Source: Acidobacteriota bacterium
Lineage (GTDB): Bacteria; Acidobacteriota; JAAYUB01
Reading direction: 5' to 3'
DNA: 64,000 bases
Assembly (NCBI GenBank): GCA_018001935.1
Contig: JAGNHB010000003.1
Location: 120,975-184,974 of the forward strand
Below are positions 1-64,000 of the stretch, in pieces (the first letter of the stretch is position 1; every line of letters starts with the position of its first letter). The notes beneath the pieces were generated by a model. The model did no database searches. It was given only the letters and a program-made list of their open reading frames with translations, and had not been told where the DNA came from. The position numbers and the translations under genes are program-made.

Positions 1-3000
1 ACGTCGCAGAGGGAGACGGCCTCGGGGTTGAGGACGTGCCAGGTCTGTCCCGTGAGCCCGGGGCGAAGGGCCAGCGTGAGGACCGCCCGGCTGGTGCCGT
101 CCACGAAGGAGAGGTCGGCGCGGTCGTACAGGTCGGGGACCGCCCCCAGGTTGACGTAGGCCCGCACCTGCTGGAAGAAGCCGTTGTCTCCGATGTTCTC
201 CTGGCAACGCCCGGTCTCCGAGTCGAAGGTGATGTTGCCCAGCCGGTAGATGGAGGCCGGGACCCCGTCCCGCATGGCCTGCCGCACGAGGCCCTCCGCT
301 TCCAGTTTCGTCTCCAGGTAGAGGTTGCCGGAGCGCTGGCCGACGTCCCCGGTGTACTCGGTGAATAGGAGCTGCGACACCCCGGGGACGTCCCCCCACC
401 CCACCGAGAGGGTGGACATGTGGTGAAAGGCCTTGGGCCGGCCGGTGCGCGCCAGGGCCAGGAGGTTGGCCGTGGCGGTCACGTTGGCCTTCTCGAACTC
501 CTCCCGGAGGCCGTAATGCTTCACCAGCGCCGCCGGGTGGAAGATCGCCTCCACCCCCGAGGCCAGGTCGGCGTAGGCGGCGTCACCCAGGCCGAGGTTC
601 GGGCTGCCCAGGTCCCCCGGCAGCGCATCCAGGCGGTCGCGGTGCGCCGCGAACCACCCCTTCCCGAAGTAGAAGTCCAGCTTGTCGGCCAGCCGCCGGG
701 CGGCCTGCTCCGCCGAGTCGGCCCGGACCACGGTCCGGACCCTGCCGGGGTTCGCCCCCGGAACCCGCCCCTCCACCAGGTCGCGAACCAGGTAGGCTCC
801 CAGGAAGCCCGTGGCGCCCGTCACCAGGACGTCTCCCCACCCTCGCGGCGGCCCGGGGTCGAGGGCCGCCTCGTCGGCGATGCGCCGGCGGTACTCCGCC
901 ATCGCCCCCTCCAGGCCGGATGGGACCTCCGGCTCCGCTTTCGCCGTCTCGCCCAGCGTCCGAAGCGCTTCCAGGCGGAGGCGAATGTTGTCCTGCAGCG
1001 GCTTGACCCGCAGCGCCAGCTCCGCCACCGTCTGGGCGGTGAAGACGTCGTTGACCGTGACCTCGAACTCCTTCTGAAGCAGCGCCACCAGGGCAACCGC
1101 CTTGAGCGAGTGCCCCCCGAGGCTGAAGAAGTTGTCGTAGACCCCCACGTCCGAGAGGCCCAGCACCTTCTCCCAGGCGGCCGCCACCGCCGCTTCCACG
1201 GGGTTGCGGGGCGCCACGTGCACCACGGCGGCGTCGCAGACCTGCTCGGGCTCGGGGAGGGCCTTGCGGTCCACCTTCCCGCTGACGTTGAGCGGGAACG
1301 CCGCCAGACGTACGAACACCGCCGGGACCATGTAGTCGGGCAGCCCCGTCGCCAGTTCACGCTTCACGGCCTCGAGGTCCAGGCCGGCCGCCGACTGCAG
1401 GTAGCCCACCAGGAAGGCGTTCCCGCCGGCGTCGGTCTTCGCCAGGACGACGGCGTTCTCCACGCCCCCCACCTGGCGGAGGCGGCTCTCGATCTCCTCC
1501 AGCTCGATGCGGAAGCCGCGGATCTTCACCTGGAAGTCCTTGCGGCCGATGAAGTCCACGTTGCCGTCGGGGAGCCACCTCGCCAGATCCCCCGTCCGGT
1601 ACATCCGCTCGCCGGGCCGGAAGGGGTCTTCCACGAATTTTTCCGCCGTCAGCTCCGGCCGGTTGAGGTACCCCAGCGCCAGCTGCGCGCCGGCGATGCA
1701 CAGTTCCCCCGGCACGCCCACGGGCAGCAGTTTCCCGCCGGGGTCCAGGATGTAGACCCGCGTGTTGGCCACGGGCCGGCCGATGGGGGACTTCGCGTGG
1801 GGGCGTTCCACCACGAAGGCGGTGGCGTCCACCGTGTACTCGGTGGGGCCGTACTCGTCCACCAGGACGTAGTTGCGCGGCGTGAACTTCTTCAGCTTCT
1901 CGCTCCCCGTCGAGAGCCGGCGAAGCGAGCGGTTGTCCGTGTTCTCCATGAAGGCCTCGCACAGCTGGGTGGGGAGGTCCGTGTAGGTGACGCCGTGGGT
2001 CTCGAGGTACCGGTTGAGGGCCCCCAGGTCGAGGCGGACGCCCTCGGGCAGCACGTGGAGGCAGGCCCCGGCCGCCAGCGGGGAGAAGATCTCCACCACC
2101 GAGGCGTCGAAGCTGAAGGAGGCGTACTCGGCGCAGACGTCGTCGGGCGTCAGGCCGTGGAAACGGGCGTGCCAGGTCACCAGGTTGACGACGCCCCGGT
2201 GGGGGATCATCACCCCCTTGGGTTTCCCCGTGGAGCCCGAGGTGTAGATGACGTAGGCCATGTCCGCCGGGGTGCCGGACGTTGACGGGTTGGCCGTCCC
2301 GCCCGACCAGAGGGACGCCTCGTCCAGCTCCCACACCGTCCCCCCGAAGGTGACGGACGGCCGCAGCGACCGCTGGGTGAGGAGGAGGGCCGCGCCGGCG
2401 TCCTCCAGGATGGTCAGGACCCGCTCGGGCGGGTAGTGGGGGTCGATGGGGACGTAAGCCCCGCCGGCCTTGAGGACGGCCAGCATGGCCGCGATGCCGT
2501 CGGCGCCCCGTTCCACCCGGAGGCCGACGAGGGGACCCTTCCCCGAAAGTTCCCCGCGGAGGCGGTGGGCCAGGGCGTTGGCCCGGGCGTTGAGGGCGGC
2601 GTAGGTGTAGTGGGTGTCCCCGTCCACCAGGGCCGTCCGGTCCGGCCGGCGGGCCGCCTGTTCCTCCACGAGTTGGTGGAGCAGCTTGTCGGACGGGACG
2701 TCCATGGCGGTGTCGTTGAAGGTCTCCAGCAGCAGGCGCCGCTCCTCGGCGGAGAGGATGTCGATGTCGCCCAGCGGGGTTTCGGGCGCGCTGGTGACCC
2801 GCTCCAGGAAACGGAGGTAGTGTTCCGCGAAGCGACGGGCGGTCTCGGGGAGGAAGAGGTCCCGACGGTACTCCAGCCGGAGCGTGTACGCCCCCGCCGA
2901 CGACAACGCGAGTTCCAGGGCCAGATCGAACTGGGCGTCCCGGGTCTCGTGCACCATCATGTGCAGGCGGAGGTCCCCCGACGACACCTCGCCGGCGAAG

Positions 3001-6000
3001 TCGTCGATGGAGAACATGGTCTCGAACAGCGGGTTCCGGCCGGCTTCACGGGGAAGGCCGAGGGTGTCGATGAGGTCGTCGAGCGGGTAGTCCTGGTTGT
3101 CGTACCCGCCCAGGACGGCGTCCCGCACCCGGGAGAGGAGGTCCCGGAACGCGGCCGCCCGGGGGGTGGCCAGGCGGAGGGGCAGGCTGTTGACGAACAT
3201 GCCGATGATCCCCTGCAGGGCGGCGCTGACGCGGCCCGAGGAGGGGACGCCCACCACGACGTCCTCCTGGGAGGTGTAGCGGCCGAGCAGCGCAGCGTAA
3301 GCGGCCAGGTAGACCATGAAGGCCGTGGTCCCGGTCTCGCCGGCCAGGCGGTCGACCGCGGCGGAAAGGCCCCCGGGCACGGCCCGCACGAAGACGTCCC
3401 CCTGCTCCCCGCCAAAGGCGCCCCGGGGGAAATCGACGGGGATCTCCAGCCGGGGCGGCTCCTCCCGGAAACGGTCCGTCCAGTAGGCTTTCTGGTCGGC
3501 AAAAGCGCCCGATCGCCGCGCCGCGTCCTGCCAGACGGCGAAGTCGCGGTACTGGAGCGGCAGCGGGGGGAGGCCCCGATCGACGTACAGGTCCAGCAGT
3601 TCGTTCAGCAGGATCCCCACCGAGAGCCCGTCGAAGATGATGTGATGAGCGTCGAAGAGGAGGACGTGGGCGTCCGGGCCCAGTTTCAGGAGTTCCACGC
3701 GGAACAGCGGCGGCCGGGCGAGGTCGAAGGGTCGCACGAAGGCGCGGAAGCGTTCGGTCACCTCGTCGGGCGAGGCCTCGGAACGGACCATGCGCACCTT
3801 GACGTGGGCCCGGACGCGCTGGACCGGCTCCCCCTCGTGCAGCTCGAAGCCCGTGCGGAAGGACGCGTGGCGCTCGGTGAGGGCCTCTACGGCCGCGGCC
3901 AGCCGGCCGGCGTCGAGGGGGCCGTCGATGCGGAGGACCATGGGGAGGTTGTAGGACAGGCCCGAACGCCCCATGCTCTCCACGGCGTAGAGCCGCTTCT
4001 GGGCCGAGGACGCGGGGTAGAACTCCCGCTCGGGGACCGGGACCAGCCGGGCGTGGGGGGAGGTGCTCCCGGACTCGACCCGGGCGGCCTGCCCTTCCAC
4101 GGTGGGCGTGTCAAAGAGGGCCTGCAGGGGCAGCTGGACCCCGAAGGCCTTCTCCATGGCCGCCTGGAGCATGACGGCCCGGAGGGAGTGGCCGCCGAGG
4201 GAGAAAAAGTTCTCGTCCACCCCGAAGCGGGAAACCCCCAGCACCCCCTGCCAGAGTTCGACGAGCTTCGCCTCCGTGGGTGTGGACGGGGCCTTGACGG
4301 GGCGGTCCCGGTCGACGGGGGGGCCGGGGTCCGGCAGGGCCCGGCGGTCCACCTTGCCGTTGGGGGTGAGGGGCAGCACGGGCAGCCGCACGATCCGGGC
4401 CGGGATCATGTAGGCCGGCAGCGGTTTCGCCAGGGCCTCCCGGACCGCGTCGTCGGAGAGGTCGGTCTCCGTCACGACGTAGGCGCACAGCCAATGGTCG
4501 CCTCCCTCGCCGCGAGCCGTGACCACGGCGTCCTTCACGCCGGGGACCAGGAGCAGCTGGGCCTCGATCTCCCCCAGCTCCACCCGGAAACCCCGCACCT
4601 TGACCTGGAAGTCGATCCGGCCCAGGAACTCGAGGTTGCCGTCGGGGAGCCAGCGGGCGAGGTCCCCCGTCCGGTAGGCGCGGAAACCGTGGCGGAACGG
4701 GTCGGGGATGAACTTCTCCGCCGTCAGCTCGGGCCGGTTCCGATATCCGCGGGCGGTCCCGAGGCCCGAGACGCACAGTTCGCCGGCGGCGCCGGGCGGC
4801 TGCTCCCGCCCCGCGGGGTCCAGGATGTACACCCGCGTGTTGGGGACGGGGCGGCCGATGGGGATGTTGGCCCAGGGCCGGGTCACCTCGAACCTGGTGG
4901 CCTCCACCGTGTACTCGGTGGGGCCGTAGGCGTTGACGATCCGGTAGGGCCGTTTCCGAACGGACCGGAGCTTGTCGCCGCCCATCTCCAGGCAGCGCAG
5001 GGTCCGGTTGTCGCACAGTTCCATGAACTGCTCGGCGAACTGGGTGGGGAGGATGCTGAGCGTGACGCCGTTCTCCTCGAAACAGGCGTTGACGTCCCGG
5101 GGCGACAGGCGGCTTTCCGCGGGGACCACCACCAGGCACCCGCCGGCCGAGAGGATCGGGAAGAACTCGATAACGCTGGCGTCGAAGGCGAAACCGGCGA
5201 ACTTGGACTGGCGGTCCTCCGGCGTCATGCCCTCGAAATCCGCCTGGTAGCGGCAGAGGTGGACGAGGGAGCGGTGGCTGATCTCCACGCCCTTCGGCTT
5301 GCCCGTGGTCCCGGAGGTGTAGATGACGTAAGCGGCGTCCCCGGGGTCGTTCACCGGCGGGAGCGGCGAGGGGTCCCCGGTGAAGGTCTCGTCCGCGTCG
5401 AGGAGGAGGACCGGCCCCTCGAAACCGGCCTTCCCCGCCAGGTGCCGCTGGGTGAGGAGCGCCGGTACCGCCCCGTCTTCCAGCATGTAGCGGACACGGT
5501 CGGGGGGGTAGGCCGGGTCGACGGGCAGGTAGGCCGCCCCCGCCTTCTGGATGGCGAGCAGGCCCAGCGGCATTTCCAGGCAGGGGTCCAGCAGGATGCC
5601 CACGCAGCCGTTCCGCGCGGCGCCCAGCTCCCGCAGCCGCCGGGCCAGGGCGTTGGACTTTTCGTCCAGTTCCCGGTAAGTCAGGATCTTCTCCCGGAAC
5701 CGGACCGCCGGCCGATCCGGGTGACGGGCGGCGGTCTCCGCGAAGAGGGAGACGAACGTCCGCTCCACGTCGTAGGGGACCTCGGTTGAATTGAAGCGGT
5801 CCAGCAGGGCCCGGTCCTCCGGCGAGACGAAGGGGAGGGCGTCGAAGGGCGTCCCGGGCGACCGCAGCCCCCCCTCCAGCAGGAGGGTCACGGCCCAGTG
5901 CAGGGCCTCCACGTGGCCTATGGTGTACAGATCCTCCTGGAACTGCCAGTCGAAGATCACCTGCCCATCCCGCTCCCGTCGGACGAACAGGGTCAGGGGC

Positions 6001-7130
6001 TGGGCTTTCTCCGCGGAGCCGAGGATCTCGATTTCGACCTCCGTCGGCTGTTCCGAAGAAACGACGGTGACACACCAGTTGAGCAGGAAGGCGGGGCTCT
6101 GGTTCCAGGCGGACTGGAGCGAGTCGGACAGCACGTCGAAGGGCAGCCGGCCATGGCGGCGCGCATCCGCGCGAGCGGCGCCCACCCGCTCCACGAAAGC
6201 CCCGAAGGGTTCGCCGTCCCGGACCTGGAGGCGGACCGGCACGGCATTCAGGTGACACCCGACCGTCTCCTCCGCCCGGGGACCGACCCGGCCGTCCAGG
6301 AAAAGCCCCAGGACGAAGTCCTCGACGCCGAGGGCCCGTCGGCAATAGGCCGCCGAGGCCGCGAGCACCAGGTCCTCCAGGGCCGCATCGGTGGGGGCCT
6401 GCTCCCGAAAAAGCGCCGACAGCCCGGGGGGCGCCGGCCGGCGGAGGGCGCCGGCCCGGGGCGTCGGCGCCCGCTCGGTGGAGAAGGTCGGGCTCACCGC
6501 CTCGGGCGGGGTTCGGAAACGGTCTTCCCACCAGGCCGCGTCGGCTTTCCCCTCCGGCCCGGCCAGGTAATCCAGCTCCTTTTGCACCCGGGACTCGAAC
6601 GGCGCGGCCTCGGGGGCTCCCGCGGGCCCACCGCGGGAGAGCGCCTCGGCGTCCCGAAGGACCTGGCTGAACACGGCCCGCGCGCTGTACGGGTCGCACG
6701 CCAGGAAATGGGCCTTGAAGAACCAGGCCGGCCGCCCCTCGTCGGAGCGGAGGAGCACGATTTCCGCCAGGGGCCCGCCCTCGAGGTCGAAGGGCGTTCG
6801 CGCCCGCTGGCGGGCCCACTGCTCCATCTCCTCCTCGCCGCGGTTCGTGCCGAAATACCGTTCCTCGATCCGGACGTCCCCGGGGGCGGCGACGGACTGC
6901 CGGACGCCCGAGGGGTCCTCCGACCCGAAGTGGTGAAGCCGAAGCCGGAGGGCGTCGTGGCGGGTGAAGACCGCCCGGGCGGCTTCCCGGAGGTGCTCGA
7001 CGTCCGCCCCGCCGGGGTGGCGGGCCAGGACGGCGACGTGGTTGACGGCCGAACCGGGCCGGGAGCGCTCCACCCGCCAGATCTGGCGTTGGGCGTGAGA
7101 CAGGGCGAAGGCTTTCTCGGTTTCGGACAC
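1..7130 (-). CDS. Non-ribosomal peptide synthetase, two modules plus terminal reductase (C-A-T-C-A-T-R); 3' end runs off the window at position 1
   Basis: Hand translation of minus frame (codon starts = 2 mod 3; this frame is absent from ORF track because the ORF is open to the window edge). GTG start at 7130 preceded by TAGGAGG (SD overlapping stop of upstream MFS gene). N-terminus VSETEKAFALSHAQRQIW...FTRHDALRLRLHH = C-domain C1/C2 motifs; A3 core AYVIYTSGTTGKPKGV (~5290-5330) and ADMAYVIYTSGSTGKPKGV (~2215-2250); A8 YRTGDLARWLPDGNLEFLGRIDFQVKVRGFRVELGEIE (~4620-4740) and YRTGDLARWLPDGNVDFIGRKDFQVKIRGFRIELEEIE (~1510-1620); T motifs DENFFSLGGHSLRA (~4190) and DNFFSLGGHSLKA (~1100); second C domain HHIIFDGLS (~3640); C-terminal region LVTGATGFLGAYLVRDL ... 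YLETKLEAEG = Rossmann GxTGFLG + YxxxK of NRPS thioester reductase domains (~36-840). Confidence 0.9.
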   Translation of the reverse strand, partial: MSETEKAFALSHAQRQIWRVERSRPGSAVNHVAVLARHPGGADVEHLREAARAVFTRHDALRLRLHHFGSEDPSGVRQSVAAPGDVRIEERYFGTNRGEEEMEQWARQRARTPFDLEGGPLAEIVLLRSDEGRPAWFFKAHFLACDPYSARAVFSQVLRDAEALSRGGPAGAPEAAPFESRVQKELDYLAGPEGKADAAWWEDRFRTPPEAVSPTFSTERAPTPRAGALRRPAPPGLSALFREQAPTDAALEDLVLAASAAYCRRALGVEDFVLGLFLDGRVGPRAEETVGCHLNAVPVRLQVRDGEPFGAFVERVGAARADARRHGRLPFDVLSDSLQSAWNQSPAFLLNWCVTVVSSEQPTEVEIEILGSAEKAQPLTLFVRRERDGQVIFDWQFQEDLYTIGHVEALHWAVTLLLEGGLRSPGTPFDALPFVSPEDRALLDRFNSTEVPYDVERTFVSLFAETAARHPDRPAVRFREKILTYRELDEKSNALARRLRELGAARNGCVGILLDPCLEMPLGLLAIQKAGAAYLPVDPAYPPDRVRYMLEDGAVPALLTQRHLAGKAGFEGPVLLLDADETFTGDPSPLPPVNDPGDAAYVIYTSGTTGKPKGVEISHRSLVHLCRYQADFEGMTPEDRQSKFAGFAFDASVIEFFPILSAGGCLVVVPAESRLSPRDVNACFEENGVTLSILPTQFAEQFMELCDNRTLRCLEMGGDKLRSVRKRPYRIVNAYGPTEYTVEATRFEVTRPWANIPIGRPVPNTRVYILDPAGREQPPGAAGELCVSGLGTARGYRNRPELTAEKFIPDPFRHGFRAYRTGDLARWLPDGNLEFLGRIDFQVKVRGFRVELGEIEAQLLLVPGVKDAVVTARGEGGDHWLCAYVVTETDLSDDAVREALAKPLPAYMIPARIVRLPVLPLTPNGKVDRRALPDPGPPVDRDRPVKAPSTPTEAKLVELWQGVLGVSRFGVDENFFSLGGHSLRAVMLQAAMEKAFGVQLPLQALFDTPTVEGQAARVESGSTSPHARLVPVPEREFYPASSAQKRLYAVESMGRSGLSYNLPMVLRIDGPLDAGRLAAAVEALTERHASFRTGFELHEGEPVQRVRAHVKVRMVRSEASPDEVTERFRAFVRPFDLARPPLFRVELLKLGPDAHVLLFDAHHIIFDGLSVGILLNELLDLYVDRGLPPLPLQYRDFAVWQDAARRSGAFADQKAYWTDRFREEPPRLEIPVDFPRGAFGGEQGDVFVRAVPGGLSAAVDRLAGETGTTAFMVYLAAYAALLGRYTSQEDVVVGVPSSGRVSAALQGIIGMFVNSLPLRLATPRAAAFRDLLSRVRDAVLGGYDNQDYPLDDLIDTLGLPREAGRNPLFETMFSIDDFAGEVSSGDLRLHMMVHETRDAQFDLALELALSSAGAYTLRLEYRRDLFLPETARRFAEHYLRFLERVTSAPETPLGDIDILSAEERRLLLETFNDTAMDVPSDKLLHQLVEEQAARRPDRTALVDGDTHYTYAALNARANALAHRLRGELSGKGPLVGLRVERGADGIAAMLAVLKAGGAYVPIDPHYPPERVLTILEDAGAALLLTQRSLRPSVTFGGTVWELDEASLWSGGTANPSTSGTPADMAYVIYTSGSTGKPKGVMIPHRGVVNLVTWHARFHGLTPDDVCAEYASFSFDASVVEIFSPLAAGACLHVLPEGVRLDLGALNRYLETHGVTYTDLPTQLCEAFMENTDNRSLRRLSTGSEKLKKFTPRNYVLVDEYGPTEYTVDATAFVVERPHAKSPIGRPVANTRVYILDPGGKLLPVGVPGELCIAGAQLALGYLNRPELTAEKFVEDPFRPGERMYRTGDLARWLPDGNVDFIGRKDFQVKIRGFRIELEEIESRLRQVGGVENAVVLAKTDAGGNAFLVGYLQSAAGLDLEAVKRELATGLPDYMVPAVFVRLAAFPLNVSGKVDRKALPEPEQVCDAAVVHVAPRNPVEAAVAAAWEKVLGLSDVGVYDNFFSLGGHSLKAVALVALLQKEFEVTVNDVFTAQTVAELALRVKPLQDNIRLRLEALRTLGETAKAEPEVPSGLEGAMAEYRRRIADEAALDPGPPRGWGDVLVTGATGFLGAYLVRDLVEGRVPGANPGRVRTVVRADSAEQAARRLADKLDFYFGKGWFAAHRDRLDALPGDLGSPNLGLGDAAYADLASGVEAIFHPAALVKHYGLREEFEKANVTATANLLALARTGRPKAFHHMSTLSVGWGDVPGVSQLLFTEYTGDVGQRSGNLYLETKLEAEGLVRQAMRDGVPASIYRLGNITFDSETGRCQENIGDNGFFQQVRAYVNLGAVPDLYDRADLSFVDGTSRAVLTLALRPGLTGQTWHVLNPEAVSLCD

Positions 7131-7139
7131 GTTGACCTC

Positions 7140-8546
7140 CTAGTGGGCGCGGTGCGCGCCCGGACGGGAAGCCGGCCGGGCGACCAGGGCGGTGGCCAGG
7201 ACGGCGAGGCCGAAGAGGACCCCGGCCAGGGCCGCCCGGTGGTAACCGGTGAGGACGAGGGCCGCCGGGGCCGCGGTGTTTGCCGCCCCCGCCGGGAAGG
7301 GGGAGGAGAAGACGGCCTCGAAGAGGCAGACCCCCAGCGTGGACCCGAGGAAGGTGAAGAGAGCGTTGGCGGCCGACACGATCCCCTCCTCGCCGGGGGG
7401 CGCGAGGTTCATGACCAGGGTGGACACCGCGGCGAAGAACGCCCCCAGGGCGGCCCCGTAGAGGGCCAGCGCCGCGATGACGACCCCGTAGCCCGTTCCG
7501 GATCCGAACAGGAGGAAAAGGGCCGTCGAAGCCACCATGGCGGCGGCGGACAGGATGCAGACCCGGCGGGGCCCCACCCGGTCCACCCAGGCCCCGAGGA
7601 AGGGCCCCAGGACGGCCGAGACAGCGGGGAAGACGATGAGGAGCAACCCGATGCGGTCGGGCGTCAGGCCGCGGACGCCGTCGAAATAGAAGGGAAACAG
7701 GAAGCTGTAGCCGTCCAGGAGCAGGGTCGAGGTCAGGGTCCCGAGCAGGGCGGCCGTCAGGTTGCGATCGGAGAAGATCCGCAGGTTCAGGACCGGCGAC
7801 GGCGCCCTGCGCTCGCGGACCACGAAGAGGACCCCGGCCAGGAGGGCGACGGCCGCGGACCCCAAGGCGCCGTGCCCGACCCACCCGTAGTCCTGGGCGG
7901 TGTTGATGCAGTAAATGAAGGCCCCGAGGGCGACGAAGCTGAGCGCCGCCCCGGCGAGATCGAAGCTTTTCCGTTCGCCGTCGCCGGCCCGGTCCCGGGG
8001 GAGGCCCAGCCAGGCCAGCAGGGCGCCCGCCACGCCGGCGGGGACATTGACGAAGAAGACCCAGCGCCAGTCGAGGTAGTGAAGAAGGAACCCGCCCACG
8101 GGGGCCCCCAGGGCGACCCCGACGCTGCCGAAGACGGCCAGGATGCCGAACGCCCGCCCCCGCACCGCCTCCGGCAGGTGCTGAACCACCACGGCGTTGG
8201 CGGTGGCGAAGATCATGGCGCCGCCCACGCCCTGCAGGAAGCGGAAGGCGCAGAGGGCCGGGAGGCCGGGGGCGAAGCCGCACGCCAGGGACCCCAGGGT
8301 GAACAGGACGTACCCCGACCCAAGGACCGTCCGGCTCCCCCAGCGGTCGGCCAGCTTCCCGAAGGTTGGCAGGAAGGCGCACAACGCGAGGAGGTAGAGC
8401 AGGACGGCCCAGCTCACGGCGCCGGTCTCGACCCCGAAGACGCGCGAGAGCGTGGGGAGGGCGATGTAGACGATGGTGGCGTCCAGGTTGGCCATGAAGA
8501 TGGCCATGGAGACGGTGAGCACGACGCGGCGGAAACTCAAGGGCAC
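7140..8546 (-). CDS. MFS transporter (DHA/drug-H+ antiporter-like, ~14 TM)
   Basis: ORF-track 468 aa, highly hydrophobic with repeated GxLaDrxGrr-like MFS signatures (FGKLADRWGSR; GAWVDRVGPRR); stop TAG 7140-7142 overlaps SD of downstream NRPS start (GTG 7130). Confidence 0.85.
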   Translation of the reverse strand: MPLSFRRVVLTVSMAIFMANLDATIVYIALPTLSRVFGVETGAVSWAVLLYLLALCAFLPTFGKLADRWGSRTVLGSGYVLFTLGSLACGFAPGLPALCAFRFLQGVGGAMIFATANAVVVQHLPEAVRGRAFGILAVFGSVGVALGAPVGGFLLHYLDWRWVFFVNVPAGVAGALLAWLGLPRDRAGDGERKSFDLAGAALSFVALGAFIYCINTAQDYGWVGHGALGSAAVALLAGVLFVVRERRAPSPVLNLRIFSDRNLTAALLGTLTSTLLLDGYSFLFPFYFDGVRGLTPDRIGLLLIVFPAVSAVLGPFLGAWVDRVGPRRVCILSAAAMVASTALFLLFGSGTGYGVVIAALALYGAALGAFFAAVSTLVMNLAPPGEEGIVSAANALFTFLGSTLGVCLFEAVFSSPFPAGAANTAAPAALVLTGYHRAALAGVLFGLAVLATALVARPASRPGAHRAH

Positions 8547-8610
8547 GCTCCTTCGAGGGGTGAAGGCATTGTACCCCGCGGGCCGCTCCCGGGCAAGACG
8601 GATGCGAGCC

Positions 8611-8770
8611 CCGCGAACCCGTCAAAAAGTCGCCAATTGGAGATTTCCCGCGAATAACGCCGATTGACCCGAATACAGAAAACAAAGAAATAAAATGACT
8701 TTTCACATTCCGATTCGCGACGATTCGCGTGATTCGCGGGCTGCAAGGGACTTTTTGCGGGGGACGTCAA
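8611..8770. repeat. Copy A of a ~150-190 bp intergenic palindromic element family (GATTCGCG-rich; shared core AAAAGTCGC..GGAGATTTCCCGCGAATAAC..TTCCGATTCGCG..GATTCGCGTGATTCGCGGG..GACTTTTTGCGGGGG)
   Basis: Near-identical stretches recur at 14920-15105 and 46395-46530; element ends are inverted repeats of each other (CCCGCGAATCACGCGAAT / ATTCGCGTGATTCGCGGG; CAAAAAGTCGC / GCGACTTTTTG). Confidence 0.75.
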
Positions 8771-8846
8771 AAGTCATTGACGCATCCCCCGGTTTCCCGA
8801 TAACATACCGTTGCTTCTCATCAGACAGCTTTCCGTGGAGACAAGC

Positions 8847-10184
8847 ATGAACCAGCCGTCCCGGATTCCCCGCACCCCGTTTCGCTGCCGGCTGTTGCCG
8901 GTCCTGACGCCCCTGCTGCTTTGGCTGCCTTCCGGTTGCGGCAGGGGGGGAGGAACCCCGCCCGGCGGGGTGGGCACCGCCCCGCCCATGACCGTGATGG
9001 TCACGGCAGCCCAGACGTGCAACGTACCCTACTTCAGCGAGTTCGTGACGTCCCTGGACGCCGGCACCAGCGGGGAGACGGTGGAGATCCGCGCCCGGGT
9101 GGAGGCGGTCCTGGTGCAGCAGCATTTCTCAGAGGGGCAGCCGGTGCGGAAGGGGCAGGTCCTTTTCACCCTCGACAGTCGCACCTACGAGGCGGACCTG
9201 AAGACCGCCCGGGCCGGTTTGAGCAAGGCGAAGGCCGACCTCGAGTACGCCCGGAACCAGGTGCTGGTGGAGCAGGCGAAGGCCGACCTCGAGTCCGCCC
9301 AGGCCCAGCTCGCCCTCGCCCGGGTCAACGAGGCGCGGCTCAAACCCCTGGCGGAACAGAAGGCGGTCCCCCAGCAGGATTACGACGACGCGGCCACCGC
9401 GCTGCTCACCGCATCGGCCGCCGTGAACGCCAAGAAAGCCAACCTCGACACCGTGGCGCTCAACCGGAAAGTGTCCATCGAGCAGGCCGAGGCCGCGGTC
9501 CTCTCCGCCGAGGCCGACATCCGGCGGGCGGAGATCAACCTGGAGTACTGCACCGTCTGTTCCCCCATCGCCGGCCTGGCGGGCCGCCGCCAGGTGGCGC
9601 CCGGGAACCTGGTGGGCCACGGGGAGGCGACCCTGCTGACCTCCGTCTCCGCCCTGGACCCCGTGCGGGTGACCTTCAGCATCTCCGAGACCGACTACCT
9701 CCGGCACATGGAGATCGTGAAGCGCCAGGGGCAGGACACCGGCAGCCTGGAACTGGAACTCCTTCTCTCGGACGGGAAGAGCTACCCGCACAAGGGTCGG
9801 ATCCTCGTCGCCGACCGGGCCGTCGACGCCCGGACCGGGACCCTGTCCATCATCGGGGAATTCCCCAACCCGGACCGGCTTCTCCGTCCCGGCATGTACG
9901 GGCGGGTCCGCTTCCGGAGCTTCCGGATGGAAAACGCCCTGGTCATTCCCCTGAAGGCGGTGGGGGACCTCCAGGGGGCGAAGACGGTCCTGGTGGTGGG
10001 GACCGACGGCAAGGTCTCGCTCCGGACCGTCAGGCTCGGCCCGGCGTGGGGCGAACGGGTCGTGGTCCTCGAGGGGCTCAAGGCGGGGGAGAACGTGATC
10101 GTGGAAGGCCAGGTCAAGGCCCAGCCGGGGATGACCGTGAAACCCCAGGCGCAGCCCATGCCGGCGGGCGGGGAGGACCGGTGA
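8847..10184 (+). CDS. RND efflux membrane fusion protein (periplasmic adaptor, AcrA/MexA family), lipoprotein
   Basis: ORF 8811..10184; ATG 8847 with GGAG 8 nt upstream; lipobox LPSGC; coiled-coil region (LKTARAGLSKAKADLEYARNQ...) and C-terminal beta-barrel/MP domains typical of HlyD_D23 adaptors; stop TGA overlaps next start (gTGATGg). Confidence 0.85.
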   Translation: MNQPSRIPRTPFRCRLLPVLTPLLLWLPSGCGRGGGTPPGGVGTAPPMTVMVTAAQTCNVPYFSEFVTSLDAGTSGETVEIRARVEAVLVQQHFSEGQPVRKGQVLFTLDSRTYEADLKTARAGLSKAKADLEYARNQVLVEQAKADLESAQAQLALARVNEARLKPLAEQKAVPQQDYDDAATALLTASAAVNAKKANLDTVALNRKVSIEQAEAAVLSAEADIRRAEINLEYCTVCSPIAGLAGRRQVAPGNLVGHGEATLLTSVSALDPVRVTFSISETDYLRHMEIVKRQGQDTGSLELELLLSDGKSYPHKGRILVADRAVDARTGTLSIIGEFPNPDRLLRPGMYGRVRFRSFRMENALVIPLKAVGDLQGAKTVLVVGTDGKVSLRTVRLGPAWGERVVVLEGLKAGENVIVEGQVKAQPGMTVKPQAQPMPAGGEDR

Positions 10185-11653
10185 TGGGACGGCGCACCCG
10201 GCTCCCCTCCCTCGCGGTACCCGTCCTGGGGGTGCTGCTGGGGATGCTGCAGGCCGCCTGCCTCGGGCCGAAGTACGTCCGGCCCACCGTGCCCGTCCCG
10301 GACGCCTTCCGCGGGGCGGAGACCGCCCCGGTTGAAGCGTCGGGGAAGACCTACGGCGACCTGGGCTGGGAGGAGATCTTCAAGGACGAGACCCTGCGGG
10401 GCCTGATCCGCCGGGCGCTGGAGCACAACCCCGACGCCCGGCTGGCGGCCGAGCGGATCGAGGAGGCGAGGGCCTCCCTCCGTATCACGCGGTCCGCGCA
10501 GTACCCGACGGCGTCCGGCGCCGCGGATTTCCAGGCCTGGCGGGACTCCGGCGCCACCAGCGGCGCCTATCCCGGCGCGGAGCGGACCACCTCCTCCTTC
10601 GAGTCGTACGTCCAGGCCGTGTTCGAGCTGGACTTCTGGGGCCGCCTGAGACGCTCCACCGAGGCCGCCCGGGCCCAGCTCCTGGCCACGGAGGAGGCGC
10701 GGCGGACCGTGGCGCTCGGGTTGACGGCCGAGGTGGCCACGGCCTACCTCAGCCTGCGGGAGATGGACCTGGAGCTGGAGATCTCCCGGAAGACCCTGGC
10801 ATCGCGCCTGGAGTCGCTCAAGCTGGTGAAGGCACGCCAGGAAGGCGGGGTCGCCACCCTGCTGGACGTGGACCAGGCCCAGGGGCTCGTGGACCAGGCC
10901 CGCACCACCATCGCCGGACTCGAGCGGCAGGCCGCCCAGCAGGAAAACTACCTCTGCGTCCTCCTGGGGTCGAACCCCGGGGACATCCCGCGGGGAAAAC
11001 CCGTCACGGAGCAGATGGACGCCCCGGAGGTCCCGCCGGGCCTCCCCTCCGGGCTGCTGGAGCGGCGGCCGGACATCCGGCGGGCAGAGCAGAACCTGAT
11101 CGCCGCCAACGCCGGGGTCGCGGTGGCCCGGGCCGAGTACTTCCCGAAGTTCACCCTGACGGGTTCCGCCGGCACCCTCAGCGAGGACTTCAACCACCTC
11201 TTCTCCCGCTCCAGCCTGACGTGGAGCGTCATGCCGCAGCTCACCGTTCCGGTCTTCAACGCGGGGAAGGTGAAGGCCGGCGTGAGGCAGGCGCGGTCGC
11301 GGTACCGGCAGGCGCTCATCACGTACGAGCAGACCGTCCTGCAGGCGTTCCGGGAAGTGGCTGACGCCCTAGTGGGCTACGCCAAGCAGCGGGAGTACCG
11401 CCGGCTCCAGGAGTCGGCCACCGCCACCCTCGCGGACCAGGCCCGCCTGTCGAACCTGCGGTACTCGGGGGGCGTCACCAGCTACCTGGAGGTCCTGGAT
11501 TCCGAGCGGCAGTACTTCAGCGCCCAGCTGACCCTGGCCCAGGCCGTCCGCGACGAGTTCGGGGCGCTGGTCTATCTCTACAAGGTCCTGGGCGGCGGGT
11601 GGAAGGCCGCCGCTTCCCCGGCCGGGGCGCCCGCCCCGTCGCCGGGCCCCTGA
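10184..11653 (+). CDS. Outer membrane efflux protein (NodT/OprM family, RND OMF lipoprotein)
   Basis: In ORF 8921..11653 frame (N-terminal 420 aa of that ORF is out-of-frame read-through of the MFP gene). Real start ATG 10184 (ATGA overlap with MFP stop). Lipobox LQAAC; two OEP repeats (LRITRSAQYPTASGAADFQ... / EYFPKFTLTGSAG...) and C-terminal VLGGGW typical of OprM/NodT. Confidence 0.85.
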   Translation: MGRRTRLPSLAVPVLGVLLGMLQAACLGPKYVRPTVPVPDAFRGAETAPVEASGKTYGDLGWEEIFKDETLRGLIRRALEHNPDARLAAERIEEARASLRITRSAQYPTASGAADFQAWRDSGATSGAYPGAERTTSSFESYVQAVFELDFWGRLRRSTEAARAQLLATEEARRTVALGLTAEVATAYLSLREMDLELEISRKTLASRLESLKLVKARQEGGVATLLDVDQAQGLVDQARTTIAGLERQAAQQENYLCVLLGSNPGDIPRGKPVTEQMDAPEVPPGLPSGLLERRPDIRRAEQNLIAANAGVAVARAEYFPKFTLTGSAGTLSEDFNHLFSRSSLTWSVMPQLTVPVFNAGKVKAGVRQARSRYRQALITYEQTVLQAFREVADALVGYAKQREYRRLQESATATLADQARLSNLRYSGGVTSYLEVLDSERQYFSAQLTLAQAVRDEFGALVYLYKVLGGGWKAAASPAGAPAPSPGP

Positions 11654-11686
11654 CCGTCCGCCAACGCCGTCGACCGAGGAAGAGGA

Positions 11687-14600
11687 ATGGCCAAGTTTTT
11701 CATTAACCGCCCCATCGTCGCCATGGTGATCTCCATCGTGATCGTTCTCGCGGGGGTCGTCTCCCTCGGCGGGCTCCCCGTGGCCCAGTACCCGGACATC
11801 GTGCCGCCCGAGATCCTCGTGTCGGCCTTCTTCACCGGCGCCGACTGCCAGACGCTGGAGCAGGCGGTGGCAACCCCGCTCGAGCAGCAGATCAACGGCG
11901 TGGACAACATGCTCTACGTGCGGTCCACCAATGGCAACGACGGGTCCATGGCCCTCACCGTGGACTTCGCGGTGGGCACCGACGTCAACACCGACCAGGT
12001 GCTGACGCAGAACCGGGCGTCCCAGGCCACCGCCTCCCTCCCCGAGGACGTCAAGGCCTACGGGGTGACCGTGCAGAAGTCCACGTCCACCCTCCTGTTC
12101 ATTTACTCCCTCTACTCGCCGGACAACGTCTACGACCGCCTCTTCCTCTCCAACTACGCCTACATCAACCTCAACGACGCCCTCCTGCGGGTGCCGGGGG
12201 TGAGCCAGGTGTCCGTCCTGGGGGCTTCCCCCTACGCCATGCGCGGCTGGCTCGACCCGGGGAAGCTGGCCCGGCTGAACCTCACCATCGAAGACGTCGT
12301 CTCCGCCGTCAAGGAACAGAACAACGCCAACCCCGCCGGGCAGATCGGCACCGAGCCCGCCCCGCCCGGCCAGCAGTTCACCTACAGCGTGCGGGCGCAG
12401 GGCCGGCTGGTGCAGGCGGAGGAGTTCGGCGAGGTCGTGATCCGGGCCAACCCCGACGGCTCCATGGTCCGGCTCAAGGACGTGGCGAGGCTCGAACTCG
12501 GGGCCCAGTTCTACAACACGGTGGGCCGCTACAACGGAGCGCCCGCCGCCCTCGTCGCCGTCTACCAGGCGCCGGGCTCCAACGCCCTGGAGGTGGCCGC
12601 GGGGGTCAAGCAGGCCATGGCGGACCTCGAAAAACGCTTTCCCCCCGGGCTGAAGGCCGTCCTGTCCCTGGACACCACCCTGGCGGTCAGCTCGGGTATC
12701 GAGGAGATCGTCGTCACGCTGCTGGAAGCCATGGTGCTGGTGATCCTGGTGGTCTACCTGTTCCTCCAGAGCTGGCGCGCCACCCTGATCCCCCTGCTCA
12801 CGGTGCCCGTCTCCCTGGTGGGGACCTTCATGGTCTTCCCCCTGCTGGGTTTCTCCATCAACACCCTCACCCTCTTCGGGATGGTCCTGGCCGTGGGGTT
12901 GGTGGTGGACGACGCCATCGTGGTGGTGGAGGCGGTGGAAGCCCACATGGAGCGGGGCCTCGACCGGAAGGCCGCCACGCTCAAGGCCATGGAGGAGGTC
13001 ACCTCCCCCGTCGTGGCCGTGGCGCTGATCCTGGCGGCTGTCTTCGTCCCGGTGGCCTTCATGGGCGGGATCACGGGGCGGCTCTACCAGCAGTTCGCCC
13101 TCACCATCGCCATCTCGGTGCTCATCTCCGCCTTCAACGCCCTGACCCTGAGCCCCGCCCTCTGCTCCCTCCTCCTCAAGCACCGGGGCGACAAGGGGAA
13201 AAAGAGCCTCCTGGGCCGGTTCTTCGGCGGCTTCAACCGGGTCTTCGACCGGGCGGTCGATGGCTACGTGGGGATCTCCCGCTTCCTCGTCCGCCGCACC
13301 GTGCGGACCTTCCTCCTCCTGCTGGCCATGACGGGCGGCATGCTCTTCATCGGGGCGAAGCTCCCCGGCGGCTTCGTGCCGGACGAGGACCAGGGCTACT
13401 TCTTCCTCAACGTCTCCCTTCCCGAGGCGGCCTCGCTGCAGCGCACCGACGCCCTCATGCGGAAGGTGGAGCAGGTGCTGGAGAAGACCCCCGGCATCGA
13501 GGGGTACACCACCATCAGCGGGTTCAGCCTCCTGAGCGGGGTCAGCAGCACCTTCACCGGTTTCGCCTTCGTCACCCTCAAGCCCTGGGACGATCGGAGG
13601 GGGCCGGGGGAGGACGCCAAGTCGATCCTCAACGGCCTCAACCGCAAGCTGTCGTCCCTCCCGGAGGCGATGGTGTTCGGCTTCCTCCCCGCGGCCATCC
13701 CCGGCGTCGGCAAGTCCGGCGGTTTCAGCTTCATGCTCCAGGACCGGAGCGGGGGCGACGTCAAGTTCCTGGCGGACAACGTGGACAAGTTCCTCGACGC
13801 CGCCCGGAAGCGGCCGGAGCTGGCCAACGTCAGCACCATGTTCCGGGCCGAGGTCCCGCAGCTCTACGCGGACGTGGACCGGCCCAAGTGCGCCAAGCTG
13901 GGCGTGGACGTGGGGAGCGTCTACCTGACCCTCCAGACCTTCCTGGGCGGGTGCTACGTGAACGACTTCAACCGTTTCGGGCGGCAGTGGAAGGTCTACC
14001 TCCAGGGGGCGCCCGACGACCGTGTGCGGCGGGAGGACATCGGGAAGTTCTTCGTCCGGGCGGGCGACGGGACCACCGTGCCGCTCTCGTCGGTGGTCAC
14101 CATCCGGGAGACCAACGGGCCCGAGTTCACCAACCGTTTCAACCTCTTCCGCGCCGCGGAGATCAACGGGTCCGCCGCGCCCGGCTACAGTTCCGGGCAG
14201 GCGATGAACGCCCTGGAGGAGGTGGCGAACACGGTCCTCCCCCGCGAGATGGGCTACGACTGGAGCGGCATGTCCTACCAGGAGCGGAAGGCCCCCGCCT
14301 CGGCCGGCGTCTTCGCCCTCTCCCTCGCCTTCGTTTTCCTGATCCTGGCAGCCCAGTACGAGAGCTGGTCGCTGCCCTTCAGCGTGCTTCTCGGCACGCC
14401 CGTCGCCGTGCTGGGCGCCTTCGTCGGCCTGCTGTCCCGGCGGCTCGAGAACGACGTCTTCGCCCAGGTCGGGCTCGTCATGCTGGTGGGGCTCGCCGCC
14501 AAGAACGCCATCCTCATGGTGGAGTTCTGCAAGGCGGAGCTGGAGAAGGGGCGTCCCCTCGTCGACGCCGCCCTGGCCGGCGCCCGGGCCAGGCTGCGGC

Positions 14601-14875
14601 CCATCCTCATGACCTCCTTCGCCTTCGTCCTGGGCTGCGTCCCGCTCTGGGTGGCCCAGGGCTCCGGGGCCATCTCCCGCCAGATCCTGGGGACGGTGGT
14701 CATCGCGGGGATGCTGGCCTCCACCCTCATCGGCATCTTCGTCGTTCCCGTCCTCTTCGTCCTGGTGGAGTCTTTGGCGCACCGGAGGGGGAAGGCCCCC
14801 GCGCCTCCGGCGGAACCGGGGAATCCGGTCCCCGCACCGCCGGGCGGGGAAGCGCAGTGTCCACCCGCGGAGTGA
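11687..14875 (+). CDS. RND multidrug efflux pump, inner-membrane transporter (HAE1/AcrB family)
   Basis: 1062 aa; N-terminus MAKFFINRPIVAMVISIVIVLAGVVSLGGLPVAQYPDI is the canonical AcrB start; 12 TM with two large periplasmic loops; RBS GAGGAAGAGGA. Confidence 0.95.
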   Translation: MAKFFINRPIVAMVISIVIVLAGVVSLGGLPVAQYPDIVPPEILVSAFFTGADCQTLEQAVATPLEQQINGVDNMLYVRSTNGNDGSMALTVDFAVGTDVNTDQVLTQNRASQATASLPEDVKAYGVTVQKSTSTLLFIYSLYSPDNVYDRLFLSNYAYINLNDALLRVPGVSQVSVLGASPYAMRGWLDPGKLARLNLTIEDVVSAVKEQNNANPAGQIGTEPAPPGQQFTYSVRAQGRLVQAEEFGEVVIRANPDGSMVRLKDVARLELGAQFYNTVGRYNGAPAALVAVYQAPGSNALEVAAGVKQAMADLEKRFPPGLKAVLSLDTTLAVSSGIEEIVVTLLEAMVLVILVVYLFLQSWRATLIPLLTVPVSLVGTFMVFPLLGFSINTLTLFGMVLAVGLVVDDAIVVVEAVEAHMERGLDRKAATLKAMEEVTSPVVAVALILAAVFVPVAFMGGITGRLYQQFALTIAISVLISAFNALTLSPALCSLLLKHRGDKGKKSLLGRFFGGFNRVFDRAVDGYVGISRFLVRRTVRTFLLLLAMTGGMLFIGAKLPGGFVPDEDQGYFFLNVSLPEAASLQRTDALMRKVEQVLEKTPGIEGYTTISGFSLLSGVSSTFTGFAFVTLKPWDDRRGPGEDAKSILNGLNRKLSSLPEAMVFGFLPAAIPGVGKSGGFSFMLQDRSGGDVKFLADNVDKFLDAARKRPELANVSTMFRAEVPQLYADVDRPKCAKLGVDVGSVYLTLQTFLGGCYVNDFNRFGRQWKVYLQGAPDDRVRREDIGKFFVRAGDGTTVPLSSVVTIRETNGPEFTNRFNLFRAAEINGSAAPGYSSGQAMNALEEVANTVLPREMGYDWSGMSYQERKAPASAGVFALSLAFVFLILAAQYESWSLPFSVLLGTPVAVLGAFVGLLSRRLENDVFAQVGLVMLVGLAAKNAILMVEFCKAELEKGRPLVDAALAGARARLRPILMTSFAFVLGCVPLWVAQGSGAISRQILGTVVIAGMLASTLIGIFVVPVLFVLVESLAHRRGKAPAPPAEPGNPVPAPPGGEAQCPPAE

Positions 14876-14919
14876 GCGGAGGCCCCGAGCGCAAGCCGGC
14901 GTTGATGGGCCCGCAACAA

Positions 14920-15105
14920 GTCTTTTTTGCCCGCGAATCACGCGAATGAACGCGAATCAACAACTGACGGGGCCGCAAAAAGTCGCGAAAGGGAGATTTC
15001 CCGCGAATAACACGAATAATATCTAGTAGTTTTTGAATTCTGATTCGCGTTTATTCGCGTGATTCGCGGGCAAAATGCGACTTTTTGCGGGGGTGTCAAC
15101 GTTCG
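14920..15105. repeat. Copy B (most complete) of the GATTCGCG-rich palindromic intergenic element
   Basis: Left arm CAAGTCTTTTTTGCCCGCGAATCACGCGAATGAACGCGAATCA is the reverse complement of right arm TGATTCGCGTTTATTCGCGTGATTCGCGGGCAAAATGCGACTTTTTGCGGGGG; nested IR CCGCAAAAAGTCGCG / CGCGACTTTTTGCGG; matches copies at 8611-8770 and 46395-46530. Confidence 0.75.
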
Positions 15106-15214
15106 GGGAGCCGGGATTCACGAATTCGCTTGACTCCCTGAAGCGTTTCGCCTATTTTCGCCCTTTTCAGGGGCAGCGAAAGACCGATAACCTATCCATA
15201 TTCGGGGAGGAGCC

Positions 15215-15649
15215 ATGAAACAAGGCAAAAAGTGTGACGTTCAGAATGAATGTCTTTCAACACCGGCGGATGCGATGATGGCCGTGGCCATCCTTGCCGT
15301 TTCCTCGGACGGCAAATTGGCCAAGCGGGAGATGGACGGCTTGAAGAGCATTCTGGTTTCCAGTGAGCTTTTCAGGAAAGTGGAAGACCCCGGGGAGTAC
15401 ATTCGACACATCGCCTCCAGCCTCATCGAAAAAGAGTACGACGACGTCCTGGACGCGGTGACGGCCCTGCTCTCGCCGAGTCTCCGGGAGACGGCCTATG
15501 CCTGGGCGGTATACATGGTGGCGGTTGACCGCAAGCAGGTGGGTCCGGAACACTTTTTCCTGGAAAAACTGCGAAAGAAACTGGGGATACACGTGGCCCT
15601 GGCCGGAAAAATCAAGGCGGTGGTCCCGATGTTGATCCGTACAAAATAA
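15215..15649 (+). CDS. TerB-like (tellurite-resistance TerB family / DjlA N-domain-like) protein
   Basis: 144 aa ORF in a locally lower-GC stretch; pattern AMMAVAILAVSSDGKLAKREMDGLKSIL ... ETAYAWAVYMVAVDRK resembles the paired helical TerB fold signature; RBS GGGGAGGAG upstream. Confidence 0.45.
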   Translation: MKQGKKCDVQNECLSTPADAMMAVAILAVSSDGKLAKREMDGLKSILVSSELFRKVEDPGEYIRHIASSLIEKEYDDVLDAVTALLSPSLRETAYAWAVYMVAVDRKQVGPEHFFLEKLRKKLGIHVALAGKIKAVVPMLIRTK

Positions 15650-15933
15650 CGCATTCGTCGCGCCAGGGGTGGGGGGGCCGCCCCTGGGAGTCTTCGAGAG
15701 GGCGCGCTGGGCCGGGTTTTGAAGAGAGGTCCCGGGCATCGGTGGATGGCTGAAGCCTCCGGGCCGATCTGTCGCTCCAAGCGTAATCCCTGGTTTGCCC
15801 CAAAGAGTGCAGACATCAAACGGTGGGCGCCTTGCGGAACGTCAGGGCGCCCACCGCTTTATATCCGGTTTTCTCAGACGCCCGGCCGGGGTGGTGCCGG
15901 CGGACATGGCACGCTTTCAAAATATTTTTTCGA

Positions 15934-15968
15934 GTTCATCGTTGACAAAACGGGGGTCCGGATATAAA
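15934..15968 (+). promoter_or_regulatory. Candidate sigma70-type promoter for the small secreted-protein gene
   Basis: TTGACA (15934-15939) - 16/17 nt - TATAAA/ATAAAA in an AT-rich stretch about 35 nt upstream of the start. Confidence 0.35.
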
Positions 15969-16001
15969 ACGCAGACAGATTCATCACGAATGGAGGGAAT
16001 T

Positions 16002-16532
16002 ATGAAACAGTGTGCGAGGATCCTGATCGTCGTCCTGGCGGTGTTTCTGGTTTGCCTGGCGCTCCCGGCCGACGACAAGCCGATCCAGAAGGAGTCCAAA
16101 CAATCCAAGGCCGCCATCAAGCCCCCATCGCAAGACCTGAGCAAACCGATGCCGAATTACGTGCCGGTCGTGGAGGTCTGCCCCAACGGCGGCGCGCCGG
16201 TCGCCAACGGCACCTCTTTCCTCGGGGACTACGCACTGGTGACGCTGAAAGTGGTCAACAAGGGCGCCGCGGACTGCACGCAGGCCTCCACCGTCTCCTA
16301 TGTCTTCAAGGCGGGCGGCAAGGTGATCAAATACGAGACCAAGGAGATCGCGGGCATTCCGAAGGGAGGGTCCGTGGTGGTTCTCGCGGGCCACAAGGTC
16401 CAGATCACCAAGGATGCCAACGTCCCGTTCGAGATTACGATGACGGTGGACCAAACCAAGAAAGTGATCGAGTCAAAAGAGACGGACAACTCGGTCAGCT
16501 TCAAGTGCGAGGGGCGGTACCCCCCCCGCTGA
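16002..16532 (+). CDS. Small secreted hypothetical protein (signal peptide; Cys-containing, beta-rich)
   Basis: In ORF 15795..16532 frame; ATG 16002 preceded by GGAGGGA (alternative ATG 15990); N-terminus MKQCARILIVVLAVFLVCLALPADD is a Sec signal peptide; lower GC than surroundings. Confidence 0.5.
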   Translation: MKQCARILIVVLAVFLVCLALPADDKPIQKESKQSKAAIKPPSQDLSKPMPNYVPVVEVCPNGGAPVANGTSFLGDYALVTLKVVNKGAADCTQASTVSYVFKAGGKVIKYETKEIAGIPKGGSVVVLAGHKVQITKDANVPFEITMTVDQTKKVIESKETDNSVSFKCEGRYPPR

Positions 16533-16570
16533 CCGCCGACCGTTCCTCCCAGCCCGAAAACCCTCAACCA

Positions 16571-16618
16571 GGACACCGGCCCCATGACCCGATCGGGCCG
16601 GTGTCCTCTTTTTTTTCG
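16571..16618 (+). terminator. Rho-independent terminator
   Basis: GGACACCGGCCC-(12 nt loop)-GGGCCGGTGTCC followed by TTTTTTTT, just after the stop at 16532. Confidence 0.75.
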
Positions 16619-16718
16619 GAAAGACTTTCCACGGTTCGGGCCATCTCCCGGTATAAGAAGTTGTCGGGGGAGAGCCGACGGTGACCTCCCCGCAATACGT
16701 CGCGAAGGGGAGACCGAA

Positions 16719-17342
16719 TTGCTCGAAACCTGTGCCAAGCTGCGGGCGGAGCCCCTTGATGCCGGACGCCAGGTCCCCGGCGACGGCGGTCCCGGGGAGC
16801 CTGGCCGGGCGGGTGCGACGCCGGGGACCCTGGACGACCTCATTTCCAACCACGGGAAGGCGGTGATCCGGGTGGCGCTCCGGATGCTCGGCTGCCTGGA
16901 CGAGGCCCGGAACGCCGCCCAGGAGGTTTTCCTCCGGGCCCACCGCTACGGCGCGTCGCGGGACCCCCGGCTGGACCCCGGTCCCTGGCTTTACCGCATC
17001 ACCGTGAACGTGTGCAACGAGACGCTGGGCCTCCGCCGGCGGCGGGCGGAACGCCCGCTGGCGGAGAGCGAGCGGGAGCAGCTGCGCACGCCCCCCGGGG
17101 AGGGGTCGTGCCCGGAGAGCGGGCTGCTGGAGCGGGAGCGCCGGGACATCCTGGCCCGCGCCCTCCTGACCCTCCCGGAACGGGAGCGGGCGGCGGTGAT
17201 CCTTCGGGACGTGGAGGGCCTGACCACCGCCGAGGCGGCGCGGGCCCTGGGAACCAGCGAGGCGACCGTCCGCTCCCACTCGAGCCACGGGCGGCAGCGG
17301 TTGCGCGAATACGTTCAGCGCGTTTTCGGGAGGCGATCATGA
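16719..17342 (+). CDS. ECF (group IV sigma-70 family) RNA polymerase sigma factor
   Basis: In ORF 16584..17342 frame; likely TTG start at 16719 with GGGGAG 6 nt upstream. Region 2 LISNHGKAVIRVALRMLGCLDEARNAAQEVFLRAHRY and region 4 LPERERAAVILRDVEGLTTAEAARALGTSEATVRSHSSHGRQRL. Confidence 0.8.
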   Translation: MLETCAKLRAEPLDAGRQVPGDGGPGEPGRAGATPGTLDDLISNHGKAVIRVALRMLGCLDEARNAAQEVFLRAHRYGASRDPRLDPGPWLYRITVNVCNETLGLRRRRAERPLAESEREQLRTPPGEGSCPESGLLERERRDILARALLTLPERERAAVILRDVEGLTTAEAARALGTSEATVRSHSSHGRQRLREYVQRVFGRRS

Positions 17343-18094
17343 ACTGTGGAGTCCACGAGGGGGAAATCGCCGGATTCGTTACGGGAGACCTCGAGCCCGA
17401 CCGCATGGCGGCATTCGAGCGGCACGCGGCGGGATGCGCGGCCTGCGCCGCTCAGCGGGCGGAATACGAACTCGATGTTCACGCGCTGCGCGCCTTGGGG
17501 GCCCCGGAGATCTCCGACGCCGACCTCGAAGCGCTCCGCGTGGGCGTGCACCGGGCGCTTGACCCGAAGGTTGCCGTGTTCGAGAGAAACCGACCGGCTT
17601 CCCGGGCCCGGTGGTGGCTGACTGCCGCCGCGGTGTTCGCCTTCGCGGCTTTCGGCGCCTGGCTGGTTTTCCGGCCTGGCGGGGGAGCCCTGGCGCCGTC
17701 ACGGGGCGGGAGGACGCCGGCCCCGGTGGCCGCCGCTCCCGGGGTACCATTGCCGAAGCCCGCACCGGACGTGGCCGGCCCGGTCCCGATGGCGGGGCGG
17801 CCCACCCCCGCAGAGCGAGGGGCCGACCGACGCGGGGAACCGGGCCCGACCGGGTCCCGGCCGGTCCGGGTGGACACCCGCCCCCCGACGGCTCCATCAC
17901 GTTCAGCCTCCCGGTCGCCGGGATCGCCGGGAGAGGGCGGAAGCGCCATCACACCGCCCCTTATCGTTCCCGAGACGATTCAGCCGCCGGACCTCGCCCG
18001 GACCGCCCGGGAGGAGGACACGCACATCCTGCTGGCCACGGATCGCCCGGACGTGACCATCGTCTGGGTGACGGGCTCGCCGGCGGGGTCCTGA
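17339..18094 (+). CDS. Anti-sigma factor, zf-HC2 (zinc-finger) type with one TM helix and Pro-rich periplasmic tail
   Basis: ATG 17339 overlaps sigma stop (ATGA). HAAGCAACAAQ = H-x3-C-x2-C zinc motif; TM WWLTAAAVFAFAAFGAWLVF. The listed ORF 17012..18094 includes an out-of-frame N-terminal extension. Confidence 0.7.
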   Translation: MNCGVHEGEIAGFVTGDLEPDRMAAFERHAAGCAACAAQRAEYELDVHALRALGAPEISDADLEALRVGVHRALDPKVAVFERNRPASRARWWLTAAAVFAFAAFGAWLVFRPGGGALAPSRGGRTPAPVAAAPGVPLPKPAPDVAGPVPMAGRPTPAERGADRRGEPGPTGSRPVRVDTRPPTAPSRSASRSPGSPGEGGSAITPPLIVPETIQPPDLARTAREEDTHILLATDRPDVTIVWVTGSPAGS

Positions 18095-18241
18095 CGCAGG
18101 GCCGGGCAGGTGAGGGCCCGGGAAGGAACCAAAATCGGAAGGTATCCGTCATGACGATCTTCGGTGAGCGGGCGAGGGAGCGGCTTGACGTCGCCGGTCC
18201 CGGCACCCGGTGAAACGTAAAACCAACAATGGAGGACATCC

Positions 18242-19204
18242 ATGAAAACCAAAGCGATCCGAATCCTCTTCGCCGCCGTCCTGGCGGGTTCTCTCCTGTC
18301 AACGTTCCTGTCGGCGCAGAACGCCGCGCCGCCGCCCCCGGCGAAACCCGCTGGGAAGGCCCGGCCGGCGCCCCCGACCCCGCCGGCGCCCCCGCCCGCC
18401 GCCGCCCCGCCCGCCGCCGCCGCCGCCCCGCCCGCCCCGCCGGCAGCCGCCCCGGCCCCTGTCCCCCCAGTCCAGCCGGCGGCGGCCCCCGTCGTCCCCG
18501 ACGAAGGCCCAGACTGGAAAACGCGGGTCTTCAAGGTCCGTCAGGCTGACCTGAACGACATCAAGCGCCTGCTCGGCGTTTTCCGGGCGCACCTCCTCAC
18601 CGACAACGACACCGGGGTCCTGATGGCGAAAGCCTCCCCCCAGACCCTGGACGCCATCGCCGAGACCCTGGAGACCCTGGACGTCCCGCCCCCGCTCCGG
18701 CCGGACGTGGAGTTGACGGTCTACCTGGTGGAGGCCACCGAGAAACCGGCGACCCCTGCCGCCGAGGAGACCGACGGCCTCGGGGAGGCCCTCGCCCAGG
18801 TCCGAAACGCATTCCCATACCACGGGTTCCGCGTGCTGGAGTCCATGGTGCTCCGGGGGCACACGGACGAACTGATGCGCGCGAACGGTGTGGTCCCCTA
18901 CGGCGCCGTCCGCGACGAGGAGCAGCCCCTGCACCTGGAGTACCAGTTCTCGTGCGAGCCGCGGGTCTCCAGCGACCTGAAGGGGAAGGTGATCACCCTC
19001 GACAAGATCTCCCTGGGGGTGCGCATTCCCGTGGCCGTGGGGAGGGGGGGAAACCCGCCCCGAACGGTCTACCAGGACCGGAATTCCGGCTTCAACACCT
19101 CCGTGAATCTCCGGGAGAACGCCCGGGTGATCGTGGGGAAGGCCTCCATGGACGGGACCCGGAACGCCCTTCTCCTCGTCGTCACCGGCCGGTGGGTGGA
19201 GTGA
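18242..19204 (+). CDS. Secreted protein with long Pro/Ala-rich linker and a secretin-N (NolW-like) domain
   Basis: Signal peptide MKTKAIRILFAAVLAGSLLSTFLSAQ; about 60 aa of APPPP low complexity; FKVRQADLNDIKRLLGVF...LTDNDTGVLMAKASPQTLDAIAETLETLD resembles the N0/N1 secretin_N fold signature of GspD/PilQ N-termini; no secretin C-domain. Confidence 0.5.
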   Translation: MKTKAIRILFAAVLAGSLLSTFLSAQNAAPPPPAKPAGKARPAPPTPPAPPPAAAPPAAAAAPPAPPAAAPAPVPPVQPAAAPVVPDEGPDWKTRVFKVRQADLNDIKRLLGVFRAHLLTDNDTGVLMAKASPQTLDAIAETLETLDVPPPLRPDVELTVYLVEATEKPATPAAEETDGLGEALAQVRNAFPYHGFRVLESMVLRGHTDELMRANGVVPYGAVRDEEQPLHLEYQFSCEPRVSSDLKGKVITLDKISLGVRIPVAVGRGGNPPRTVYQDRNSGFNTSVNLRENARVIVGKASMDGTRNALLLVVTGRWVE

Positions 19205-19297
19205 GGGATCCGGCCTCCCGCCGGAGGGCGGACGGAGCGCGTACTCCGTCTGTTCGTCTCGCGGGACCGAATCCGGTCCCGCGAAGGCGCAACGCTC

Positions 19298-19331
19298 GCC
19301 GAGGGGGTGCAAACCCCCTCGGCCTCTTTCG
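19298..19331 (+). terminator. Rho-independent terminator (third of four consecutive GC-rich hairpins at 19220-19375)
   Basis: GCCGAGGGGGT-GCAAA-CCCCCTCGGC followed by CTCTTTC; flanked by hairpins GACGGAG..CTCCGTC, CGCGGGACC..GGTCCCGCG, GTGCCGGG..CCCGGCAC. Confidence 0.5.
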
Positions 19332-19561
19332 ATCGGGTGCCGGGATTCGCTGAAAACCCGGCACGCCTTCGGCCCCACATCCCCCCGCTCCCCTATGCGG
19401 GCTTTGCGCCCGGTCTTCCAAGAAGTTCGAGACCCGGGATTTCGGTTGTGGTATAACACCCCCGGCCGGGTGGCCCGGGGGCGTCTCGCACCTCGGGCGG
19501 CTTCCCGTCGCCCCGCCCGGCCGGCCCTGCAACCAGGCCGGGACACCCACGGAGGTCACCC

Positions 19562-20071
19562 ATGGACGAAAAGGCACGAAGAGGCCGCTACACGCGCATA
19601 CGGGCCCAACTGGAGGAATTGCTGACGAAGACGCCGGACCCCGTCGCCCGCATGGCCACCGTGGTGGCCCTGCTCCACCACAAGATGCCCCACTTCTTCT
19701 GGACCGGTTTCTACCGCCTCCTGGACGGCGACCTGGTGGTCGGGCCCTACCAGGGGCCCCTGGCCTGTCAGGTCCTGGCCCGGGGAAAGGGGGTGTGCTG
19801 GGCGGGTGTCCAGCGCGGGGAGAGCGTGGTGGTGCCCGACGTCGAGAAGTTTCCCGGGCACATCGCCTGCGACGCCCGCTCGAAGTCCGAGATCGTGGTC
19901 CCGCTGCGGGACGCCGCCGGCCAGGTCGTGGGGGTCCTGGACGTGGACAGCGACCGCCTCGCTGCCTTCGACGCGGTGGACCGGGAAGGCCTGGAGCCCA
20001 TCGTGGCGATGATCAGCCAGGAAGCCGGTGCCGCCCCGCCCACCCGGAAGCGCCGGACACCCGCGCATTGA
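19562..20071 (+). CDS. GAF-domain protein (free methionine-R-sulfoxide reductase / YebR family)
   Basis: 169 aa; FFWTGFYRL...LVVGPYQGPLACQVLARGKGVCW...EIVVPL conserved fRMsr-type GAF pattern with the Cys trio. Confidence 0.7.
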   Translation: MDEKARRGRYTRIRAQLEELLTKTPDPVARMATVVALLHHKMPHFFWTGFYRLLDGDLVVGPYQGPLACQVLARGKGVCWAGVQRGESVVVPDVEKFPGHIACDARSKSEIVVPLRDAAGQVVGVLDVDSDRLAAFDAVDREGLEPIVAMISQEAGAAPPTRKRRTPAH

Positions 20072-20097
20072 AGTGCTTTTCGGTTGAGGCGGGCTGA

Positions 20098-20500
20098 GAA
20101 GGGACAAGGGACAAAGGACCAAAAGGACCCAAAGGACATAAAGGACGGCGGGGAGTGAAGGGGCATCGTGTTCCGGGACCCGGACGGCGTTCTCGGCACC
20201 CTTCGGGTTCCCCGCACGGGTTGAGTTCTCCTCACGGGTCAGGTTTTGTCACGGGTTGGGTTTCTCCGCAGCAGCCGGGTTCCCCGCGGCAGCCGGGTTC
20301 TCCACACCCGTTACGCTTGATGGTCTCGTAAAAAGTCGGAAAAGGAACGGGAAAAGGTCTGTAAGACGTTTGTTTGAGCCATCACCCGGAGGGTGATGGT
20401 ACTTATTGCGACCGCGTCACGCTTCGTAAGCCTCTCCCGGGCCTGCCGTCCTTTATGTCTTTTATGTCCTTTTGGTCCTTTGTCCCTTGATCCCTTGACC
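20098..20500. repeat. Large palindromic intergenic element: inverted arms of tandem degenerate octamers (AAAGGACN)n flanking a ~290-bp non-coding core
   Basis: Left arm 20098-20150 GGGACAAGGGACAAAGGACCAAAAGGACCCAAAGGACATAAAGGACGG; right arm 20440-20500 is its reverse complement at about 85% identity; core has degenerate tandem GGGTTnnnTTCTCC..CAC units and a perfect hairpin CCATCACCC-GGAG-GGGTGATGG (20381-20401). It fills the whole space between convergent genes (stops 20071 and 20506). Confidence 0.8.
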
Positions 20501-20505
20501 GGCTA

Positions 20506-21639
20506 TCAGGTCGCCTCCCCCACGACTTCCGTCTCCAGGCGGTGGAGGGGTTTCAGGCCTGCTGCCGCGGCCGCGGCGTCGGGGAAGAAGGCTTCGTCGG
20601 GCTTGTCGGACAGGCCGAAAACCAGTGCCCCCCGGGCCCGGAGCCGCCGGGCGGTCTCGATCACCTCCCGGGTCAGGACGATGCGTTCCGCGAGGAGCGC
20701 TTTCACCGATTTCCCGTCCGCAGCACCGAACCGGGCGGCGGTGCAGCGGTACTCCATGGCGCGGAACGCCGGGAAGGGGGTCGGGTTCCCGTCCCGGAGC
20801 GCCGCCCGAAAGCGCCCGTGGAGAGTCCCCAGGCCGGCCGCTTCCACGTCGCCGCGACGGTGTTCGAGGTCCTCCGTGAAGTCTTCGAGGCGCTTCAACC
20901 TCCCGTTGCGAACCGCTTCCACCAGGGTCCCGAGGTCCGCGAGACCGGCGCCCACGACGAGGCAGACGTAGGCCAGCGTGTCCTGGTTGTCGCGGGTGAA
21001 GGCGTGGAAAGCCGGGCCTTTCAGGACCGCGTAGACTTCCCGGAACCGCCCCTCGTCCCGGCAGGGTCCCCCCAGGGCCGTCACCGTTCCCCGAAGGGCT
21101 TCCAGGCGCACGGCCTCGATAACCCTGTCGTTTCGTCCCCGGGCCGCGATCGCCGTCTTGTCGATGTCCACCACCACGACCGTATCCTCCCCCAACGGGA
21201 AACCCCTTGCCTCCAGTCGATCCAGGAAAAGCGGGAGGGCCGCCCAGCGGCCGGCGGCCATTCGGTCGCCCATCCCTTCCGCCCGGGACGCTTCCCCGGG
21301 CTCGTCGCTCCCGATGAAGAGGGCCCCGCGCCACCCGCCGGCGGCTCGAAGGTTCTCAAAGGCCGTGCCGTCGTTCATGAGGGTGTCCCCGAGGTAGAGC
21401 AGGTTTCGAAGAGCCGTTCCCGGGCGGTCTGCCGCGCTGGTACGCTGCAGGATCCCGGCCACGGCCCGGCCGTAGTCCGGGTCCGACTTGCGGGGGGGAT
21501 ACCGGCCGGTAAAACCCGGTTCCCCCCGAAGCCGGGGATAGGACGGCAACCCGGGGTCGGGCGGGACCAGGTTCCGGCAGAGGATGCGGTCCCCCACCAC
21601 AGAATGCAGCGTGTCGAGTCCGAAACAGCGGTATTTCAC
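20506..21639 (-). CDS. Hypothetical protein, HAD-superfamily-like hydrolase
   Basis: 377 aa; VVVVDIDKTA (DxDxT motif I) and ALVFGLSDKPDEA (motif III-like); weak assignment. Confidence 0.4.
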   Translation of the reverse strand: MKYRCFGLDTLHSVVGDRILCRNLVPPDPGLPSYPRLRGEPGFTGRYPPRKSDPDYGRAVAGILQRTSAADRPGTALRNLLYLGDTLMNDGTAFENLRAAGGWRGALFIGSDEPGEASRAEGMGDRMAAGRWAALPLFLDRLEARGFPLGEDTVVVVDIDKTAIAARGRNDRVIEAVRLEALRGTVTALGGPCRDEGRFREVYAVLKGPAFHAFTRDNQDTLAYVCLVVGAGLADLGTLVEAVRNGRLKRLEDFTEDLEHRRGDVEAAGLGTLHGRFRAALRDGNPTPFPAFRAMEYRCTAARFGAADGKSVKALLAERIVLTREVIETARRLRARGALVFGLSDKPDEAFFPDAAAAAAGLKPLHRLETEVVGEAT

Positions 21640-22718
21640 GGTTCACCGCCCGGGCCCGGGGCCCAAGCTCCCAGCCAACCCTGGGCGGAGAGCAACTCGG
21701 CGAGGTGGACGGCCCCGCCGGCGGCCCCCCGCTGCGTGTTGTGGCTCACCAGGAAGAACTTCCAGTGCAAGAGGGCACAGGGCCGCACCCGGCCCACGTG
21801 GACCGCCATCCCGTCGAGGGCGTCCCGGTCCAGGACCGGTTGGGGTCGGTCCTCGTCGCGGTGGACGACGACGGGGCGGGAAGGGGTCCCGGGCAGGGCG
21901 GCGACCGCCTCGGGGGGCCGGAACCCCTCCAGGGCCGCCGTCACGTCCGGGAGGGACACCCGGCGCCCCAGCTCCACGGAGACGCAGGCGCAGTGGCCGT
22001 CCCGCACGGGGACGCGGTTGCACTGGGCGCTGACGACGGCCGGGGAAGGGCGGACCCGCCCCCCCTCCAGGGTGCCCAGCAGCTTGAGGGGTTCCCCCTC
22101 CACCTTCTCCTCCTCGCCGGCGATCCAGGGGATGACGTTCCCCAGGATGTCCCAGGAGGCCACGCCGGGGTAGCCCGCCCCCGAGACGGCCTGGAAGGTC
22201 ACCACGTTCACCCGGCACAGTCCGAAGGCGTCCCGGAGCGGCTTGAGCGCCAGCACCAGCCCGGCGGTGACGCAGTTGGCGTGCGCGGCGAGAAAGCCTC
22301 CCCAGCCCCGCACCCGGCGCTGTTCGCCGACGAGGGCCGTGTGGTCCGCGTTGACCTCCGGGATGACAAGGGGGACGTCCTCGTCCATCCGGTGGGCCGA
22401 CGCGTTGGAGCAGACAGCGTGACCGGCCCGGGCGTAGCGCTCCTCCAGGGGGCCCGCCACGTCCCCCGGAAGCGCGGAAAAGAGCAGCGGGACATCGGTC
22501 TCTTCCCCCGCCGCCCGCAACGGGAGGTGACGGACCCGGTCCGGCAGAGGGGACGGCAGGCGCCAGCGGCAGGCCTCGCCGTACGTCCGGCCGGCGGAAC
22601 GCCCCGAGGAAGCCAGCCAGGCGGGCTCGAACCAGGGGTGGTCCGCCAGGCGTTCGACGAAACGCTGCCCCACCATGCCGGTGGCGCCCAGGATGCCCAC
22701 GGGGAGCTTATCGGCCAT
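21636..22718 (-). CDS. asd: Aspartate-semialdehyde dehydrogenase
   Basis: 360 aa; N-terminus VGILGATGMVGQRFVERL (NAD(P) binding) and active-site region CSNASAHRM...; overlaps lysC stop. Confidence 0.9.
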   Translation of the reverse strand: MADKLPVGILGATGMVGQRFVERLADHPWFEPAWLASSGRSAGRTYGEACRWRLPSPLPDRVRHLPLRAAGEETDVPLLFSALPGDVAGPLEERYARAGHAVCSNASAHRMDEDVPLVIPEVNADHTALVGEQRRVRGWGGFLAAHANCVTAGLVLALKPLRDAFGLCRVNVVTFQAVSGAGYPGVASWDILGNVIPWIAGEEEKVEGEPLKLLGTLEGGRVRPSPAVVSAQCNRVPVRDGHCACVSVELGRRVSLPDVTAALEGFRPPEAVAALPGTPSRPVVVHRDEDRPQPVLDRDALDGMAVHVGRVRPCALLHWKFFLVSHNTQRGAAGGAVHLAELLSAQGWLGAWAPGPGGEP

Positions 22719-24114
22719 GGCCGTTCCCCCCCAGGCCCAGTTCGGCGTGGAGGAAGCGCACCATGTCCTCCATGCGGTCCTCCGGGATGCAGAACGACAC
22801 CGCCTCCTGGGCCGAGGCCTGGGTGACGGCGATCACCCGGATCCCGTGGCGACCCACCGCCTCGAGGGCCCGCCCCACCAAGCCGGCATCCTCCGGGTCC
22901 GCCATCCCCACGACGGAGACGGTGGCCACCTCCTCCTCCACGTCGACCCCGCCGGCGTGAGCGCGCCCCAGCGCCTTGAGGCAGTGGGCCTGGTCGGGCT
23001 GCCGCACCACCAGGGTCAGGCTGCGCTCGGAGAAGGAGCGGGAGAACATCGCGACATCGATTCCGGCGTCGCCGAGTCGTTGCAGGGCCTCGGCGGCCCA
23101 GCGCAGCGACCAGGCGTCGTCGTCGCAACCCAGGGCGACCCGGCTGAAGCCCCTCGCGGAGAGGATGGCCGGGTGCCGGCGGCGGTCGGTGCGGGGGACT
23201 GGCACGATCCGGGTCCCCGCGTGTTCCGGGTGAAAGGTGTTGAGGAGGCGGAGCGGGATGGCGGAGGCGACGATGGGGCCGATGGTCTTGGGGTGGAGCA
23301 CCTCCGCTCCGAATCGGGCCAGGCTGGCCGCCTCCCCGTAGGACAGCTCCTCCAGGGTCCGGGCCTCGGGCACGAGGTTGGGGTCGGCGGTGAGGATGCC
23401 GTTCACGTCGCTCCAGATCCACACCTCGTCCGCCCCGAGCCCGGCGCCGATCAGGGCGGCCGAGTAGTCGCTCCCGCCCCGGCCGAGGGTGGTGGTGACG
23501 CCCGCGGGGGTGGCGCCGATGAAGCCGGTGATGACGGGGACGACCCCCTGCTCCACCGCCGGGAGGACCTGCTCCCGAAGGCGTGACCGGGTGGGTTCCG
23601 GGAGCGGGGAGGCCCCGCCGAAGTGGTCGTCGGTCACCACGAGGCCGGTGGCGCTGAAGGCCCGGGCGCGCAGTCCCCGCGCGCGGAGGACCGCCGCCAG
23701 CAGGTGCGAGGACAGCTGTTCCCCGAAGGCGGACACGGCGTCGCAGCCCCGGCGGGTCATCTCCCCCAGGACGGCGATGGAACGGTACAGGCGCTCCAGT
23801 TCGTGCAGGCGATCCTCGACGAACCCCGACGCTTCCAGGCGCTCGGGGCCCTCCAGCAGGTCCCGGGCCGTCTCCAGGTGGCGGCGAAGCAATTCGGCCT
23901 TCACGGCCTGGAACACGTCCATCTCGCCCTCGGCGGCGGCCCGGGCCCCCGCGATGAGCCGGCTGGTCACCCCGCTCATGGCGGAGACCACCACCACCGT
24001 CCCGGTGCGCCCCTCCTCCGGCGCCCTCCCGGCGAGTTCAACGACGATGTCGGCCACCCGGGCAAAGGCCCCGGCGCTGCCGACGGACGTTCCTCCGAAC
24101 TTGTGCACGATCAT
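22708..24114 (-). CDS. lysC: Aspartate kinase (with C-terminal ACT domains)
   Basis: In ORF 22708..24180; true start ATG 24114 (MIVHKFGGTSVGSA, GGGAGG SD 5 nt upstream); the 22 upstream codons of the listed ORF are non-genic. Confidence 0.9.
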   Translation of the reverse strand: MIVHKFGGTSVGSAGAFARVADIVVELAGRAPEEGRTGTVVVVSAMSGVTSRLIAGARAAAEGEMDVFQAVKAELLRRHLETARDLLEGPERLEASGFVEDRLHELERLYRSIAVLGEMTRRGCDAVSAFGEQLSSHLLAAVLRARGLRARAFSATGLVVTDDHFGGASPLPEPTRSRLREQVLPAVEQGVVPVITGFIGATPAGVTTTLGRGGSDYSAALIGAGLGADEVWIWSDVNGILTADPNLVPEARTLEELSYGEAASLARFGAEVLHPKTIGPIVASAIPLRLLNTFHPEHAGTRIVPVPRTDRRRHPAILSARGFSRVALGCDDDAWSLRWAAEALQRLGDAGIDVAMFSRSFSERSLTLVVRQPDQAHCLKALGRAHAGGVDVEEEVATVSVVGMADPEDAGLVGRALEAVGRHGIRVIAVTQASAQEAVSFCIPEDRMEDMVRFLHAELGLGGNGHGR

Positions 24115-24136
24115 GGGTTCCTCCCGTATCTCGTTG

Positions 24137-25318
24137 TCAGAACACGGCCAGGGCCTGTTCCAGGTCGGCCAGGATGTCATCGGCGTCCTCGATCCCCATC
24201 GCGTAGCGCACCAGGTTGTCCGCCATCCCGGCTTCCTCCCGCTTCCGGGGGTCCGTGGAGACGAAGAGGGCCGGCTGCTGGACGATGCTCTCGACCCCGC
24301 CCAGGGTGGGACCGATGAAGGGCAGGCGCAAGCGGTCGACCAGGCGGCTCGCCGCGTCCAGGCCCCCGCGGACCTCGAAGCTGACCACCCCGCCGAAGCC
24401 GGACATCAACCGGCAGGCGGTCCCGTGGTCGGGGTGGGACGGCAGACCGGGGTAGTGAACCCGCTCCACGGCCGGGCACGCCTCGAGGAAGCGGGCGACC
24501 CGCAGTGCGGTCTCGTTCTGCCGGCGGACGCGGAGATCGAGGGTTTTCAGGCCCCGCAGCAGCAGCCCGGCGTCGCGGGCCCCGGCGCAGGGGCCCAGGG
24601 TCCCCCGCAGCTCCTCCACCGGCAAGAGGCGTTCGCGGCGCCCGATCGCCAGCCCGGCCACCAGGTCATTGTGGCCCCCGAGGTACTTGGTGGCGCTGTG
24701 CACCACCACGTCGAAACCGTGTTCGAGCGGGCGGAGGTTGACGGGGGTCGCGAAGGTGGCGTCCACCACGCTCGGGAGCCCGTGACGGCGAGCGATGTCC
24801 GAGAGGCGGTCCAGGTCCGGTACCCGGAGGTAGGGGTTGGAGGGGCACTCGGTGAAGAGCAGGCGGGTCTCGGGCCGGATGGCGGTTTCGAGGGCCGCCG
24901 GCTCGTCCGGGGGGGCGAGGGTCGCCTCGATCCCGTACCGCGGCAGGACGAGACGGAAAAAGTCCGCCGTGCGGCGGTAGACCCCCCGCGTGGCCACCAG
25001 GTGGTCTCCGGCCCGGAGGTGGGCCAGGAGGGTGGTGGTGAGGGCCGCCATCCCGCTGCCGAAGAGCAGGGCGGCCTCCCCCCCCTCCAGGGCCGCCGCC
25101 TTGTGCTCCACCGCGGCCTGGGTGGGGTGCCCGTAGCGGGCGTACTCGAAGCGGGAGGGACTGCCCCCGCCCTCCTTTTCCCGGACGAAGTCCCGGACCT
25201 CGGCGGAGTCGCGGAAGACGAAGGTGGAGGAGGGGACGACGGGCACGGTGAGGGCCCCGCAGGGTTTCCAGTGGTCCTCGCCGCCCCGGACGGACACGGT
25301 GGAAAGGCGCTCAGGCAT
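24137..25318 (-). CDS. Cys/Met-metabolism PLP-dependent enzyme (cystathionine gamma-synthase / O-succinylhomoserine sulfhydrylase family)
   Basis: 393 aa; VVHSATKYLGGHNDLVAG (PLP-lysine region), C-terminal ...YAMGIEDADDILADLEQAL; first gene of a metB-lysC-asd co-directional operon (intergenic gaps 22 nt and overlap). Confidence 0.85.
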   Translation of the reverse strand: MPERLSTVSVRGGEDHWKPCGALTVPVVPSSTFVFRDSAEVRDFVREKEGGGSPSRFEYARYGHPTQAAVEHKAAALEGGEAALLFGSGMAALTTTLLAHLRAGDHLVATRGVYRRTADFFRLVLPRYGIEATLAPPDEPAALETAIRPETRLLFTECPSNPYLRVPDLDRLSDIARRHGLPSVVDATFATPVNLRPLEHGFDVVVHSATKYLGGHNDLVAGLAIGRRERLLPVEELRGTLGPCAGARDAGLLLRGLKTLDLRVRRQNETALRVARFLEACPAVERVHYPGLPSHPDHGTACRLMSGFGGVVSFEVRGGLDAASRLVDRLRLPFIGPTLGGVESIVQQPALFVSTDPRKREEAGMADNLVRYAMGIEDADDILADLEQALAVF

Positions 25319-25443
25319 GGCCCACCCCCGTGCAAGTCGTGTGAATCCGCGGCCCCCGGAGGGCGCACGAATCCGTCTGCCGGGCCGCCAGGCGCCGGCC
25401 GGTCGGGGCTCGTCGATGCGTTGTCATGGGAACTCTCTTCGCG

Positions 25444-25489
25444 CAGAAACGAAAAACCCGCCACACAAGCTTGGATGGGCGGGTTCACC
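25444..25489 (-). terminator. Rho-independent terminator on minus strand (after OmpA-like gene, before met operon)
   Basis: Minus strand reads GAACCCGCCCATCCAAGCTTGTGTGGCGGGTTTTTCGTTTCT: stem CCCGCCA/TGGCGGG followed by a T-tract. Confidence 0.7.
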
Positions 25490-25658
25490 GGGCCCACGCT
25501 TTAGCAAAATTTCTAAGGCGCCTGCAAGCTGTGTGTCAAATCGGCGCCGACGCGACTATCGCAGAGAAGAAGGGGAATGTCAAGCCCTGAATCGGGGGCC
25601 CGACCGGCGCGGTGCAAGGGCGTCGCGGTACGAGGGCGGCGCGGAGGCTGCCGGAGCC

Positions 25659-26585
25659 TCACTTCTTCTTGTCTTTGCCGCTCTTGCCTTTGCCCTTGCC
25701 CTTGCCTTTCCCGGAGGATTCGTCCGGCGGGGCGGGTTCGTCGGATTCGGCCACCGGGCCGCCGCCGCCGGGGACCTTGATCACCTTGATCTCCACGGAG
25801 CGGGACAGGGCCCGGGAGGTGGTGGCCTTCATGGCCTGCGAGCCGATGGTTTCCTGTTCGCCCAGCGACGCGATCTCCACGTCGGTTTCCATCGCCCCCG
25901 CGGCGCGGAGTTCCTCCAGGACGGCCTTGCAGCGCCGCTCCCCGAGATCGAGGTTGTAGCTCCGGCTGCCCACCCCGTCGGTGTGGCCGAAGAGGCGCAA
26001 CTTGTAGCTGTGGTTGTGGGAGAGCATGCGGCCGAACCGCGCCAGGAGTTCCCGGAACTCGGGCCGGATCTCCGCCTTGTCGAAGTCGAAGAACACCGTG
26101 GTCTGGATCTTGGTGTCGGCGTCCTTCTCGAGGTCGGAGTCGATGGCCCGCCGGTCCCGCCCCTCCTGCCGGATGCGGATCTCGGCGCGGCGGCGGAGGG
26201 CCTTGTCCGTTTCCGCCTTGTCCTTGCCGAAGCTCTCCTCGTCGCCGACCCCGCGGATCTCGATCTGGTCCGCGCCAACCCCGCTGCCCACCATGAAGTT
26301 GAGCACGGCCTCGGCGCGGCGGCGGGCCAGGGCCTCGTCCTTTTTGTCTTCCTCGGTGGGGTCGGTGTAGGCGACCACCCGGATCCGGTAGGTGGGGTCG
26401 TCCCTGGTGAGGCGGGCCAGCATCCCGAGCACCTTCACGTCGTCGGCGGTGACGGACGAGGCGTGCTTGTCGAAAAAGGCCGTGTAGACGATGAGGGCGT
26501 GGCTCTCCTGGGCGAGCGCGGCAGGTGGGAGCACGACGGCAAGGGCGACGAGTGCGCACAGGGTAAGGGCGTGGCGTCGAATCAT
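25659..26585 (-). CDS. OmpA-family protein with two OmpA_C-like domains and a C-terminal Gly/Lys-rich tail
   Basis: In ORF 25659..26687; start ATG 26585 (AGGAGGAG SD); signal peptide MIRRHALTLCALVALAVVLPPAALAQ; domains ...VVAYTDPTEEDKKDEALARRRAEAV... and ...LFGHTDGVGSRSYNLDLGERRCKAV...; tail GKGKGKGKGKSGKDKKK. Confidence 0.8.
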   Translation of the reverse strand: MIRRHALTLCALVALAVVLPPAALAQESHALIVYTAFFDKHASSVTADDVKVLGMLARLTRDDPTYRIRVVAYTDPTEEDKKDEALARRRAEAVLNFMVGSGVGADQIEIRGVGDEESFGKDKAETDKALRRRAEIRIRQEGRDRRAIDSDLEKDADTKIQTTVFFDFDKAEIRPEFRELLARFGRMLSHNHSYKLRLFGHTDGVGSRSYNLDLGERRCKAVLEELRAAGAMETDVEIASLGEQETIGSQAMKATTSRALSRSVEIKVIKVPGGGGPVAESDEPAPPDESSGKGKGKGKGKSGKDKKK

Positions 26586-26732
26586 GGGATGGCTCCTCCT
26601 TTTCACGGGGGTCACGGGCAAGGTCCCGGTGAGGGTTCTCTGCCGGTTGCTGGGAGGGAGACTATGCCGGAGGGGCCTGAAAGTCAAGAGACAAGCGGGC
26701 GGGGCTGCCTTCGGAAAAGTGGGTGTCCAGGT

Positions 26733-27182
26733 TCAGGGCGCCGGCATCCGCCGGAACCCGCAGACTTTGGGTTTCCAGTAATCGTTGAAGGGGGAGAGGA
26801 TCGTCCCGTGGGACGTGGCCGCGTGGTAGAAGCCGCCGGCATCCCGCACGATCCCGCAGTGGCCAAGGTCGTCGAAGAAGACGACGGTCCCGAAGTCGTA
26901 CCGCCCGCTCTCGGGCGTTTCCGGAAGACAGATGAACAATTTCCGGGCGGAGGTCCGCTTGATGAGGATCCCGGCATCCGTCATGACCCGCCAGACGAAC
27001 CCGGAACAGTCGAAGCTCTTCGTGCCGACGGCGCCCCGCACGTAGGGCCTGCCCAGGTGGGCGGCGATGGAGGCCCGGACCTTCGCGGGGTCCGGTTTCC
27101 CCGGGGCGGCGGCCGCCGGGGGAGGCTCCTTCGCCGACAGGCAGGCCAGGGCAAGGAGAAGCAGCGGAAGGGCTCGTCTCAC
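26733..27182 (-). CDS. NlpC/P60 family peptidoglycan endopeptidase lipoprotein
   Basis: 149 aa; lipobox LALAC; catalytic FDCSGFVWRV ... GHCGIV (Cys/His of the papain-like NlpC/P60 fold). Confidence 0.8.
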   Translation of the reverse strand: MRRALPLLLLALACLSAKEPPPAAAAPGKPDPAKVRASIAAHLGRPYVRGAVGTKSFDCSGFVWRVMTDAGILIKRTSARKLFICLPETPESGRYDFGTVVFFDDLGHCGIVRDAGGFYHAATSHGTILSPFNDYWKPKVCGFRRMPAP

Positions 27183-27385
27183 TTGACGGCGCTCCCCACC
27201 AGGAGACCGATCCCGACGAAGAGGCCCGCCAGGAAGATGGCCACCGACAGGTTGTTCTCCTTCAGTTGGTCGGAAAAATTCACCCCCGGTGTGAGCCAGT
27301 CGAAGATCTTGTAGGCCGCCACGAAGCCCACCAAACCCACCCCCAGGGAAATCAGGATCGAAATCAGGTAATTCACGAGATTCAC
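27179..27385 (-). CDS. DUF350-like small membrane protein
   Basis: 68 aa, two TM helices; overlaps the NlpC/P60 start by 4 nt (coupled). Confidence 0.55.
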   Translation of the reverse strand: MNLVNYLISILISLGVGLVGFVAAYKIFDWLTPGVNFSDQLKENNLSVAIFLAGLFVGIGLLVGSAVK

Positions 27386-27562
27386 GGCATGCTCCTTTTC
27401 AAAGGCCTCCGGACCCCGGGCAGGACCTCCCCGGGGGAACGCCGGTGGACCACGTTACCGCATCCGGCGGGAGGGTTCAATGGAGAATTGGGTGGGTCTC
27501 CCCGGCTGAAAGCCGGACGTTACAATGGGAATTGCCCAACCGAGCCGGTGCAGAGCGCATGG

Positions 27563-27600
27563 ATCCACGGTTGTCCGTGTCGATCCGTGTTCATCCGTGG
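27563..27600. repeat. Tandem decamer repeat arm (ACACGGATSR)n with CCACGG/CCGTGG ends
   Basis: CCACGGTTGTCCGTGTCGATCCGTGTTCATCCGTGG; its reverse complement matches CCACGGATGGACACGGATGGACACGGATG at 43024-43050. Confidence 0.6.
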
Positions 27601-27632
27601 TTCTCTTCCGGTTGACCCGAGTTCGGGCCCCA

Positions 27633-28643
27633 TTATCGCGAAGGCGGCGGGAGCCAGCCGTGTTCGCGGTACCAGGCCACGGTCCGCCGGACGGCCTCGG
27701 CGGGGGGGCAGGCGGGTTCGAAGCCGAAATCGGCCCGGGCGGCGCGGGGGGAGCAGACCCAGTACGGTTGCACCCCCTCCCGGTACTTGTCGAGGTTCAG
27801 GATGGTGGGCCGGCGGGACAGCCGGGCCCACCCTTCCGCAAAGACGGCCGCCGCCGCGAGAAGGGCGTGGGGCACGCGCCGGGCCCGCCGCTTCACCCCG
27901 AGGGCGTCCGCGACGAGGGCGCCGAACTCGGACCACCGCAGGGGCTCGGGGTAACACAGGTAGTACGCCTTGCCGGCTGCGGCGGGGCAGAGGGCGGCGT
28001 CCACCATCCCCCGGGCCAGGTCGGGGGCGAAGACGAGGGACACCCACTTGTCGTCGTGGCCGAGGATGGGGATGAAGGAGCGCCACACGGTCCGCATGAA
28101 GAGGAAGACGTCGGTGTCGGCGGGGCCGAAGACCACGGGGGGGCGGACCACCGTCACGGGGGCCGAGTCCCGGAGGATCTGCATCTCCAGTTCCCCGGCC
28201 AGTTTCGAACACCCGTACCGGGACAGGGGGGCGGGCGGGTCGAAGTCCTCGGGCGGCTCGGCGGTCGGCGAAGGCCCCATGGCGGCCAGGCTGCTCACGT
28301 GCAGCACCCGCTCCACCCGCAGGTCGTTGAGCTGGATCGTTTCCCGGAGGGCCCGGCAGGCTTCCTGGTTCCCGGCCCGGAAGTCGGCGCCGCGGACCGC
28401 CTTGGTGACACCGGCCAGGTGGAAGACCAGGGAAACGTCCCGGAGGCCCTGGAAGAGGGCGCGGCGGTCCAGGGCGTCGCCGGGAACGGCCTCCACGGCC
28501 TCCAGTCCGCCGAAAAGCCCGTCGAATTTGCGCGGGTCCCGGGCGAGCACCCGGACGTGGTACCCCCGCTGCCGAAGCTCCCCCACGACGAGCCGGCCGA
28601 TGAAGCCGGTCCCGCCGGTGACGAAGGCGGTGGGACCGCTCAT
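27633..28643 (-). CDS. NAD-dependent epimerase/dehydratase-family (extended SDR) reductase
   Basis: Real frame starts ATG 28643 (MSGPTAFVTGGTGFIGRLVVGELRQRGYHVRVLARD = GxxGxxG Rossmann), catalytic YGCSKLAGE (YxxxK). The ORF track only shows it fused into an out-of-frame 770-aa ORF. Start overlaps the upstream stop as ATGA. Confidence 0.8.
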   Translation of the reverse strand: MSGPTAFVTGGTGFIGRLVVGELRQRGYHVRVLARDPRKFDGLFGGLEAVEAVPGDALDRRALFQGLRDVSLVFHLAGVTKAVRGADFRAGNQEACRALRETIQLNDLRVERVLHVSSLAAMGPSPTAEPPEDFDPPAPLSRYGCSKLAGELEMQILRDSAPVTVVRPPVVFGPADTDVFLFMRTVWRSFIPILGHDDKWVSLVFAPDLARGMVDAALCPAAAGKAYYLCYPEPLRWSEFGALVADALGVKRRARRVPHALLAAAAVFAEGWARLSRRPTILNLDKYREGVQPYWVCSPRAARADFGFEPACPPAEAVRRTVAWYREHGWLPPPSR

Positions 28644-29857
28644 CCGAGGAGGTGGAAGTGCCGCCCGATCTCCGTCATGGTTTCCACGAGCCGGTCGATG
28701 TGGGCGTTCTCGTGGATGGCCATGCAGCTGATGCGGATCATGCACTTCTCCGCCGCGGGTTTGAAGATGGGGTTGGTGTAGATCCCCGCGTCGAGCAGCG
28801 CCTTGAAGAACTGGCAGAGGACCAGTTCGTCGTTGATGATGACGGGGATGACGGGGGTGATGCCGTCGTAGACCTCGAAACCCGCCGCTTTCAGGCCCGC
28901 GCGGGCCCGCGCCGCGATCTTCAGCAGGTGCGCCCGGCGCTCCGGTTCCGTCCGGATGATCTCCAGGGAAGCCCTGGCGGCGGCCACCGAGGGCGCCGGC
29001 ATGCTGGCCGAGTAAATGAAAGGGGGGGAGTGGTGCTTGAGGTAGGTGATGACCGCTCTCTCGGCGGCGATGAACCCTCCGGTGGACGCGAAGGACTTGC
29101 TGAAGGTGGCCATGTAGACGTCCACCTCGCCCTGGGCGCCCAGGTGTTCGGCCGCCCCGATGCCCCGGGGCCCCAGGACGCCGACCCCGTGCGCCTCGTC
29201 CACGTAGAGCCGCGCGCCGTGGCGCCGGCAGAGGTCCGCCAGGGCGGGCACGGGCGCCAGGTCCCCCTCCATGCTGAACACGCCGTCCACCACCACCAGC
29301 TTCCCCTTGCAGGGGTCCAGGGCGGAGAGGATGGACTCCAGGTCCTCGACGTCGTTGTGCTTGAAGCGCTTGTAGCTCTTGCTGTGCGCCGCCATGGTGC
29401 CGTAGACGATGCTGGCGTGCACGCTCTTGTCCAGGAGGGCGTACTCGTCGCGACCCACCAGGGTGGAGAGGCAGCCGTTGGTCATGAAGCCGGTGCTGTA
29501 GAGCAGTGCCGCTTCCTTGCCGGTGAAGTCCGCCAGCTCCTCCTCCAGCTCCAGGTGGATGTTCAGGGTCCCGTTGAGCATGCGGGAACCGCTGCAGCCG
29601 GACCCGTAACGGTCGATGGCCGCTTTGGCCGCCTCCTTGACCCTGGGGTGGGTGGTGAGCCCCAGGTAGTTGTTGGAGCCGAACATCAGGACGTCGCGGC
29701 CGCGGAGCTTCACCACCGGACTGTTGTCCCCCTCCACAGCTTCGAAGGGCGTGAAGTAGGGGTACAGGCCCATGGCCTGGAACTCGTCCGGCCGGGTGTA
29801 CTCGAAGCACCGCTTGAAAATGTCCCGCGATGCCGTGTCCTCGTCCATCTTGAACAT
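28640..29857 (-). CDS. Alpha-oxoamine synthase family PLP enzyme, serine palmitoyltransferase-like (Kbl/BioF/Spt family)
   Basis: In ORF 28640..29980; likely start ATG 29857 (MFKMDED..., GGAG SD). DVLMFGSNNYLGLT, GSGCSGSRMLNGTL, FKHNDVEDLESIL, KLVVVDGVFSMEGDLAP, FSKSFASTGG (PLP-Lys) closely parallel Sphingomonas Spt motifs as I recall them (DVIMLGSNNYLGMT / GSRMLNGTF / FRHNSVEDL / LVVLEGVYSMLGDIAP). Confidence 0.75.
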   Translation of the reverse strand: MFKMDEDTASRDIFKRCFEYTRPDEFQAMGLYPYFTPFEAVEGDNSPVVKLRGRDVLMFGSNNYLGLTTHPRVKEAAKAAIDRYGSGCSGSRMLNGTLNIHLELEEELADFTGKEAALLYSTGFMTNGCLSTLVGRDEYALLDKSVHASIVYGTMAAHSKSYKRFKHNDVEDLESILSALDPCKGKLVVVDGVFSMEGDLAPVPALADLCRRHGARLYVDEAHGVGVLGPRGIGAAEHLGAQGEVDVYMATFSKSFASTGGFIAAERAVITYLKHHSPPFIYSASMPAPSVAAARASLEIIRTEPERRAHLLKIAARARAGLKAAGFEVYDGITPVIPVIINDELVLCQFFKALLDAGIYTNPIFKPAAEKCMIRISCMAIHENAHIDRLVETMTEIGRHFHLLG

Positions 29858-30022
29858 CCGATTCTCCAGGTTCGTCACAGGATGGGGAAACCCTTCGGCC
29901 GGGCCGGGGCGAGCCCCCGCCGGACCTGACCGTTCCCGAAAACAACCGGGTATTTTACCAGCGTTTCGAGGGGCTGGCAACCGAAACTTGATCGACGTCC
30001 GCCCAGCAGGGGCGGTGGAGGC

Positions 30023-30574
30023 TCAATCACCCCGCCGGCCGAAGAGGCCCTTGAGCCAGTGCACCAGGGACCCCCCCTCGTGGGTGGGCGGCTCCGGAAC
30101 GGGCGCGCTCCCGCCCGGGCCGGTCTCCTTCCAGAAGGTCAGTTCGCCTGGGGTGAGGCCCGCCACCCTGTTGACGAGGGGGAAGAGCTTGTCGGTGACG
30201 TAGGCCTCGGTGTAGTAGTCCAGGTGGACGGCCAGGTCGATCTGCTTGATCACCCCCGTGGGCGAAAGCACCATCAGGGGCATGGGCACCGCCACCTTCA
30301 GGCCGGGGAGGCGGTCCACCAGGCTTTCCCAGGGCGCGTGGATGAAGTGGTCGTCCACCTCGCGCTGGGCGTTCTTGTCCGGCAGGTCCAGGATGAAGAG
30401 GATCGTCAGGCCCTCCAGGCGCATCCCCCGCCGCTCCTGGGCGGAGATCTTGCAGAGGCCCGTGATGTCCCGGCCGCCCGGCAGAAGGAAGTGGAAATCG
30501 TAGTAGGCCAGGAGGTCCTCCTCGTTGATGAGGGTCTTGATCTGTCCCACCAGGTCGATGCTTTTCTGCGACAT
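30023..30574 (-). CDS. Hypothetical protein
   Basis: 183-aa ORF with plausible coding composition between conserved genes; no confident family assignment from sequence alone. Confidence 0.4.
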   Translation of the reverse strand: MSQKSIDLVGQIKTLINEEDLLAYYDFHFLLPGGRDITGLCKISAQERRGMRLEGLTILFILDLPDKNAQREVDDHFIHAPWESLVDRLPGLKVAVPMPLMVLSPTGVIKQIDLAVHLDYYTEAYVTDKLFPLVNRVAGLTPGELTFWKETGPGGSAPVPEPPTHEGGSLVHWLKGLFGRRGD

Positions 30575-30587
30575 GTCCTGTCTCCCT

Positions 30588-32024
30588 TCAGCGTGAAGAT
30601 AACTTCCGGGCGAGGATGCCCCGCCACTTTTCGTTGAGAGCCCGAATCCGCTCCTCGGGGAGCGTCAGGAGCCGGTGGTCGCGCATGAGCCACTTTCCCC
30701 CCGCCATGACCGACTCCACTGCCTCGCCGTGGGCCACGTACACCAGGTGCGAGAACACGTTGTAGACGGGCGCATACTCCGGGCGGCTCAGGTCCACGAC
30801 GATCAGGTCCGCCTTTTTCCCGGCCTCGAGGGAGCCGATCCGGTCCGCGGCGCCGATGGCCTCGGCCCCGCCCAGGGTGGCCATGCGCACCACCTCGAAG
30901 GCCTTGAGCACGGTGGCGTCGTTCCGTTCGGCCTTGTGCATCTTGGCCGCCAGGTCCATGGCGTGGAAGAGGTCCTGGCGGTTGTTGCTGACGGAGCTGT
31001 CGGTGCCGAGGGACACGCGGATCCTGTGCTCCAGCATGGCGGGGACCCGGGCGATCCCGGAGGCCAGCTTGAGGTTGCTGTCGGGGTTGTGGGCCACGGC
31101 GGTGTTGGTGCGGGCCAGGATGTCCAGGTCCTTGTCGGACAGCTTGACGCAGTGGGCCGCCAGGACGGTGGGCCCCAGGACCCCCAGCTCCTCGGCGGCC
31201 TTCACCGGCGACTTGTCGTACTTCTCCCTGACGGTCTTGACCTCCCCCTCGCTCTCCGAAAGGTGCATCGTCATGAGGACGCCGTACTTGTCCGCCAGCG
31301 CCTTCGCGGCCTGGACGTGCTTGCCCGAGCAGGTGTAGAGGGAGTGGGGGGCCGGGATCACCCTCACCATGGGGTCGTCCTTCCACTTGGCCAGGCAGCG
31401 CTCGGTGTAGGCCAGGGCCTCCTCGGGGGTCTTGTGGTCGGGGGCCGGGAAGTCCAGGATGGTCTCGCCGAGCCAGCCGCGCAGGCCCGCTTCCTTGACG
31501 GCCCGGGCCACGTCGTCCTCGAAGTAGTACATGTCCACCACCGTGGTCACCCCGCGCCGGATGTTCTCGGCGCAGGCCGTGAGGGTGGCCTCGTAGACGT
31601 ACTCGGGGTTCACCACCGCCGCTTCCAGGGGGAAGATGTACTTCTGGAGCCAGTCCATCAACTCCAGGTCGTCGCCCATGCCCCGCATGGGGTTCATGGC
31701 GAGGTGGGTGTGGGCGTTGACCAGGCCCGGCAGGACCCAGCGCTCCCCGAGGCGGACCGGGCGGTTCCGCGGGTACCGCCGGAGGACCTCGGCCGCGGGG
31801 CCGACCTCGATGAGGGTGTCGCCCTTCACCACCACGGCGCCGGGCTCGAAGATCCGGCACTGGCCGTCCAGGGTTACCACGTGGGCGGCGGTTAGGACCG
31901 TCACCGCGGGCCGTGCGGCGGGGCGCGGCTTCGCGGCGGGCGCGGCCTCCTGCGCCGCCAGCGGCGCGAGGGCAAGGAAAAGGATGGAAAGCGCCAGTAT
32001 CCACCGCACTCGTATGAACTTCAT
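30588..32024 (-). CDS. Secreted metal-dependent amidohydrolase (TRZ/ATZ - guanine/MTA deaminase-like family)
   Basis: 478 aa; signal peptide MKFIRVRWILALSILFLALAPLAAQ; LPGLVNAHTHLAM (HxH metal motif), ...TMHLSESE..., ...VAHNPDSN..., GTDSSVSNN characteristic of amidohydrolase_1. Confidence 0.8.
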   Translation of the reverse strand: MKFIRVRWILALSILFLALAPLAAQEAAPAAKPRPAARPAVTVLTAAHVVTLDGQCRIFEPGAVVVKGDTLIEVGPAAEVLRRYPRNRPVRLGERWVLPGLVNAHTHLAMNPMRGMGDDLELMDWLQKYIFPLEAAVVNPEYVYEATLTACAENIRRGVTTVVDMYYFEDDVARAVKEAGLRGWLGETILDFPAPDHKTPEEALAYTERCLAKWKDDPMVRVIPAPHSLYTCSGKHVQAAKALADKYGVLMTMHLSESEGEVKTVREKYDKSPVKAAEELGVLGPTVLAAHCVKLSDKDLDILARTNTAVAHNPDSNLKLASGIARVPAMLEHRIRVSLGTDSSVSNNRQDLFHAMDLAAKMHKAERNDATVLKAFEVVRMATLGGAEAIGAADRIGSLEAGKKADLIVVDLSRPEYAPVYNVFSHLVYVAHGEAVESVMAGGKWLMRDHRLLTLPEERIRALNEKWRGILARKLSSR

Positions 32025-32185
32025 GAATGACCTCCGTGTGCCTCGAAAGGAAGCGCAGACGTGCGGCCTATTTCACCACAAAGCCGCCGGGCCGCCAAGC
32101 ACTTTTGACGCGCTGCCCCCGAAGTGGCGGCGGCTTCAGCCCAATGTCCCTGACATTTGATACCCTCGCAAAAAGCCCTTTTCTC

Positions 32186-32277
32186 TCACAGAGGCACGGA
32201 GGCACAGAGAAATGCAAATCGTATTTAATAGAATCAACAATCCTTATGATTCTTCTCCGTGCCTCTGTGAGATCACA
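32186..32277. repeat. 16-bp perfect inverted repeat (TCACAGAGGCACGGAG / CTCCGTGCCTCTGTGA) enclosing a ~60-bp AT-rich loop
   Basis: Sits between the PPIase stop (32304) and amidohydrolase start (32024) on the minus strand; the only strongly AT-rich (about 30% GC) segment of its size in the window. Confidence 0.6.
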
Positions 32278-32303
32278 ACCAGGACTTTTTACGAGGTCAT
32301 CAA

Positions 32304-33416
32304 TTATTTGCCGTCTTCGGGGACTTTCTTCAGCTTGATGGACTTGATCTCGACGCGGGTTTTGGGCTCGGAGCCTTCGCACGCCACGGCGGCGATCTTC
32401 TCCACTGTCTCCATGCCGGACACCACCCTGCCGAAGGCGGTGTACTGGCCGTCCAGGTGCGGCTGAGGGCCCAGGCAGACGAAGAAGGAGGTCAGGGCGC
32501 TGTCGGGGTCCGGCGTGCGGGCCATGGAGACGATCCCCTTTTCGTGAACGGTGTCGTTGAACTCCCGCTTGAGCGGGTGGACCCAGCTCTCGGCGATCTC
32601 GTCGGGCGGGGTGGAGCGCCGGGGCAGCAGCCCGCCCTGGACGCAGAAGCCCGGCACGACCCGGTGGAAGTCGCACCCGTCGTAAAGCCCCGCCTTCATG
32701 TAGCTGAGGAGGGCCCGCACGTGCTCGGGGGCCTTGTCGGGCCAGAACGCGATCTCGAAATCGCCCAGGGAGGTCTCCACCACGGCGTGCCAGGACTTCA
32801 TCTCCTCCACGGCGGCTTTCGCGAAGGCCGGCCGGCTGACGGGCCGGACCTCGATCTTCCGAAGGACGATCCGCTCCGTGGCCCGCTTGCGCTCGTCCAC
32901 CGGGGCGGCGCCGATCCGGTCCGCGACGCGCATCCCCGCCGCCACCTGGCCGAAGACGGTGTACTTGCCGTCCATCTGGGGCTGGGGGCCCAGGCAGATG
33001 AAGAACTGGCTGCCGCCGGTGTCGGGCTGGTCGGGTAGGGTCATGGCCACCACCGACCCGCGGATGCACCGGAGCGCGCCGATTTCGGCCTTGAGGTCCC
33101 CGAAGCCCCCTTCCCCGTAGGTCTCGGCCTTCGCCGGGTCCTTGGTGTTCGGGTCGCCGCCCATGATGACCCCGTTCTTGTAGAGCCGGAAGAAGGTGGT
33201 GCCGTCGTAGGAGCCCTCCCGGGCCAGCTTCAGGAAGTGGGCCGCGTGCGCCGGCGCCTCCGCGGCGTGAAAGCGCACGACGAGGTCGCCGTAGTCCGTC
33301 TTGAGGACCGCTTCCACGCCGGCAGGGTCGTCGGGCGCCGTCTCCCCGGCCGCCGCCGGGGCCGACAGACCGGCACACAGAAGAACAATGCCAACAAACA
33401 GCCGCTTGGTCTTCAT
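32304..33416 (-). CDS. Secreted tandem cyclophilin-type peptidyl-prolyl cis-trans isomerase (two PPIase domains)
   Basis: 370 aa; signal/lipobox MKTKRLFVGIVLLCAG; two copies of the cyclophilin core (...GYYDGTTFHR..., ...FFICL...P.LDGKYTVFGQV... / ...LYDGCDFHRVVPGFCVQGG..., ...FFVCLGPQPHLDGQYTAFGRV...). Confidence 0.85.
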   Translation of the reverse strand: MKTKRLFVGIVLLCAGLSAPAAAGETAPDDPAGVEAVLKTDYGDLVVRFHAAEAPAHAAHFLKLAREGSYDGTTFFRLYKNGVIMGGDPNTKDPAKAETYGEGGFGDLKAEIGALRCIRGSVVAMTLPDQPDTGGSQFFICLGPQPQMDGKYTVFGQVAAGMRVADRIGAAPVDERKRATERIVLRKIEVRPVSRPAFAKAAVEEMKSWHAVVETSLGDFEIAFWPDKAPEHVRALLSYMKAGLYDGCDFHRVVPGFCVQGGLLPRRSTPPDEIAESWVHPLKREFNDTVHEKGIVSMARTPDPDSALTSFFVCLGPQPHLDGQYTAFGRVVSGMETVEKIAAVACEGSEPKTRVEIKSIKLKKVPEDGK

Positions 33417-33548
33417 GGAAACTCCTCATCCGGGAAAATCGGTCTCCGCGGCGACAGGGGCATGTCCGCGGACAATCTCTTTCTACCACGAAGTGCTCTG
33501 CCGGGAGCATGAAATCATCCGCGGGAGACCGTGCCCGGGACGTCGGCC

Positions 33549-34427
33549 TTATTGCTTTTCCTTGAAATATTTCGCCAGGGGTGAATCCTTGGGGACCCAG
33601 GAACGCGCCTTTTCCCACCACTGCTTCCGTTGCTCCTCATCCCCCATCGCCCCGTAAAGTTGGGAGATGTTCATGGCCAGTTCGGTCCGGACCTCGTCGT
33701 CATTGGTGTCCAGAGCGGTCAGGCAGCGCTGGTACACCTTGACCGCTTCCGCGTGCCGGCCGCTGCACATGTAGGCGTACGCCAGTTCCTTCTGGAGGAG
33801 AAGGTCGTTCTCAACCTGCTTGCCGGCAGCCTGGAGAACGCCGAGGGCCTGGTCGTACCTCTTGGTGGCGTTGTAGGCGAACGCCAACTCAAAGGCCAGC
33901 CCCTTGGCGTCAGGCTTTGCCTTCCAGGCGCTCTCCAGGTATTCCAGGGCCCGGTCGGAGGCCCCCATGTGGTTGTATTGAAAGCCCCAGCGTACCTTGT
34001 GGGTGACCGGGTCGGAACCGTCTTTGTAAATGTCCAGCCAAGAAGGGACTTTCTCCAGGCCAAGGGTTGCGATCGCCTCGTCGGGCAGCAGCGCCACAAC
34101 TCCGTTGTGTTGCGCGTCGAGCCGGAGCTTGAACGATACTTTCTCTTTCTCGAGAGGGCTTTTGACCCGGATAACCCGGCCTTCGGGGCCCAGGGCAAGG
34201 CACCCTTCATAGTTGAAGGTGAAACCCGCCTGGGGATCGATATAGACAAACCCGAAGTGGAAAGTCGATTCCCCCGCGTCGGGTTTCATCACAACCCATC
34301 GGTTTTCGCAATCGGACATCCGGCGGTCGAACTTGAGACCTTCCCCCGCCCGGAGACAGGGCATCAGGCCGGAGAACAGGATGAACACAAGAACCGAACG
34401 CCCGGTTCGAACCACAGTTACACTCAT
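33549..34427 (-). CDS. Secreted TPR-repeat protein
   Basis: In ORF 33549..34436; start ATG 34427 (GGAAGGAGGTGG SD); signal peptide; C-terminal half with TPR-like helical repeats (ALEYLESAWKAKPDAKGLAFELAFAYNATKRYDQALGVLQAA...). Confidence 0.6.
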   Translation of the reverse strand: MSVTVVRTGRSVLVFILFSGLMPCLRAGEGLKFDRRMSDCENRWVVMKPDAGESTFHFGFVYIDPQAGFTFNYEGCLALGPEGRVIRVKSPLEKEKVSFKLRLDAQHNGVVALLPDEAIATLGLEKVPSWLDIYKDGSDPVTHKVRWGFQYNHMGASDRALEYLESAWKAKPDAKGLAFELAFAYNATKRYDQALGVLQAAGKQVENDLLLQKELAYAYMCSGRHAEAVKVYQRCLTALDTNDDEVRTELAMNISQLYGAMGDEEQRKQWWEKARSWVPKDSPLAKYFKEKQ

Positions 34428-34469
34428 GTCGGCCACCTCCTTCCTTCTTGCATTACAACGAGATGACGC

Positions 34470-34922
34470 TCACATCCCCTCCTCCGGGCCCTCGCGGCAG
34501 ATCTGGACCAGGGTGTCGTCGTGCTTCCCCCCGGACGTGTCCTGCCAGGGGCTGCGCACCATGACCCGGACGAAGGGGTCGGTCCGGTGCAAAAACCGGG
34601 CGTCCTTGTCGCCGATCCCGTCCGGGGTCAGGCTGGTGTTCGCCTTGAAGAACTCGGTCACTTTGCCCAGGCCGTCCCCGGTGCGGTAGCAGTGGAACTC
34701 CCCGCCGAAGGTCCTGCTGAAGGCCTTTGAAGCCTCGGCGTCGTACGTCGCCCCGGGGTAGACCGCCACGCCGAAGCGATTTTCGCCCGCCGGGGCGGAA
34801 GCCGCGGGCGCGCCCGGCGCCGCTCCCGCCGGTTTCCCCGAAGCCTTCTCCGCCTCCCCGGCGGGACCGGAGCACCCCGCACACAACAGAACCGCAAGCA
34901 CCCACGACATCAAGATTCTCAC
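34470..34922 (-). CDS. Hypothetical lipoprotein
   Basis: In ORF 34470..35207; start GTG 34922 or ATG 34910 after GGAGGAGG; lipobox VLLCAGCSG; the remaining N-terminal 95 aa of the listed ORF are non-genic. Confidence 0.45.
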   Translation of the reverse strand: MRILMSWVLAVLLCAGCSGPAGEAEKASGKPAGAAPGAPAASAPAGENRFGVAVYPGATYDAEASKAFSRTFGGEFHCYRTGDGLGKVTEFFKANTSLTPDGIGDKDARFLHRTDPFVRVMVRSPWQDTSGGKHDDTLVQICREGPEEGM

Positions 34923-35064
34923 GAGACCTCCTCCCGGCCATGGAAGCCGGCCGCACGCCCTTCGGAATTCCCCCCATGATACATCGGAGAGGCCTTCCCG
35001 GGAAAGGTGATTCATGTCTTCCGGCCCCTGTCGCGATGGCCCGGTTTTTCGAAAGCCGGAGGGG

Positions 35065-35105
35065 GATTTTGCTTGACAGGACGGAGGGGATGCCCAATAA
35101 TGTGA
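35065..35105 (+). promoter_or_regulatory. Candidate sigma70 promoter and operator for the tetR gene
   Basis: TTGACA (35065) - 17 nt - AATAAT/TAATGT; followed by imperfect palindrome GTGATTGTTTGTTCAC (GTGA-N8-TCAC) typical of TetR operators. Confidence 0.35.
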
Positions 35106-35134
35106 TTGTTTGTTCACTTTCAGGAAGGCTAAGC

Positions 35135-35770
35135 GTGCGGGCGGAAAAGCGAAAGACGGAGGTCCGGAAGGAACAGATCGCCACGGCGGCGCTGCGGCTC
35201 GTGGCAAGCCAGGGCATGCGCGCCCTGACGCTGGACCGGCTGGCCGGCCTCGTGGGGCTGGTCCCCTCGGCCATCTACCGCCACTTCCGCGGCAAGGACG
35301 ACATCCTCAAGGCCGTCCTGGAACTGGTGGAGGCACGGTTTGCCGCCAACGTCCACGAGGCGAGGAAAGCGTCACCCTCGGTCCTGGAGGCCCTCCGGCG
35401 CCTTCTCCGGAAGCACATGGGGTTGGTGATGGAGTTCCAGGCCATCCCCCGGATCCTGTTCTCGGAGGACGTCTACAGCGGGAACCCCGAGCGGAAGGAC
35501 CAGCTCCACCGCCTGGTGAGCGGTCTGCTCGACGCCCTGCGGGCCATCTTCGAGGAGGGGCAGGCCCGGGGGGAAATCCGCGCCGACCTCCCGGCCGGCA
35601 GCCTGGCGGTGATGTTCCTGGGGCTTTTCCAGCCGTCGATGTTCCTGTGGCACCTGAGCGGCGGCGAATTTGACGTGGTTCGGCAGACCGAGCAGTCGTG
35701 GCGGGTCTTCACCGCCGCCCTGGAACCGCCGGGCGGCGAGGCAGGCAACGACAAAAGACAAATGATCTAA
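35135..35770 (+). CDS. TetR/AcrR-family transcriptional regulator
   Basis: In ORF 34727..35770 frame; GTG 35135 with AGGAAGG SD; HTH EQIATAALRLVASQGMRALTLDRLAGLVGLVPSAIYRHFRGKDDIL; sits immediately upstream of an HlyD-ABC-ABC2 export operon (CecR/YbiH-YbhGFSR-like arrangement). Confidence 0.8.
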   Translation: MRAEKRKTEVRKEQIATAALRLVASQGMRALTLDRLAGLVGLVPSAIYRHFRGKDDILKAVLELVEARFAANVHEARKASPSVLEALRRLLRKHMGLVMEFQAIPRILFSEDVYSGNPERKDQLHRLVSGLLDALRAIFEEGQARGEIRADLPAGSLAVMFLGLFQPSMFLWHLSGGEFDVVRQTEQSWRVFTAALEPPGGEAGNDKRQMI

Positions 35771-35998
35771 AGGACTTAAAAGACCTAAACGACTCAAAGG
35801 ACGTATGGGAATATGGGAGAGGCGAATCTGCGATGAAAGAAGGCGGGAGTTGCGGACATGCCGGCATCCCCGAGGCTGCTATGCCTCGCGCGGGTACGGG
35901 AGCGGTTCTACCCGGCAGAGGTGTCGGTCGTTCCGGCAAGGGGCCTGCCGTCCTTTTGGTCCCTTTGGTCGTTTTGGTCCTTTTGTCCTTTAAACGAT
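35762..35998. repeat. Octamer-armed palindromic element (second locus): inverted (AAAGGACN)n arms around a ~140-bp core
   Basis: Left arm 35762-35800 TAAAGGACTTAAAAGACCTAAACGACTCAAAGGACG; right arm 35940-35998 CGTCCTTTTGGTCCCTTTGGTCGTTTTGGTCCTTTTGTCCTTTAAACG (reverse complement of the same octamer array); lies between tetR stop and hlyD start. Confidence 0.75.
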
Positions 35999-36037
35999 GT
36001 GAGTTTGATTTCACTTCTTGCGCGAGGTGAGGGTAAT

Positions 36038-37205
36038 CATGGCAGTCAAGCCAAGTAAACGACATGTGATCGGGGCCTGGGCAGCTCTCCTGCTGCTCCC
36101 GGCGGCGGGGTGCGGGCTCTTTTCCGACGGGGGCCGCACGGGGGCGATCCGGGTCTCGGGGAACATCGAGATCACCGACGCCGAACTCGGCTTCAAGCTT
36201 GCGGGGCGGGTCCTGGAACGGCCCGTGGACGAGGGCGAACTCGTGAAGGCGGGGCAGTTGATCGCCCGTCTGGAGAGCGCCGACATCGAGCGCGAGGTGG
36301 CGGCCAAGAAGGCCGACGTGGCCCTGGCCGCCGCGGCCCTGGCGGAGCTGGAGGCGGGCTCGCGCCCCGAGGAGATCGCCCAGGCCGCCGCCGCGGCCGC
36401 CCAGGCCCGCTCGGCCGTCGCCGACCTGAGCGCCGGCCCCCGCCCCCAGGAGATCGAGTCCGCCCGCGCCGTCGTGAAAAGCGCGGAAGCGGACGCGGAG
36501 AAGGCGGCCCTCGACTTCAGCCGGATGAAGGACCTTTACGAGAAGAGCAACGTGGTTTCCCGGAACGATTTCGACGTTGCCCGGACGGCGGACGAGATGG
36601 CCCGGGCGAGACTCAAGGACGCGCGGGAGAAGCTGGCGATCGCCGAGGAAGGCTACCGGAAGGACCAGGTGGAGCAGGCCCGGCAGGCCCTCCAGCAGGC
36701 GGAGGCCAACTACACCCTGGTGAAGAAGGGCCCGCGGGTGGAGGAGATCGAGCAGGGCCGCGCACGGCTGCAGCAGGCGAAGGAGGCCCTGGCCCTCTCG
36801 GAGACGAAACTCTCCTACGCCATCCTCTCGAGCCCGATGGCGGGGTTGGTCCTGTCCAAGAATGTCGAACCGGGGGAGTTCGTTTCCGCCGGGACGCCCG
36901 TGGTGACCGTGGGCGACCTCGCCCACCCGTGGGTTCGTGCCTACGTGGAGGAGACCGACCTGGGCCGGGTCAAGCTGGGGCAGTCGGTCCGCGTGACCTG
37001 CGACAGCTACCCGGGGAAAGTCTACGCCGGGAAGGTCGTCTTCATCTCGGGCGAGGCCGAGTTCACGCCCAAGAGCGTCCAGACGAAAAAGGAGCGGGTG
37101 AAGCTGGTCTACCGGATCAAGGTGGACATCGACAACCCCGCCCTGGAGCTCAAGCCCGGCATGCCGGTGGACGCGGAAATCACCACGGACGAGCCGAAAA
37201 AATGA
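36038..37205 (+). CDS. HlyD-family secretion protein (membrane fusion protein of ABC-2 type exporter, YbhG-like), lipoprotein
   Basis: In ORF 36018..37205; ATG 36038; lipobox LPAAGCG; long coiled-coil (EIEREVAAKKADVALAAAALAELEAG...), C-terminal beta-barrel; precedes two ABC ATPase and two ABC-2 permease genes. Confidence 0.8.
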
Positions 37206-37222
37206 AGGACGGATTTTCAACC

Positions 37223-37410
37223 ACGAAATTCACGGAATACACAAAACCTGAGAGACCTGATCGGGAAAACCCTTCACACCCTGCTGGCTTGCCTTATCGA
37301 ATTACAGAGGCCGAAGTAGTCGACAAGACGCATGCCTCTTCTTCGTCTTTTCCGAGAATTGATTCCATGCACCTGATTCGTTCGTGTATTTCGTGTATTT
37401 CGTGGTTAAT
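37223..37410. repeat. Decamer-armed palindromic element inside the operon (between hlyD and first ABC gene)
   Basis: Left arm CCACGAAATTCACGGAATACACAAAA (37223-37248); right arm TTCGTGTATTTCGTGTATTTCGTGG (37383-37408) is the inverse orientation of tandem CCACGAAATA-type units; about 130-bp core. Confidence 0.65.
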
Positions 37411-37457
37411 CTCTTGTTCCTTTTTCTTCGCTTTCCTGCGGTTGGAAGGTGGGTGAG

Positions 37458-38417
37458 ATGATCCGGTGTGAAGGGCTGACGCGGCGGTTCCGCGATGTCA
37501 CCGCGGTGGACGGGCTGGACCTTTCCGTGGAGAAGGGGGAGCTGTTCGGCCTGGTCGGGCCCGACGGCGCCGGGAAGACCACCACCATGCGCATGCTGGC
37601 GGGGATCCTGCGCCCCACCTCCGGCACGGCCAAAGTGGCGGGCCACGACATCGTCCGGGACCCGGAGGGGGTCAAGGGGAGGATCGCCTACATGGCCCAG
37701 CGGTTCGGGCTCTACGTGGACCTCACCGTGGCCGAGAACATCGCCTTCTACGGCGATCTTTACGGCGTCTCCCGGAAAGGGCGCGGGGAGCGGACGGACC
37801 GCCTCCTGACCATGGCCGGGATGGAGCCTTTCAAGCGCCGCCGCGCAGGGAACCTCTCGGGGGGGATGAAGCAGAAACTGGCGCTGGTCTGTTCCCTGAT
37901 CCACTCGCCGGAAGTGCTCCTCCTGGACGAGCCCACCAACGGCGTGGACCCCGTCTCCCGGCGGGACTTCTGGCGCATTCTCTACCAGCTCCTCCGGGAG
38001 GGGGTCACGGTGTTCGTCTCCACCGCCTACCTCGACGAGGCCGAGCGCTGTTCCCGCCTGGTACTGCTCCACAAGGGACGCCGGGTGGGTCACGGTTCGC
38101 CGGACGAGGTGAAGGGCCTGGTGCGGGGTTCCATCCTGGAAGTGCGCCTGGACGCGCCCCGGCAGGCGGCGGAATCGCTTCGCGCGGCCCTTCCGCCCGG
38201 CAGCGTCAACGTCTTCGGTGACCGGCTGCACGTGACGGCCGACGACGCCGCGGAGGGCGAGCGTGCCATCCGACGGGCCCTGGGCGCCCGGCCGGGCAAT
38301 GTCGAGATCACCGCGGTAGCCCCCTCCCTCGAGGACGTTTTCGTCTCGGTCCTCGCGCGGGAGGGCCTTTCCACCGGCGCCCCGGCACCCGGAGAGGCCG
38401 ACGGGAGGCCCAAATGA
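37458..38417 (+). CDS. ABC transporter ATP-binding protein (first of split tandem ATPase, YbhF-like)
   Basis: Walker A GPDGAGKTT, signature LSGGMKQKLAL, Walker B LLLDEPTNGVD; ATG 37458 after GGAAGGTGGGTGAG (the ORF track starts at GTG 37449). Confidence 0.9.
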   Translation: MIRCEGLTRRFRDVTAVDGLDLSVEKGELFGLVGPDGAGKTTTMRMLAGILRPTSGTAKVAGHDIVRDPEGVKGRIAYMAQRFGLYVDLTVAENIAFYGDLYGVSRKGRGERTDRLLTMAGMEPFKRRRAGNLSGGMKQKLALVCSLIHSPEVLLLDEPTNGVDPVSRRDFWRILYQLLREGVTVFVSTAYLDEAERCSRLVLLHKGRRVGHGSPDEVKGLVRGSILEVRLDAPRQAAESLRAALPPGSVNVFGDRLHVTADDAAEGERAIRRALGARPGNVEITAVAPSLEDVFVSVLAREGLSTGAPAPGEADGRPK

Positions 38418-39382
38418 ACCCGGCTGCCATCGCCGTCTCGGTCCGCGGCCTCGAGAAGCGTTTCGGCGATTTCGTCGCCGTCAACCGGATCGACCTGGAG
38501 GTCCCCGCGGGGGAGATCTTCGGCTTTCTCGGGCCCAACGGCGCCGGGAAGTCCACCACCATCCGGATGCTCTGCGGCCTCCTGGTCCCCTCCGCCGGCG
38601 AGGGGTGTGTGGCCGGGTTCGACATCCGCACGGAAACCGAGCGCATCAAGACCCGCATCGGGTACATGAGCCAGAAGTTCTCCCTCTACGACGACCTCAC
38701 CGTGGAGGAGAACCTCGACTTCTTCGCCGGGATCTACCGGATCCCGCGCAGCAAACGGCGGGAGCGGAAGGAGTGGGCGCTCGCCATGTCCGATCTCCTG
38801 GAGCACCGGAACCGGCGGACCTACACCCTGTCCGGGGGGTGGAAGCAGCGCCTGGCCCTGGGGTGCGCCGTGATGCACGAGCCGCCCATCCTCTTCCTCG
38901 ACGAGCCCACCTCGGGCGTGGACCCCAACAGCCGCCGGAAGTTCTGGGACCTCATCCACGAACTGGCCCTGCAGGGCGTCACCGTCTTCGTCACCACGCA
39001 CTACATGGACGAGGCGGAGTACTGCGACCGGGTCGCCCTGATCTACCGGGGCGAGATCATCGCCCTGGGCACGCCGGGGGGCCTCAAAACCGACATCATG
39101 TCCGACGCCGTGGTGGAAGTGGAGTGCGACCGGCCCCAGGACGCGCTGGACCTCGTGGAGCGCGCGCCGGGGGTGCGGGAGGCGGCCCTCTTCGGCCGCG
39201 GGCTGCACGCGGTGGCCTCCGACGTGGAGGAGGCGCTCGCGTCCATCCCGGCGGTGCTGTCGACCGCCGGCCTGGAGACCAAGTGCGTCCGGCGCATCAT
39301 CCCCTCCATGGAGGATGTCTTCGTATCCCTCATCGAGAGCCGGGACCGGCGGGAACGCCCGCTGGGGGAGGTGAGATCGTGA
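38414..39382 (+). CDS. ABC transporter ATP-binding protein (second ATPase)
   Basis: Walker A GPNGAGKST, signature LSGGWKQRLAL, Walker B LFLDEPTSGVD; 4-nt overlap with upstream gene. Confidence 0.9.
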   Translation: MNPAAIAVSVRGLEKRFGDFVAVNRIDLEVPAGEIFGFLGPNGAGKSTTIRMLCGLLVPSAGEGCVAGFDIRTETERIKTRIGYMSQKFSLYDDLTVEENLDFFAGIYRIPRSKRRERKEWALAMSDLLEHRNRRTYTLSGGWKQRLALGCAVMHEPPILFLDEPTSGVDPNSRRKFWDLIHELALQGVTVFVTTHYMDEAEYCDRVALIYRGEIIALGTPGGLKTDIMSDAVVEVECDRPQDALDLVERAPGVREAALFGRGLHAVASDVEEALASIPAVLSTAGLETKCVRRIIPSMEDVFVSLIESRDRRERPLGEVRS

Positions 39383-40512
39383 ACCTCCGCCGCCTGGTCG
39401 CCGTGGCCCGCAAGGAAGCTCTCCACGTGCTCCGCGACCCCCGGAGTCTGGGTTTCGCCTTCCTGATCCCCATGCTCCTTCTGATTCTCTTCGGGTTTGC
39501 GCTCACCCTGGACGTGGACCACGTCCCCATCGTCGTGTGGGACCAATCCCACACGGCCGCGAGCCGGGAACTCGTGGCCCGCTTCGCGGGGTCGCGCTAT
39601 TTCACCCTGACGAAGCAGGTGGACCGCTACAAGGAGATCGAGCACGACCTGGACACGGGCCAGGCCCTGTGCGCCCTGATCATCCCCCGGGATTACGCCC
39701 GGAACCTCGTGAACCGGCGGAGCGCCACGGTCCAGTTCCTCCTGGACGGGAGCGATGCCAACACCGGGTCGCTGGCCCTGGGCTACGCGGAGTCCGTCGT
39801 GTCGTCCCAGTCGGAAAGCGTCATGGTGAAGGAGGCCCGCCGCAAGGCCCCCCAGCCGCCGCGCCCCCCCCTGGAGCCGCGCCCCCGGGTCTGGTACAAC
39901 CCTGACCTGGAATCGCGAAACCTGATTATTCCCGGGCAGATCGCCGTCATCATGGTGGTGCTGGCCTCCCTGCTCACCTCCCTCACCTTCGCCCGGGAAT
40001 GGGAGAACGGGACGATGGAACAACTGGTCTCGACGCCCGTCACGGGAGCGGAACTCGTGATGGGGAAACTCCTCCCTTACGTGATCATCGGCCTGGCGGA
40101 CGTGGGGATCGCCATGCTCGCCACGCGCTATGTTTTCGAGGTCACCATGCGGGGGAACGCCCTCCTCCTCCTGGCCCTGGCCTTCGTCTTCCTCGTGGGG
40201 GCCCTGGCCATGGGGATGCTCATCAGCATCCTCCTGAAGTCCCAGCTCCTGGCCAGCCAGCTCTCCATGATGGTGACGTACCTTCCCGCCATCCTGCTGT
40301 CGGGCCTCGTCTTCGCCATCAAGAACATGCCGGCGTTCGTCCAGTACCTCACCTACCTCTTCCCTGCCCGTTATTTCATGTCGGTGATCAAGGGGATCTA
40401 TCTGAAGGGGCTCGGACTCGAGGAGATGGGGGGCGAGGTGGTTTTGCTCCTCGTGTTCGCGACGGCCATGGTCCTGCTTTGCATCCTGCGCTTCCGCAAG
40501 CGCATCGCGTGA
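39379..40512 (+). CDS. ABC-2 type transporter permease
   Basis: GTG 39379 overlapping the upstream stop (GTGA); the listed ORF 38605..40512 has an out-of-frame N-terminal extension; 6 TM; start VNLRRLVAVARKEALHVLRDPRS parallels the paralog at 40521. Confidence 0.8.
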   Translation: MNLRRLVAVARKEALHVLRDPRSLGFAFLIPMLLLILFGFALTLDVDHVPIVVWDQSHTAASRELVARFAGSRYFTLTKQVDRYKEIEHDLDTGQALCALIIPRDYARNLVNRRSATVQFLLDGSDANTGSLALGYAESVVSSQSESVMVKEARRKAPQPPRPPLEPRPRVWYNPDLESRNLIIPGQIAVIMVVLASLLTSLTFAREWENGTMEQLVSTPVTGAELVMGKLLPYVIIGLADVGIAMLATRYVFEVTMRGNALLLLALAFVFLVGALAMGMLISILLKSQLLASQLSMMVTYLPAILLSGLVFAIKNMPAFVQYLTYLFPARYFMSVIKGIYLKGLGLEEMGGEVVLLLVFATAMVLLCILRFRKRIA

Positions 40513-40520
40513 GGTGACCC

Positions 40521-41648
40521 GTGTGGGAGCGCATCCGGCACATGATCCGCAAGGAGTTCATCCAGGTCCTTCGGGACCCGCGCACGCGAGGCGTCATCTT
40601 CGTCCTCCCCATCGTCCAGCTCCTGGTCTTCAGCTACGCCGTGAACACGGACGTGACCCACATCGCCCTGGCGGTGCGGGACGCCGACGGGACCGCCGCC
40701 AGTCGAGCCCTCGTCACGCGATTCACCGGTTCGGGCTACTTCGACCGGGTCTTCGATGCCGCCGACGAGCGGGACATCCAGCACGCCATGGACCACGGCT
40801 GGGTCCAGGCCACGCTGGACATCCCCCGCGGGTTCGGCGCCGAACTGGAGGGCGGACGCACGGCGGAAGTCCAGTTCCTGCTCGACGGGTCGGACTCCAA
40901 CACCTCGGGCATCATCCAGCAGTACGCCATCGGGATTCTCGGCGTCTACAACTCCGAGCAACTGAAACTCCGCATCCGCCGCCTGACCGGCGAAGCGCCC
41001 GCCGGCGGGGTGGAGTTACGCGCGCGGGCTTTCTTCAACGAGAACCTGGACAGCCGCAACTTCTTCATCCCCGGCGTGATCGCCCTCATGATCACCCTGG
41101 TGACCCTGATCCTCACCAGCCTGGCCGTGGTCCGGGAGAAGGAGGCGGGGACCATGGAACAGCTCATGGTGACCCCTATCCGGCCCAAGGAGATCATCAT
41201 CGGAAAGACGGTCCCCTTCGCCGTCATCGGTTTCGTGGACATCATCCTGGTGACCGTCGTGGGCGTCGCGTGGTTCGGCGTCCCGATCCGCGGAAATCTT
41301 CTCCTCCTCGCCGGGGCCACGGTGATCTACCTCCTCTCCACCCTGGGGATCGGCCTCTTCATCTCCACCATCAGCGGGACCCAGCAGCAGGCCCTCATGA
41401 GCACCTTCTTCTTCTTCCTGCCCGCCATCATGTTGAGTGGTTTCATGTTCCCCATCGCCAACATGCCGGAGGCCGTCCAGTGGATCACCTACGCCAACCC
41501 CATGCGCTACTACCTGGTGATCGTGCGTTTCATCTTCCTGAAGGGGGTCGGTGCGGACCTCCTCTGGCCTTACATCGCCGTCCTGGCCGGGATGGGTTTC
41601 GCCACCCTGGGCGCCGCTGTGCTCCGCTTCCGCAAGACCCTCCAGTAG
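40521..41648 (+). CDS. ABC-2 type transporter permease (paralog)
   Basis: 375 aa; VWERIRHMIRKEFIQVLRDPRTRG; 6 TM; GAGGTGA SD. Confidence 0.8.
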   Translation: MWERIRHMIRKEFIQVLRDPRTRGVIFVLPIVQLLVFSYAVNTDVTHIALAVRDADGTAASRALVTRFTGSGYFDRVFDAADERDIQHAMDHGWVQATLDIPRGFGAELEGGRTAEVQFLLDGSDSNTSGIIQQYAIGILGVYNSEQLKLRIRRLTGEAPAGGVELRARAFFNENLDSRNFFIPGVIALMITLVTLILTSLAVVREKEAGTMEQLMVTPIRPKEIIIGKTVPFAVIGFVDIILVTVVGVAWFGVPIRGNLLLLAGATVIYLLSTLGIGLFISTISGTQQQALMSTFFFFLPAIMLSGFMFPIANMPEAVQWITYANPMRYYLVIVRFIFLKGVGADLLWPYIAVLAGMGFATLGAAVLRFRKTLQ

Positions 41649-41714
41649 TGCGGCCCTCCGGCCTGCGACGGTGACGTAGCGCGGGGCTCCGTCCCGCGCA
41701 CGGTCCCGCCGCGG

Positions 41715-41738
41715 CGAGATCGTCCATCGCCCGGAGGG
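41715..41738. repeat. Conserved small hairpin motif CCATCGCCC-GGAG-GGGCGATGG-TAC (second copy; first at 20381-20404)
   Basis: The two copies differ in the stem by a compensatory pair (G:C vs A:T at the same stem position), preserving the 9-bp stem and GGAG loop. Confidence 0.6.
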
Positions 41739-42045
41739 CGATGGTACAGGGGACGCAGCGCGGCGCTCCGGGCCGCGCACGAGTGGAATCAGCCGGCCTG
41801 CGCCTTTGCGTGAGGCCTTTCACACCGATCCTATCCAGCGGCGCCCGGAATGGGTGTATCTTCACCTGTCAAGGCGCCAGGCGAAATGATCGTAGCTATG
41901 TCTCACTGAAAAGAAAAGAGATGTGTTTTTGCTCGCTATGTCTTGTTGATAGAGTAGGATTTAGGTAGCATCTGGCACCATTCTCGTTGTCTTGATCGAC
42001 GGTTTAGGCTATATTTCCATCCGTCAATCTTTTCGGGAGCGATGC

Positions 42046-43023
42046 ATGCCCGCCAACCTGACCCCCCAGTACCTGGACGCCGAGGAACAGTACAAGCGGG
42101 CCGCCACCGCCGAGGAAAAACGGGCGGCCCTCGAGGAGATGTACGCCCTCCTGCCCAAGCACAAGGGGACGGAGAAACTCCAGGCGGAGATCAAGAAGAA
42201 GCTCTCCCAGCTCAAGAAGGACCAGGAGAGCGCCAAGGGGCCCCAGCGGCACGACCCCACCGCGATCCCCCGGGAGGGGGCGGGGCGCGTGGTGCTGGTC
42301 GGCCCGCCCAACGCGGGAAAGAGCGCCCTGCTGCGGGCCCTGAGTTCGGCGGAGCCCGAGGTGGCGCCCTACGCCTTCACCACCCGCTTGCCCGAGCAGG
42401 GGATGGCGCCGTGGGAGGACATCCAGGTCCAGGTGCTCGACCTGCCGGCCGTCAGTCGGGAATTCATGGAGAACTGGGTCCCCGCCGTCATCCGGACCGG
42501 CGACCTGGCCCTCCTGGTGGCCGACCCGTCCAGCCCCGGCGTCCTGGAGGAGATCGAGGAAGTGGAGACGATCCTCCGGGAGCACAAGGTCTGGTTGAGC
42601 CGGTGCGATGGGGAACTCCCCCGGGGCGGCATCGTGGTGAGGGCCCTCCTGGTGGTCAACAAGATCGACCTGGCCGGCCCCGAGAGCGCCCAGGTGGTGG
42701 GCGAGTTCTTCGGGGACCGGTACCCCGTCCTTGCGGTGTCCGCCGAAGGCGGAGACGGCGTGGGGGAACTCCGGGCGGCCATCGTCCGGGAGCTGAACAT
42801 CGTCCGGGTCTACACGAAGATCCCCGGGAAGCCCTTCGTGAAGGAAAAGCCCTACGCCCTTCGGCGGGGGAGCGACCTGATGGACCTTTGCGCCATGGTC
42901 CACAAGGATTTTTCGGAGAAGCTCTCCTTCGCCCGCATCTGGGGGACCCACAAGTACGAGGGCCAGCGCGTCAACCGGGACTACGTCCTGGAAGACGGCG
43001 ACGTGGTGGAACTCCACCTTTAA
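42046..43023 (+). CDS. GTP-binding protein of the OBG/DRG family with C-terminal TGS domain
   Basis: In ORF 41992..43023; ATG 42046 (GGGAG SD); G1 GPPNAGKSAL, G3 DLPA..., G4 NKID; C-terminal TGS-like ...VYTKIPGKP...GDVVELHL. Confidence 0.75.
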   Translation: MPANLTPQYLDAEEQYKRAATAEEKRAALEEMYALLPKHKGTEKLQAEIKKKLSQLKKDQESAKGPQRHDPTAIPREGAGRVVLVGPPNAGKSALLRALSSAEPEVAPYAFTTRLPEQGMAPWEDIQVQVLDLPAVSREFMENWVPAVIRTGDLALLVADPSSPGVLEEIEEVETILREHKVWLSRCDGELPRGGIVVRALLVVNKIDLAGPESAQVVGEFFGDRYPVLAVSAEGGDGVGELRAAIVRELNIVRVYTKIPGKPFVKEKPYALRRGSDLMDLCAMVHKDFSEKLSFARIWGTHKYEGQRVNRDYVLEDGDVVELHL

Positions 43024-43072
43024 CCACGGATGGACACGGATGGACACGGATGCATTCATCCGTCGTTTGTCT
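43024..43072 (+). terminator. Tandem decamer repeat (CCACGGATGGACACGGATGGACACGGATG) running into a small hairpin and T-rich tail; likely terminator
   Basis: ACGGATG-CATT-CATCCGT hairpin (43046-43063) followed by CGTTTGTCT; immediately after stop 43023. Confidence 0.5.
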
Positions 43073-43209
43073 CCCCGCTCTCTCGGGGCAAGGCATCACG
43101 AAAGGCTTGACTTCACCCGGTCCCGAGAGGAAAATCCACCGTTTGCGCGCGGGGTGCCGTCACCCCGGCGGCAAGTCCCGGGGGACGTGAGCCCCGCAGG
43201 AGGCGAAGG

Positions 43210-44349
43210 TTGAGCAAGCGAGACTACTACGAGGTCCTCGGGGTGTCGAAAGGCGCCTCGGCGGACGAGATCAAGAAAGCTTACCGACAGATGGCCCTCC
43301 AGTACCACCCGGACAAGAACCCGGGGAACAAGGAGGCCGAGGAGAAGTTCAAGGAAGCCGCCGAGGCCTACAGTATCCTGGGGAATCCCGACAAGCGGGC
43401 CCAGTACGACCGTTTCGGCCACGCCGGCGTCTCGGGCGGGGGGTTCAACGGCAATTTCGACCCGTCCGTCTTCGGCGACTTCTCGGACATCTTCGAGAGC
43501 GTCTTCGGCTTCGGCGACCTCTTCGGCCGCGGTTCGTCCCGCGGCCGCACCCGGGCCCAGCGCGGGAACGACCTCCAGTACGAGATCAAGATCTCCTTCC
43601 TCGACAGCGCCTTCGGCACCGAAACCAAGCTGCGAATCCCGGTGATGGAGACCTGCGCGGAGTGCGGCGGCTCGGGGGCCGCCAAGGGGACGGGGCCGGT
43701 CACCTGCCCCACCTGCAACGGCGGCGGCCAGGTCCGCTACCAGCAGGGTTTCTTCACCATCGCGCGCACCTGTTCCCACTGCAACGGGGCGGGCAAGATC
43801 ATCCGCAACCCCTGTCCCGAGTGCCACGGCAAGACCCGTGTCCGGAAGGAGAAGACCATCGAGGCGAAGATTCCCCCCGGGATCTCCACCGACACCCGCC
43901 TCCGGCTCCAGGGCCAGGGTGAGGCCGGGGTGCACGGGGGCCCCCCCGGCGACCTCTACATTCTCGTCTACGTGGAGGAGCACCCCTTCTTCAACCGCGA
44001 AGGGTCCGACCTCCTGCTGGAGATGCCCGTCTCTCTGGCCCAGGCGGCCCTCGGCACCGACCTGACGGTCCCCACCCTCTACGGGGACGAGCGGCTGAAA
44101 GTCCCCGCCGGCACCCAGCCCGACGCGGTCATCACTTTGAAAGGGCGGGGGATGCCCGAGATCGGCGGTGGCCGCCGGGGCGATCTCTACGTCCGGGTCA
44201 AGGTGGACGTCCCACGAAAGCTCTCGCGGGAACAGCGGAAGATACTCGAGGATTTCGCCGCAGTCTCGGACAAGGAGATGCAGTCGAGCCAGAAGCAGTT
44301 CCTCGGCCGGATCCGGGACAGCGTCCAGCGGCCCCGGAAAGGCAACTGA
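43210..44349 (+). CDS. dnaJ: Molecular chaperone DnaJ
   Basis: J-domain [37 protein letters not shown] (HPD), G/F region, four CxxCxGxG zinc-finger repeats ([32 protein letters not shown]); TTG start with GGAGG SD. Confidence 0.95.
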
Positions 44350-44365
44350 GGGGCGGGGGGACGGC

Positions 44366-45286
44366 ATGGCGGACCTGCCCGCGGAAGACCTGCTGTTGGA
44401 AGTCACCGTCCCGGCCGACGCCGAGGACCTCGCGTCCTGCGTGTTCCTCGACCTGGGCACCCGGGGGGTCCAACCCCTGGCGGGGCCGAGCGGCGGCACG
44501 GTCCTGCAGGCCTGGTTCGACGCCGCCCTCGAACCCCAACCGCTGGTGGCCGAAGCGGTTTCCCGACTGTCGGCGTACATCCCCGGCGCCTCCTTCTCAC
44601 CCCGGTGGTCCCGGGTGCCCCGTCACGACTGGGTGGCCGAGACCCGGCACAACTTCGTGCCCATCCCCGCGGGGGAGCACTTCCTGATTCACGCCTCGTG
44701 GAACCGGCCGGACGACCTCCGGGGGCGCCTCCCCATCCAGGTCGATCCGGGGGAGGCGTTCGGCACGGGCTCGCACGAGACCACCCGCCTCTGCCTCACC
44801 CTCCTGGAAAAGCACTTCGACGGCGGCTTCCGGCGCGTGCTGGACGCCGGCTGCGGGAGCGGGATCCTGCTCATCGCCGCCGCCCGGTGGCTGGAAAAGC
44901 TCCGGGCCGATGGGCGGGCGGGCCGGCCGGGCGAGTACTTCTTCGCCGGCATCGACATCGAGGAGCCCAGCGTGGAGGTCAGCCGGAAGAACCTCGCCCT
45001 GAACGGGGTGGAGGTCCCCGCCGACATCCGGCTCTGCGACCTGGAGCACTTCTCGGCGCCCCCCTTCGACTGGGTTTTCGCCAACATCCTCTCCGGGGTG
45101 ATCCTGGCCAACCGGAAGCAGCTGGACACCCTCCTGAAGCCGGGCGGGCGGATCCTGCTCACCGGGGTGCTGGCTTCCGAGGAGCCCGGTTTCCTGCCGC
45201 CCGTCATGGAGCTTGGCTGGGTGTTGCGGGAGCGCGCCCAGGAGGGGGAGTGGGCCGCCTGGGTCTTCGGCAAGCCGCCGGCCTGA
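44366..45286 (+). CDS. prmA: Ribosomal protein L11 methyltransferase
   Basis: In ORF 44168..45286; ATG 44366 (17 nt after dnaJ stop); SAM motif VLDAGCGSGILLIAAA and PrmA substrate-recognition N-domain; classic dnaJ-prmA adjacency. Confidence 0.85.
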   Translation: MADLPAEDLLLEVTVPADAEDLASCVFLDLGTRGVQPLAGPSGGTVLQAWFDAALEPQPLVAEAVSRLSAYIPGASFSPRWSRVPRHDWVAETRHNFVPIPAGEHFLIHASWNRPDDLRGRLPIQVDPGEAFGTGSHETTRLCLTLLEKHFDGGFRRVLDAGCGSGILLIAAARWLEKLRADGRAGRPGEYFFAGIDIEEPSVEVSRKNLALNGVEVPADIRLCDLEHFSAPPFDWVFANILSGVILANRKQLDTLLKPGGRILLTGVLASEEPGFLPPVMELGWVLRERAQEGEWAAWVFGKPPA

Positions 45287-45485
45287 CCCGGGTCGAAACC
45301 GGCGGCTGCGGGAGCGGGGGAATCTCCGCCCCCGGGGTCATGCCCGGCCGGCAAACCCTTTCCCCCGACGCTCAAGCGTTCGACTCCACCCAGCCGCAAA
45401 GAACGCAGAGAACACAAAGAAAGATAAGGCTTTACATACACTTTCCTCTTCGTTTCCCGACTTTTTGCGACCGCGTCATCGTTGA

Positions 45486-46382
45486 TTAACGCGTCTGAAA
45501 CCAGAAAGAAGCCCCGTTGAAGATCGGCTCCCTCCCGACGGCCTCCCCGAAGACCGCCTGCATGGCGGCCGCGCGGGTGCGCGACATGAAGTGGGTGGCG
45601 AAGACCACCTCGCACCGCGGGTTGCCGGCCAGGAAGGCGTGGAGGAGGTACTGCTCGGTGTAGAACATCCGCACGTAGACGTCGGGGTAGTCGAAGGGGA
45701 TGAACACGTCGTGAACGTGCACCAGCACGCCGGGGGGAAGGGACGGGAGGACCCGGCAGTAGAGGAAAGGCAGGTCCCCGCCCCGGCGGCAGACGTGGCT
45801 GGAGTCGATGAACAGCAGGGTCCCCGGGCCAGGGAGGTCGGCCAGGAGCGAGCTGTCCTCCACCCGCCGGTACTCGACGGCGTGGGCGAGGTTTTCGACG
45901 GCGCGACGGGGGGCGGGGTCGATGACCCGGATCTTCGACGGGAGCCCCAGGTGGTCAACGGCCGCCCGGGCGACGGCGGTGCTGTAGCCCGACCCCACCT
46001 CGGTGACGGCCGTCGGCCGGAACCACCGGATCATGGCAGCGTAGAGCTCGGCGTCGGGGGTGGGGTAGAACCCGTTGTGAATCAGGCCGCGGGCGGCGTA
46101 GTCGACCCCCCGGAAGCCGGGGTTGATGCCGGGGTCGCCCCGCAGCCGCGCGAAGAGGCGGCGGCAGTCGTCGTCCCCGAGCGGGCCGAGAAAGGCCGCC
46201 ATCTTCTCCGCGTCGAGGAGGAGGCCCTCGTCGCCCGACCGGTACCGGGGGGCCAGGCCGTCCTCCTCCCGGAACCCGGGGGGGATCAGTTCGGACCGGA
46301 GGGTGTCCAGGAGGCGGAGGTCCGCTTTCGACAGGAAGCGCAGGCCGGTTTTGCGGGCGATACGGTTCCAGGTGCTGCTCAC
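45486..46382 (-). CDS. Class I SAM-dependent methyltransferase (O-methyltransferase-like)
   Basis: In ORF 45486..46643, whose N-terminal ~85 aa run through the repeat element and tRNA region and are not genic; probable GTG start 46382; VTEVGSGYSTAVARAAVDHLG (SAM motif I-like), LLFIDSSHV. Confidence 0.55.
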   Translation of the reverse strand: MSSTWNRIARKTGLRFLSKADLRLLDTLRSELIPPGFREEDGLAPRYRSGDEGLLLDAEKMAAFLGPLGDDDCRRLFARLRGDPGINPGFRGVDYAARGLIHNGFYPTPDAELYAAMIRWFRPTAVTEVGSGYSTAVARAAVDHLGLPSKIRVIDPAPRRAVENLAHAVEYRRVEDSSLLADLPGPGTLLFIDSSHVCRRGGDLPFLYCRVLPSLPPGVLVHVHDVFIPFDYPDVYVRMFYTEQYLLHAFLAGNPRCEVVFATHFMSRTRAAAMQAVFGEAVGREPIFNGASFWFQTR

Positions 46383-46394
46383 GTTTGATGCTCC

Positions 46395-46530
46395 CGCAAT
46401 CAGTCGCCAACTGGATATTTCCCGCGAAAAACGCCAATTGACGCGAATAACGAATACAACTAAATGAAAGGACTTGTGATATTCCGATTCGCGAAGATTC
46501 GCGGGTGTAAACAGACTTTTTTCACGGCCG
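46395..46530. repeat. Copy C of the GATTCGCG-rich palindromic intergenic element
   Basis: AGTCGCCAACTGGATATTTCCCGCGAAAAACGCC...TTCCGATTCGCGAAGATTCGCGGG...GACTTTTTTCACGG aligns with copies A and B. Confidence 0.7.
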
Positions 46531-46544
46531 CCCTCTTCGAGGCC

Positions 46545-46585
46545 CCCTAAAAAACGGGGCCGGCGCACGCGGCGCCGGCCCGGGG
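46545..46585 (-). terminator. Rho-independent terminator downstream of tRNA-Ser (minus strand)
   Basis: Minus strand: GGCCGGCGCCGCGTGCGCCGGCC hairpin then CCGTTTTTTAGGGGG. Confidence 0.7.
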
Positions 46586-46675
<90 letters not shown>

Positions 46676-46710
46676 GGGAAAAATCGAAAGAACCATCGGC
46701 CCAAGAACGC

Positions 46711-46745
46711 CGGATTCTACCCGCTCGGCACCTTGAAAGCAACGG
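46711..46745 (-). promoter_or_regulatory. Candidate promoter for tRNA-Ser
   Basis: Minus strand TTGCTT - 17 nt - TAGAAT about 45 nt upstream of the tRNA 5' end. Confidence 0.4.
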
Positions 46746-47014
46746 TTTTTTACTGAGCCGCTCATATTCCCTCCCCCTCTTTCCCGAAGAACGCGACGTG
46801 AACCCTTTTTTCCTCTGCGGAGTGCGGCGCGCAGGCTGCCGGAGCGCCGCTTTGAACGCGCCGCGCAGGCTGCCGGAGCGGCGCGGTCCGGTCCCCCCAG
46901 ACAGCGGGCCACCCCGAACCGCCTGGACACGGACTGCGTGGAAGCCCTCTGCTCGTGCCTCCCCGAGGTGGAGGCGATCCAGCGGCGGTTTTTCGACCCC
47001 GAAGCGCCCGGGGT

Positions 47015-47863
47015 CTAAGCACGGAACGCCTTCGTCACGAGCACGGCGAGGAGGACGAGGGTGCACAGCGTGGAGATCAGGGCGAAGAAGGTGACGCCGG
47101 TGAGGAGCCGCAAGCGGGTGAGGGAGTGCGGGAGGACCGGAACGCGACGGCCGGGAAGGCGGGGAAGGGCCTGCCACTGGTGCCGGACGCTGCGCCAGGC
47201 GGCCAGGGACCACAGCACGAAGGTGGCCAGCCACCCCAGGAGGGCGGGGGTTTTCCCACGGGCGCCGCTGCTCAGGGACATGCCGAAAATTGCGCAGAGC
47301 GGCGCGAGGATCAGAACCCCGAGCAATTGAACGGTGGGGTCGGCAAGCATCCGGGAACGCCGCCGCCGGCCCGCTCGGACCGGCCGGGATTGAGCGGCCG
47401 TCCCGCCGGAGGGCGGTTCGGGGATGCCGCCCGCCGGCGGCGGTGCGAGCCCGGGCAGGGGGGGGGCCGGGGGCGAGAGAGGCGGCGGGGCAGGCGCTTC
47501 GCCCGGGACCCCGTTCCGTTGCAGCACTCGTTTTCGAACGGCCAGGAACTTCAGGCGGTAACGACAGACCGGGCAGAACCAGTCGAGCGCGAGGGTGGGA
47601 TTTTCGGCTGGCCCGATCAGCTGCTCCTCGGTGAGATCCATCTCCCGGGAGGGCGGAAATCCCCAGTAATCCGGGAAGAAAGAGCCAAAGTCGGCGTCAC
47701 AGAAGTCGCAGAGCACCATCCGCTCGCCGGGGAAAACCTCGTACTCGGCGTAGGTGTGCGCACCCTGGCGGAACTCGTCCAGCTCGCGCGGCGCATGGCC
47801 GCAGACGAAGCAGGGCGCCATCTCCCGCCGCTCCATCTCCGACCGGCAGATCGGGCAGTGCAT
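47015..47863 (-). CDS. Hypothetical zinc-ribbon membrane protein
   Basis: In ORF 47015..47965; probable ATG start near 47863 after GGAGGAA; N-terminal CPICRSEM...CFVCGH and CDFCDADF...CPVCRYRL Cys pairs, Pro-rich linker, two C-terminal TM helices. Confidence 0.4.
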   Translation of the reverse strand: MHCPICRSEMERREMAPCFVCGHAPRELDEFRQGAHTYAEYEVFPGERMVLCDFCDADFGSFFPDYWGFPPSREMDLTEEQLIGPAENPTLALDWFCPVCRYRLKFLAVRKRVLQRNGVPGEAPAPPPLSPPAPPLPGLAPPPAGGIPEPPSGGTAAQSRPVRAGRRRRSRMLADPTVQLLGVLILAPLCAIFGMSLSSGARGKTPALLGWLATFVLWSLAAWRSVRHQWQALPRLPGRRVPVLPHSLTRLRLLTGVTFFALISTLCTLVLLAVLVTKAFRA

Positions 47864-47983
47864 GGGTTCCTCCGCCGGGTCCCGGCTTCTCCGGGACTCG
47901 CGGCCTGTTGTACCTGAATCCGCTGCCTGTTGGCCAGAGAAAACCAACGAAGGCGACCCCGACACCCGACGCCCCGGTTCCCG

Positions 47984-49288
47984 TCATTCCGACAGGAGCC
48001 AGTCGACGGCGGAATGGACCTTCACCCCGGCCGGGGTCTCCTTCACCGCTTCGGGAAAGAGGGTCACGAGGCGGAGACCGGCAGCGGGCAATTCCCGCGC
48101 ACCGGCCGAAAGGGCCCGCAGCTCTCTGTCAACCGTCCCGGGGTCGTCCGGGTCGGCGCAGACCTGGATCAGTTCCTGGCGTCCGTCGGGAAACCGGGCC
48201 AGGAAATCGACTTCGTACCCTTCGGGCGATTTGGCGTACGCCAGTTCGGCGCCTCGTCGATCGAGCGACAACAGTACGGCCGTCTCGAGGGCGTGCCCGA
48301 TGTTCGCGCGTCCGGACCGGTCGAAAACAGGGATGAGCCCCGGGTCGATGGGATACACCTTGCGCGGGTTCACCCTGCGCTGGCGTTCGGACGTGGAGGC
48401 GATGCCGATCGTCCGGACCAGGAAGGCGTCCTCCAAATGGGCTAAAAACGCGTGCAGCGTGTCTTTCCCAACGGAGATGCCCTGCGAACGCATGTCGTTG
48501 GCGTACTTGTTGATGCTGAAAAGTCCCGCGGCGTTGCCCAGGAGTTGCCGCGTCAACCAGCGAAGCGCGGTGGGTTGTGAAACGGCGTGGCGCTCCACCA
48601 CGTCCCGGAACAGGGCCACGTCCACGTACCCCCGGAGGAGCTCGAAACGGTCCCGCCCCGTCAGGCCCTGCGCTTCGGGGAACCCTCCCGAAGCGAGATA
48701 GGCCGGAAGCTTGTGGTTCAGCGACGACAGCACGGCCTTGGACAGACGTTCCGTCCCGGCCTCGGGCTCTTTCCCGTGATGGCGCAGGTACTCGCGGAAG
48801 CTGAAGGGGTGAACGAGGGCCTCCATGGACCGCCCCCGCATGCTCGTCGCCACCTCGCGACTGAGGAGGCGCGCCGAGGAGCCGGAGAGGAACAGTTCGA
48901 TGTTCTCGGTGTCCAGGAGCCGACGGACGAAGGTCTCCCAGCCCGGCACCGCCTGGACCTCGTCGAGACAGAAGAGGGTCCGGTCCCGGTCCCTTCCCTC
49001 GGGATACAACCGGAAGAATTCATCCGCCACCCAGTGGAGATCGTCGGCCGTCATCCCCGCCAGGCGGTCGTCCTCGAAGTTGAAGAGGAGTGTCCGCTCC
49101 CGGCCGGCGCCCTGCCGGGCGCGATCGGCGATGACTTGCCAGAGAAAGCAGGTCTTTCCCGTGCGCCGCATTCCGATGACCGCGATCGCCTTGCCCGGGA
49201 CGACCGGGAGATGGACGTCCCGTCGGGTGATCCCCGGGAAAGGCGCCTCCTGGAAATCGATGATCTTTTGTCGGACGATGTTGCGCAT
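47984..49288 (-). CDS. AAA-family ATPase with DUF4143-type C-terminal domain (COG1373-like)
   Basis: 434 aa; Walker A GMRRTGKTC, Walker B LFCLDEVQ; family typical of ATPase plus DUF4143 proteins. Confidence 0.7.
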   Translation of the reverse strand: MRNIVRQKIIDFQEAPFPGITRRDVHLPVVPGKAIAVIGMRRTGKTCFLWQVIADRARQGAGRERTLLFNFEDDRLAGMTADDLHWVADEFFRLYPEGRDRDRTLFCLDEVQAVPGWETFVRRLLDTENIELFLSGSSARLLSREVATSMRGRSMEALVHPFSFREYLRHHGKEPEAGTERLSKAVLSSLNHKLPAYLASGGFPEAQGLTGRDRFELLRGYVDVALFRDVVERHAVSQPTALRWLTRQLLGNAAGLFSINKYANDMRSQGISVGKDTLHAFLAHLEDAFLVRTIGIASTSERQRRVNPRKVYPIDPGLIPVFDRSGRANIGHALETAVLLSLDRRGAELAYAKSPEGYEVDFLARFPDGRQELIQVCADPDDPGTVDRELRALSAGARELPAAGLRLVTLFPEAVKETPAGVKVHSAVDWLLSE

Positions 49289-49292
49289 TTAT

Positions 49293-49345
49293 CCTTTACC
49301 TGAAGATAAAATACCTATTATTTGTCCTTCTGTCAAGGATAAATC
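49293..49345. promoter_or_regulatory. Inverted repeat TTTATCCTT ... AAGGATAAA in AT-rich divergent promoter region
   Basis: TTTATCCTTTACCTGAAGATAAAATACCTATTATTTGTCCTTCTGTCAAGGATAAATC lies directly upstream of the AAA ATPase start and about 340 bp upstream of the divergent histidine kinase. Confidence 0.4.
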
Positions 49346-49683
49346 GTTCTCATGTTATCTTCCTGTTGCGGATATATGTTTCCGGGGCTTGCGCAGCGGG
49401 CGGTTGAGAGCGGGGACGCCGGCATCCTGCCGGAATTTGTCCATTGAACCCAAAGGGGTTGCCGGCAGGGATGACGGCGCTCTGTTAATTTTTTACGCGT
49501 CCGTCGAAGGTCTTTGTCCGTGGGCGGCGGCGCGGGCGTGGTTGAGGGCGGGGAGGCGGGCGAGGACCGACTCCCGCCGGGCTTTTCTCTTGAATTGCCC
49601 CTTCCCGTCGGGTATTGTAAGGCGGTGTTTGGCTCCATCGTACGTCGTCCGCCGGCCCGAAAGCGACCCTGTCGGGGAGACAC

Positions 49684-52600
49684 ATGAAAAAGCCGGGGCG
49701 CCCGCCTTGCACCCTGAATATGTTGAGGATGGCCGTACTCTGCCTGTTGTCGACCCTGGCGGGGCCCTGCGCCCTCCTCGCCCTCGACCCCCACCGGGCG
49801 GTCACCCAGTACATCCTGGAGACCTGGACCAGCGAGAACGGCCTGCCCCAGAACACCGTGCACCGGATCCTGCAGACCCGGGACGGCTTCCTCTGGATCG
49901 GCACCGAGAGCGGGCTGGTCCGCTTCGACGGGATCGAGTTCAGGCTCTTCAACCGGGCCAACACGCCCGCCCTGAGCCGCAACAGCATCCAGGGCCTGTA
50001 CGAGGACCGCAAGGGGACCTTGTGGGTCGGCAACGACGGCGGCGCCTGCTGTTACGCCGCGGGGCGTTTTTTCGACACGCCCGCCACGGTGCAGCTCCGG
50101 GACAAGCCCGTCACGTCCTTTTTCGAGGACGCGACGGGCACCCTGTGGGCGGTGGGGCGGCACGCGGTCTACCGTCTCCGCTCGCTGTCGGCCCAGGCCT
50201 TCCCCGTCCCCATGCGGTTGACGTCGACCTCCCTCCACCAGCGGCAGGCGGTCAACGTCCTTTTCGAGAACGACGGGGGAGTGCTCTTCGCGGGCACCAA
50301 CACGGGGCTTTTCCGCCTGGAGGGCGGGCGGTTCCGGCCGGAACCCGGCTTCGAGACGACTCCGGTGCGCATGGCCTTCCGCGACCGGTCGGGGACCCTC
50401 TGGATGGTGTCGGGCGGCGGCAACTGGCACCGGGTCGCCAGGGGCGGTTTCGAGCCCGTGGTCCGCCCCGGCGGCGAGGGCCTGTCGCCCGGCTCCTTCA
50501 TCAGCGCCGTGGTGGAGGACCGGGACGCCAACCTCTGGGTGGGCACGGCCCGGGACGGGATCCGGCGGATCCACGGGGGGGCCCTGGCCCGCCTGACCGG
50601 GCAGGAGGGGCTCAACGACAACTTCATTCGCTGCCTGTACGAGGACCGGGAGGGGAGCCTCTGGATCGGGACCCACGGCGGGGGCCTGACCCGCCTCAAG
50701 GACGGGAAGCTCTCGGTCCTGGGCCGCCCGGAGGGGCTGCCGGACGAAATGACCTGGTGCGCCCTGGAAAGCCGTTCCGGTCACCTCTGGGTCGGCTCCG
50801 AGGGCGGGCTCACCCGGTTCGACGGCAGCCGGTGCGAGACCTTCGACCTTTCGCGGGGCCTGTCCAACAACAGCGTCCACTGCCTGTACGAGGACCCCGC
50901 CAGGACACTCTGGATCGGCACCTGGAGCGGTGGGCTCAACCGGATGGAAACGGGGGGGAGAATCACCCCGGTGGTGCTTCCCGGCCTGTCCTCCGGCGAG
51001 ATCCTCTCGTGCATCGTGCCCTCCCGGGACGGCTCCCTATGGATCGGCACGCGCGGCGGGGGACTCAAGCGCCTGCGGGACGGGGTCATACAGGCCTGGA
51101 CGACCCGAAACGGCCTCTCCTCCAACGATGTCCTGGCGGTGGCGGAGGACCGGGACGGGACCCTCTGGGTCGCCACCGACGACGGGTTCGACCGCTTGGC
51201 CGACGGCCAGGTCCGACCGGTCGGTCAGGAACCCTGGAAACTGCACCTGCGGAGCCTCTTCCTCGACCGGGAGGGCACCCTGTGGGCCGGGACGAACCAG
51301 TACGGCCTGGTGGGCATCCGCGACGGCCAGGCGCGCGTCTACGGCGCCGCCCAGGGCTTCACCGAGGACCCGGTCACGGCCATCATCGACAACGCGGCGG
51401 GGGATACGCTCTGGGTGTCCACCTTCAACGGGATTCATGCGGTGCTGCGGAAAGACCTCGACGCCCTCGACGCGGGGCTGCTCTCCCGACTCCCCTGCCG
51501 GGTCTTCGGCCCCGCGGACGGGATGCGTAACCGCGAGTGCAACGGCCTGTCCCACCCCCCGGCCTGCCGGTACCGCCTGGGCCGGCTCTGGTTCCCCTCG
51601 GTTTCGGGCGTGGTGATCGTGGACGAGCGCTTCATGAAGCGCAACCCGGTGCCGCCGCCCGTCTCCATCGAGACCGTCACCGTGGACGGGGAGCACCACC
51701 CGGCGGAGGGCACGCCGGAGTACCCCCCCGGCGTGGGGTCCCTCGAGTTCCACTACACCGCCCTGAGCCTGCTGTGGCCTCACCAGGTGCGCTTCAAGTA
51801 CCGCCTCGAGGGGTACGACGCCGGGTGGGTCGACCCGGGGGCCCGCCGGGACGCCTACTACACCAACCTGCCGCCGGGCCGGTACACCTTCCGGGTCATC
51901 GCCTGCAACAACGACGGGGTGTGGAACCAGGCGGGGGCGGCCTTCTCCTTCTACCTCCGGCCGCGGTTCCACCAGACCGTGGGGTTCCAGGCGCTGGTGG
52001 TTCTCGCCCTTGCGCTGGGCGCCTGGGGGATGCTCCACCTGCGGGTCCGCCACCTCAAGGCCCGCAAACGGGAGCTGGAGGAGCGGGTGACGGAGCGCAC
52101 CGAACAACTGGCCGAGGCCAACCGGAAACTCCAGGAACTGGACCGGATGAAGACGGACTTCCTGAACATGGCGGCCCACGAACTCCGGACCCCGCTCACC
52201 TCCGTGGTGGGCTTCGCCAAGATCGTCCGGAAAAAGCAGGAGGAACTGCTGGCGCTGGTCCCCGGGATCGAGGCCGCCCGCAACCCGCGCAGCCTGGCCC
52301 AGGTCCGGGGCAACATGGACATCATCGTCTCGGAGGGGGAGCGCCTGACCCACCTCATCAACGACCTTCTGGACATCGCCAAGCTGGAGGCCGGCAAGAT
52401 CGAGTGGCGCATGGAGCGGCTCGAGGTCGGGGAACTGGTGCGCCACGCCGTGGAGTCCACCTCGTCCCTGTTCGAGCAGTACCGCCTGTCCGCGGAAGAG
52501 CGGGTGGACCCCGGCCTGCCCGCGGTCCGGGGGGACCGCGAACGCCTGTTGCAGGTCCTGCTCAACCTCCTCTCGAACGCCGTGAAATTCACGCGGGAAG

Positions 52601-53019
52601 GGGAGCGGGTCACCGTGGAAGCCCGCCTGGCGCATGAGCGGGTGGAAAAGGCGGCGGCCGGCCCGCCCGGGACCGTCTTTTCCGAAAGCGGCGGCGGGGA
52701 GCCCCCCGACGAGGCCGGCGGGAACGGGCGCCGCCGGGTGGTGGTGTCCGTCCGTGACCGGGGCGTCGGCATCGCCCCCGAGGACCTTCCCGCCGTTTTC
52801 GAGAAGTTCACCCAGCTGGGCCCGAACCGGGAGGGCGTTTTGCGGGGCACCGGGCTCGGCCTCACCATCAGCCGCCAGATCGTCGAGCACCACGGCGGCC
52901 GGATCTGGGTGGACAGCACTCCCGGGCTGGGAAGCGTCTTCTCGTTCTCCCTCCCGATCGAGACGGAACCCGGGCCGACCGGCTTGCCTGACCCCGGCAT
53001 CGCGGCACAAGAGAGGTAA
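49684..53019 (+). CDS. Sensor histidine kinase with periplasmic two-component-regulator propeller (Reg_prop x about 13) + Y_Y_Y sensor domain; no receiver domain
   Basis: 1111 aa; signal peptide; repeated LW[IV]GT..GL.R motifs; Y_Y_Y YRLEGYDAGWVDPGARRDAYYTNLPPGRYTFRV; TM ALVVLALALGAWGMLHL; HisKA H-box MAAHELRTPLTSV; HATPase_c (N, G1, G2 boxes ...GTGLGLTISRQIVEHHGGRIW). Confidence 0.9.
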   Translation: MKKPGRPPCTLNMLRMAVLCLLSTLAGPCALLALDPHRAVTQYILETWTSENGLPQNTVHRILQTRDGFLWIGTESGLVRFDGIEFRLFNRANTPALSRNSIQGLYEDRKGTLWVGNDGGACCYAAGRFFDTPATVQLRDKPVTSFFEDATGTLWAVGRHAVYRLRSLSAQAFPVPMRLTSTSLHQRQAVNVLFENDGGVLFAGTNTGLFRLEGGRFRPEPGFETTPVRMAFRDRSGTLWMVSGGGNWHRVARGGFEPVVRPGGEGLSPGSFISAVVEDRDANLWVGTARDGIRRIHGGALARLTGQEGLNDNFIRCLYEDREGSLWIGTHGGGLTRLKDGKLSVLGRPEGLPDEMTWCALESRSGHLWVGSEGGLTRFDGSRCETFDLSRGLSNNSVHCLYEDPARTLWIGTWSGGLNRMETGGRITPVVLPGLSSGEILSCIVPSRDGSLWIGTRGGGLKRLRDGVIQAWTTRNGLSSNDVLAVAEDRDGTLWVATDDGFDRLADGQVRPVGQEPWKLHLRSLFLDREGTLWAGTNQYGLVGIRDGQARVYGAAQGFTEDPVTAIIDNAAGDTLWVSTFNGIHAVLRKDLDALDAGLLSRLPCRVFGPADGMRNRECNGLSHPPACRYRLGRLWFPSVSGVVIVDERFMKRNPVPPPVSIETVTVDGEHHPAEGTPEYPPGVGSLEFHYTALSLLWPHQVRFKYRLEGYDAGWVDPGARRDAYYTNLPPGRYTFRVIACNNDGVWNQAGAAFSFYLRPRFHQTVGFQALVVLALALGAWGMLHLRVRHLKARKRELEERVTERTEQLAEANRKLQELDRMKTDFLNMAAHELRTPLTSVVGFAKIVRKKQEELLALVPGIEAARNPRSLAQVRGNMDIIVSEGERLTHLINDLLDIAKLEAGKIEWRMERLEVGELVRHAVESTSSLFEQYRLSAEERVDPGLPAVRGDRERLLQVLLNLLSNAVKFTREGERVTVEARLAHERVEKAAAGPPGTVFSESGGGEPPDEAGGNGRRRVVVSVRDRGVGIAPEDLPAVFEKFTQLGPNREGVLRGTGLGLTISRQIVEHHGGRIWVDSTPGLGSVFSFSLPIETEPGPTGLPDPGIAAQER

Positions 53020-53023
53020 ACCA

Positions 53024-55624
53024 ATGACAAACCTTGACATCCTGCTCGTCCGAACCCTCGTTCGGACCCGTGGCCCGGCCTGTTTCCCATGGGTGCTTCT
53101 CCTGGTTGCCGGGCTCGGCGGTCTGGCGGGGGCCCAGGTCCCCGTCGGGCGGATCGACCTCCCGGGCAGGGACCTCGGCGGGGTCCTGGTTCATGCCCCG
53201 ACCGGCCGGGTCTGCGTGTACAATGCCACGGACGCGAAGGTCCACCTGTTCGACGGGCTCACGCTGGGAGCGGTGGCGACGGTTTCCGACGTCGGGTCCA
53301 TGAACGGGATGCTGCTTCACCAGGGGGCCGGCCGCCTTTTCATCAGTTCCATGGCCGGCCGGGAGGTCACCGTCGTCGACCTCGCGTCCGCCCAGGTGGT
53401 CGGTCGGGTTCCCACGACCCAGTATCACCTGATGGCCCTGGACGAGACCGCGGGGTACCTTCTCCTGCTCGATGAAAACCACCTTCAGCGCATCGACGTG
53501 AACAGCCTGTCGATTTCCTTTCTCGAAGGCCTGACGGCCAACGTCTTCTACATGGACCTGGCCGTCAACCCGGCGACCCATGAACTGTTCATCGGCAACG
53601 CGCTGTCCGGTTACCTGGAAGTGGTGGACATCCTCAGCTTCGCCCGGTCCAGCCTGACCTACGACGGCGTGCGCAGCTGCGGGCCGGCGGTCGGCATAAA
53701 CCCACTGCGAAACAAGGTTTGTATCTCGACCGGCATGGGGGTCCATGTCCCTTTCATCCTGTTCGACCGTGCGGCCGGAAGCTCCCGGCTGCTGTACGCG
53801 GACAACGACAACCTCCGCTTCTTCTATCACCCGGGGATGGACGCCCTGTTCACCTCGGTGGAAGTGAACAATATCTGCACCATCCTGCGGGGAGCGGACG
53901 ACGCCTTCTTCAACCTCCCCATGCAGGGGCCGATCCTCAACCTGGCCTTCAGCCCGTCCACCGGTCACGTCTACTTCGCCGGCGCGTCCTTCCTGGGCTT
54001 TTACGACCCCTCGAGCGACTTCCTGGCGTTGATTCCCCCCGAGGGGACCCCCCCGGGGGGCGCCGCCGTGTTCGAAGCGGATGCCGGCGCGGCGCCGTCC
54101 CCGGCCATGGCGCCGACCCCCTCGACGGCCCCGGCCGCCGACCCTCCCGAGTTGGACCTGGACCCCGTCACGGGCCGGGTCTTCTTTCTCCGGAACAACG
54201 CCGTGCACGTCTTCCAGGACACCGACGCCCCCGTTCGCCCCCCCTTGATCATCCTGGATTCGCACTACTCCATCTGGGACCCCGTCAGCCGCACGCTGAG
54301 GTCGACGCGAACCGGTTCGGAGGGGTTCGGCAACGGGTCGGCGGTTCGCCCGGGCACCGGCCGGGTCTACATCCCCGAACAGGCCTGGGGCCGTGTCGGG
54401 ATCTACACCGGGTGCGGCCCTTACGCCCGCATCGGTTACCTTCCCTGCGGCGGCCAGGGCCCCTCGACCCTGGCGTTCGCCCCCGACGGCTCCCGCCTGT
54501 ACGTGGTCAACGAGAATTCCGACAGCGTGGGCGTCATCGACCCGGACCAGGGGACCGTCATCGCCGCCATCCCCGTGGGGGACCTTCCCGCGGGGATCGC
54601 CGTGCACCCGGACGGTACGCGTGTCTACGTCGCCAACAACTGGGGAAAGTCCGTGTCGGTGATCGACACCCGTTCCCTGGGCGTGACGGCCACCATCTCC
54701 ACCGCCCCGCCCGGCCAGCCCTACGCCGGGTACCCGCGCGGCGTGGCCGTCACCCGGGGCGGCGCCCGGGTCCTGGTGGTCAACGAAAACCCCTCCTCGC
54801 TGGCGGTCATCGACACGAAAACCAACACCAAGCTCGGCCACGTCTCCCTGGGGGGAAGTGCCAGCTCCCAGCACCCGTCCTGGATCGCCCTCACGCCCGA
54901 CGGGGAAACCGCCTACATCACCAATCTCTTTTCCAACACCGTCTCCGTGGTGGACGTCAAGGGGCTGACGCTCAAGAGCACCCTGACGGTCGGGACGAAC
55001 CCGACCCACCTGGCAGTTCTTCCGGACGCCAGTGAAGTGTGGGTCTACAACGAAAACTACGCCGGGCTTCCCTCGCTTTCCATCGTCAAGCACCCCGAAG
55101 GAACCGTCGCCGCCCTGACCCCTTACACCAACCACTGGATCGGCCAGGGATTCGCCGCCCCCGACCCCTACAGCCGCGTCCAGGGCCTGGTGGAAACCGC
55201 GCAGGGGCCGGCGACGGCCGCCGCGGTCCGCCTTTCCCCCCGAGTCGGGGCCGACCGGACGGTGAACACCGACCTTCGGGGGGAATACGCCCTGGCCGGA
55301 TTGCCCGTCGGTGCCGGGGATGTCCGGGTGACCCTGCCGGGGCACACCGCCCGGAACCACTTCGACCTCACCCTCGGTCTCGGGAGGACCCTTTTCTTCC
55401 CCGACAAGCTCTCCGTGCAACCGCTCCCGGGCGACCTCGACGAAACCGGGGAGGTTGGGCTCGCCGACCTGGTCCTGATGGACCTTTACCTGGCCGGGAA
55501 CCTCACCCCGGGGCAGGGTCGTTTCACCGCCCCGCTTCAGGCCGGGGACCTCAACGGCGACGGATTGCTGAACGCCGCGGACCGGGGCTTGCTGGCCGAC
55601 CGGCTCAGTGCCTCCGGGAATTGA
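53024..55624 (+). CDS. Secreted YVTN-family beta-propeller repeat protein with CarboxypepD_reg-like domain and C-terminal dockerin-like module
   Basis: In ORF 52634..55624 frame; ATG 53024 (AGAGAGG SD) 5 nt after the HK stop; signal peptide; repeated ...LYVVNENSDSVGVIDPDQGTVIAAIPVG..P.GIAV.PDG.RVYVAN... units; C-terminus GDLDETGEVGLADLVLMDLYLAGN...GDLNGDGLLNAADRGLLADRL = duplicated Ca-binding dockerin-type loops. Confidence 0.7.
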   Translation: MTNLDILLVRTLVRTRGPACFPWVLLLVAGLGGLAGAQVPVGRIDLPGRDLGGVLVHAPTGRVCVYNATDAKVHLFDGLTLGAVATVSDVGSMNGMLLHQGAGRLFISSMAGREVTVVDLASAQVVGRVPTTQYHLMALDETAGYLLLLDENHLQRIDVNSLSISFLEGLTANVFYMDLAVNPATHELFIGNALSGYLEVVDILSFARSSLTYDGVRSCGPAVGINPLRNKVCISTGMGVHVPFILFDRAAGSSRLLYADNDNLRFFYHPGMDALFTSVEVNNICTILRGADDAFFNLPMQGPILNLAFSPSTGHVYFAGASFLGFYDPSSDFLALIPPEGTPPGGAAVFEADAGAAPSPAMAPTPSTAPAADPPELDLDPVTGRVFFLRNNAVHVFQDTDAPVRPPLIILDSHYSIWDPVSRTLRSTRTGSEGFGNGSAVRPGTGRVYIPEQAWGRVGIYTGCGPYARIGYLPCGGQGPSTLAFAPDGSRLYVVNENSDSVGVIDPDQGTVIAAIPVGDLPAGIAVHPDGTRVYVANNWGKSVSVIDTRSLGVTATISTAPPGQPYAGYPRGVAVTRGGARVLVVNENPSSLAVIDTKTNTKLGHVSLGGSASSQHPSWIALTPDGETAYITNLFSNTVSVVDVKGLTLKSTLTVGTNPTHLAVLPDASEVWVYNENYAGLPSLSIVKHPEGTVAALTPYTNHWIGQGFAAPDPYSRVQGLVETAQGPATAAAVRLSPRVGADRTVNTDLRGEYALAGLPVGAGDVRVTLPGHTARNHFDLTLGLGRTLFFPDKLSVQPLPGDLDETGEVGLADLVLMDLYLAGNLTPGQGRFTAPLQAGDLNGDGLLNAADRGLLADRLSASGN

Positions 55625-55760
55625 AACGGGGCGCCGGGGGCGCTGCGCGAGGCGAACAGCGGGCCCCCGTGGAAAACCGGAAACAAATGCACCGCATTCC
55701 AGTATGATTTAGGGAATCCTCGAGGCCACCGGCCGCCATGTCTTTTTCGTGGAGGAAATC

Positions 55761-56807
55761 GTGGTCAAGAAAAGCAGCCCGTCGGGCACCGACCGCCGGG
55801 ACTTCCTCAAGCAGCTCGCCGCCGCGGGCCTGGTCTTGTGCGTCCTGCCGGGAGAGGCCCTCCCGCGGCCGGAGAATGCGCCCGCCGCGCCCGCCCCCGC
55901 GCCCGCCGCCGGGGCCATCCGGTACCAGTACCGGACCGTCTCGGTGAAGCACCTCCCCGAGCTGGAGGCCTGGTTCACCAAGCTCAAGCAGGAAAAGCGG
56001 ATCAGCGACCACCCCATCTTCCGGAAGTGGATCGACGGCTTCGTCTTCAAGGCCCCCGAGAAGATGCCCGGCGCCCGGTCGCTGGTGGTGACCTCCCTGC
56101 CGCAGAAGATCGGGTCCGTCACCCTCAACCGGGAGGGGAAGCGCTACACGGTGATCGTCGCCCCCGGTTACGTCGATGACGGCATCACCTTCCCGGTGTT
56201 CCAGGAGACGCTGTGCCGTGACGTTTTGAAAAAGCCCGGCTCGCCGCTGATCTTCGCGCGGCTTCCCCTGAAAACCCTCGCGGTCCGCTGCGGCCTGGCG
56301 GAGTACGGCCGGAACAACGTGACCTACGTCAAGGGGTACGGCAGCTTCCACCAGCTGCTCGCCTTTTACACCGAGGTGGAGTTGCCGGACCAGTGGCGGC
56401 CGCTCAAGCAGATGGCCGTCTGCAAACGGTGCGGTCTCTGCTCCGACACCTGCCCGACGAAGGCGATCCGCAAGCCGGAGTTCGTCATCGACGCCGGTAA
56501 GTGCATCTCGCTCTACAACGAGATCCCCGATCCCATGCCCGACTGGATCGACCCCAAGGCGCACAACGCCCTGGCGGGGTGCATGAAGTGCCAGTACCAG
56601 TGCCTCGGGAACCGCGGGCTGACCGGCGACGTGGACAACGTCGGGGAACTGACCGAAGCCGAAACCGGCCTGCTGCTGGAAGAGCGGCGGGACGCGGCGA
56701 TGGAGGCGGTCATCATCGAGAAGCTGAAGCGGCTGCCCATCGTGAAGAACATCCCCTACGTCTCGCGGAACCTGAAGCTGGCCTTCGCCAACTGCACGCC
56801 GATGTGA
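55761..56807 (+). CDS. Tat-exported 4Fe-4S cluster protein of the QueG / reductive-dehalogenase-like fold
   Basis: In ORF 55749..56807; better start GTG 55761 (GGAGGAA SD 4 nt upstream); twin-arginine motif DRRDFLKQLAAAGLVL; CKRCGLCSDTCP (CxxCxxCxxxCP) + CMKCQYQC (CxxCxxxC) ferredoxin motifs as in RdhA/QueG C-termini. Confidence 0.65.
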   Translation: MVKKSSPSGTDRRDFLKQLAAAGLVLCVLPGEALPRPENAPAAPAPAPAAGAIRYQYRTVSVKHLPELEAWFTKLKQEKRISDHPIFRKWIDGFVFKAPEKMPGARSLVVTSLPQKIGSVTLNREGKRYTVIVAPGYVDDGITFPVFQETLCRDVLKKPGSPLIFARLPLKTLAVRCGLAEYGRNNVTYVKGYGSFHQLLAFYTEVELPDQWRPLKQMAVCKRCGLCSDTCPTKAIRKPEFVIDAGKCISLYNEIPDPMPDWIDPKAHNALAGCMKCQYQCLGNRGLTGDVDNVGELTEAETGLLLEERRDAAMEAVIIEKLKRLPIVKNIPYVSRNLKLAFANCTPM

Positions 56808-56817
56808 GGGCGGGAAG

Positions 56818-56868
56818 GTTATCGCGCCAAAGGACGAAAGGACCCAAAGGACCAAAACGACCCAAAGG
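56818..56868. repeat. Solo octamer array (AAAGGACN)n arm plus conserved core start (third locus; no inverted partner)
   Basis: CCAAAGGACGAAAGGACCCAAAGGACCAAAACGACCCAAAGGACGGAGAGCGCGAAAAGGGTCGGGG; the post-array GGACGGAGAG.GCG..GGGT.GGGG matches locus 59676-59740. Confidence 0.7.
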
Positions 56869-57061
56869 ACGGAGAGCGCGAAAAGGGTCGGGGAAGCGAA
56901 AGGCCACGGGGGCATGCGCCGCCCCGGTTCCCAAAGACGACCCGCTCCCCGGTGGAGATTCGACATTGGTAACGGGGGCGGCCGCCCGGAAACCCGTCAG
57001 CGCCGCGCGCGTGAGCAAGCGATTAAAGATCTGACCTTTACCACTCCCTCACGGTCGTGGC

Positions 57062-59515
57062 TCAGATGTTGCAGCGGTTGTGCAGGACCGTCACGAGGTC
57101 CCGGGCGGTCACCCGGCCGTCGCCGTCCACATCGCCGCAGAACCAGCCGCAGGGGAGCTCCCACAGCCTCCCGGAAAGATAGGCGGCCAGCAGGAGCACG
57201 TCCTGGGCGTCCACCACGCCGTCACCGCTCAGGTCGCAGCCCGCCGGGTCGTCGTTGTCCGTGATGGTGCAGTGACTGGTTGAATCGGCGATGGTGGCGT
57301 TGACGGGGTTGTGGACATTCAGGACGAAGTTTTCGTCGCTCTCGTCGAGGGTGTCGCCCTTCACCGCCACGGTGACGGTTTTCGACGTCTGGCCGGGCGT
57401 GAAGGTGAGGGTCTGGGTGAGCGCCGTGTAATCGTCCGGCTGCACGGCGGTCCCGTCGGAGGTGTACACCTCCGCGCTGACCGTCTTCCCGGAGGCGGCC
57501 AGCAGGTTCACCGTGAAGACGGCGTTCACCGTCGCCCCGTCCCCCTCCGTGACCGTGATGTCCGTCCCCATCATGAGGACCGCCTGCGGATCGTTGTCGT
57601 TGATGGTGCAGACTCCCTGGGCGTCCCCCAGGGGGGCGTTGACGGGGTTGGACAGGTCGACCCGGAAGGTCTCGTTGTCCTCGTCCAGCGTGTCGCCCGC
57701 GACCGGCACTTTCACCGCCTGGGCGAACTGCCCCGGCGCGAAGCTCAGGGTCCCCGAGCCCGCGGTGTAATCGGACGGCTGCAGGGCCGTCCCGTTCGCG
57801 GTGGCCCAGTCCACCGTGACGGTGTTGGGGCTGGTGGCCGCCAGGGTCACCACGAAGGTGGCGTCCTGCGTCCCCGCGTCCGTTTCCGTCACCGTGACGT
57901 CCCCGATGGAGACGGTCGGGGGCCCGTCGTCGTCGAGGATGGTGCAGCGGGTCGTGGAGTCCGCGATCGTGGCGTTGACGGCGTTGCGCACGTTCAGGTC
58001 GAAGGTCTCGTCGTATTCGTCCTTGTAATCCCCGGTGACGCTCACCGGGACTTGCTTGCTGGTCTCCCCCGGGCTGAACGTCAGGGTCTGGACGAGGGCG
58101 GTGTAGTCGTACCCGTGAAGGGCCGTGCCGTCGGTCGTGTAGACCTCCGCCGTCACCGTCCGCCCCGACGGGCTCAGCAGGTTGACGGTGAAGGACGCGA
58201 CGGCCGTCTCCCCGCCGGCGCCTTCCGTCACCGAGAGGTCCGTGCCCATCATGATCACCGCCAGGGGGTCGTTGTCGGTGATGGCGCACGTCCCCCGGCC
58301 GGTCCCGATCTCCGCGTTGACGGGGCCCGACAGGTCGAGGTGGAAGACCTCGTTGTCCTCGTCCAGGGTGTCCCCTTTCACCGCGACGGTCACCGTTCTG
58401 GTGGACTGGCCCGGGGTGAAGGTCAGCGGCCCCGACGCCGCCGTGTAATCCGCCGGCGAGACCGCCGTGCCGTTGACCGTGGCGTAGTTCGCCGTCACCG
58501 TGTTCGAGGAGGTCGGCGACAGGGTCACCGTGAAGGAGGCGTTGACGGTGCCGCTGTCCCCCTCGGAGACCGTCACGTCGCTCACGTACAGTTTCGAGGT
58601 CCCATCGTCGTCGGTGATGGTCCCCACGCCCTGGGCATCCGTGATCTGGGCCCCGGAAGCCCCCGACAGGTTGACGAGAAACGTCTCGTCGCTCTCGCTC
58701 ACGGTGTCGCCGTTGACGGCGACGGACACCGTCTTGCTCCCGTCGCCGGCGCTGTAGGTCAGGGTCCCGGAGCCGCTGGCGTAGTCGCCGGGCTGGCCGG
58801 CCGTCCCGTTGGCCGTGGCCCAGTTCACGGTGACGGTCTGCCCGGTGCCCGGCGCGGGGCTGCAGCTCACCGTGAACACGGCGCTGGTCGTGCCCGAGTT
58901 CCCCTCCTTGACGGACACGTCGCTGAGGGAAAGCTCGGGGCGGTACACCGTCACCCGGACCTGGAACGTCCCGCTGTTGGGCGTGCTGGCGCAATCGTTG
59001 ACGCCCAGGTACAGGGTCTTGTTCGCCGTCACGTTGAAGCTCGCCCCGCCGGAACCGATGAACGTCCTCGCCGAGTTCAGCATCATGTAGAGCCCGGCAT
59101 GGCCGTTGCCGGGGAGGGGGTCCGCGCAGTAGTCGTCGCAGTCGTAGCAGATGGCCTGGTTCATGGGGTCGTCGTAGATGGCCCGGGGCAGCCCGTCGGG
59201 GTCGACGATGTAGTCTGTCGGGTTGCACGGCTTGCACTGGGGATCCGTGGAGTTGTTGAAGCAGACGTAACCCGAGATGCTGTCCACGACCACGCGGTCG
59301 CCGGCCACCAGGCTGCAGACGAGGCGCTCGTTGCCCGCGATGTCCGTCCCCTGCACGGTGACGTTGTGGATCGTCGTGCCGGCCAGGCACAAGCCCGGGC
59401 CCGGCAGGAGGAGCACGCACAGGAGAACCAAACCGCGACGGGAAACGCCCGGGATCGTCTCGCGGGAAAGGCCGTCTTTTCCCGGCGCCCTTCGCCTGAA
59501 GACGTTTCTTCTCAT
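57062..59515 (-). CDS. Large secreted Calx-beta repeat protein (six Calx-beta domains) with Cys-rich N-terminal domain and C-terminal dockerin-like module
   Basis: 817 aa; ATG 59515 with AGGAGG SD; signal peptide; six approx 100-aa repeats each with DxxE...TxxFxPG...V.V..D...E.DE.F Calx-beta signature (e.g. GDYASGSGTLTYSAGDGSKTVSVAVNGDTVSESDETFLVNLSG); C-terminus CDLSGDGVVDAQDVLLLAAYLSG...GDVDGDGRVTARDLVTVLHNRC (dockerin-type duplicated loops). Confidence 0.75.
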   Translation of the reverse strand: MRRNVFRRRAPGKDGLSRETIPGVSRRGLVLLCVLLLPGPGLCLAGTTIHNVTVQGTDIAGNERLVCSLVAGDRVVVDSISGYVCFNNSTDPQCKPCNPTDYIVDPDGLPRAIYDDPMNQAICYDCDDYCADPLPGNGHAGLYMMLNSARTFIGSGGASFNVTANKTLYLGVNDCASTPNSGTFQVRVTVYRPELSLSDVSVKEGNSGTTSAVFTVSCSPAPGTGQTVTVNWATANGTAGQPGDYASGSGTLTYSAGDGSKTVSVAVNGDTVSESDETFLVNLSGASGAQITDAQGVGTITDDDGTSKLYVSDVTVSEGDSGTVNASFTVTLSPTSSNTVTANYATVNGTAVSPADYTAASGPLTFTPGQSTRTVTVAVKGDTLDEDNEVFHLDLSGPVNAEIGTGRGTCAITDNDPLAVIMMGTDLSVTEGAGGETAVASFTVNLLSPSGRTVTAEVYTTDGTALHGYDYTALVQTLTFSPGETSKQVPVSVTGDYKDEYDETFDLNVRNAVNATIADSTTRCTILDDDGPPTVSIGDVTVTETDAGTQDATFVVTLAATSPNTVTVDWATANGTALQPSDYTAGSGTLSFAPGQFAQAVKVPVAGDTLDEDNETFRVDLSNPVNAPLGDAQGVCTINDNDPQAVLMMGTDITVTEGDGATVNAVFTVNLLAASGKTVSAEVYTSDGTAVQPDDYTALTQTLTFTPGQTSKTVTVAVKGDTLDESDENFVLNVHNPVNATIADSTSHCTITDNDDPAGCDLSGDGVVDAQDVLLLAAYLSGRLWELPCGWFCGDVDGDGRVTARDLVTVLHNRCNI

Positions 59516-59675
59516 CTTCCACCTCCTGTACCCGCGGTTGGGCCGCGGCCGGTTCCTCGCCGGGGGCGTCGGGGAAAAGGCATCATGGCGATTCCTCTCC
59601 CGGGGCCCCGTATCCGTTTTCGGCCAGTATACCAGAACCGGTTTTATTTCTGCAATTCATGCGGGAAGGGCCTGG

Positions 59676-59812
59676 CGAAAAAGGACCAAGGGACCTAAAG
59701 GACCAAAGGGACCCAAAGGACGGAGAGGGCGGAAGGGGTGGGGTCAAAGAGCCCCTCTCGACGATGCTGTCCTTTAGGTCGTTTATGTCCTTTTGGTCCT
59801 TTGTCCTTTTCA
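59676..59812. repeat. Octamer-armed palindromic element (fourth locus), short 40-bp core with its own 7-bp hairpin
   Basis: Left arm AAAAAGGACCAAGGGACCTAAAGGACCAAAGGGACCCAAAGGACGG (59676-59722); core GAGAGGGCGGAAGGGGTGGGGTCAAAGAGCCCCTCTC (GAGAGGG/CCCTCTC); right arm GCTGTCCTTTAGGTCGTTTATGTCCTTTTGGTCCTTTGTCCTTTTCAGG (59762-59812) abutting or overlapping the def stop. Confidence 0.8.
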
Positions 59813-60313
59813 GGCGGGCGCCCCGAACTTGCCGGGGTTGAAGCGGAAGGCGCCCGGGTGCACGGCGCGCTGCACGGCCAGGACGCCGTCGAGGTGGTCG
59901 CACTCGTGCTGGAGCAGTTCCGCCAGGTCGCCCTCGAGTTCCCGGCGGTGCTGCACCCATGCCAGGTCGAGGTAGTCGATCACGCAGCGCCGGTATCGCC
60001 TCACGCGCACTTCCAGGCCGGGGAAGCTCATGCAGTCATCCCAAAGTTCATAGGTTTCGGGATCGGGAAAGCTGAGGATCGGGTTGACCAGGGCCTCCGG
60101 CTCCCCCACGTCCAGGCAAACCAGGCGGACGAGCTCGCCGATCTGCGGCGCCGCCACCGCGCGCCCGAAGCCGTGCCGCCGGCGGAACGCGAGGAGCGTG
60201 TCGTGCAGGTCCCCCATCACCCGCCGGGCCAGGTCTTTCTCCCCGTCCCCGATCACCCGGCAGGCCTGGTAAAGCCGATCGTCGCCCAGCAGCAGGATCT
60301 TCTGTTCAGGCAT
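59810..60313 (-). CDS. def: Peptide deformylase
   Basis: 167 aa; motif 1 GxGxAAxQ (GFGRAVAAPQIG), motif 2 EGCLS-like (DCMSFPG), motif 3 HECDHLDG metal-binding. Confidence 0.9.
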   Translation of the reverse strand: MPEQKILLLGDDRLYQACRVIGDGEKDLARRVMGDLHDTLLAFRRRHGFGRAVAAPQIGELVRLVCLDVGEPEALVNPILSFPDPETYELWDDCMSFPGLEVRVRRYRRCVIDYLDLAWVQHRRELEGDLAELLQHECDHLDGVLAVQRAVHPGAFRFNPGKFGAPA

Positions 60314-60343
60314 CGTTACACCTCGCGATCTTGATCGGCCACC

Positions 60344-61648
60344 TCAGAATATCGGGCAGTTGTCGCCCCGGTCGCCCGTCCACAGGATCCTCCCCCAGCG
60401 ATCGACATACTTCCAACAGCCATTCTTCTTGAAAAGACCCACCTCGCCGTCGAAGAATTCCACGGTAGAGTATCGGGGCGGGATCACCCAGCGCCCCTTG
60501 GTGTCGATCAGTCCCCATCGACCCCCGATGCCTTCTTCGACGCTGATAGCATCGCAAACGGAGGGTTCAATCCCACCAATGTTGACCAGAGCGTATCCTT
60601 CCTGGAAACTCTGATGGCCGTGGAACCGCGGGGAGATCAACCACTTCCCTCGAGGGTCCACAACTCCCCAACGACCACTCTGCTTCACCCAGGCCCTGCC
60701 GCCGGAAAAATCTTCCACCTCACTGAATCGAAAGGGGATCCGGAGTTCACCGGAAGGGTCGACACATCCCCATCCCTTTCCGTCCCAAACCCAGGACAGG
60801 CCTTCGTGAAAAAGTCTTGACGCCTTGAATGAGGGGGGGATGACAACCTTTCCTTTGCGATCGACGGTGCCCCATCGACCTTCAGTAAGAACCCACGCGA
60901 AGCCCTCGGAGAAGAGTTCGGCTTCCTGGTATTGCGGGAGAATCGCCCATTGCCCAGTCTGGTTCAGATAACCCCAAAGACCATTTGAACGGACAGCGGC
61001 GAGTTCCTGAAAATATGGTTTTGCAAGGTCGATGTCGGGGGTGTTCAGGACGATCCCTGAAATATGCACAAATCTCGGTATTCCCTGCCTGTCTTTCAGC
61101 AGGCAATAGTCGCCATGCATGAAAAAGTCGACGTTATACACCTGGTACTGCATAGGTATGATGGCCTCGCCACTTTTGTCTATAAAACCGCCACCTTGGG
61201 CTGTGCCCACCCAGGCTCGATTCTTATAGAAAGAGCAGGCGCTCTGAAAACGGGGAGAAATTGGCAGATTCCCAGCTTTGTCCATGAATCCTATCAGACG
61301 ATCGGGTCCTTCAAGGTCGCGAACAATTGACATCCCGTTCAGAAAGCCCATGATCTGATAAGGTTGGGGAGAGATCACCATCCGTCCCGTCCGGTCGATG
61401 GCGCCCCAGAGCTTGCCGACCTTCACCGGGGCCAGCCCTTCGGAAAAGGCGGAGGCCGCGTCGTACGCCAGGGGAATGACCACCCGGCCGGTCCGGTCGA
61501 TGAAGCCGCACTTCCCTTGGTTCCGAACCAGATACAGCTTTTCTTCCGGTGCGGCGCCCGTATCCCCCGCCGCGGGGAGCAGACCGGTGATGGCGTTCAG
61601 GAAGAAGAGGAAGACCAGGGCGAGTGTTTTCATCCTCGACACCTTCAT
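60344..61648 (-). CDS. Secreted WG-containing repeat (KWG) beta-propeller-like protein
   Basis: 434 aa; signal peptide; about 10 repeats of G..D..G...IPP.Y....F..GLA.V...G.WG.ID.KG (e.g. KCGFIDRTGRVVIPLAYDAASAFSEGLAPVKVGKLWGAIDRTG). Confidence 0.6.
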   Translation of the reverse strand: MKVSRMKTLALVFLFFLNAITGLLPAAGDTGAAPEEKLYLVRNQGKCGFIDRTGRVVIPLAYDAASAFSEGLAPVKVGKLWGAIDRTGRMVISPQPYQIMGFLNGMSIVRDLEGPDRLIGFMDKAGNLPISPRFQSACSFYKNRAWVGTAQGGGFIDKSGEAIIPMQYQVYNVDFFMHGDYCLLKDRQGIPRFVHISGIVLNTPDIDLAKPYFQELAAVRSNGLWGYLNQTGQWAILPQYQEAELFSEGFAWVLTEGRWGTVDRKGKVVIPPSFKASRLFHEGLSWVWDGKGWGCVDPSGELRIPFRFSEVEDFSGGRAWVKQSGRWGVVDPRGKWLISPRFHGHQSFQEGYALVNIGGIEPSVCDAISVEEGIGGRWGLIDTKGRWVIPPRYSTVEFFDGEVGLFKKNGCWKYVDRWGRILWTGDRGDNCPIF

Positions 61649-61965
61649 TCCCCTGGGGGGGCGAGGCGAAGTCGGAGGAGCGTCCGGGCCAGCCGGTAGA
61701 TATCGCTCCGGTCGCCTTCTTTCCTCCGCCCGACGGCCACCCCCGTCACGGTGGCGCCCTCGATCCGGTAGAGGATGCGGTATCGCTGACCCGCCGCCCG
61801 GACGCTGCGCAGCCCACGCAGTTCGCCGTGAAGCTCCTTGCCCTGCTGCCCGGGGTTTTCCGCCAGGCGGTCGATGCGCTTGACGAGAAGCCCGCGGACC
61901 CGGCGGTCCTCGATCCGGCGGAGTTGGTCCAGGGCGGTCGGGGTGATCTCGACCGTGTATCTCAC
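61645..61965 (-). CDS. Type II toxin, RelE/ParE family
   Basis: 106 aa; MRYTVEITPTALDQLRRI...GELRGLRSVRAGQRYRILYRIEG..VTGVAVGRRKE (RelE/ParE fold signature, conserved R/Y); 4-nt overlap with upstream antitoxin gene. Confidence 0.7.
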   Translation of the reverse strand: MRYTVEITPTALDQLRRIEDRRVRGLLVKRIDRLAENPGQQGKELHGELRGLRSVRAAGQRYRILYRIEGATVTGVAVGRRKEGDRSDIYRLARTLLRLRLAPPGE

Positions 61966-62237
61966 TTTTCCAACTCTCCGCGGGCGGCTTCCCAGGAAAC
62001 GGCCTTTCCTTCCCGGACCTCCTTCAAGCTATTTTGAAGGGCTTGCATGGCCGGTTCGTCTCCGAGGATCTCGAGGGTCTCGGTGAGGGATTCGAAAAAG
62101 TCCCAGGAGAGAATGGCCAGCACCGGCCTGCCCCGTCGGGTCACGGCCACAGCGGTTTCCGCTCCTTCCTCCGAAAGAGATTCCGGGAGGGAGGTCAACT
62201 TGTTCCGGGCTTCCACCATCGGCATCGTCAGCGTCAA
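61962..62237 (-). CDS. Type II antitoxin, Phd/YefM family
   Basis: In ORF 61962..62351; likely TTG start 62237 (GGAGG + 6 nt) or ATG 62225; MPMVEARNKLTSLPESL...VAVTRRGRPVLAILSWDFFESLTETLEILGDEP typical Phd/YefM. Confidence 0.65.
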   Translation of the reverse strand: MTLTMPMVEARNKLTSLPESLSEEGAETAVAVTRRGRPVLAILSWDFFESLTETLEILGDEPAMQALQNSLKEVREGKAVSWEAARGELEK

Positions 62238-62371
62238 GATCCACCTCCAAACGTACATCTCACTGTACAGTATACCGCGCTTCGGTGCGCGTGACACCGA
62301 AAAAGTAACAGCCGGTATCGTAACCGGCACTTCTTTCAGGCTACCGTACACCCTTTCAGGAAATGACTGAT

Positions 62372-62432
62372 TTTCGTGTATTCCGTGTATTTCGTGGTCT
62401 ATTTCGTGGTCTATTTCGTGGTCAGTTCTCTT
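62372..62432. repeat. Solo tandem decamer array (TTTCGTGTAT / CTATTTCGTGG units, five units)
   Basis: TTTCGTGTATTCCGTGTATTTCGTGGTCTATTTCGTGGTCTATTTCGTGG; same unit family as 37383-37408. Confidence 0.7.
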
Positions 62433-62445
62433 CGGTCCCCGCTTC

Positions 62446-64000
62446 TCAGAAGTCGATCTCGAACTTGCCCCGGAAGGTGCGGCCGATGCTGTTGTAGAAG
62501 GTCCCGTAGGTCGGGCTGTCGAGGTTGTTCTGGACGTCCCGCGGGTTCCAGTGGTTGGTGATGTTGAAGATCTTCACGCCGATGCGGCAGTTCCACTTCT
62601 GTTTCAGGAACTTGATCTTCACCTTCTTCACGATCTGCACGTCCAGGGAGAGGAAGCGGGGGAAGCGGCCCGCCTCGTTGCGGGGGCCCACGAAGTCCTG
62701 GTCCTCGTTCACGTTGGAGTACGGGAAGCCCTTGCGAAGGTCCAGGACCGGGTAGGCGATGATCCCCCAGGGGAAAGAGATGCTCCCGCTGACGAGGAGG
62801 CGGTCCGGCGTGTCGTGGGGGAGGGGTCCGTACTCGTCGGGGCGGACCACCGGGTAGCGGTAGTTGCCCAGGAAGAGTTCGTAGCTGTTGAGGTTGCCCT
62901 TGGCCGAGGAGTGGACGTAGGAGACGGAGGCGTCGAAGCGCTCGCCCAGCTGGTACTTCACGCTGAAGAGCCACTCCCGGTAGTTCTGGTCCCCCGCGTT
63001 GGCCAGGACCAGTTGCGGCGTCGGCGAGGTGACGGGGTTCAGGACCAGGTCGTCGTGGGTCCGCCGCCACTGGTAGCCCACGCGGGCCAGCAGCCCCGGG
63101 AGGATCTCCCGGTCGATCTCGACGTTCCACTGGAAGGCGTAGGGGTTGCGGATCCGGCCGTCCCGGATCACGTTGGCGTAGGTGAGGGGAGTCCCGATGA
63201 GGGTGTGGCCGTCCGGCCCGAAGGTCGTGACGCGCATCTGCTGGTACTGGTCGAAGACGGCGGTGCTCAGCGGGATCTTGTCGTAGAAGAGCCCGCACCC
63301 GGCCCGGATCACGGTTTTCGTGCTGGAGGGGACCGGCAGGAACGAGACGCCGAAGCGGGGCGCCACGTTGACGCGGCGGGCGATGCTGTCCCAGTCGAGG
63401 CGGACGCCCAGGCTCAGCGTCACCGGGGCGCCGATCTGCCACTTGTCCTGGAGGAAGGTGGTGAGTTCCCAGGCCTTCTGCTCGAGGCCGGTGCCGCCGA
63501 GGTAGTCCAGGATCTGGGACCGCGTGCCGTTCTCCCGCAGGATCTCCACGGGGCGGCGGCGGTCGTCGCCGTCGTACTTCAGCCGGGAGACGACGTAGCC
63601 GGCCTTGAGGTCGTGGAGCCCCTTCCAGCGCCGCTGGGTGAAGGTGTAGGTCTGGGACAGCTCGTAGCGCCGGCTGTAACGGTCCTGGTTGTTGTAGTAG
63701 CCGCCCTCCCACCCCTCGGGGGTGATGACCATGGGCGCTTCCACGTTGGGGTAGATGTGGGCGTCGTACTGCTTGATGCTGAAGTTGGTCTCCAGGAGGG
63801 AGGAGCCGCCGACGATCCAGTTGTCGCTCAGGGCCAGGAAGAAGCCGCGCTGGCGGAAGTTCGGCGTGACCTCCTGGGGGTGGAAGGTGTCCAGGTTGAC
63901 CCACTTGAGGTTCTGGGGGTAGACCGAGAAGATGGAGGAGAGCCGGTGGGTGGCGGTGGGGGCCCAGTCCATCCGGGTGAAGGAGTCGAAGGTCTCCAGC
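62446..64000 (-). CDS. Outer-membrane beta-barrel protein (TonB-dependent-receptor-like barrel), 5' end outside the window
   Basis: Minus-strand ORF ending at 62446 with C-terminal ...FRGKFEIDF (terminal Phe of OM beta-barrels); alternating amphipathic beta strands rich in Y/G/N; the listed start at 63972 is likely internal because the frame stays open to the window edge. Confidence 0.5.
   Translation of the reverse strand, partial: LETFDSFTRMDWAPTATHRLSSIFSVYPQNLKWVNLDTFHPQEVTPNFRQRGFFLALSDNWIVGGSSLLETNFSIKQYDAHIYPNVEAPMVITPEGWEGGYYNNQDRYSRRYELSQTYTFTQRRWKGLHDLKAGYVVSRLKYDGDDRRRPVEILRENGTRSQILDYLGGTGLEQKAWELTTFLQDKWQIGAPVTLSLGVRLDWDSIARRVNVAPRFGVSFLPVPSSTKTVIRAGCGLFYDKIPLSTAVFDQYQQMRVTTFGPDGHTLIGTPLTYANVIRDGRIRNPYAFQWNVEIDREILPGLLARVGYQWRRTHDDLVLNPVTSPTPQLVLANAGDQNYREWLFSVKYQLGERFDASVSYVHSSAKGNLNSYELFLGNYRYPVVRPDEYGPLPHDTPDRLLVSGSISFPWGIIAYPVLDLRKGFPYSNVNEDQDFVGPRNEAGRFPRFLSLDVQIVKKVKIKFLKQKWNCRIGVKIFNITNHWNPRDVQNNLDSPTYGTFYNSIGRTFRGKFEIDF

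Follow-up and report, generated by a model that had tools for sequence, protein, structure and literature searches.

Dockerins are defined by two segments of about 22 residues, each with a 12-residue calcium loop of the form D-x-[DN]-x-[DN]-G-x-[IVL]-x-x-x-D followed by a helix. Non-cellulosomal type I dockerins (PF00404) are C-terminal modules of about 60 residues, with two EF-hand-like loops each with its helix; those without cohesins have been described since 2009 (Peer et al. 2009, cited in PMC10066038). Among two-component systems, the Bacteroidetes-type hybrid is defined by a sensor, HisKA, HATPase_c, a receiver and an AraC HTH in one polypeptide, e.g. BT4663 and BT4673 of Bacteroides. 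Two further points of reference are the class III cobalamin enzymes of the QueG/RdhA superfamily, with solved structures for QueG (PDB 5d08, 5t8y, 5d6s) and for the respiratory RdhA PceA (PDB 4uqu, 8q4h), and the YVTN propeller of an archaeal surface-layer protein (PDB 1l0q).

The DNA compared with these systems, here called the window, is a 64-kb stretch from an uncultured Acidobacterium, for which about 45 ORFs were scanned against Pfam and the six-frame translation for receiver domains and calcium-loop motifs. Four genes and two C-terminal modules are of concern:

49684-53019, plus strand: non-hybrid (classical) sensor histidine kinase, NCBI start at 49729 (Pfam; identical to NCBI KA419_02605, 1096 aa)
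53024-55624, plus strand: secreted YVTN protein, 866 aa (TIGR02276, Pfam, AlphaFold, orthologue alignment)
55427-55621, plus strand: dockerin of the YVTN protein, calcium loops DLDETGEVGLAD and DLNGDGLLNAAD (Dockerin_1, 5nrk_B match, motif scan)
55749-56807, plus strand: putative Tat-exported Fe-S protein of the QueG/RdhA superfamily, 348 aa in the NCBI annotation, likely start GTG 55761 (Pfam, TAT model, fold match)
57062-59515, minus strand: secreted adhesin-like Calx-beta protein, 817 aa (Pfam, domain-end scan)
57065-57262, minus strand: dockerin of the Calx-beta protein, canonical calcium loops DLSGDGVVDAQD and DVDGDGRVTARD (Dockerin_1, PDB dockerin matches)

GC3 is 0.86-0.94 in all four ORFs, a coding-type value that marks them as real genes, and the gene coordinates and domain calls of the preliminary description were borne out by the ORF check and Pfam. 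Each of the four genes is of a known kind, and there is no sign that they act together. The cluster is probably, with moderate confidence, a lineage-specific run of accessory cell-envelope genes rather than a purpose-built multi-gene system.

The kinase, YVTN and Fe-S genes share a strand and are separated by 4 nt (kinase to YVTN) and 136 nt (YVTN to Fe-S, taken from GTG 55761). This order is kept only in a close relative (L001) with 87% nucleotide identity over 7.2 kb. Both the same-strand order and the 4-nt kinase/YVTN spacing are retained in that relative, which would allow a single operon and, with it, a functional link of some kind; the YVTN gene is probably co-transcribed with the kinase gene. 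Scans for promoters and terminators gave nothing above chance (3 terminator-like sites against 7.6 expected), and thus the operon boundaries are unproven. The Calx-beta gene is convergent with the Fe-S gene across a 254-nt gap and forms its own transcription unit. A conserved kinase-YVTN pairing was considered and rejected, as a distant YVTN homologue is preceded by a gene unlike that of the kinase. Rfam was also used to look for RNA elements, such as a cobalamin riboswitch, around the Fe-S gene; its sole match was a tRNA at 46589-46675.

Members of the Fe-S family were matched at least 579 times among GTDB genomes and 504 times among metagenomes; with duplicates removed, these correspond to 128 lineages. 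In the approximately 127 other lineages, no gene for a dockerin, YVTN or Calx-beta protein lies beside the Fe-S gene, and across 171 loci (about 2.1 Mb) a dockerin motif is confined to the window's own lineage. The preliminary description had suggested a docking system, possibly coupled to a redox enzyme. Its parts and their domains are real, including both dockerins; the four-gene set as a conserved system is not sustained, the arrangement being seen only in the relative at 87% nucleotide identity.

Read from 49684, the kinase ORF encodes 1111 aa, of which the Reg_prop double propeller and Y_Y_Y domain occupy approximately residues 37-764 (Pfam: Reg_prop 2.5e-55 in 6 stretches, Y_Y_Y 5e-17), followed by HisKA and HATPase_c. 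Hydrophobic segments at residues 13-36 and 765-788, the latter a transmembrane helix, indicate that the sensor part is periplasmic. Likeness to the Bacteroides hybrid systems extends over the double propeller with Y_Y_Y, the transmembrane helix, HisKA and HATPase_c; in contrast to them the kinase has no fused receiver and AraC, as is the case for about one third of its closest homologues. No Response_reg, AraC-type (HTH_18) or other DNA-binding domain was found in the polypeptide by Pfam, which places it outside the Bacteroidetes-type hybrid definition. A REC profile built from 105 sequences and run in six frames found nothing in the 64-kb window at E ≤ 10 and 18 matches in control loci, ruling out a response regulator in an uncalled ORF of the window. 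The Pfam and REC searches thus agree with the earlier reading of a kinase that lacks receiver and AraC domains and has no response regulator nearby. That this architecture is unusual does not hold, as approximately 43 of the 120 top homologues are likewise non-hybrid. In others of these 120 the same sensor is joined to REC/Hpt, GGDEF, HisKA_3 or Ser/Thr kinase outputs. Among three other loci with non-hybrid Reg_prop kinases, a response regulator adjoins in two and none adjoins in the third. The propeller/Y_Y_Y part would sense a periplasmic ligand, and the signal would presumably pass to a response regulator encoded elsewhere.

For the Fe-S gene, GTG 55761, located behind GGAGGA, is a more likely start than 55749. 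The product scores 21.8 bits against the TAT signal model (cut-off 16.7). Its twin arginine, in the motif TDRRDFLK, is kept without exception in 63 homologues, which argues for export. Fer4_16 matches at 1.5e-11, and eight invariant cysteines (C225, C228, C231, C235, C252, C278, C281 and C285, numbered from 55749) are, from their sequence pattern, the predicted ligands of two [4Fe-4S] clusters. With the AlphaFold model (pLDDT 89) as Foldseek query, the top 46 matches are all QueG, PceA or NpRdhA, QueG being best (E 7e-11, 328 columns); the family profile matches PDB QueG at 8e-17. By modelled fold and the two [4Fe-4S] motifs the protein is assigned to the QueG/RdhA superfamily, and cobalamin binding is predicted. 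The earlier description of a Tat-exported QueG/RdhA-like protein agrees well with the TAT model and with fold matches to QueG (about 325 columns, E 1e-10) and then to PceA and NpRdhA.

With QueG the protein shares a near-full-length fold (TM 0.55-0.57), the two-cluster cysteine pattern and a similar size, but identity is about 20%, the score of 62.4 bits is below the 200-bit cut-off of TIGR00276, and the protein bears an invariant Tat signal. Unlike QueG, therefore, it is expected to act on the far side of the cytoplasmic membrane, where tRNA is absent. With respiratory RdhA it shares the Tat signal, two [4Fe-4S] motifs and superfamily fold, but is about 100-150 residues shorter and scores 33.7 bits against the 160-bit cut-off of TIGR02486. 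No small hydrophobic ORF that could encode an RdhB-like anchor is present in the 254-nt gap downstream. The low TIGR02486 score and the lack of an adjoining rdhB exclude assignment as a respiratory RdhA. The protein is probably a reductase of the periplasm that contains two [4Fe-4S] clusters and likely a corrinoid; it would acquire its cofactors and fold in the cytoplasm before Tat export. Exported forms of the family occur in many bacterial phyla, and forms without a Tat signal in Asgard and Bathyarchaeia archaea. Exported forms are most often partnered by a Fer4_5 polyferredoxin of about 500 residues, directly downstream in 14 independent loci, from which, as an adjacent membrane protein, electrons would usually come in other lineages; beside the window's Fe-S gene it is absent.

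Functional links within the locus may still be drawn in several ways. The kinase could control the exported reductase: the substrate or a related compound would be sensed in the periplasm and an unlinked regulator would induce a kinase-YVTN-Fe-S operon, with the dockerin proteins incidental or accessory. The shared strand and short gaps of these three genes fit such control, as do Reg_prop/Y_Y_Y sensors no more than 3 kb from the gene of the Fe-S family in four further, independent lineages, with varied outputs (GerE in two, REC plus AraC in one, SpoIIE in one). For Tat-bearing lineages all four sensor matches fall in the near zone (4/4, binomial p = 0.025), but they represent only 4 of 35 such lineages. 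When a second, independent metagenome set was included, the only gains were lineage duplicates close to the gene and one or two matches farther off; counted over all lineages, the value weakened to p = 0.09. Such sensors are also numerous in the phyla concerned, and the Fe-S gene is most often accompanied by the polyferredoxin and not by a sensor. The recurrence in four other lineages is a weak lead, with p values of about 0.02-0.09, and control of the reductase by the sensor is considered unlikely.

The YVTN protein comprises a signal peptide, a divergent beta-propeller (residues 38-337), a Pro/Ala linker, a YVTN propeller (377-700), a CarboxypepD_reg-like beta-sandwich (719-788) and the dockerin. 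TIGR02276 matches at 8e-35 in 4 stretches, and two propellers are seen in the AlphaFold model (pLDDT 67). The best PDB match is the YVTN+PKD part of 1l0q, which fits the second propeller at 26% identity and TM 0.67 (target-normalised). In both proteins, each extracellular, a beta-sandwich follows the propeller; the window protein differs in being bacterial and in its additional divergent propeller and dockerin. Two orthologues (P0123 and P0124; 30% identity) can be aligned through both propellers and the beta-sandwich and then end in Por_Secre_tail, a type IX secretion sorting domain in place of the dockerin; neither has an adjoining kinase. The position of the dockerin, where homologues of other phyla have the sorting domain, suggests that it is most likely an interchangeable tag. 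The gene 4 nt after the kinase would thus encode a Sec-secreted double-propeller surface protein, with a calcium-dependent tag most likely used for surface retention or protein docking.

The Calx-beta protein comprises a signal peptide, a Cys-rich domain (residues 41-194; 58934-59395), five Calx-beta domains (57251-58930) and the dockerin. PF03160 matches above its cut-off (1.7e-79, 264 bits, 5 stretches), and D[DN]D domain ends are found at residues 302, 414, 528, 640 and 753. Five ends indicate five Calx-beta domains and a separate N-terminal domain; the earlier account of a convergent Calx-beta array with a dockerin therefore stands, with its count of six domains reduced to five plus the Cys-rich domain. 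The latter is rare, with just 39 clusters containing it in a set of 1.84 billion representatives, and all eight of the largest matches scanned with this N-terminal domain also carry Calx-beta arrays. The protein would be an adhesin-like surface protein, separate from the other three products, whose dockerin is distinct from that of the YVTN protein.

Against the Dockerin_1 gathering cut-off of 22.9 bits, the YVTN module scores 21.9 bits with profile positions 1-56 of 57 aligned, and the Calx-beta module 29.7 bits. The solved type I dockerin 5nrk_B matches the YVTN module at 1.2e-6, and 6kg9 (1.3e-5) and 8x39 (2e-9) match the Calx-beta module, with both repeats aligned in all cases. The duplicated calcium-loop pattern occurs at exactly two sites in the six-frame window, the two C-termini, and in 0 of 200 residue shuffles. 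Profiles, solved structures and motif scan thus agree with the original call of duplicated dockerin-type calcium-binding modules at both C-termini. They resemble non-cellulosomal type I dockerins in length, position and loop-helix layout, and likewise in being located on secreted proteins other than glycoside hydrolases with no cohesin in view in the 64-kb window. They differ from these in the slightly sub-threshold score of the YVTN module, which has Thr at position 5 of its first loop, and in four conserved cysteines around the repeats of the Calx-beta module, which are also present in a relative with 74% identity in the N-terminal domain. The two modules are unlike in linker length, cysteines and helix residues, and the linker and cysteine differences leave no sign of a shared partner. 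Pfam found no cohesin in the approximately 45 ORFs of the window. Two candidates were rejected as cohesins, the unannotated 316-aa protein at 47015-47965 being a zinc-ribbon/membrane protein and the 434-aa protein at 60344-61648 a WG-repeat protein. Both modules are ordinary non-cellulosomal dockerins, and the partner, if any, is encoded outside the window. Lack of a cohesin does not by itself mark a dockerin as novel, the non-cellulosomal kind being long described (Peer et al. 2009, cited in PMC10066038).

The modules might have no protein partner, serving as small calcium-binding stabilising tails, or as polysaccharide- or envelope-binding tails, on unrelated secreted proteins. Calmodulin EF-hands score about as well as dockerins against the Calx-beta module, and many organisms reportedly have dockerins without cohesins. 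However, both modules have the full two-repeat layout, and each can be aligned over its two repeats with solved dockerins that bind cohesin; partner-less tails are considered rather improbable.

A true non-cellulosomal cohesin-dockerin surface assembly, the reading of the preliminary description, is considered more doubtful still. A cohesin scaffold encoded elsewhere would hold the YVTN and Calx-beta proteins, which would capture substrate for the periplasmic reductase, with the kinase in control. Both carriers are secreted with binding-type folds, the dockerin takes the place of a surface-sorting domain in the YVTN orthologues, and two true dockerins are encoded 1.8 kb apart, with the rest of the window and 171 other Fe-S-family loci (about 2.1 Mb) having none. 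Yet no cohesin is encoded in the 64 kb, the two dockerins are unlike, the Calx-beta gene is transcribed separately, the Fe-S family has no dockerin link in any other lineage, and no electron donor adjoins the reductase here. That dockerins replaced the type IX C-terminal domain as the surface-holding tag in this lineage, the adjacent kinase controlling the displayed proteins and a periplasmic corrinoid reductase, is likewise highly doubtful; if true, it would mean cohesin-dockerin surface display in a non-cellulolytic diderm bacterium.

The outcome is mostly a correction of annotation, an attractive-looking cluster being a lineage-specific neighbourhood of known parts. The same double-propeller protein ends in a dockerin in one phylum but in a type IX sorting domain in another, which backs the view of non-cellulosomal dockerins as interchangeable surface tags. 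The Fe-S family, with its QueG-like fold, is very large and uncharacterised, and the function of one member would serve hundreds of genomes.

The four genes and their features are real and were correctly named in the preliminary description, minor corrections aside. For the docking or assembly system proposed there, possibly coupled to a redox enzyme, support does not extend past the co-location of the genes in one lineage. The four genes are fairly likely to represent a lineage-specific neighbourhood. They are:

49684-53019, plus strand: sensor histidine kinase, with Reg_prop (6 stretches, 2.5e-55), Y_Y_Y, HisKA and HATPase_c and no further domains by Pfam
53024-55624, plus strand: YVTN protein, with YVTN repeats (TIGR02276, 8e-35)
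55761 (probable GTG start) to 56807, plus strand: Fe-S protein, with a Tat signal (TIGR01409) and Fer4_16
57062-59515, minus strand: Calx-beta protein, with Calx-beta domains and Dockerin_1, convergent with the Fe-S gene

The window has a G+C content of 61-74% in 2-kb windows (mostly about 68%), and all four genes are retrieved by a GC3-based ORF filter. Its proteins are identical to NCBI MAG entries labelled "Acidobacteria bacterium", the Fe-S protein to P0001 and the kinase to KA419_02605 on a 186-kb contig. Housekeeping genes (Obg-like GTPase, DnaJ, PrmA, peptide deformylase) surround the region, interleaved with accessory genes for an AAA_14/DUF4143 ATPase, a WG-repeat protein, a ParE toxin and a TonB-dependent receptor. 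The YVTN gene starts four bases past the kinase stop codon. The Calx-beta gene follows the deformylase gene on the opposite strand and is thus separate from the putative kinase operon. An independent assembly (L011) reproduces the four-gene arrangement exactly. A relative (L001), whose nucleotide sequence is 87% identical across 7.2 kb, keeps the order kinase, YVTN, Fe-S and the 4-nt kinase-YVTN junction, and its contig stops before the Calx-beta position. Beyond this close relative the arrangement dissolves.

Several other loci of the window merit mention. The ATPase gene immediately preceding the kinase (47984-49288, minus strand) is missing in L001, where a homologue of a 316-aa gene (47015-47965) directly abuts the kinase, which makes this a recent insertion or deletion. 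The secreted WG-repeat protein (60344-61648, minus strand; 6 repeats, 2e-81) is directly adjoined by the ParE-type toxin gene (61645-61965, minus strand). A tRNA gene (46589-46675, minus strand, 57 bits) overlaps the start that ORF calling mechanically gave to a methyltransferase ORF (45486-46643), so the methyltransferase gene must start further downstream. A large non-ribosomal peptide synthetase (3-7130, minus strand), comprising two condensation/adenylation/carrier modules and a terminal reductase domain, continues past the window end and is adjoined by an MFS transporter gene (7140-8546, minus strand).

Hydrophobic segments of the kinase (residues 13-36 and 765-788) flank its sensor, from which a periplasmic location follows. 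The best-known Reg_prop/Y_Y_Y sensors are those of Bacteroides hybrid systems, whereas the window's sensor sits on a classical kinase; as first described, Pfam gives it neither a receiver nor an AraC domain. The reported lack of a nearby response regulator also holds. A receiver profile from 105 sequences has zero matches in any window frame, even at E<=10 (18 matches in control loci), and Response_reg is absent from about 45 window ORFs scanned with Pfam; with 49 kb upstream and 11 kb downstream covered, the kinase is thus locally orphan. Its architecture is ordinary, a Reg_prop/Y_Y_Y sensor on a classical kinase being common. In the homologue search, which reached saturation, 7980 of 8000 candidates were significant, and architectures were taken from the best 120. 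About 43 of these, 1000-1100 residues long, are kinases of the non-hybrid type, the others having the same sensor fused to REC/Hpt, GGDEF, HisKA_3, Ser/Thr kinase or cyclase outputs; AraC occurs in none of these best 120 of at least 7980. Neighbourhoods of three non-hybrid homologues were examined. A paralogue from the same species (L172) is preceded at 3 nt by a stand-alone receiver, a 39%-identical homologue (L173) is followed at 10 nt by an OmpR-type regulator, and a Holophagales homologue (L174) is likewise orphan. The L172 paralogue (region 7629-19207) adjoins a radical SAM/PqqD/ScmC peptide-modification cluster and a giant CLIPPER/SdrD_B/Peptidase_C25 protein of >2600 aa.

The Fe-S gene probably starts at GTG 55761, preceded by GGAGGA, consistent with the 348-aa NCBI protein (P0001). 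Its description as a twin-arginine Fe-S protein is borne out by the TIGR01409 score (21.8 bits, cut-off 16.7), by Fer4_16 and by an alignment of 63 homologues in which the twin arginine and eight cysteines are invariant. The likeness to RdhA/QueG stands at superfamily level. The AlphaFold model (pLDDT 89) aligns best with structures of QueG, across about 325 columns (E 1e-10, TM 0.57), with PceA and NpRdhA next, and the family profile matches QueG at 8e-17. The protein falls below the curated QueG (62 vs 200 bits) and RdhA (34 vs 160 bits) models and thus belongs to the superfamily and to neither named family.

This family (window 55761-56807, loci L012-L171), with its QueG-like fold, is very large and uncharacterised; GTDB genomes yield at least 579 matches and metagenomes at least 504. 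Tat-bearing members occur in Acidobacteriota, Aminicenantes, KSB1, Omnitrophota, Gemmatimonadota and others; signal-less members occur in Asgard archaea (including Lokiarchaeum ossiferum), Bathyarchaeia, Thermoplasmata and Chloroflexota. Genes that surveys themselves class as rdhA-like have been counted in Acidobacteriota and Asgardarchaeota metagenomes (PMC12219181). Deduplication at 80% identity leaves 128 lineages, 35 of them Tat-bearing. At 14 independent Tat-bearing loci a Fer4_5 polyferredoxin of ~500 residues, a plausible membrane electron donor, lies directly downstream; the window has neither this partner nor an RdhB-like ORF.

Control of the reductase by the sensor kinase is unlikely. 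In its favour, Reg_prop/Y_Y_Y sensors with differing output domains occur <3 kb from a family gene in four independent lineages:

L005, 7054-9798: sensor with GerE output
L027, 5876-8680: sensor with GerE output
L022, 8268-12239: sensor with REC and AraC output
L071, 7813-8838: sensor with SpoIIE output

Every sensor match in Tat-bearing lineages falls in the near zone (p = 0.025); for all lineages together p = 0.09, and a second data set, of metagenomes, gave duplicates of known lineages and one or two distant matches only. The association is a suggestive but weak lead, not established. At L071, one 942-aa ORF (11218-14046, minus strand) joins 2-oxoacid dehydrogenase E1, transketolase and a type IX Por_Secre_tail; such a pairing of cytoplasmic enzyme and secretion tag is odd, and may reflect either a genuine fusion or an artefact of assembly or ORF calling.

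That both proteins end in dockerin modules is confirmed. Dockerin_1 is above cut-off in the Calx-beta protein and scores 21.9 bits (cut-off 22.9) in the YVTN protein, covering the whole profile. Both C-termini align over both repeats with solved cohesin-binding dockerins (5nrk_B, 1.2e-6; 6kg9, 1.3e-5), and the duplicated calcium-loop pattern has exactly two six-frame matches in the window, the two C-termini (0/200 shuffles). A 2009 review by Peer et al. reportedly covers non-cellulosomal dockerins that occur without cohesins, across all three domains of life. An Omnitrophota study (PMC10066038) cites Peer et al. for cohesin-less dockerins, taken as possible adhesins. Set beside the alignments to cohesin-binding structures, partner-less calcium modules are quite an unlikely reading. 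A true docking system is the least likely alternative. No YVTN, Calx-beta or dockerin neighbour of a family gene is found in the other lineages of the 128-lineage set, so that coupling to the redox enzyme would be specific to the window's lineage at best.

Among 5.8 billion proteins, only four are full-length homologues of the YVTN protein. The two that are distant (30% identity) align across both propellers and the beta-sandwich and have, in place of the dockerin, a C-terminal Por_Secre_tail domain for type IX secretion; the genes around them are unrelated. A conserved kinase-YVTN pairing was rejected, the gene upstream of a distant YVTN homologue (L009) having no resemblance to the kinase. 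The AlphaFold model, of only moderate confidence (pLDDT 67) owing to a shallow alignment, has one propeller at residues 38-337, a second at 377-700, and a beta-sandwich; a CarboxypepD_reg match is below threshold. The best solved match, the YVTN and PKD part of an archaeal surface-layer protein, points to a surface protein, and the dockerin would sit in the slot that carries a surface-sorting tag in other phyla.

The Calx-beta protein is convergent and dockerin-bearing as first described, with five Calx-beta domains rather than six. Its cysteine-rich N-terminal domain (residues 41-194, window 58934-59395, minus strand; ~150 residues) has no Pfam match and turns up in only 39 clusters when 1.84 billion representatives are searched. 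The eight largest matches scanned with Pfam all carry Calx-beta arrays, some with FG-GAP or BACON. One relative (P0275), 74% identical in this domain, has six Calx-beta domains and keeps the same four-cysteine dockerin; more distant relatives have different C-terminal ends. The protein looks like a modular adhesin.

Each of the four parts belongs to a known kind. The uncharacterised Tat-bearing QueG-like family and the exchange of a sorting domain for a dockerin are among the more useful subjects for follow-up.
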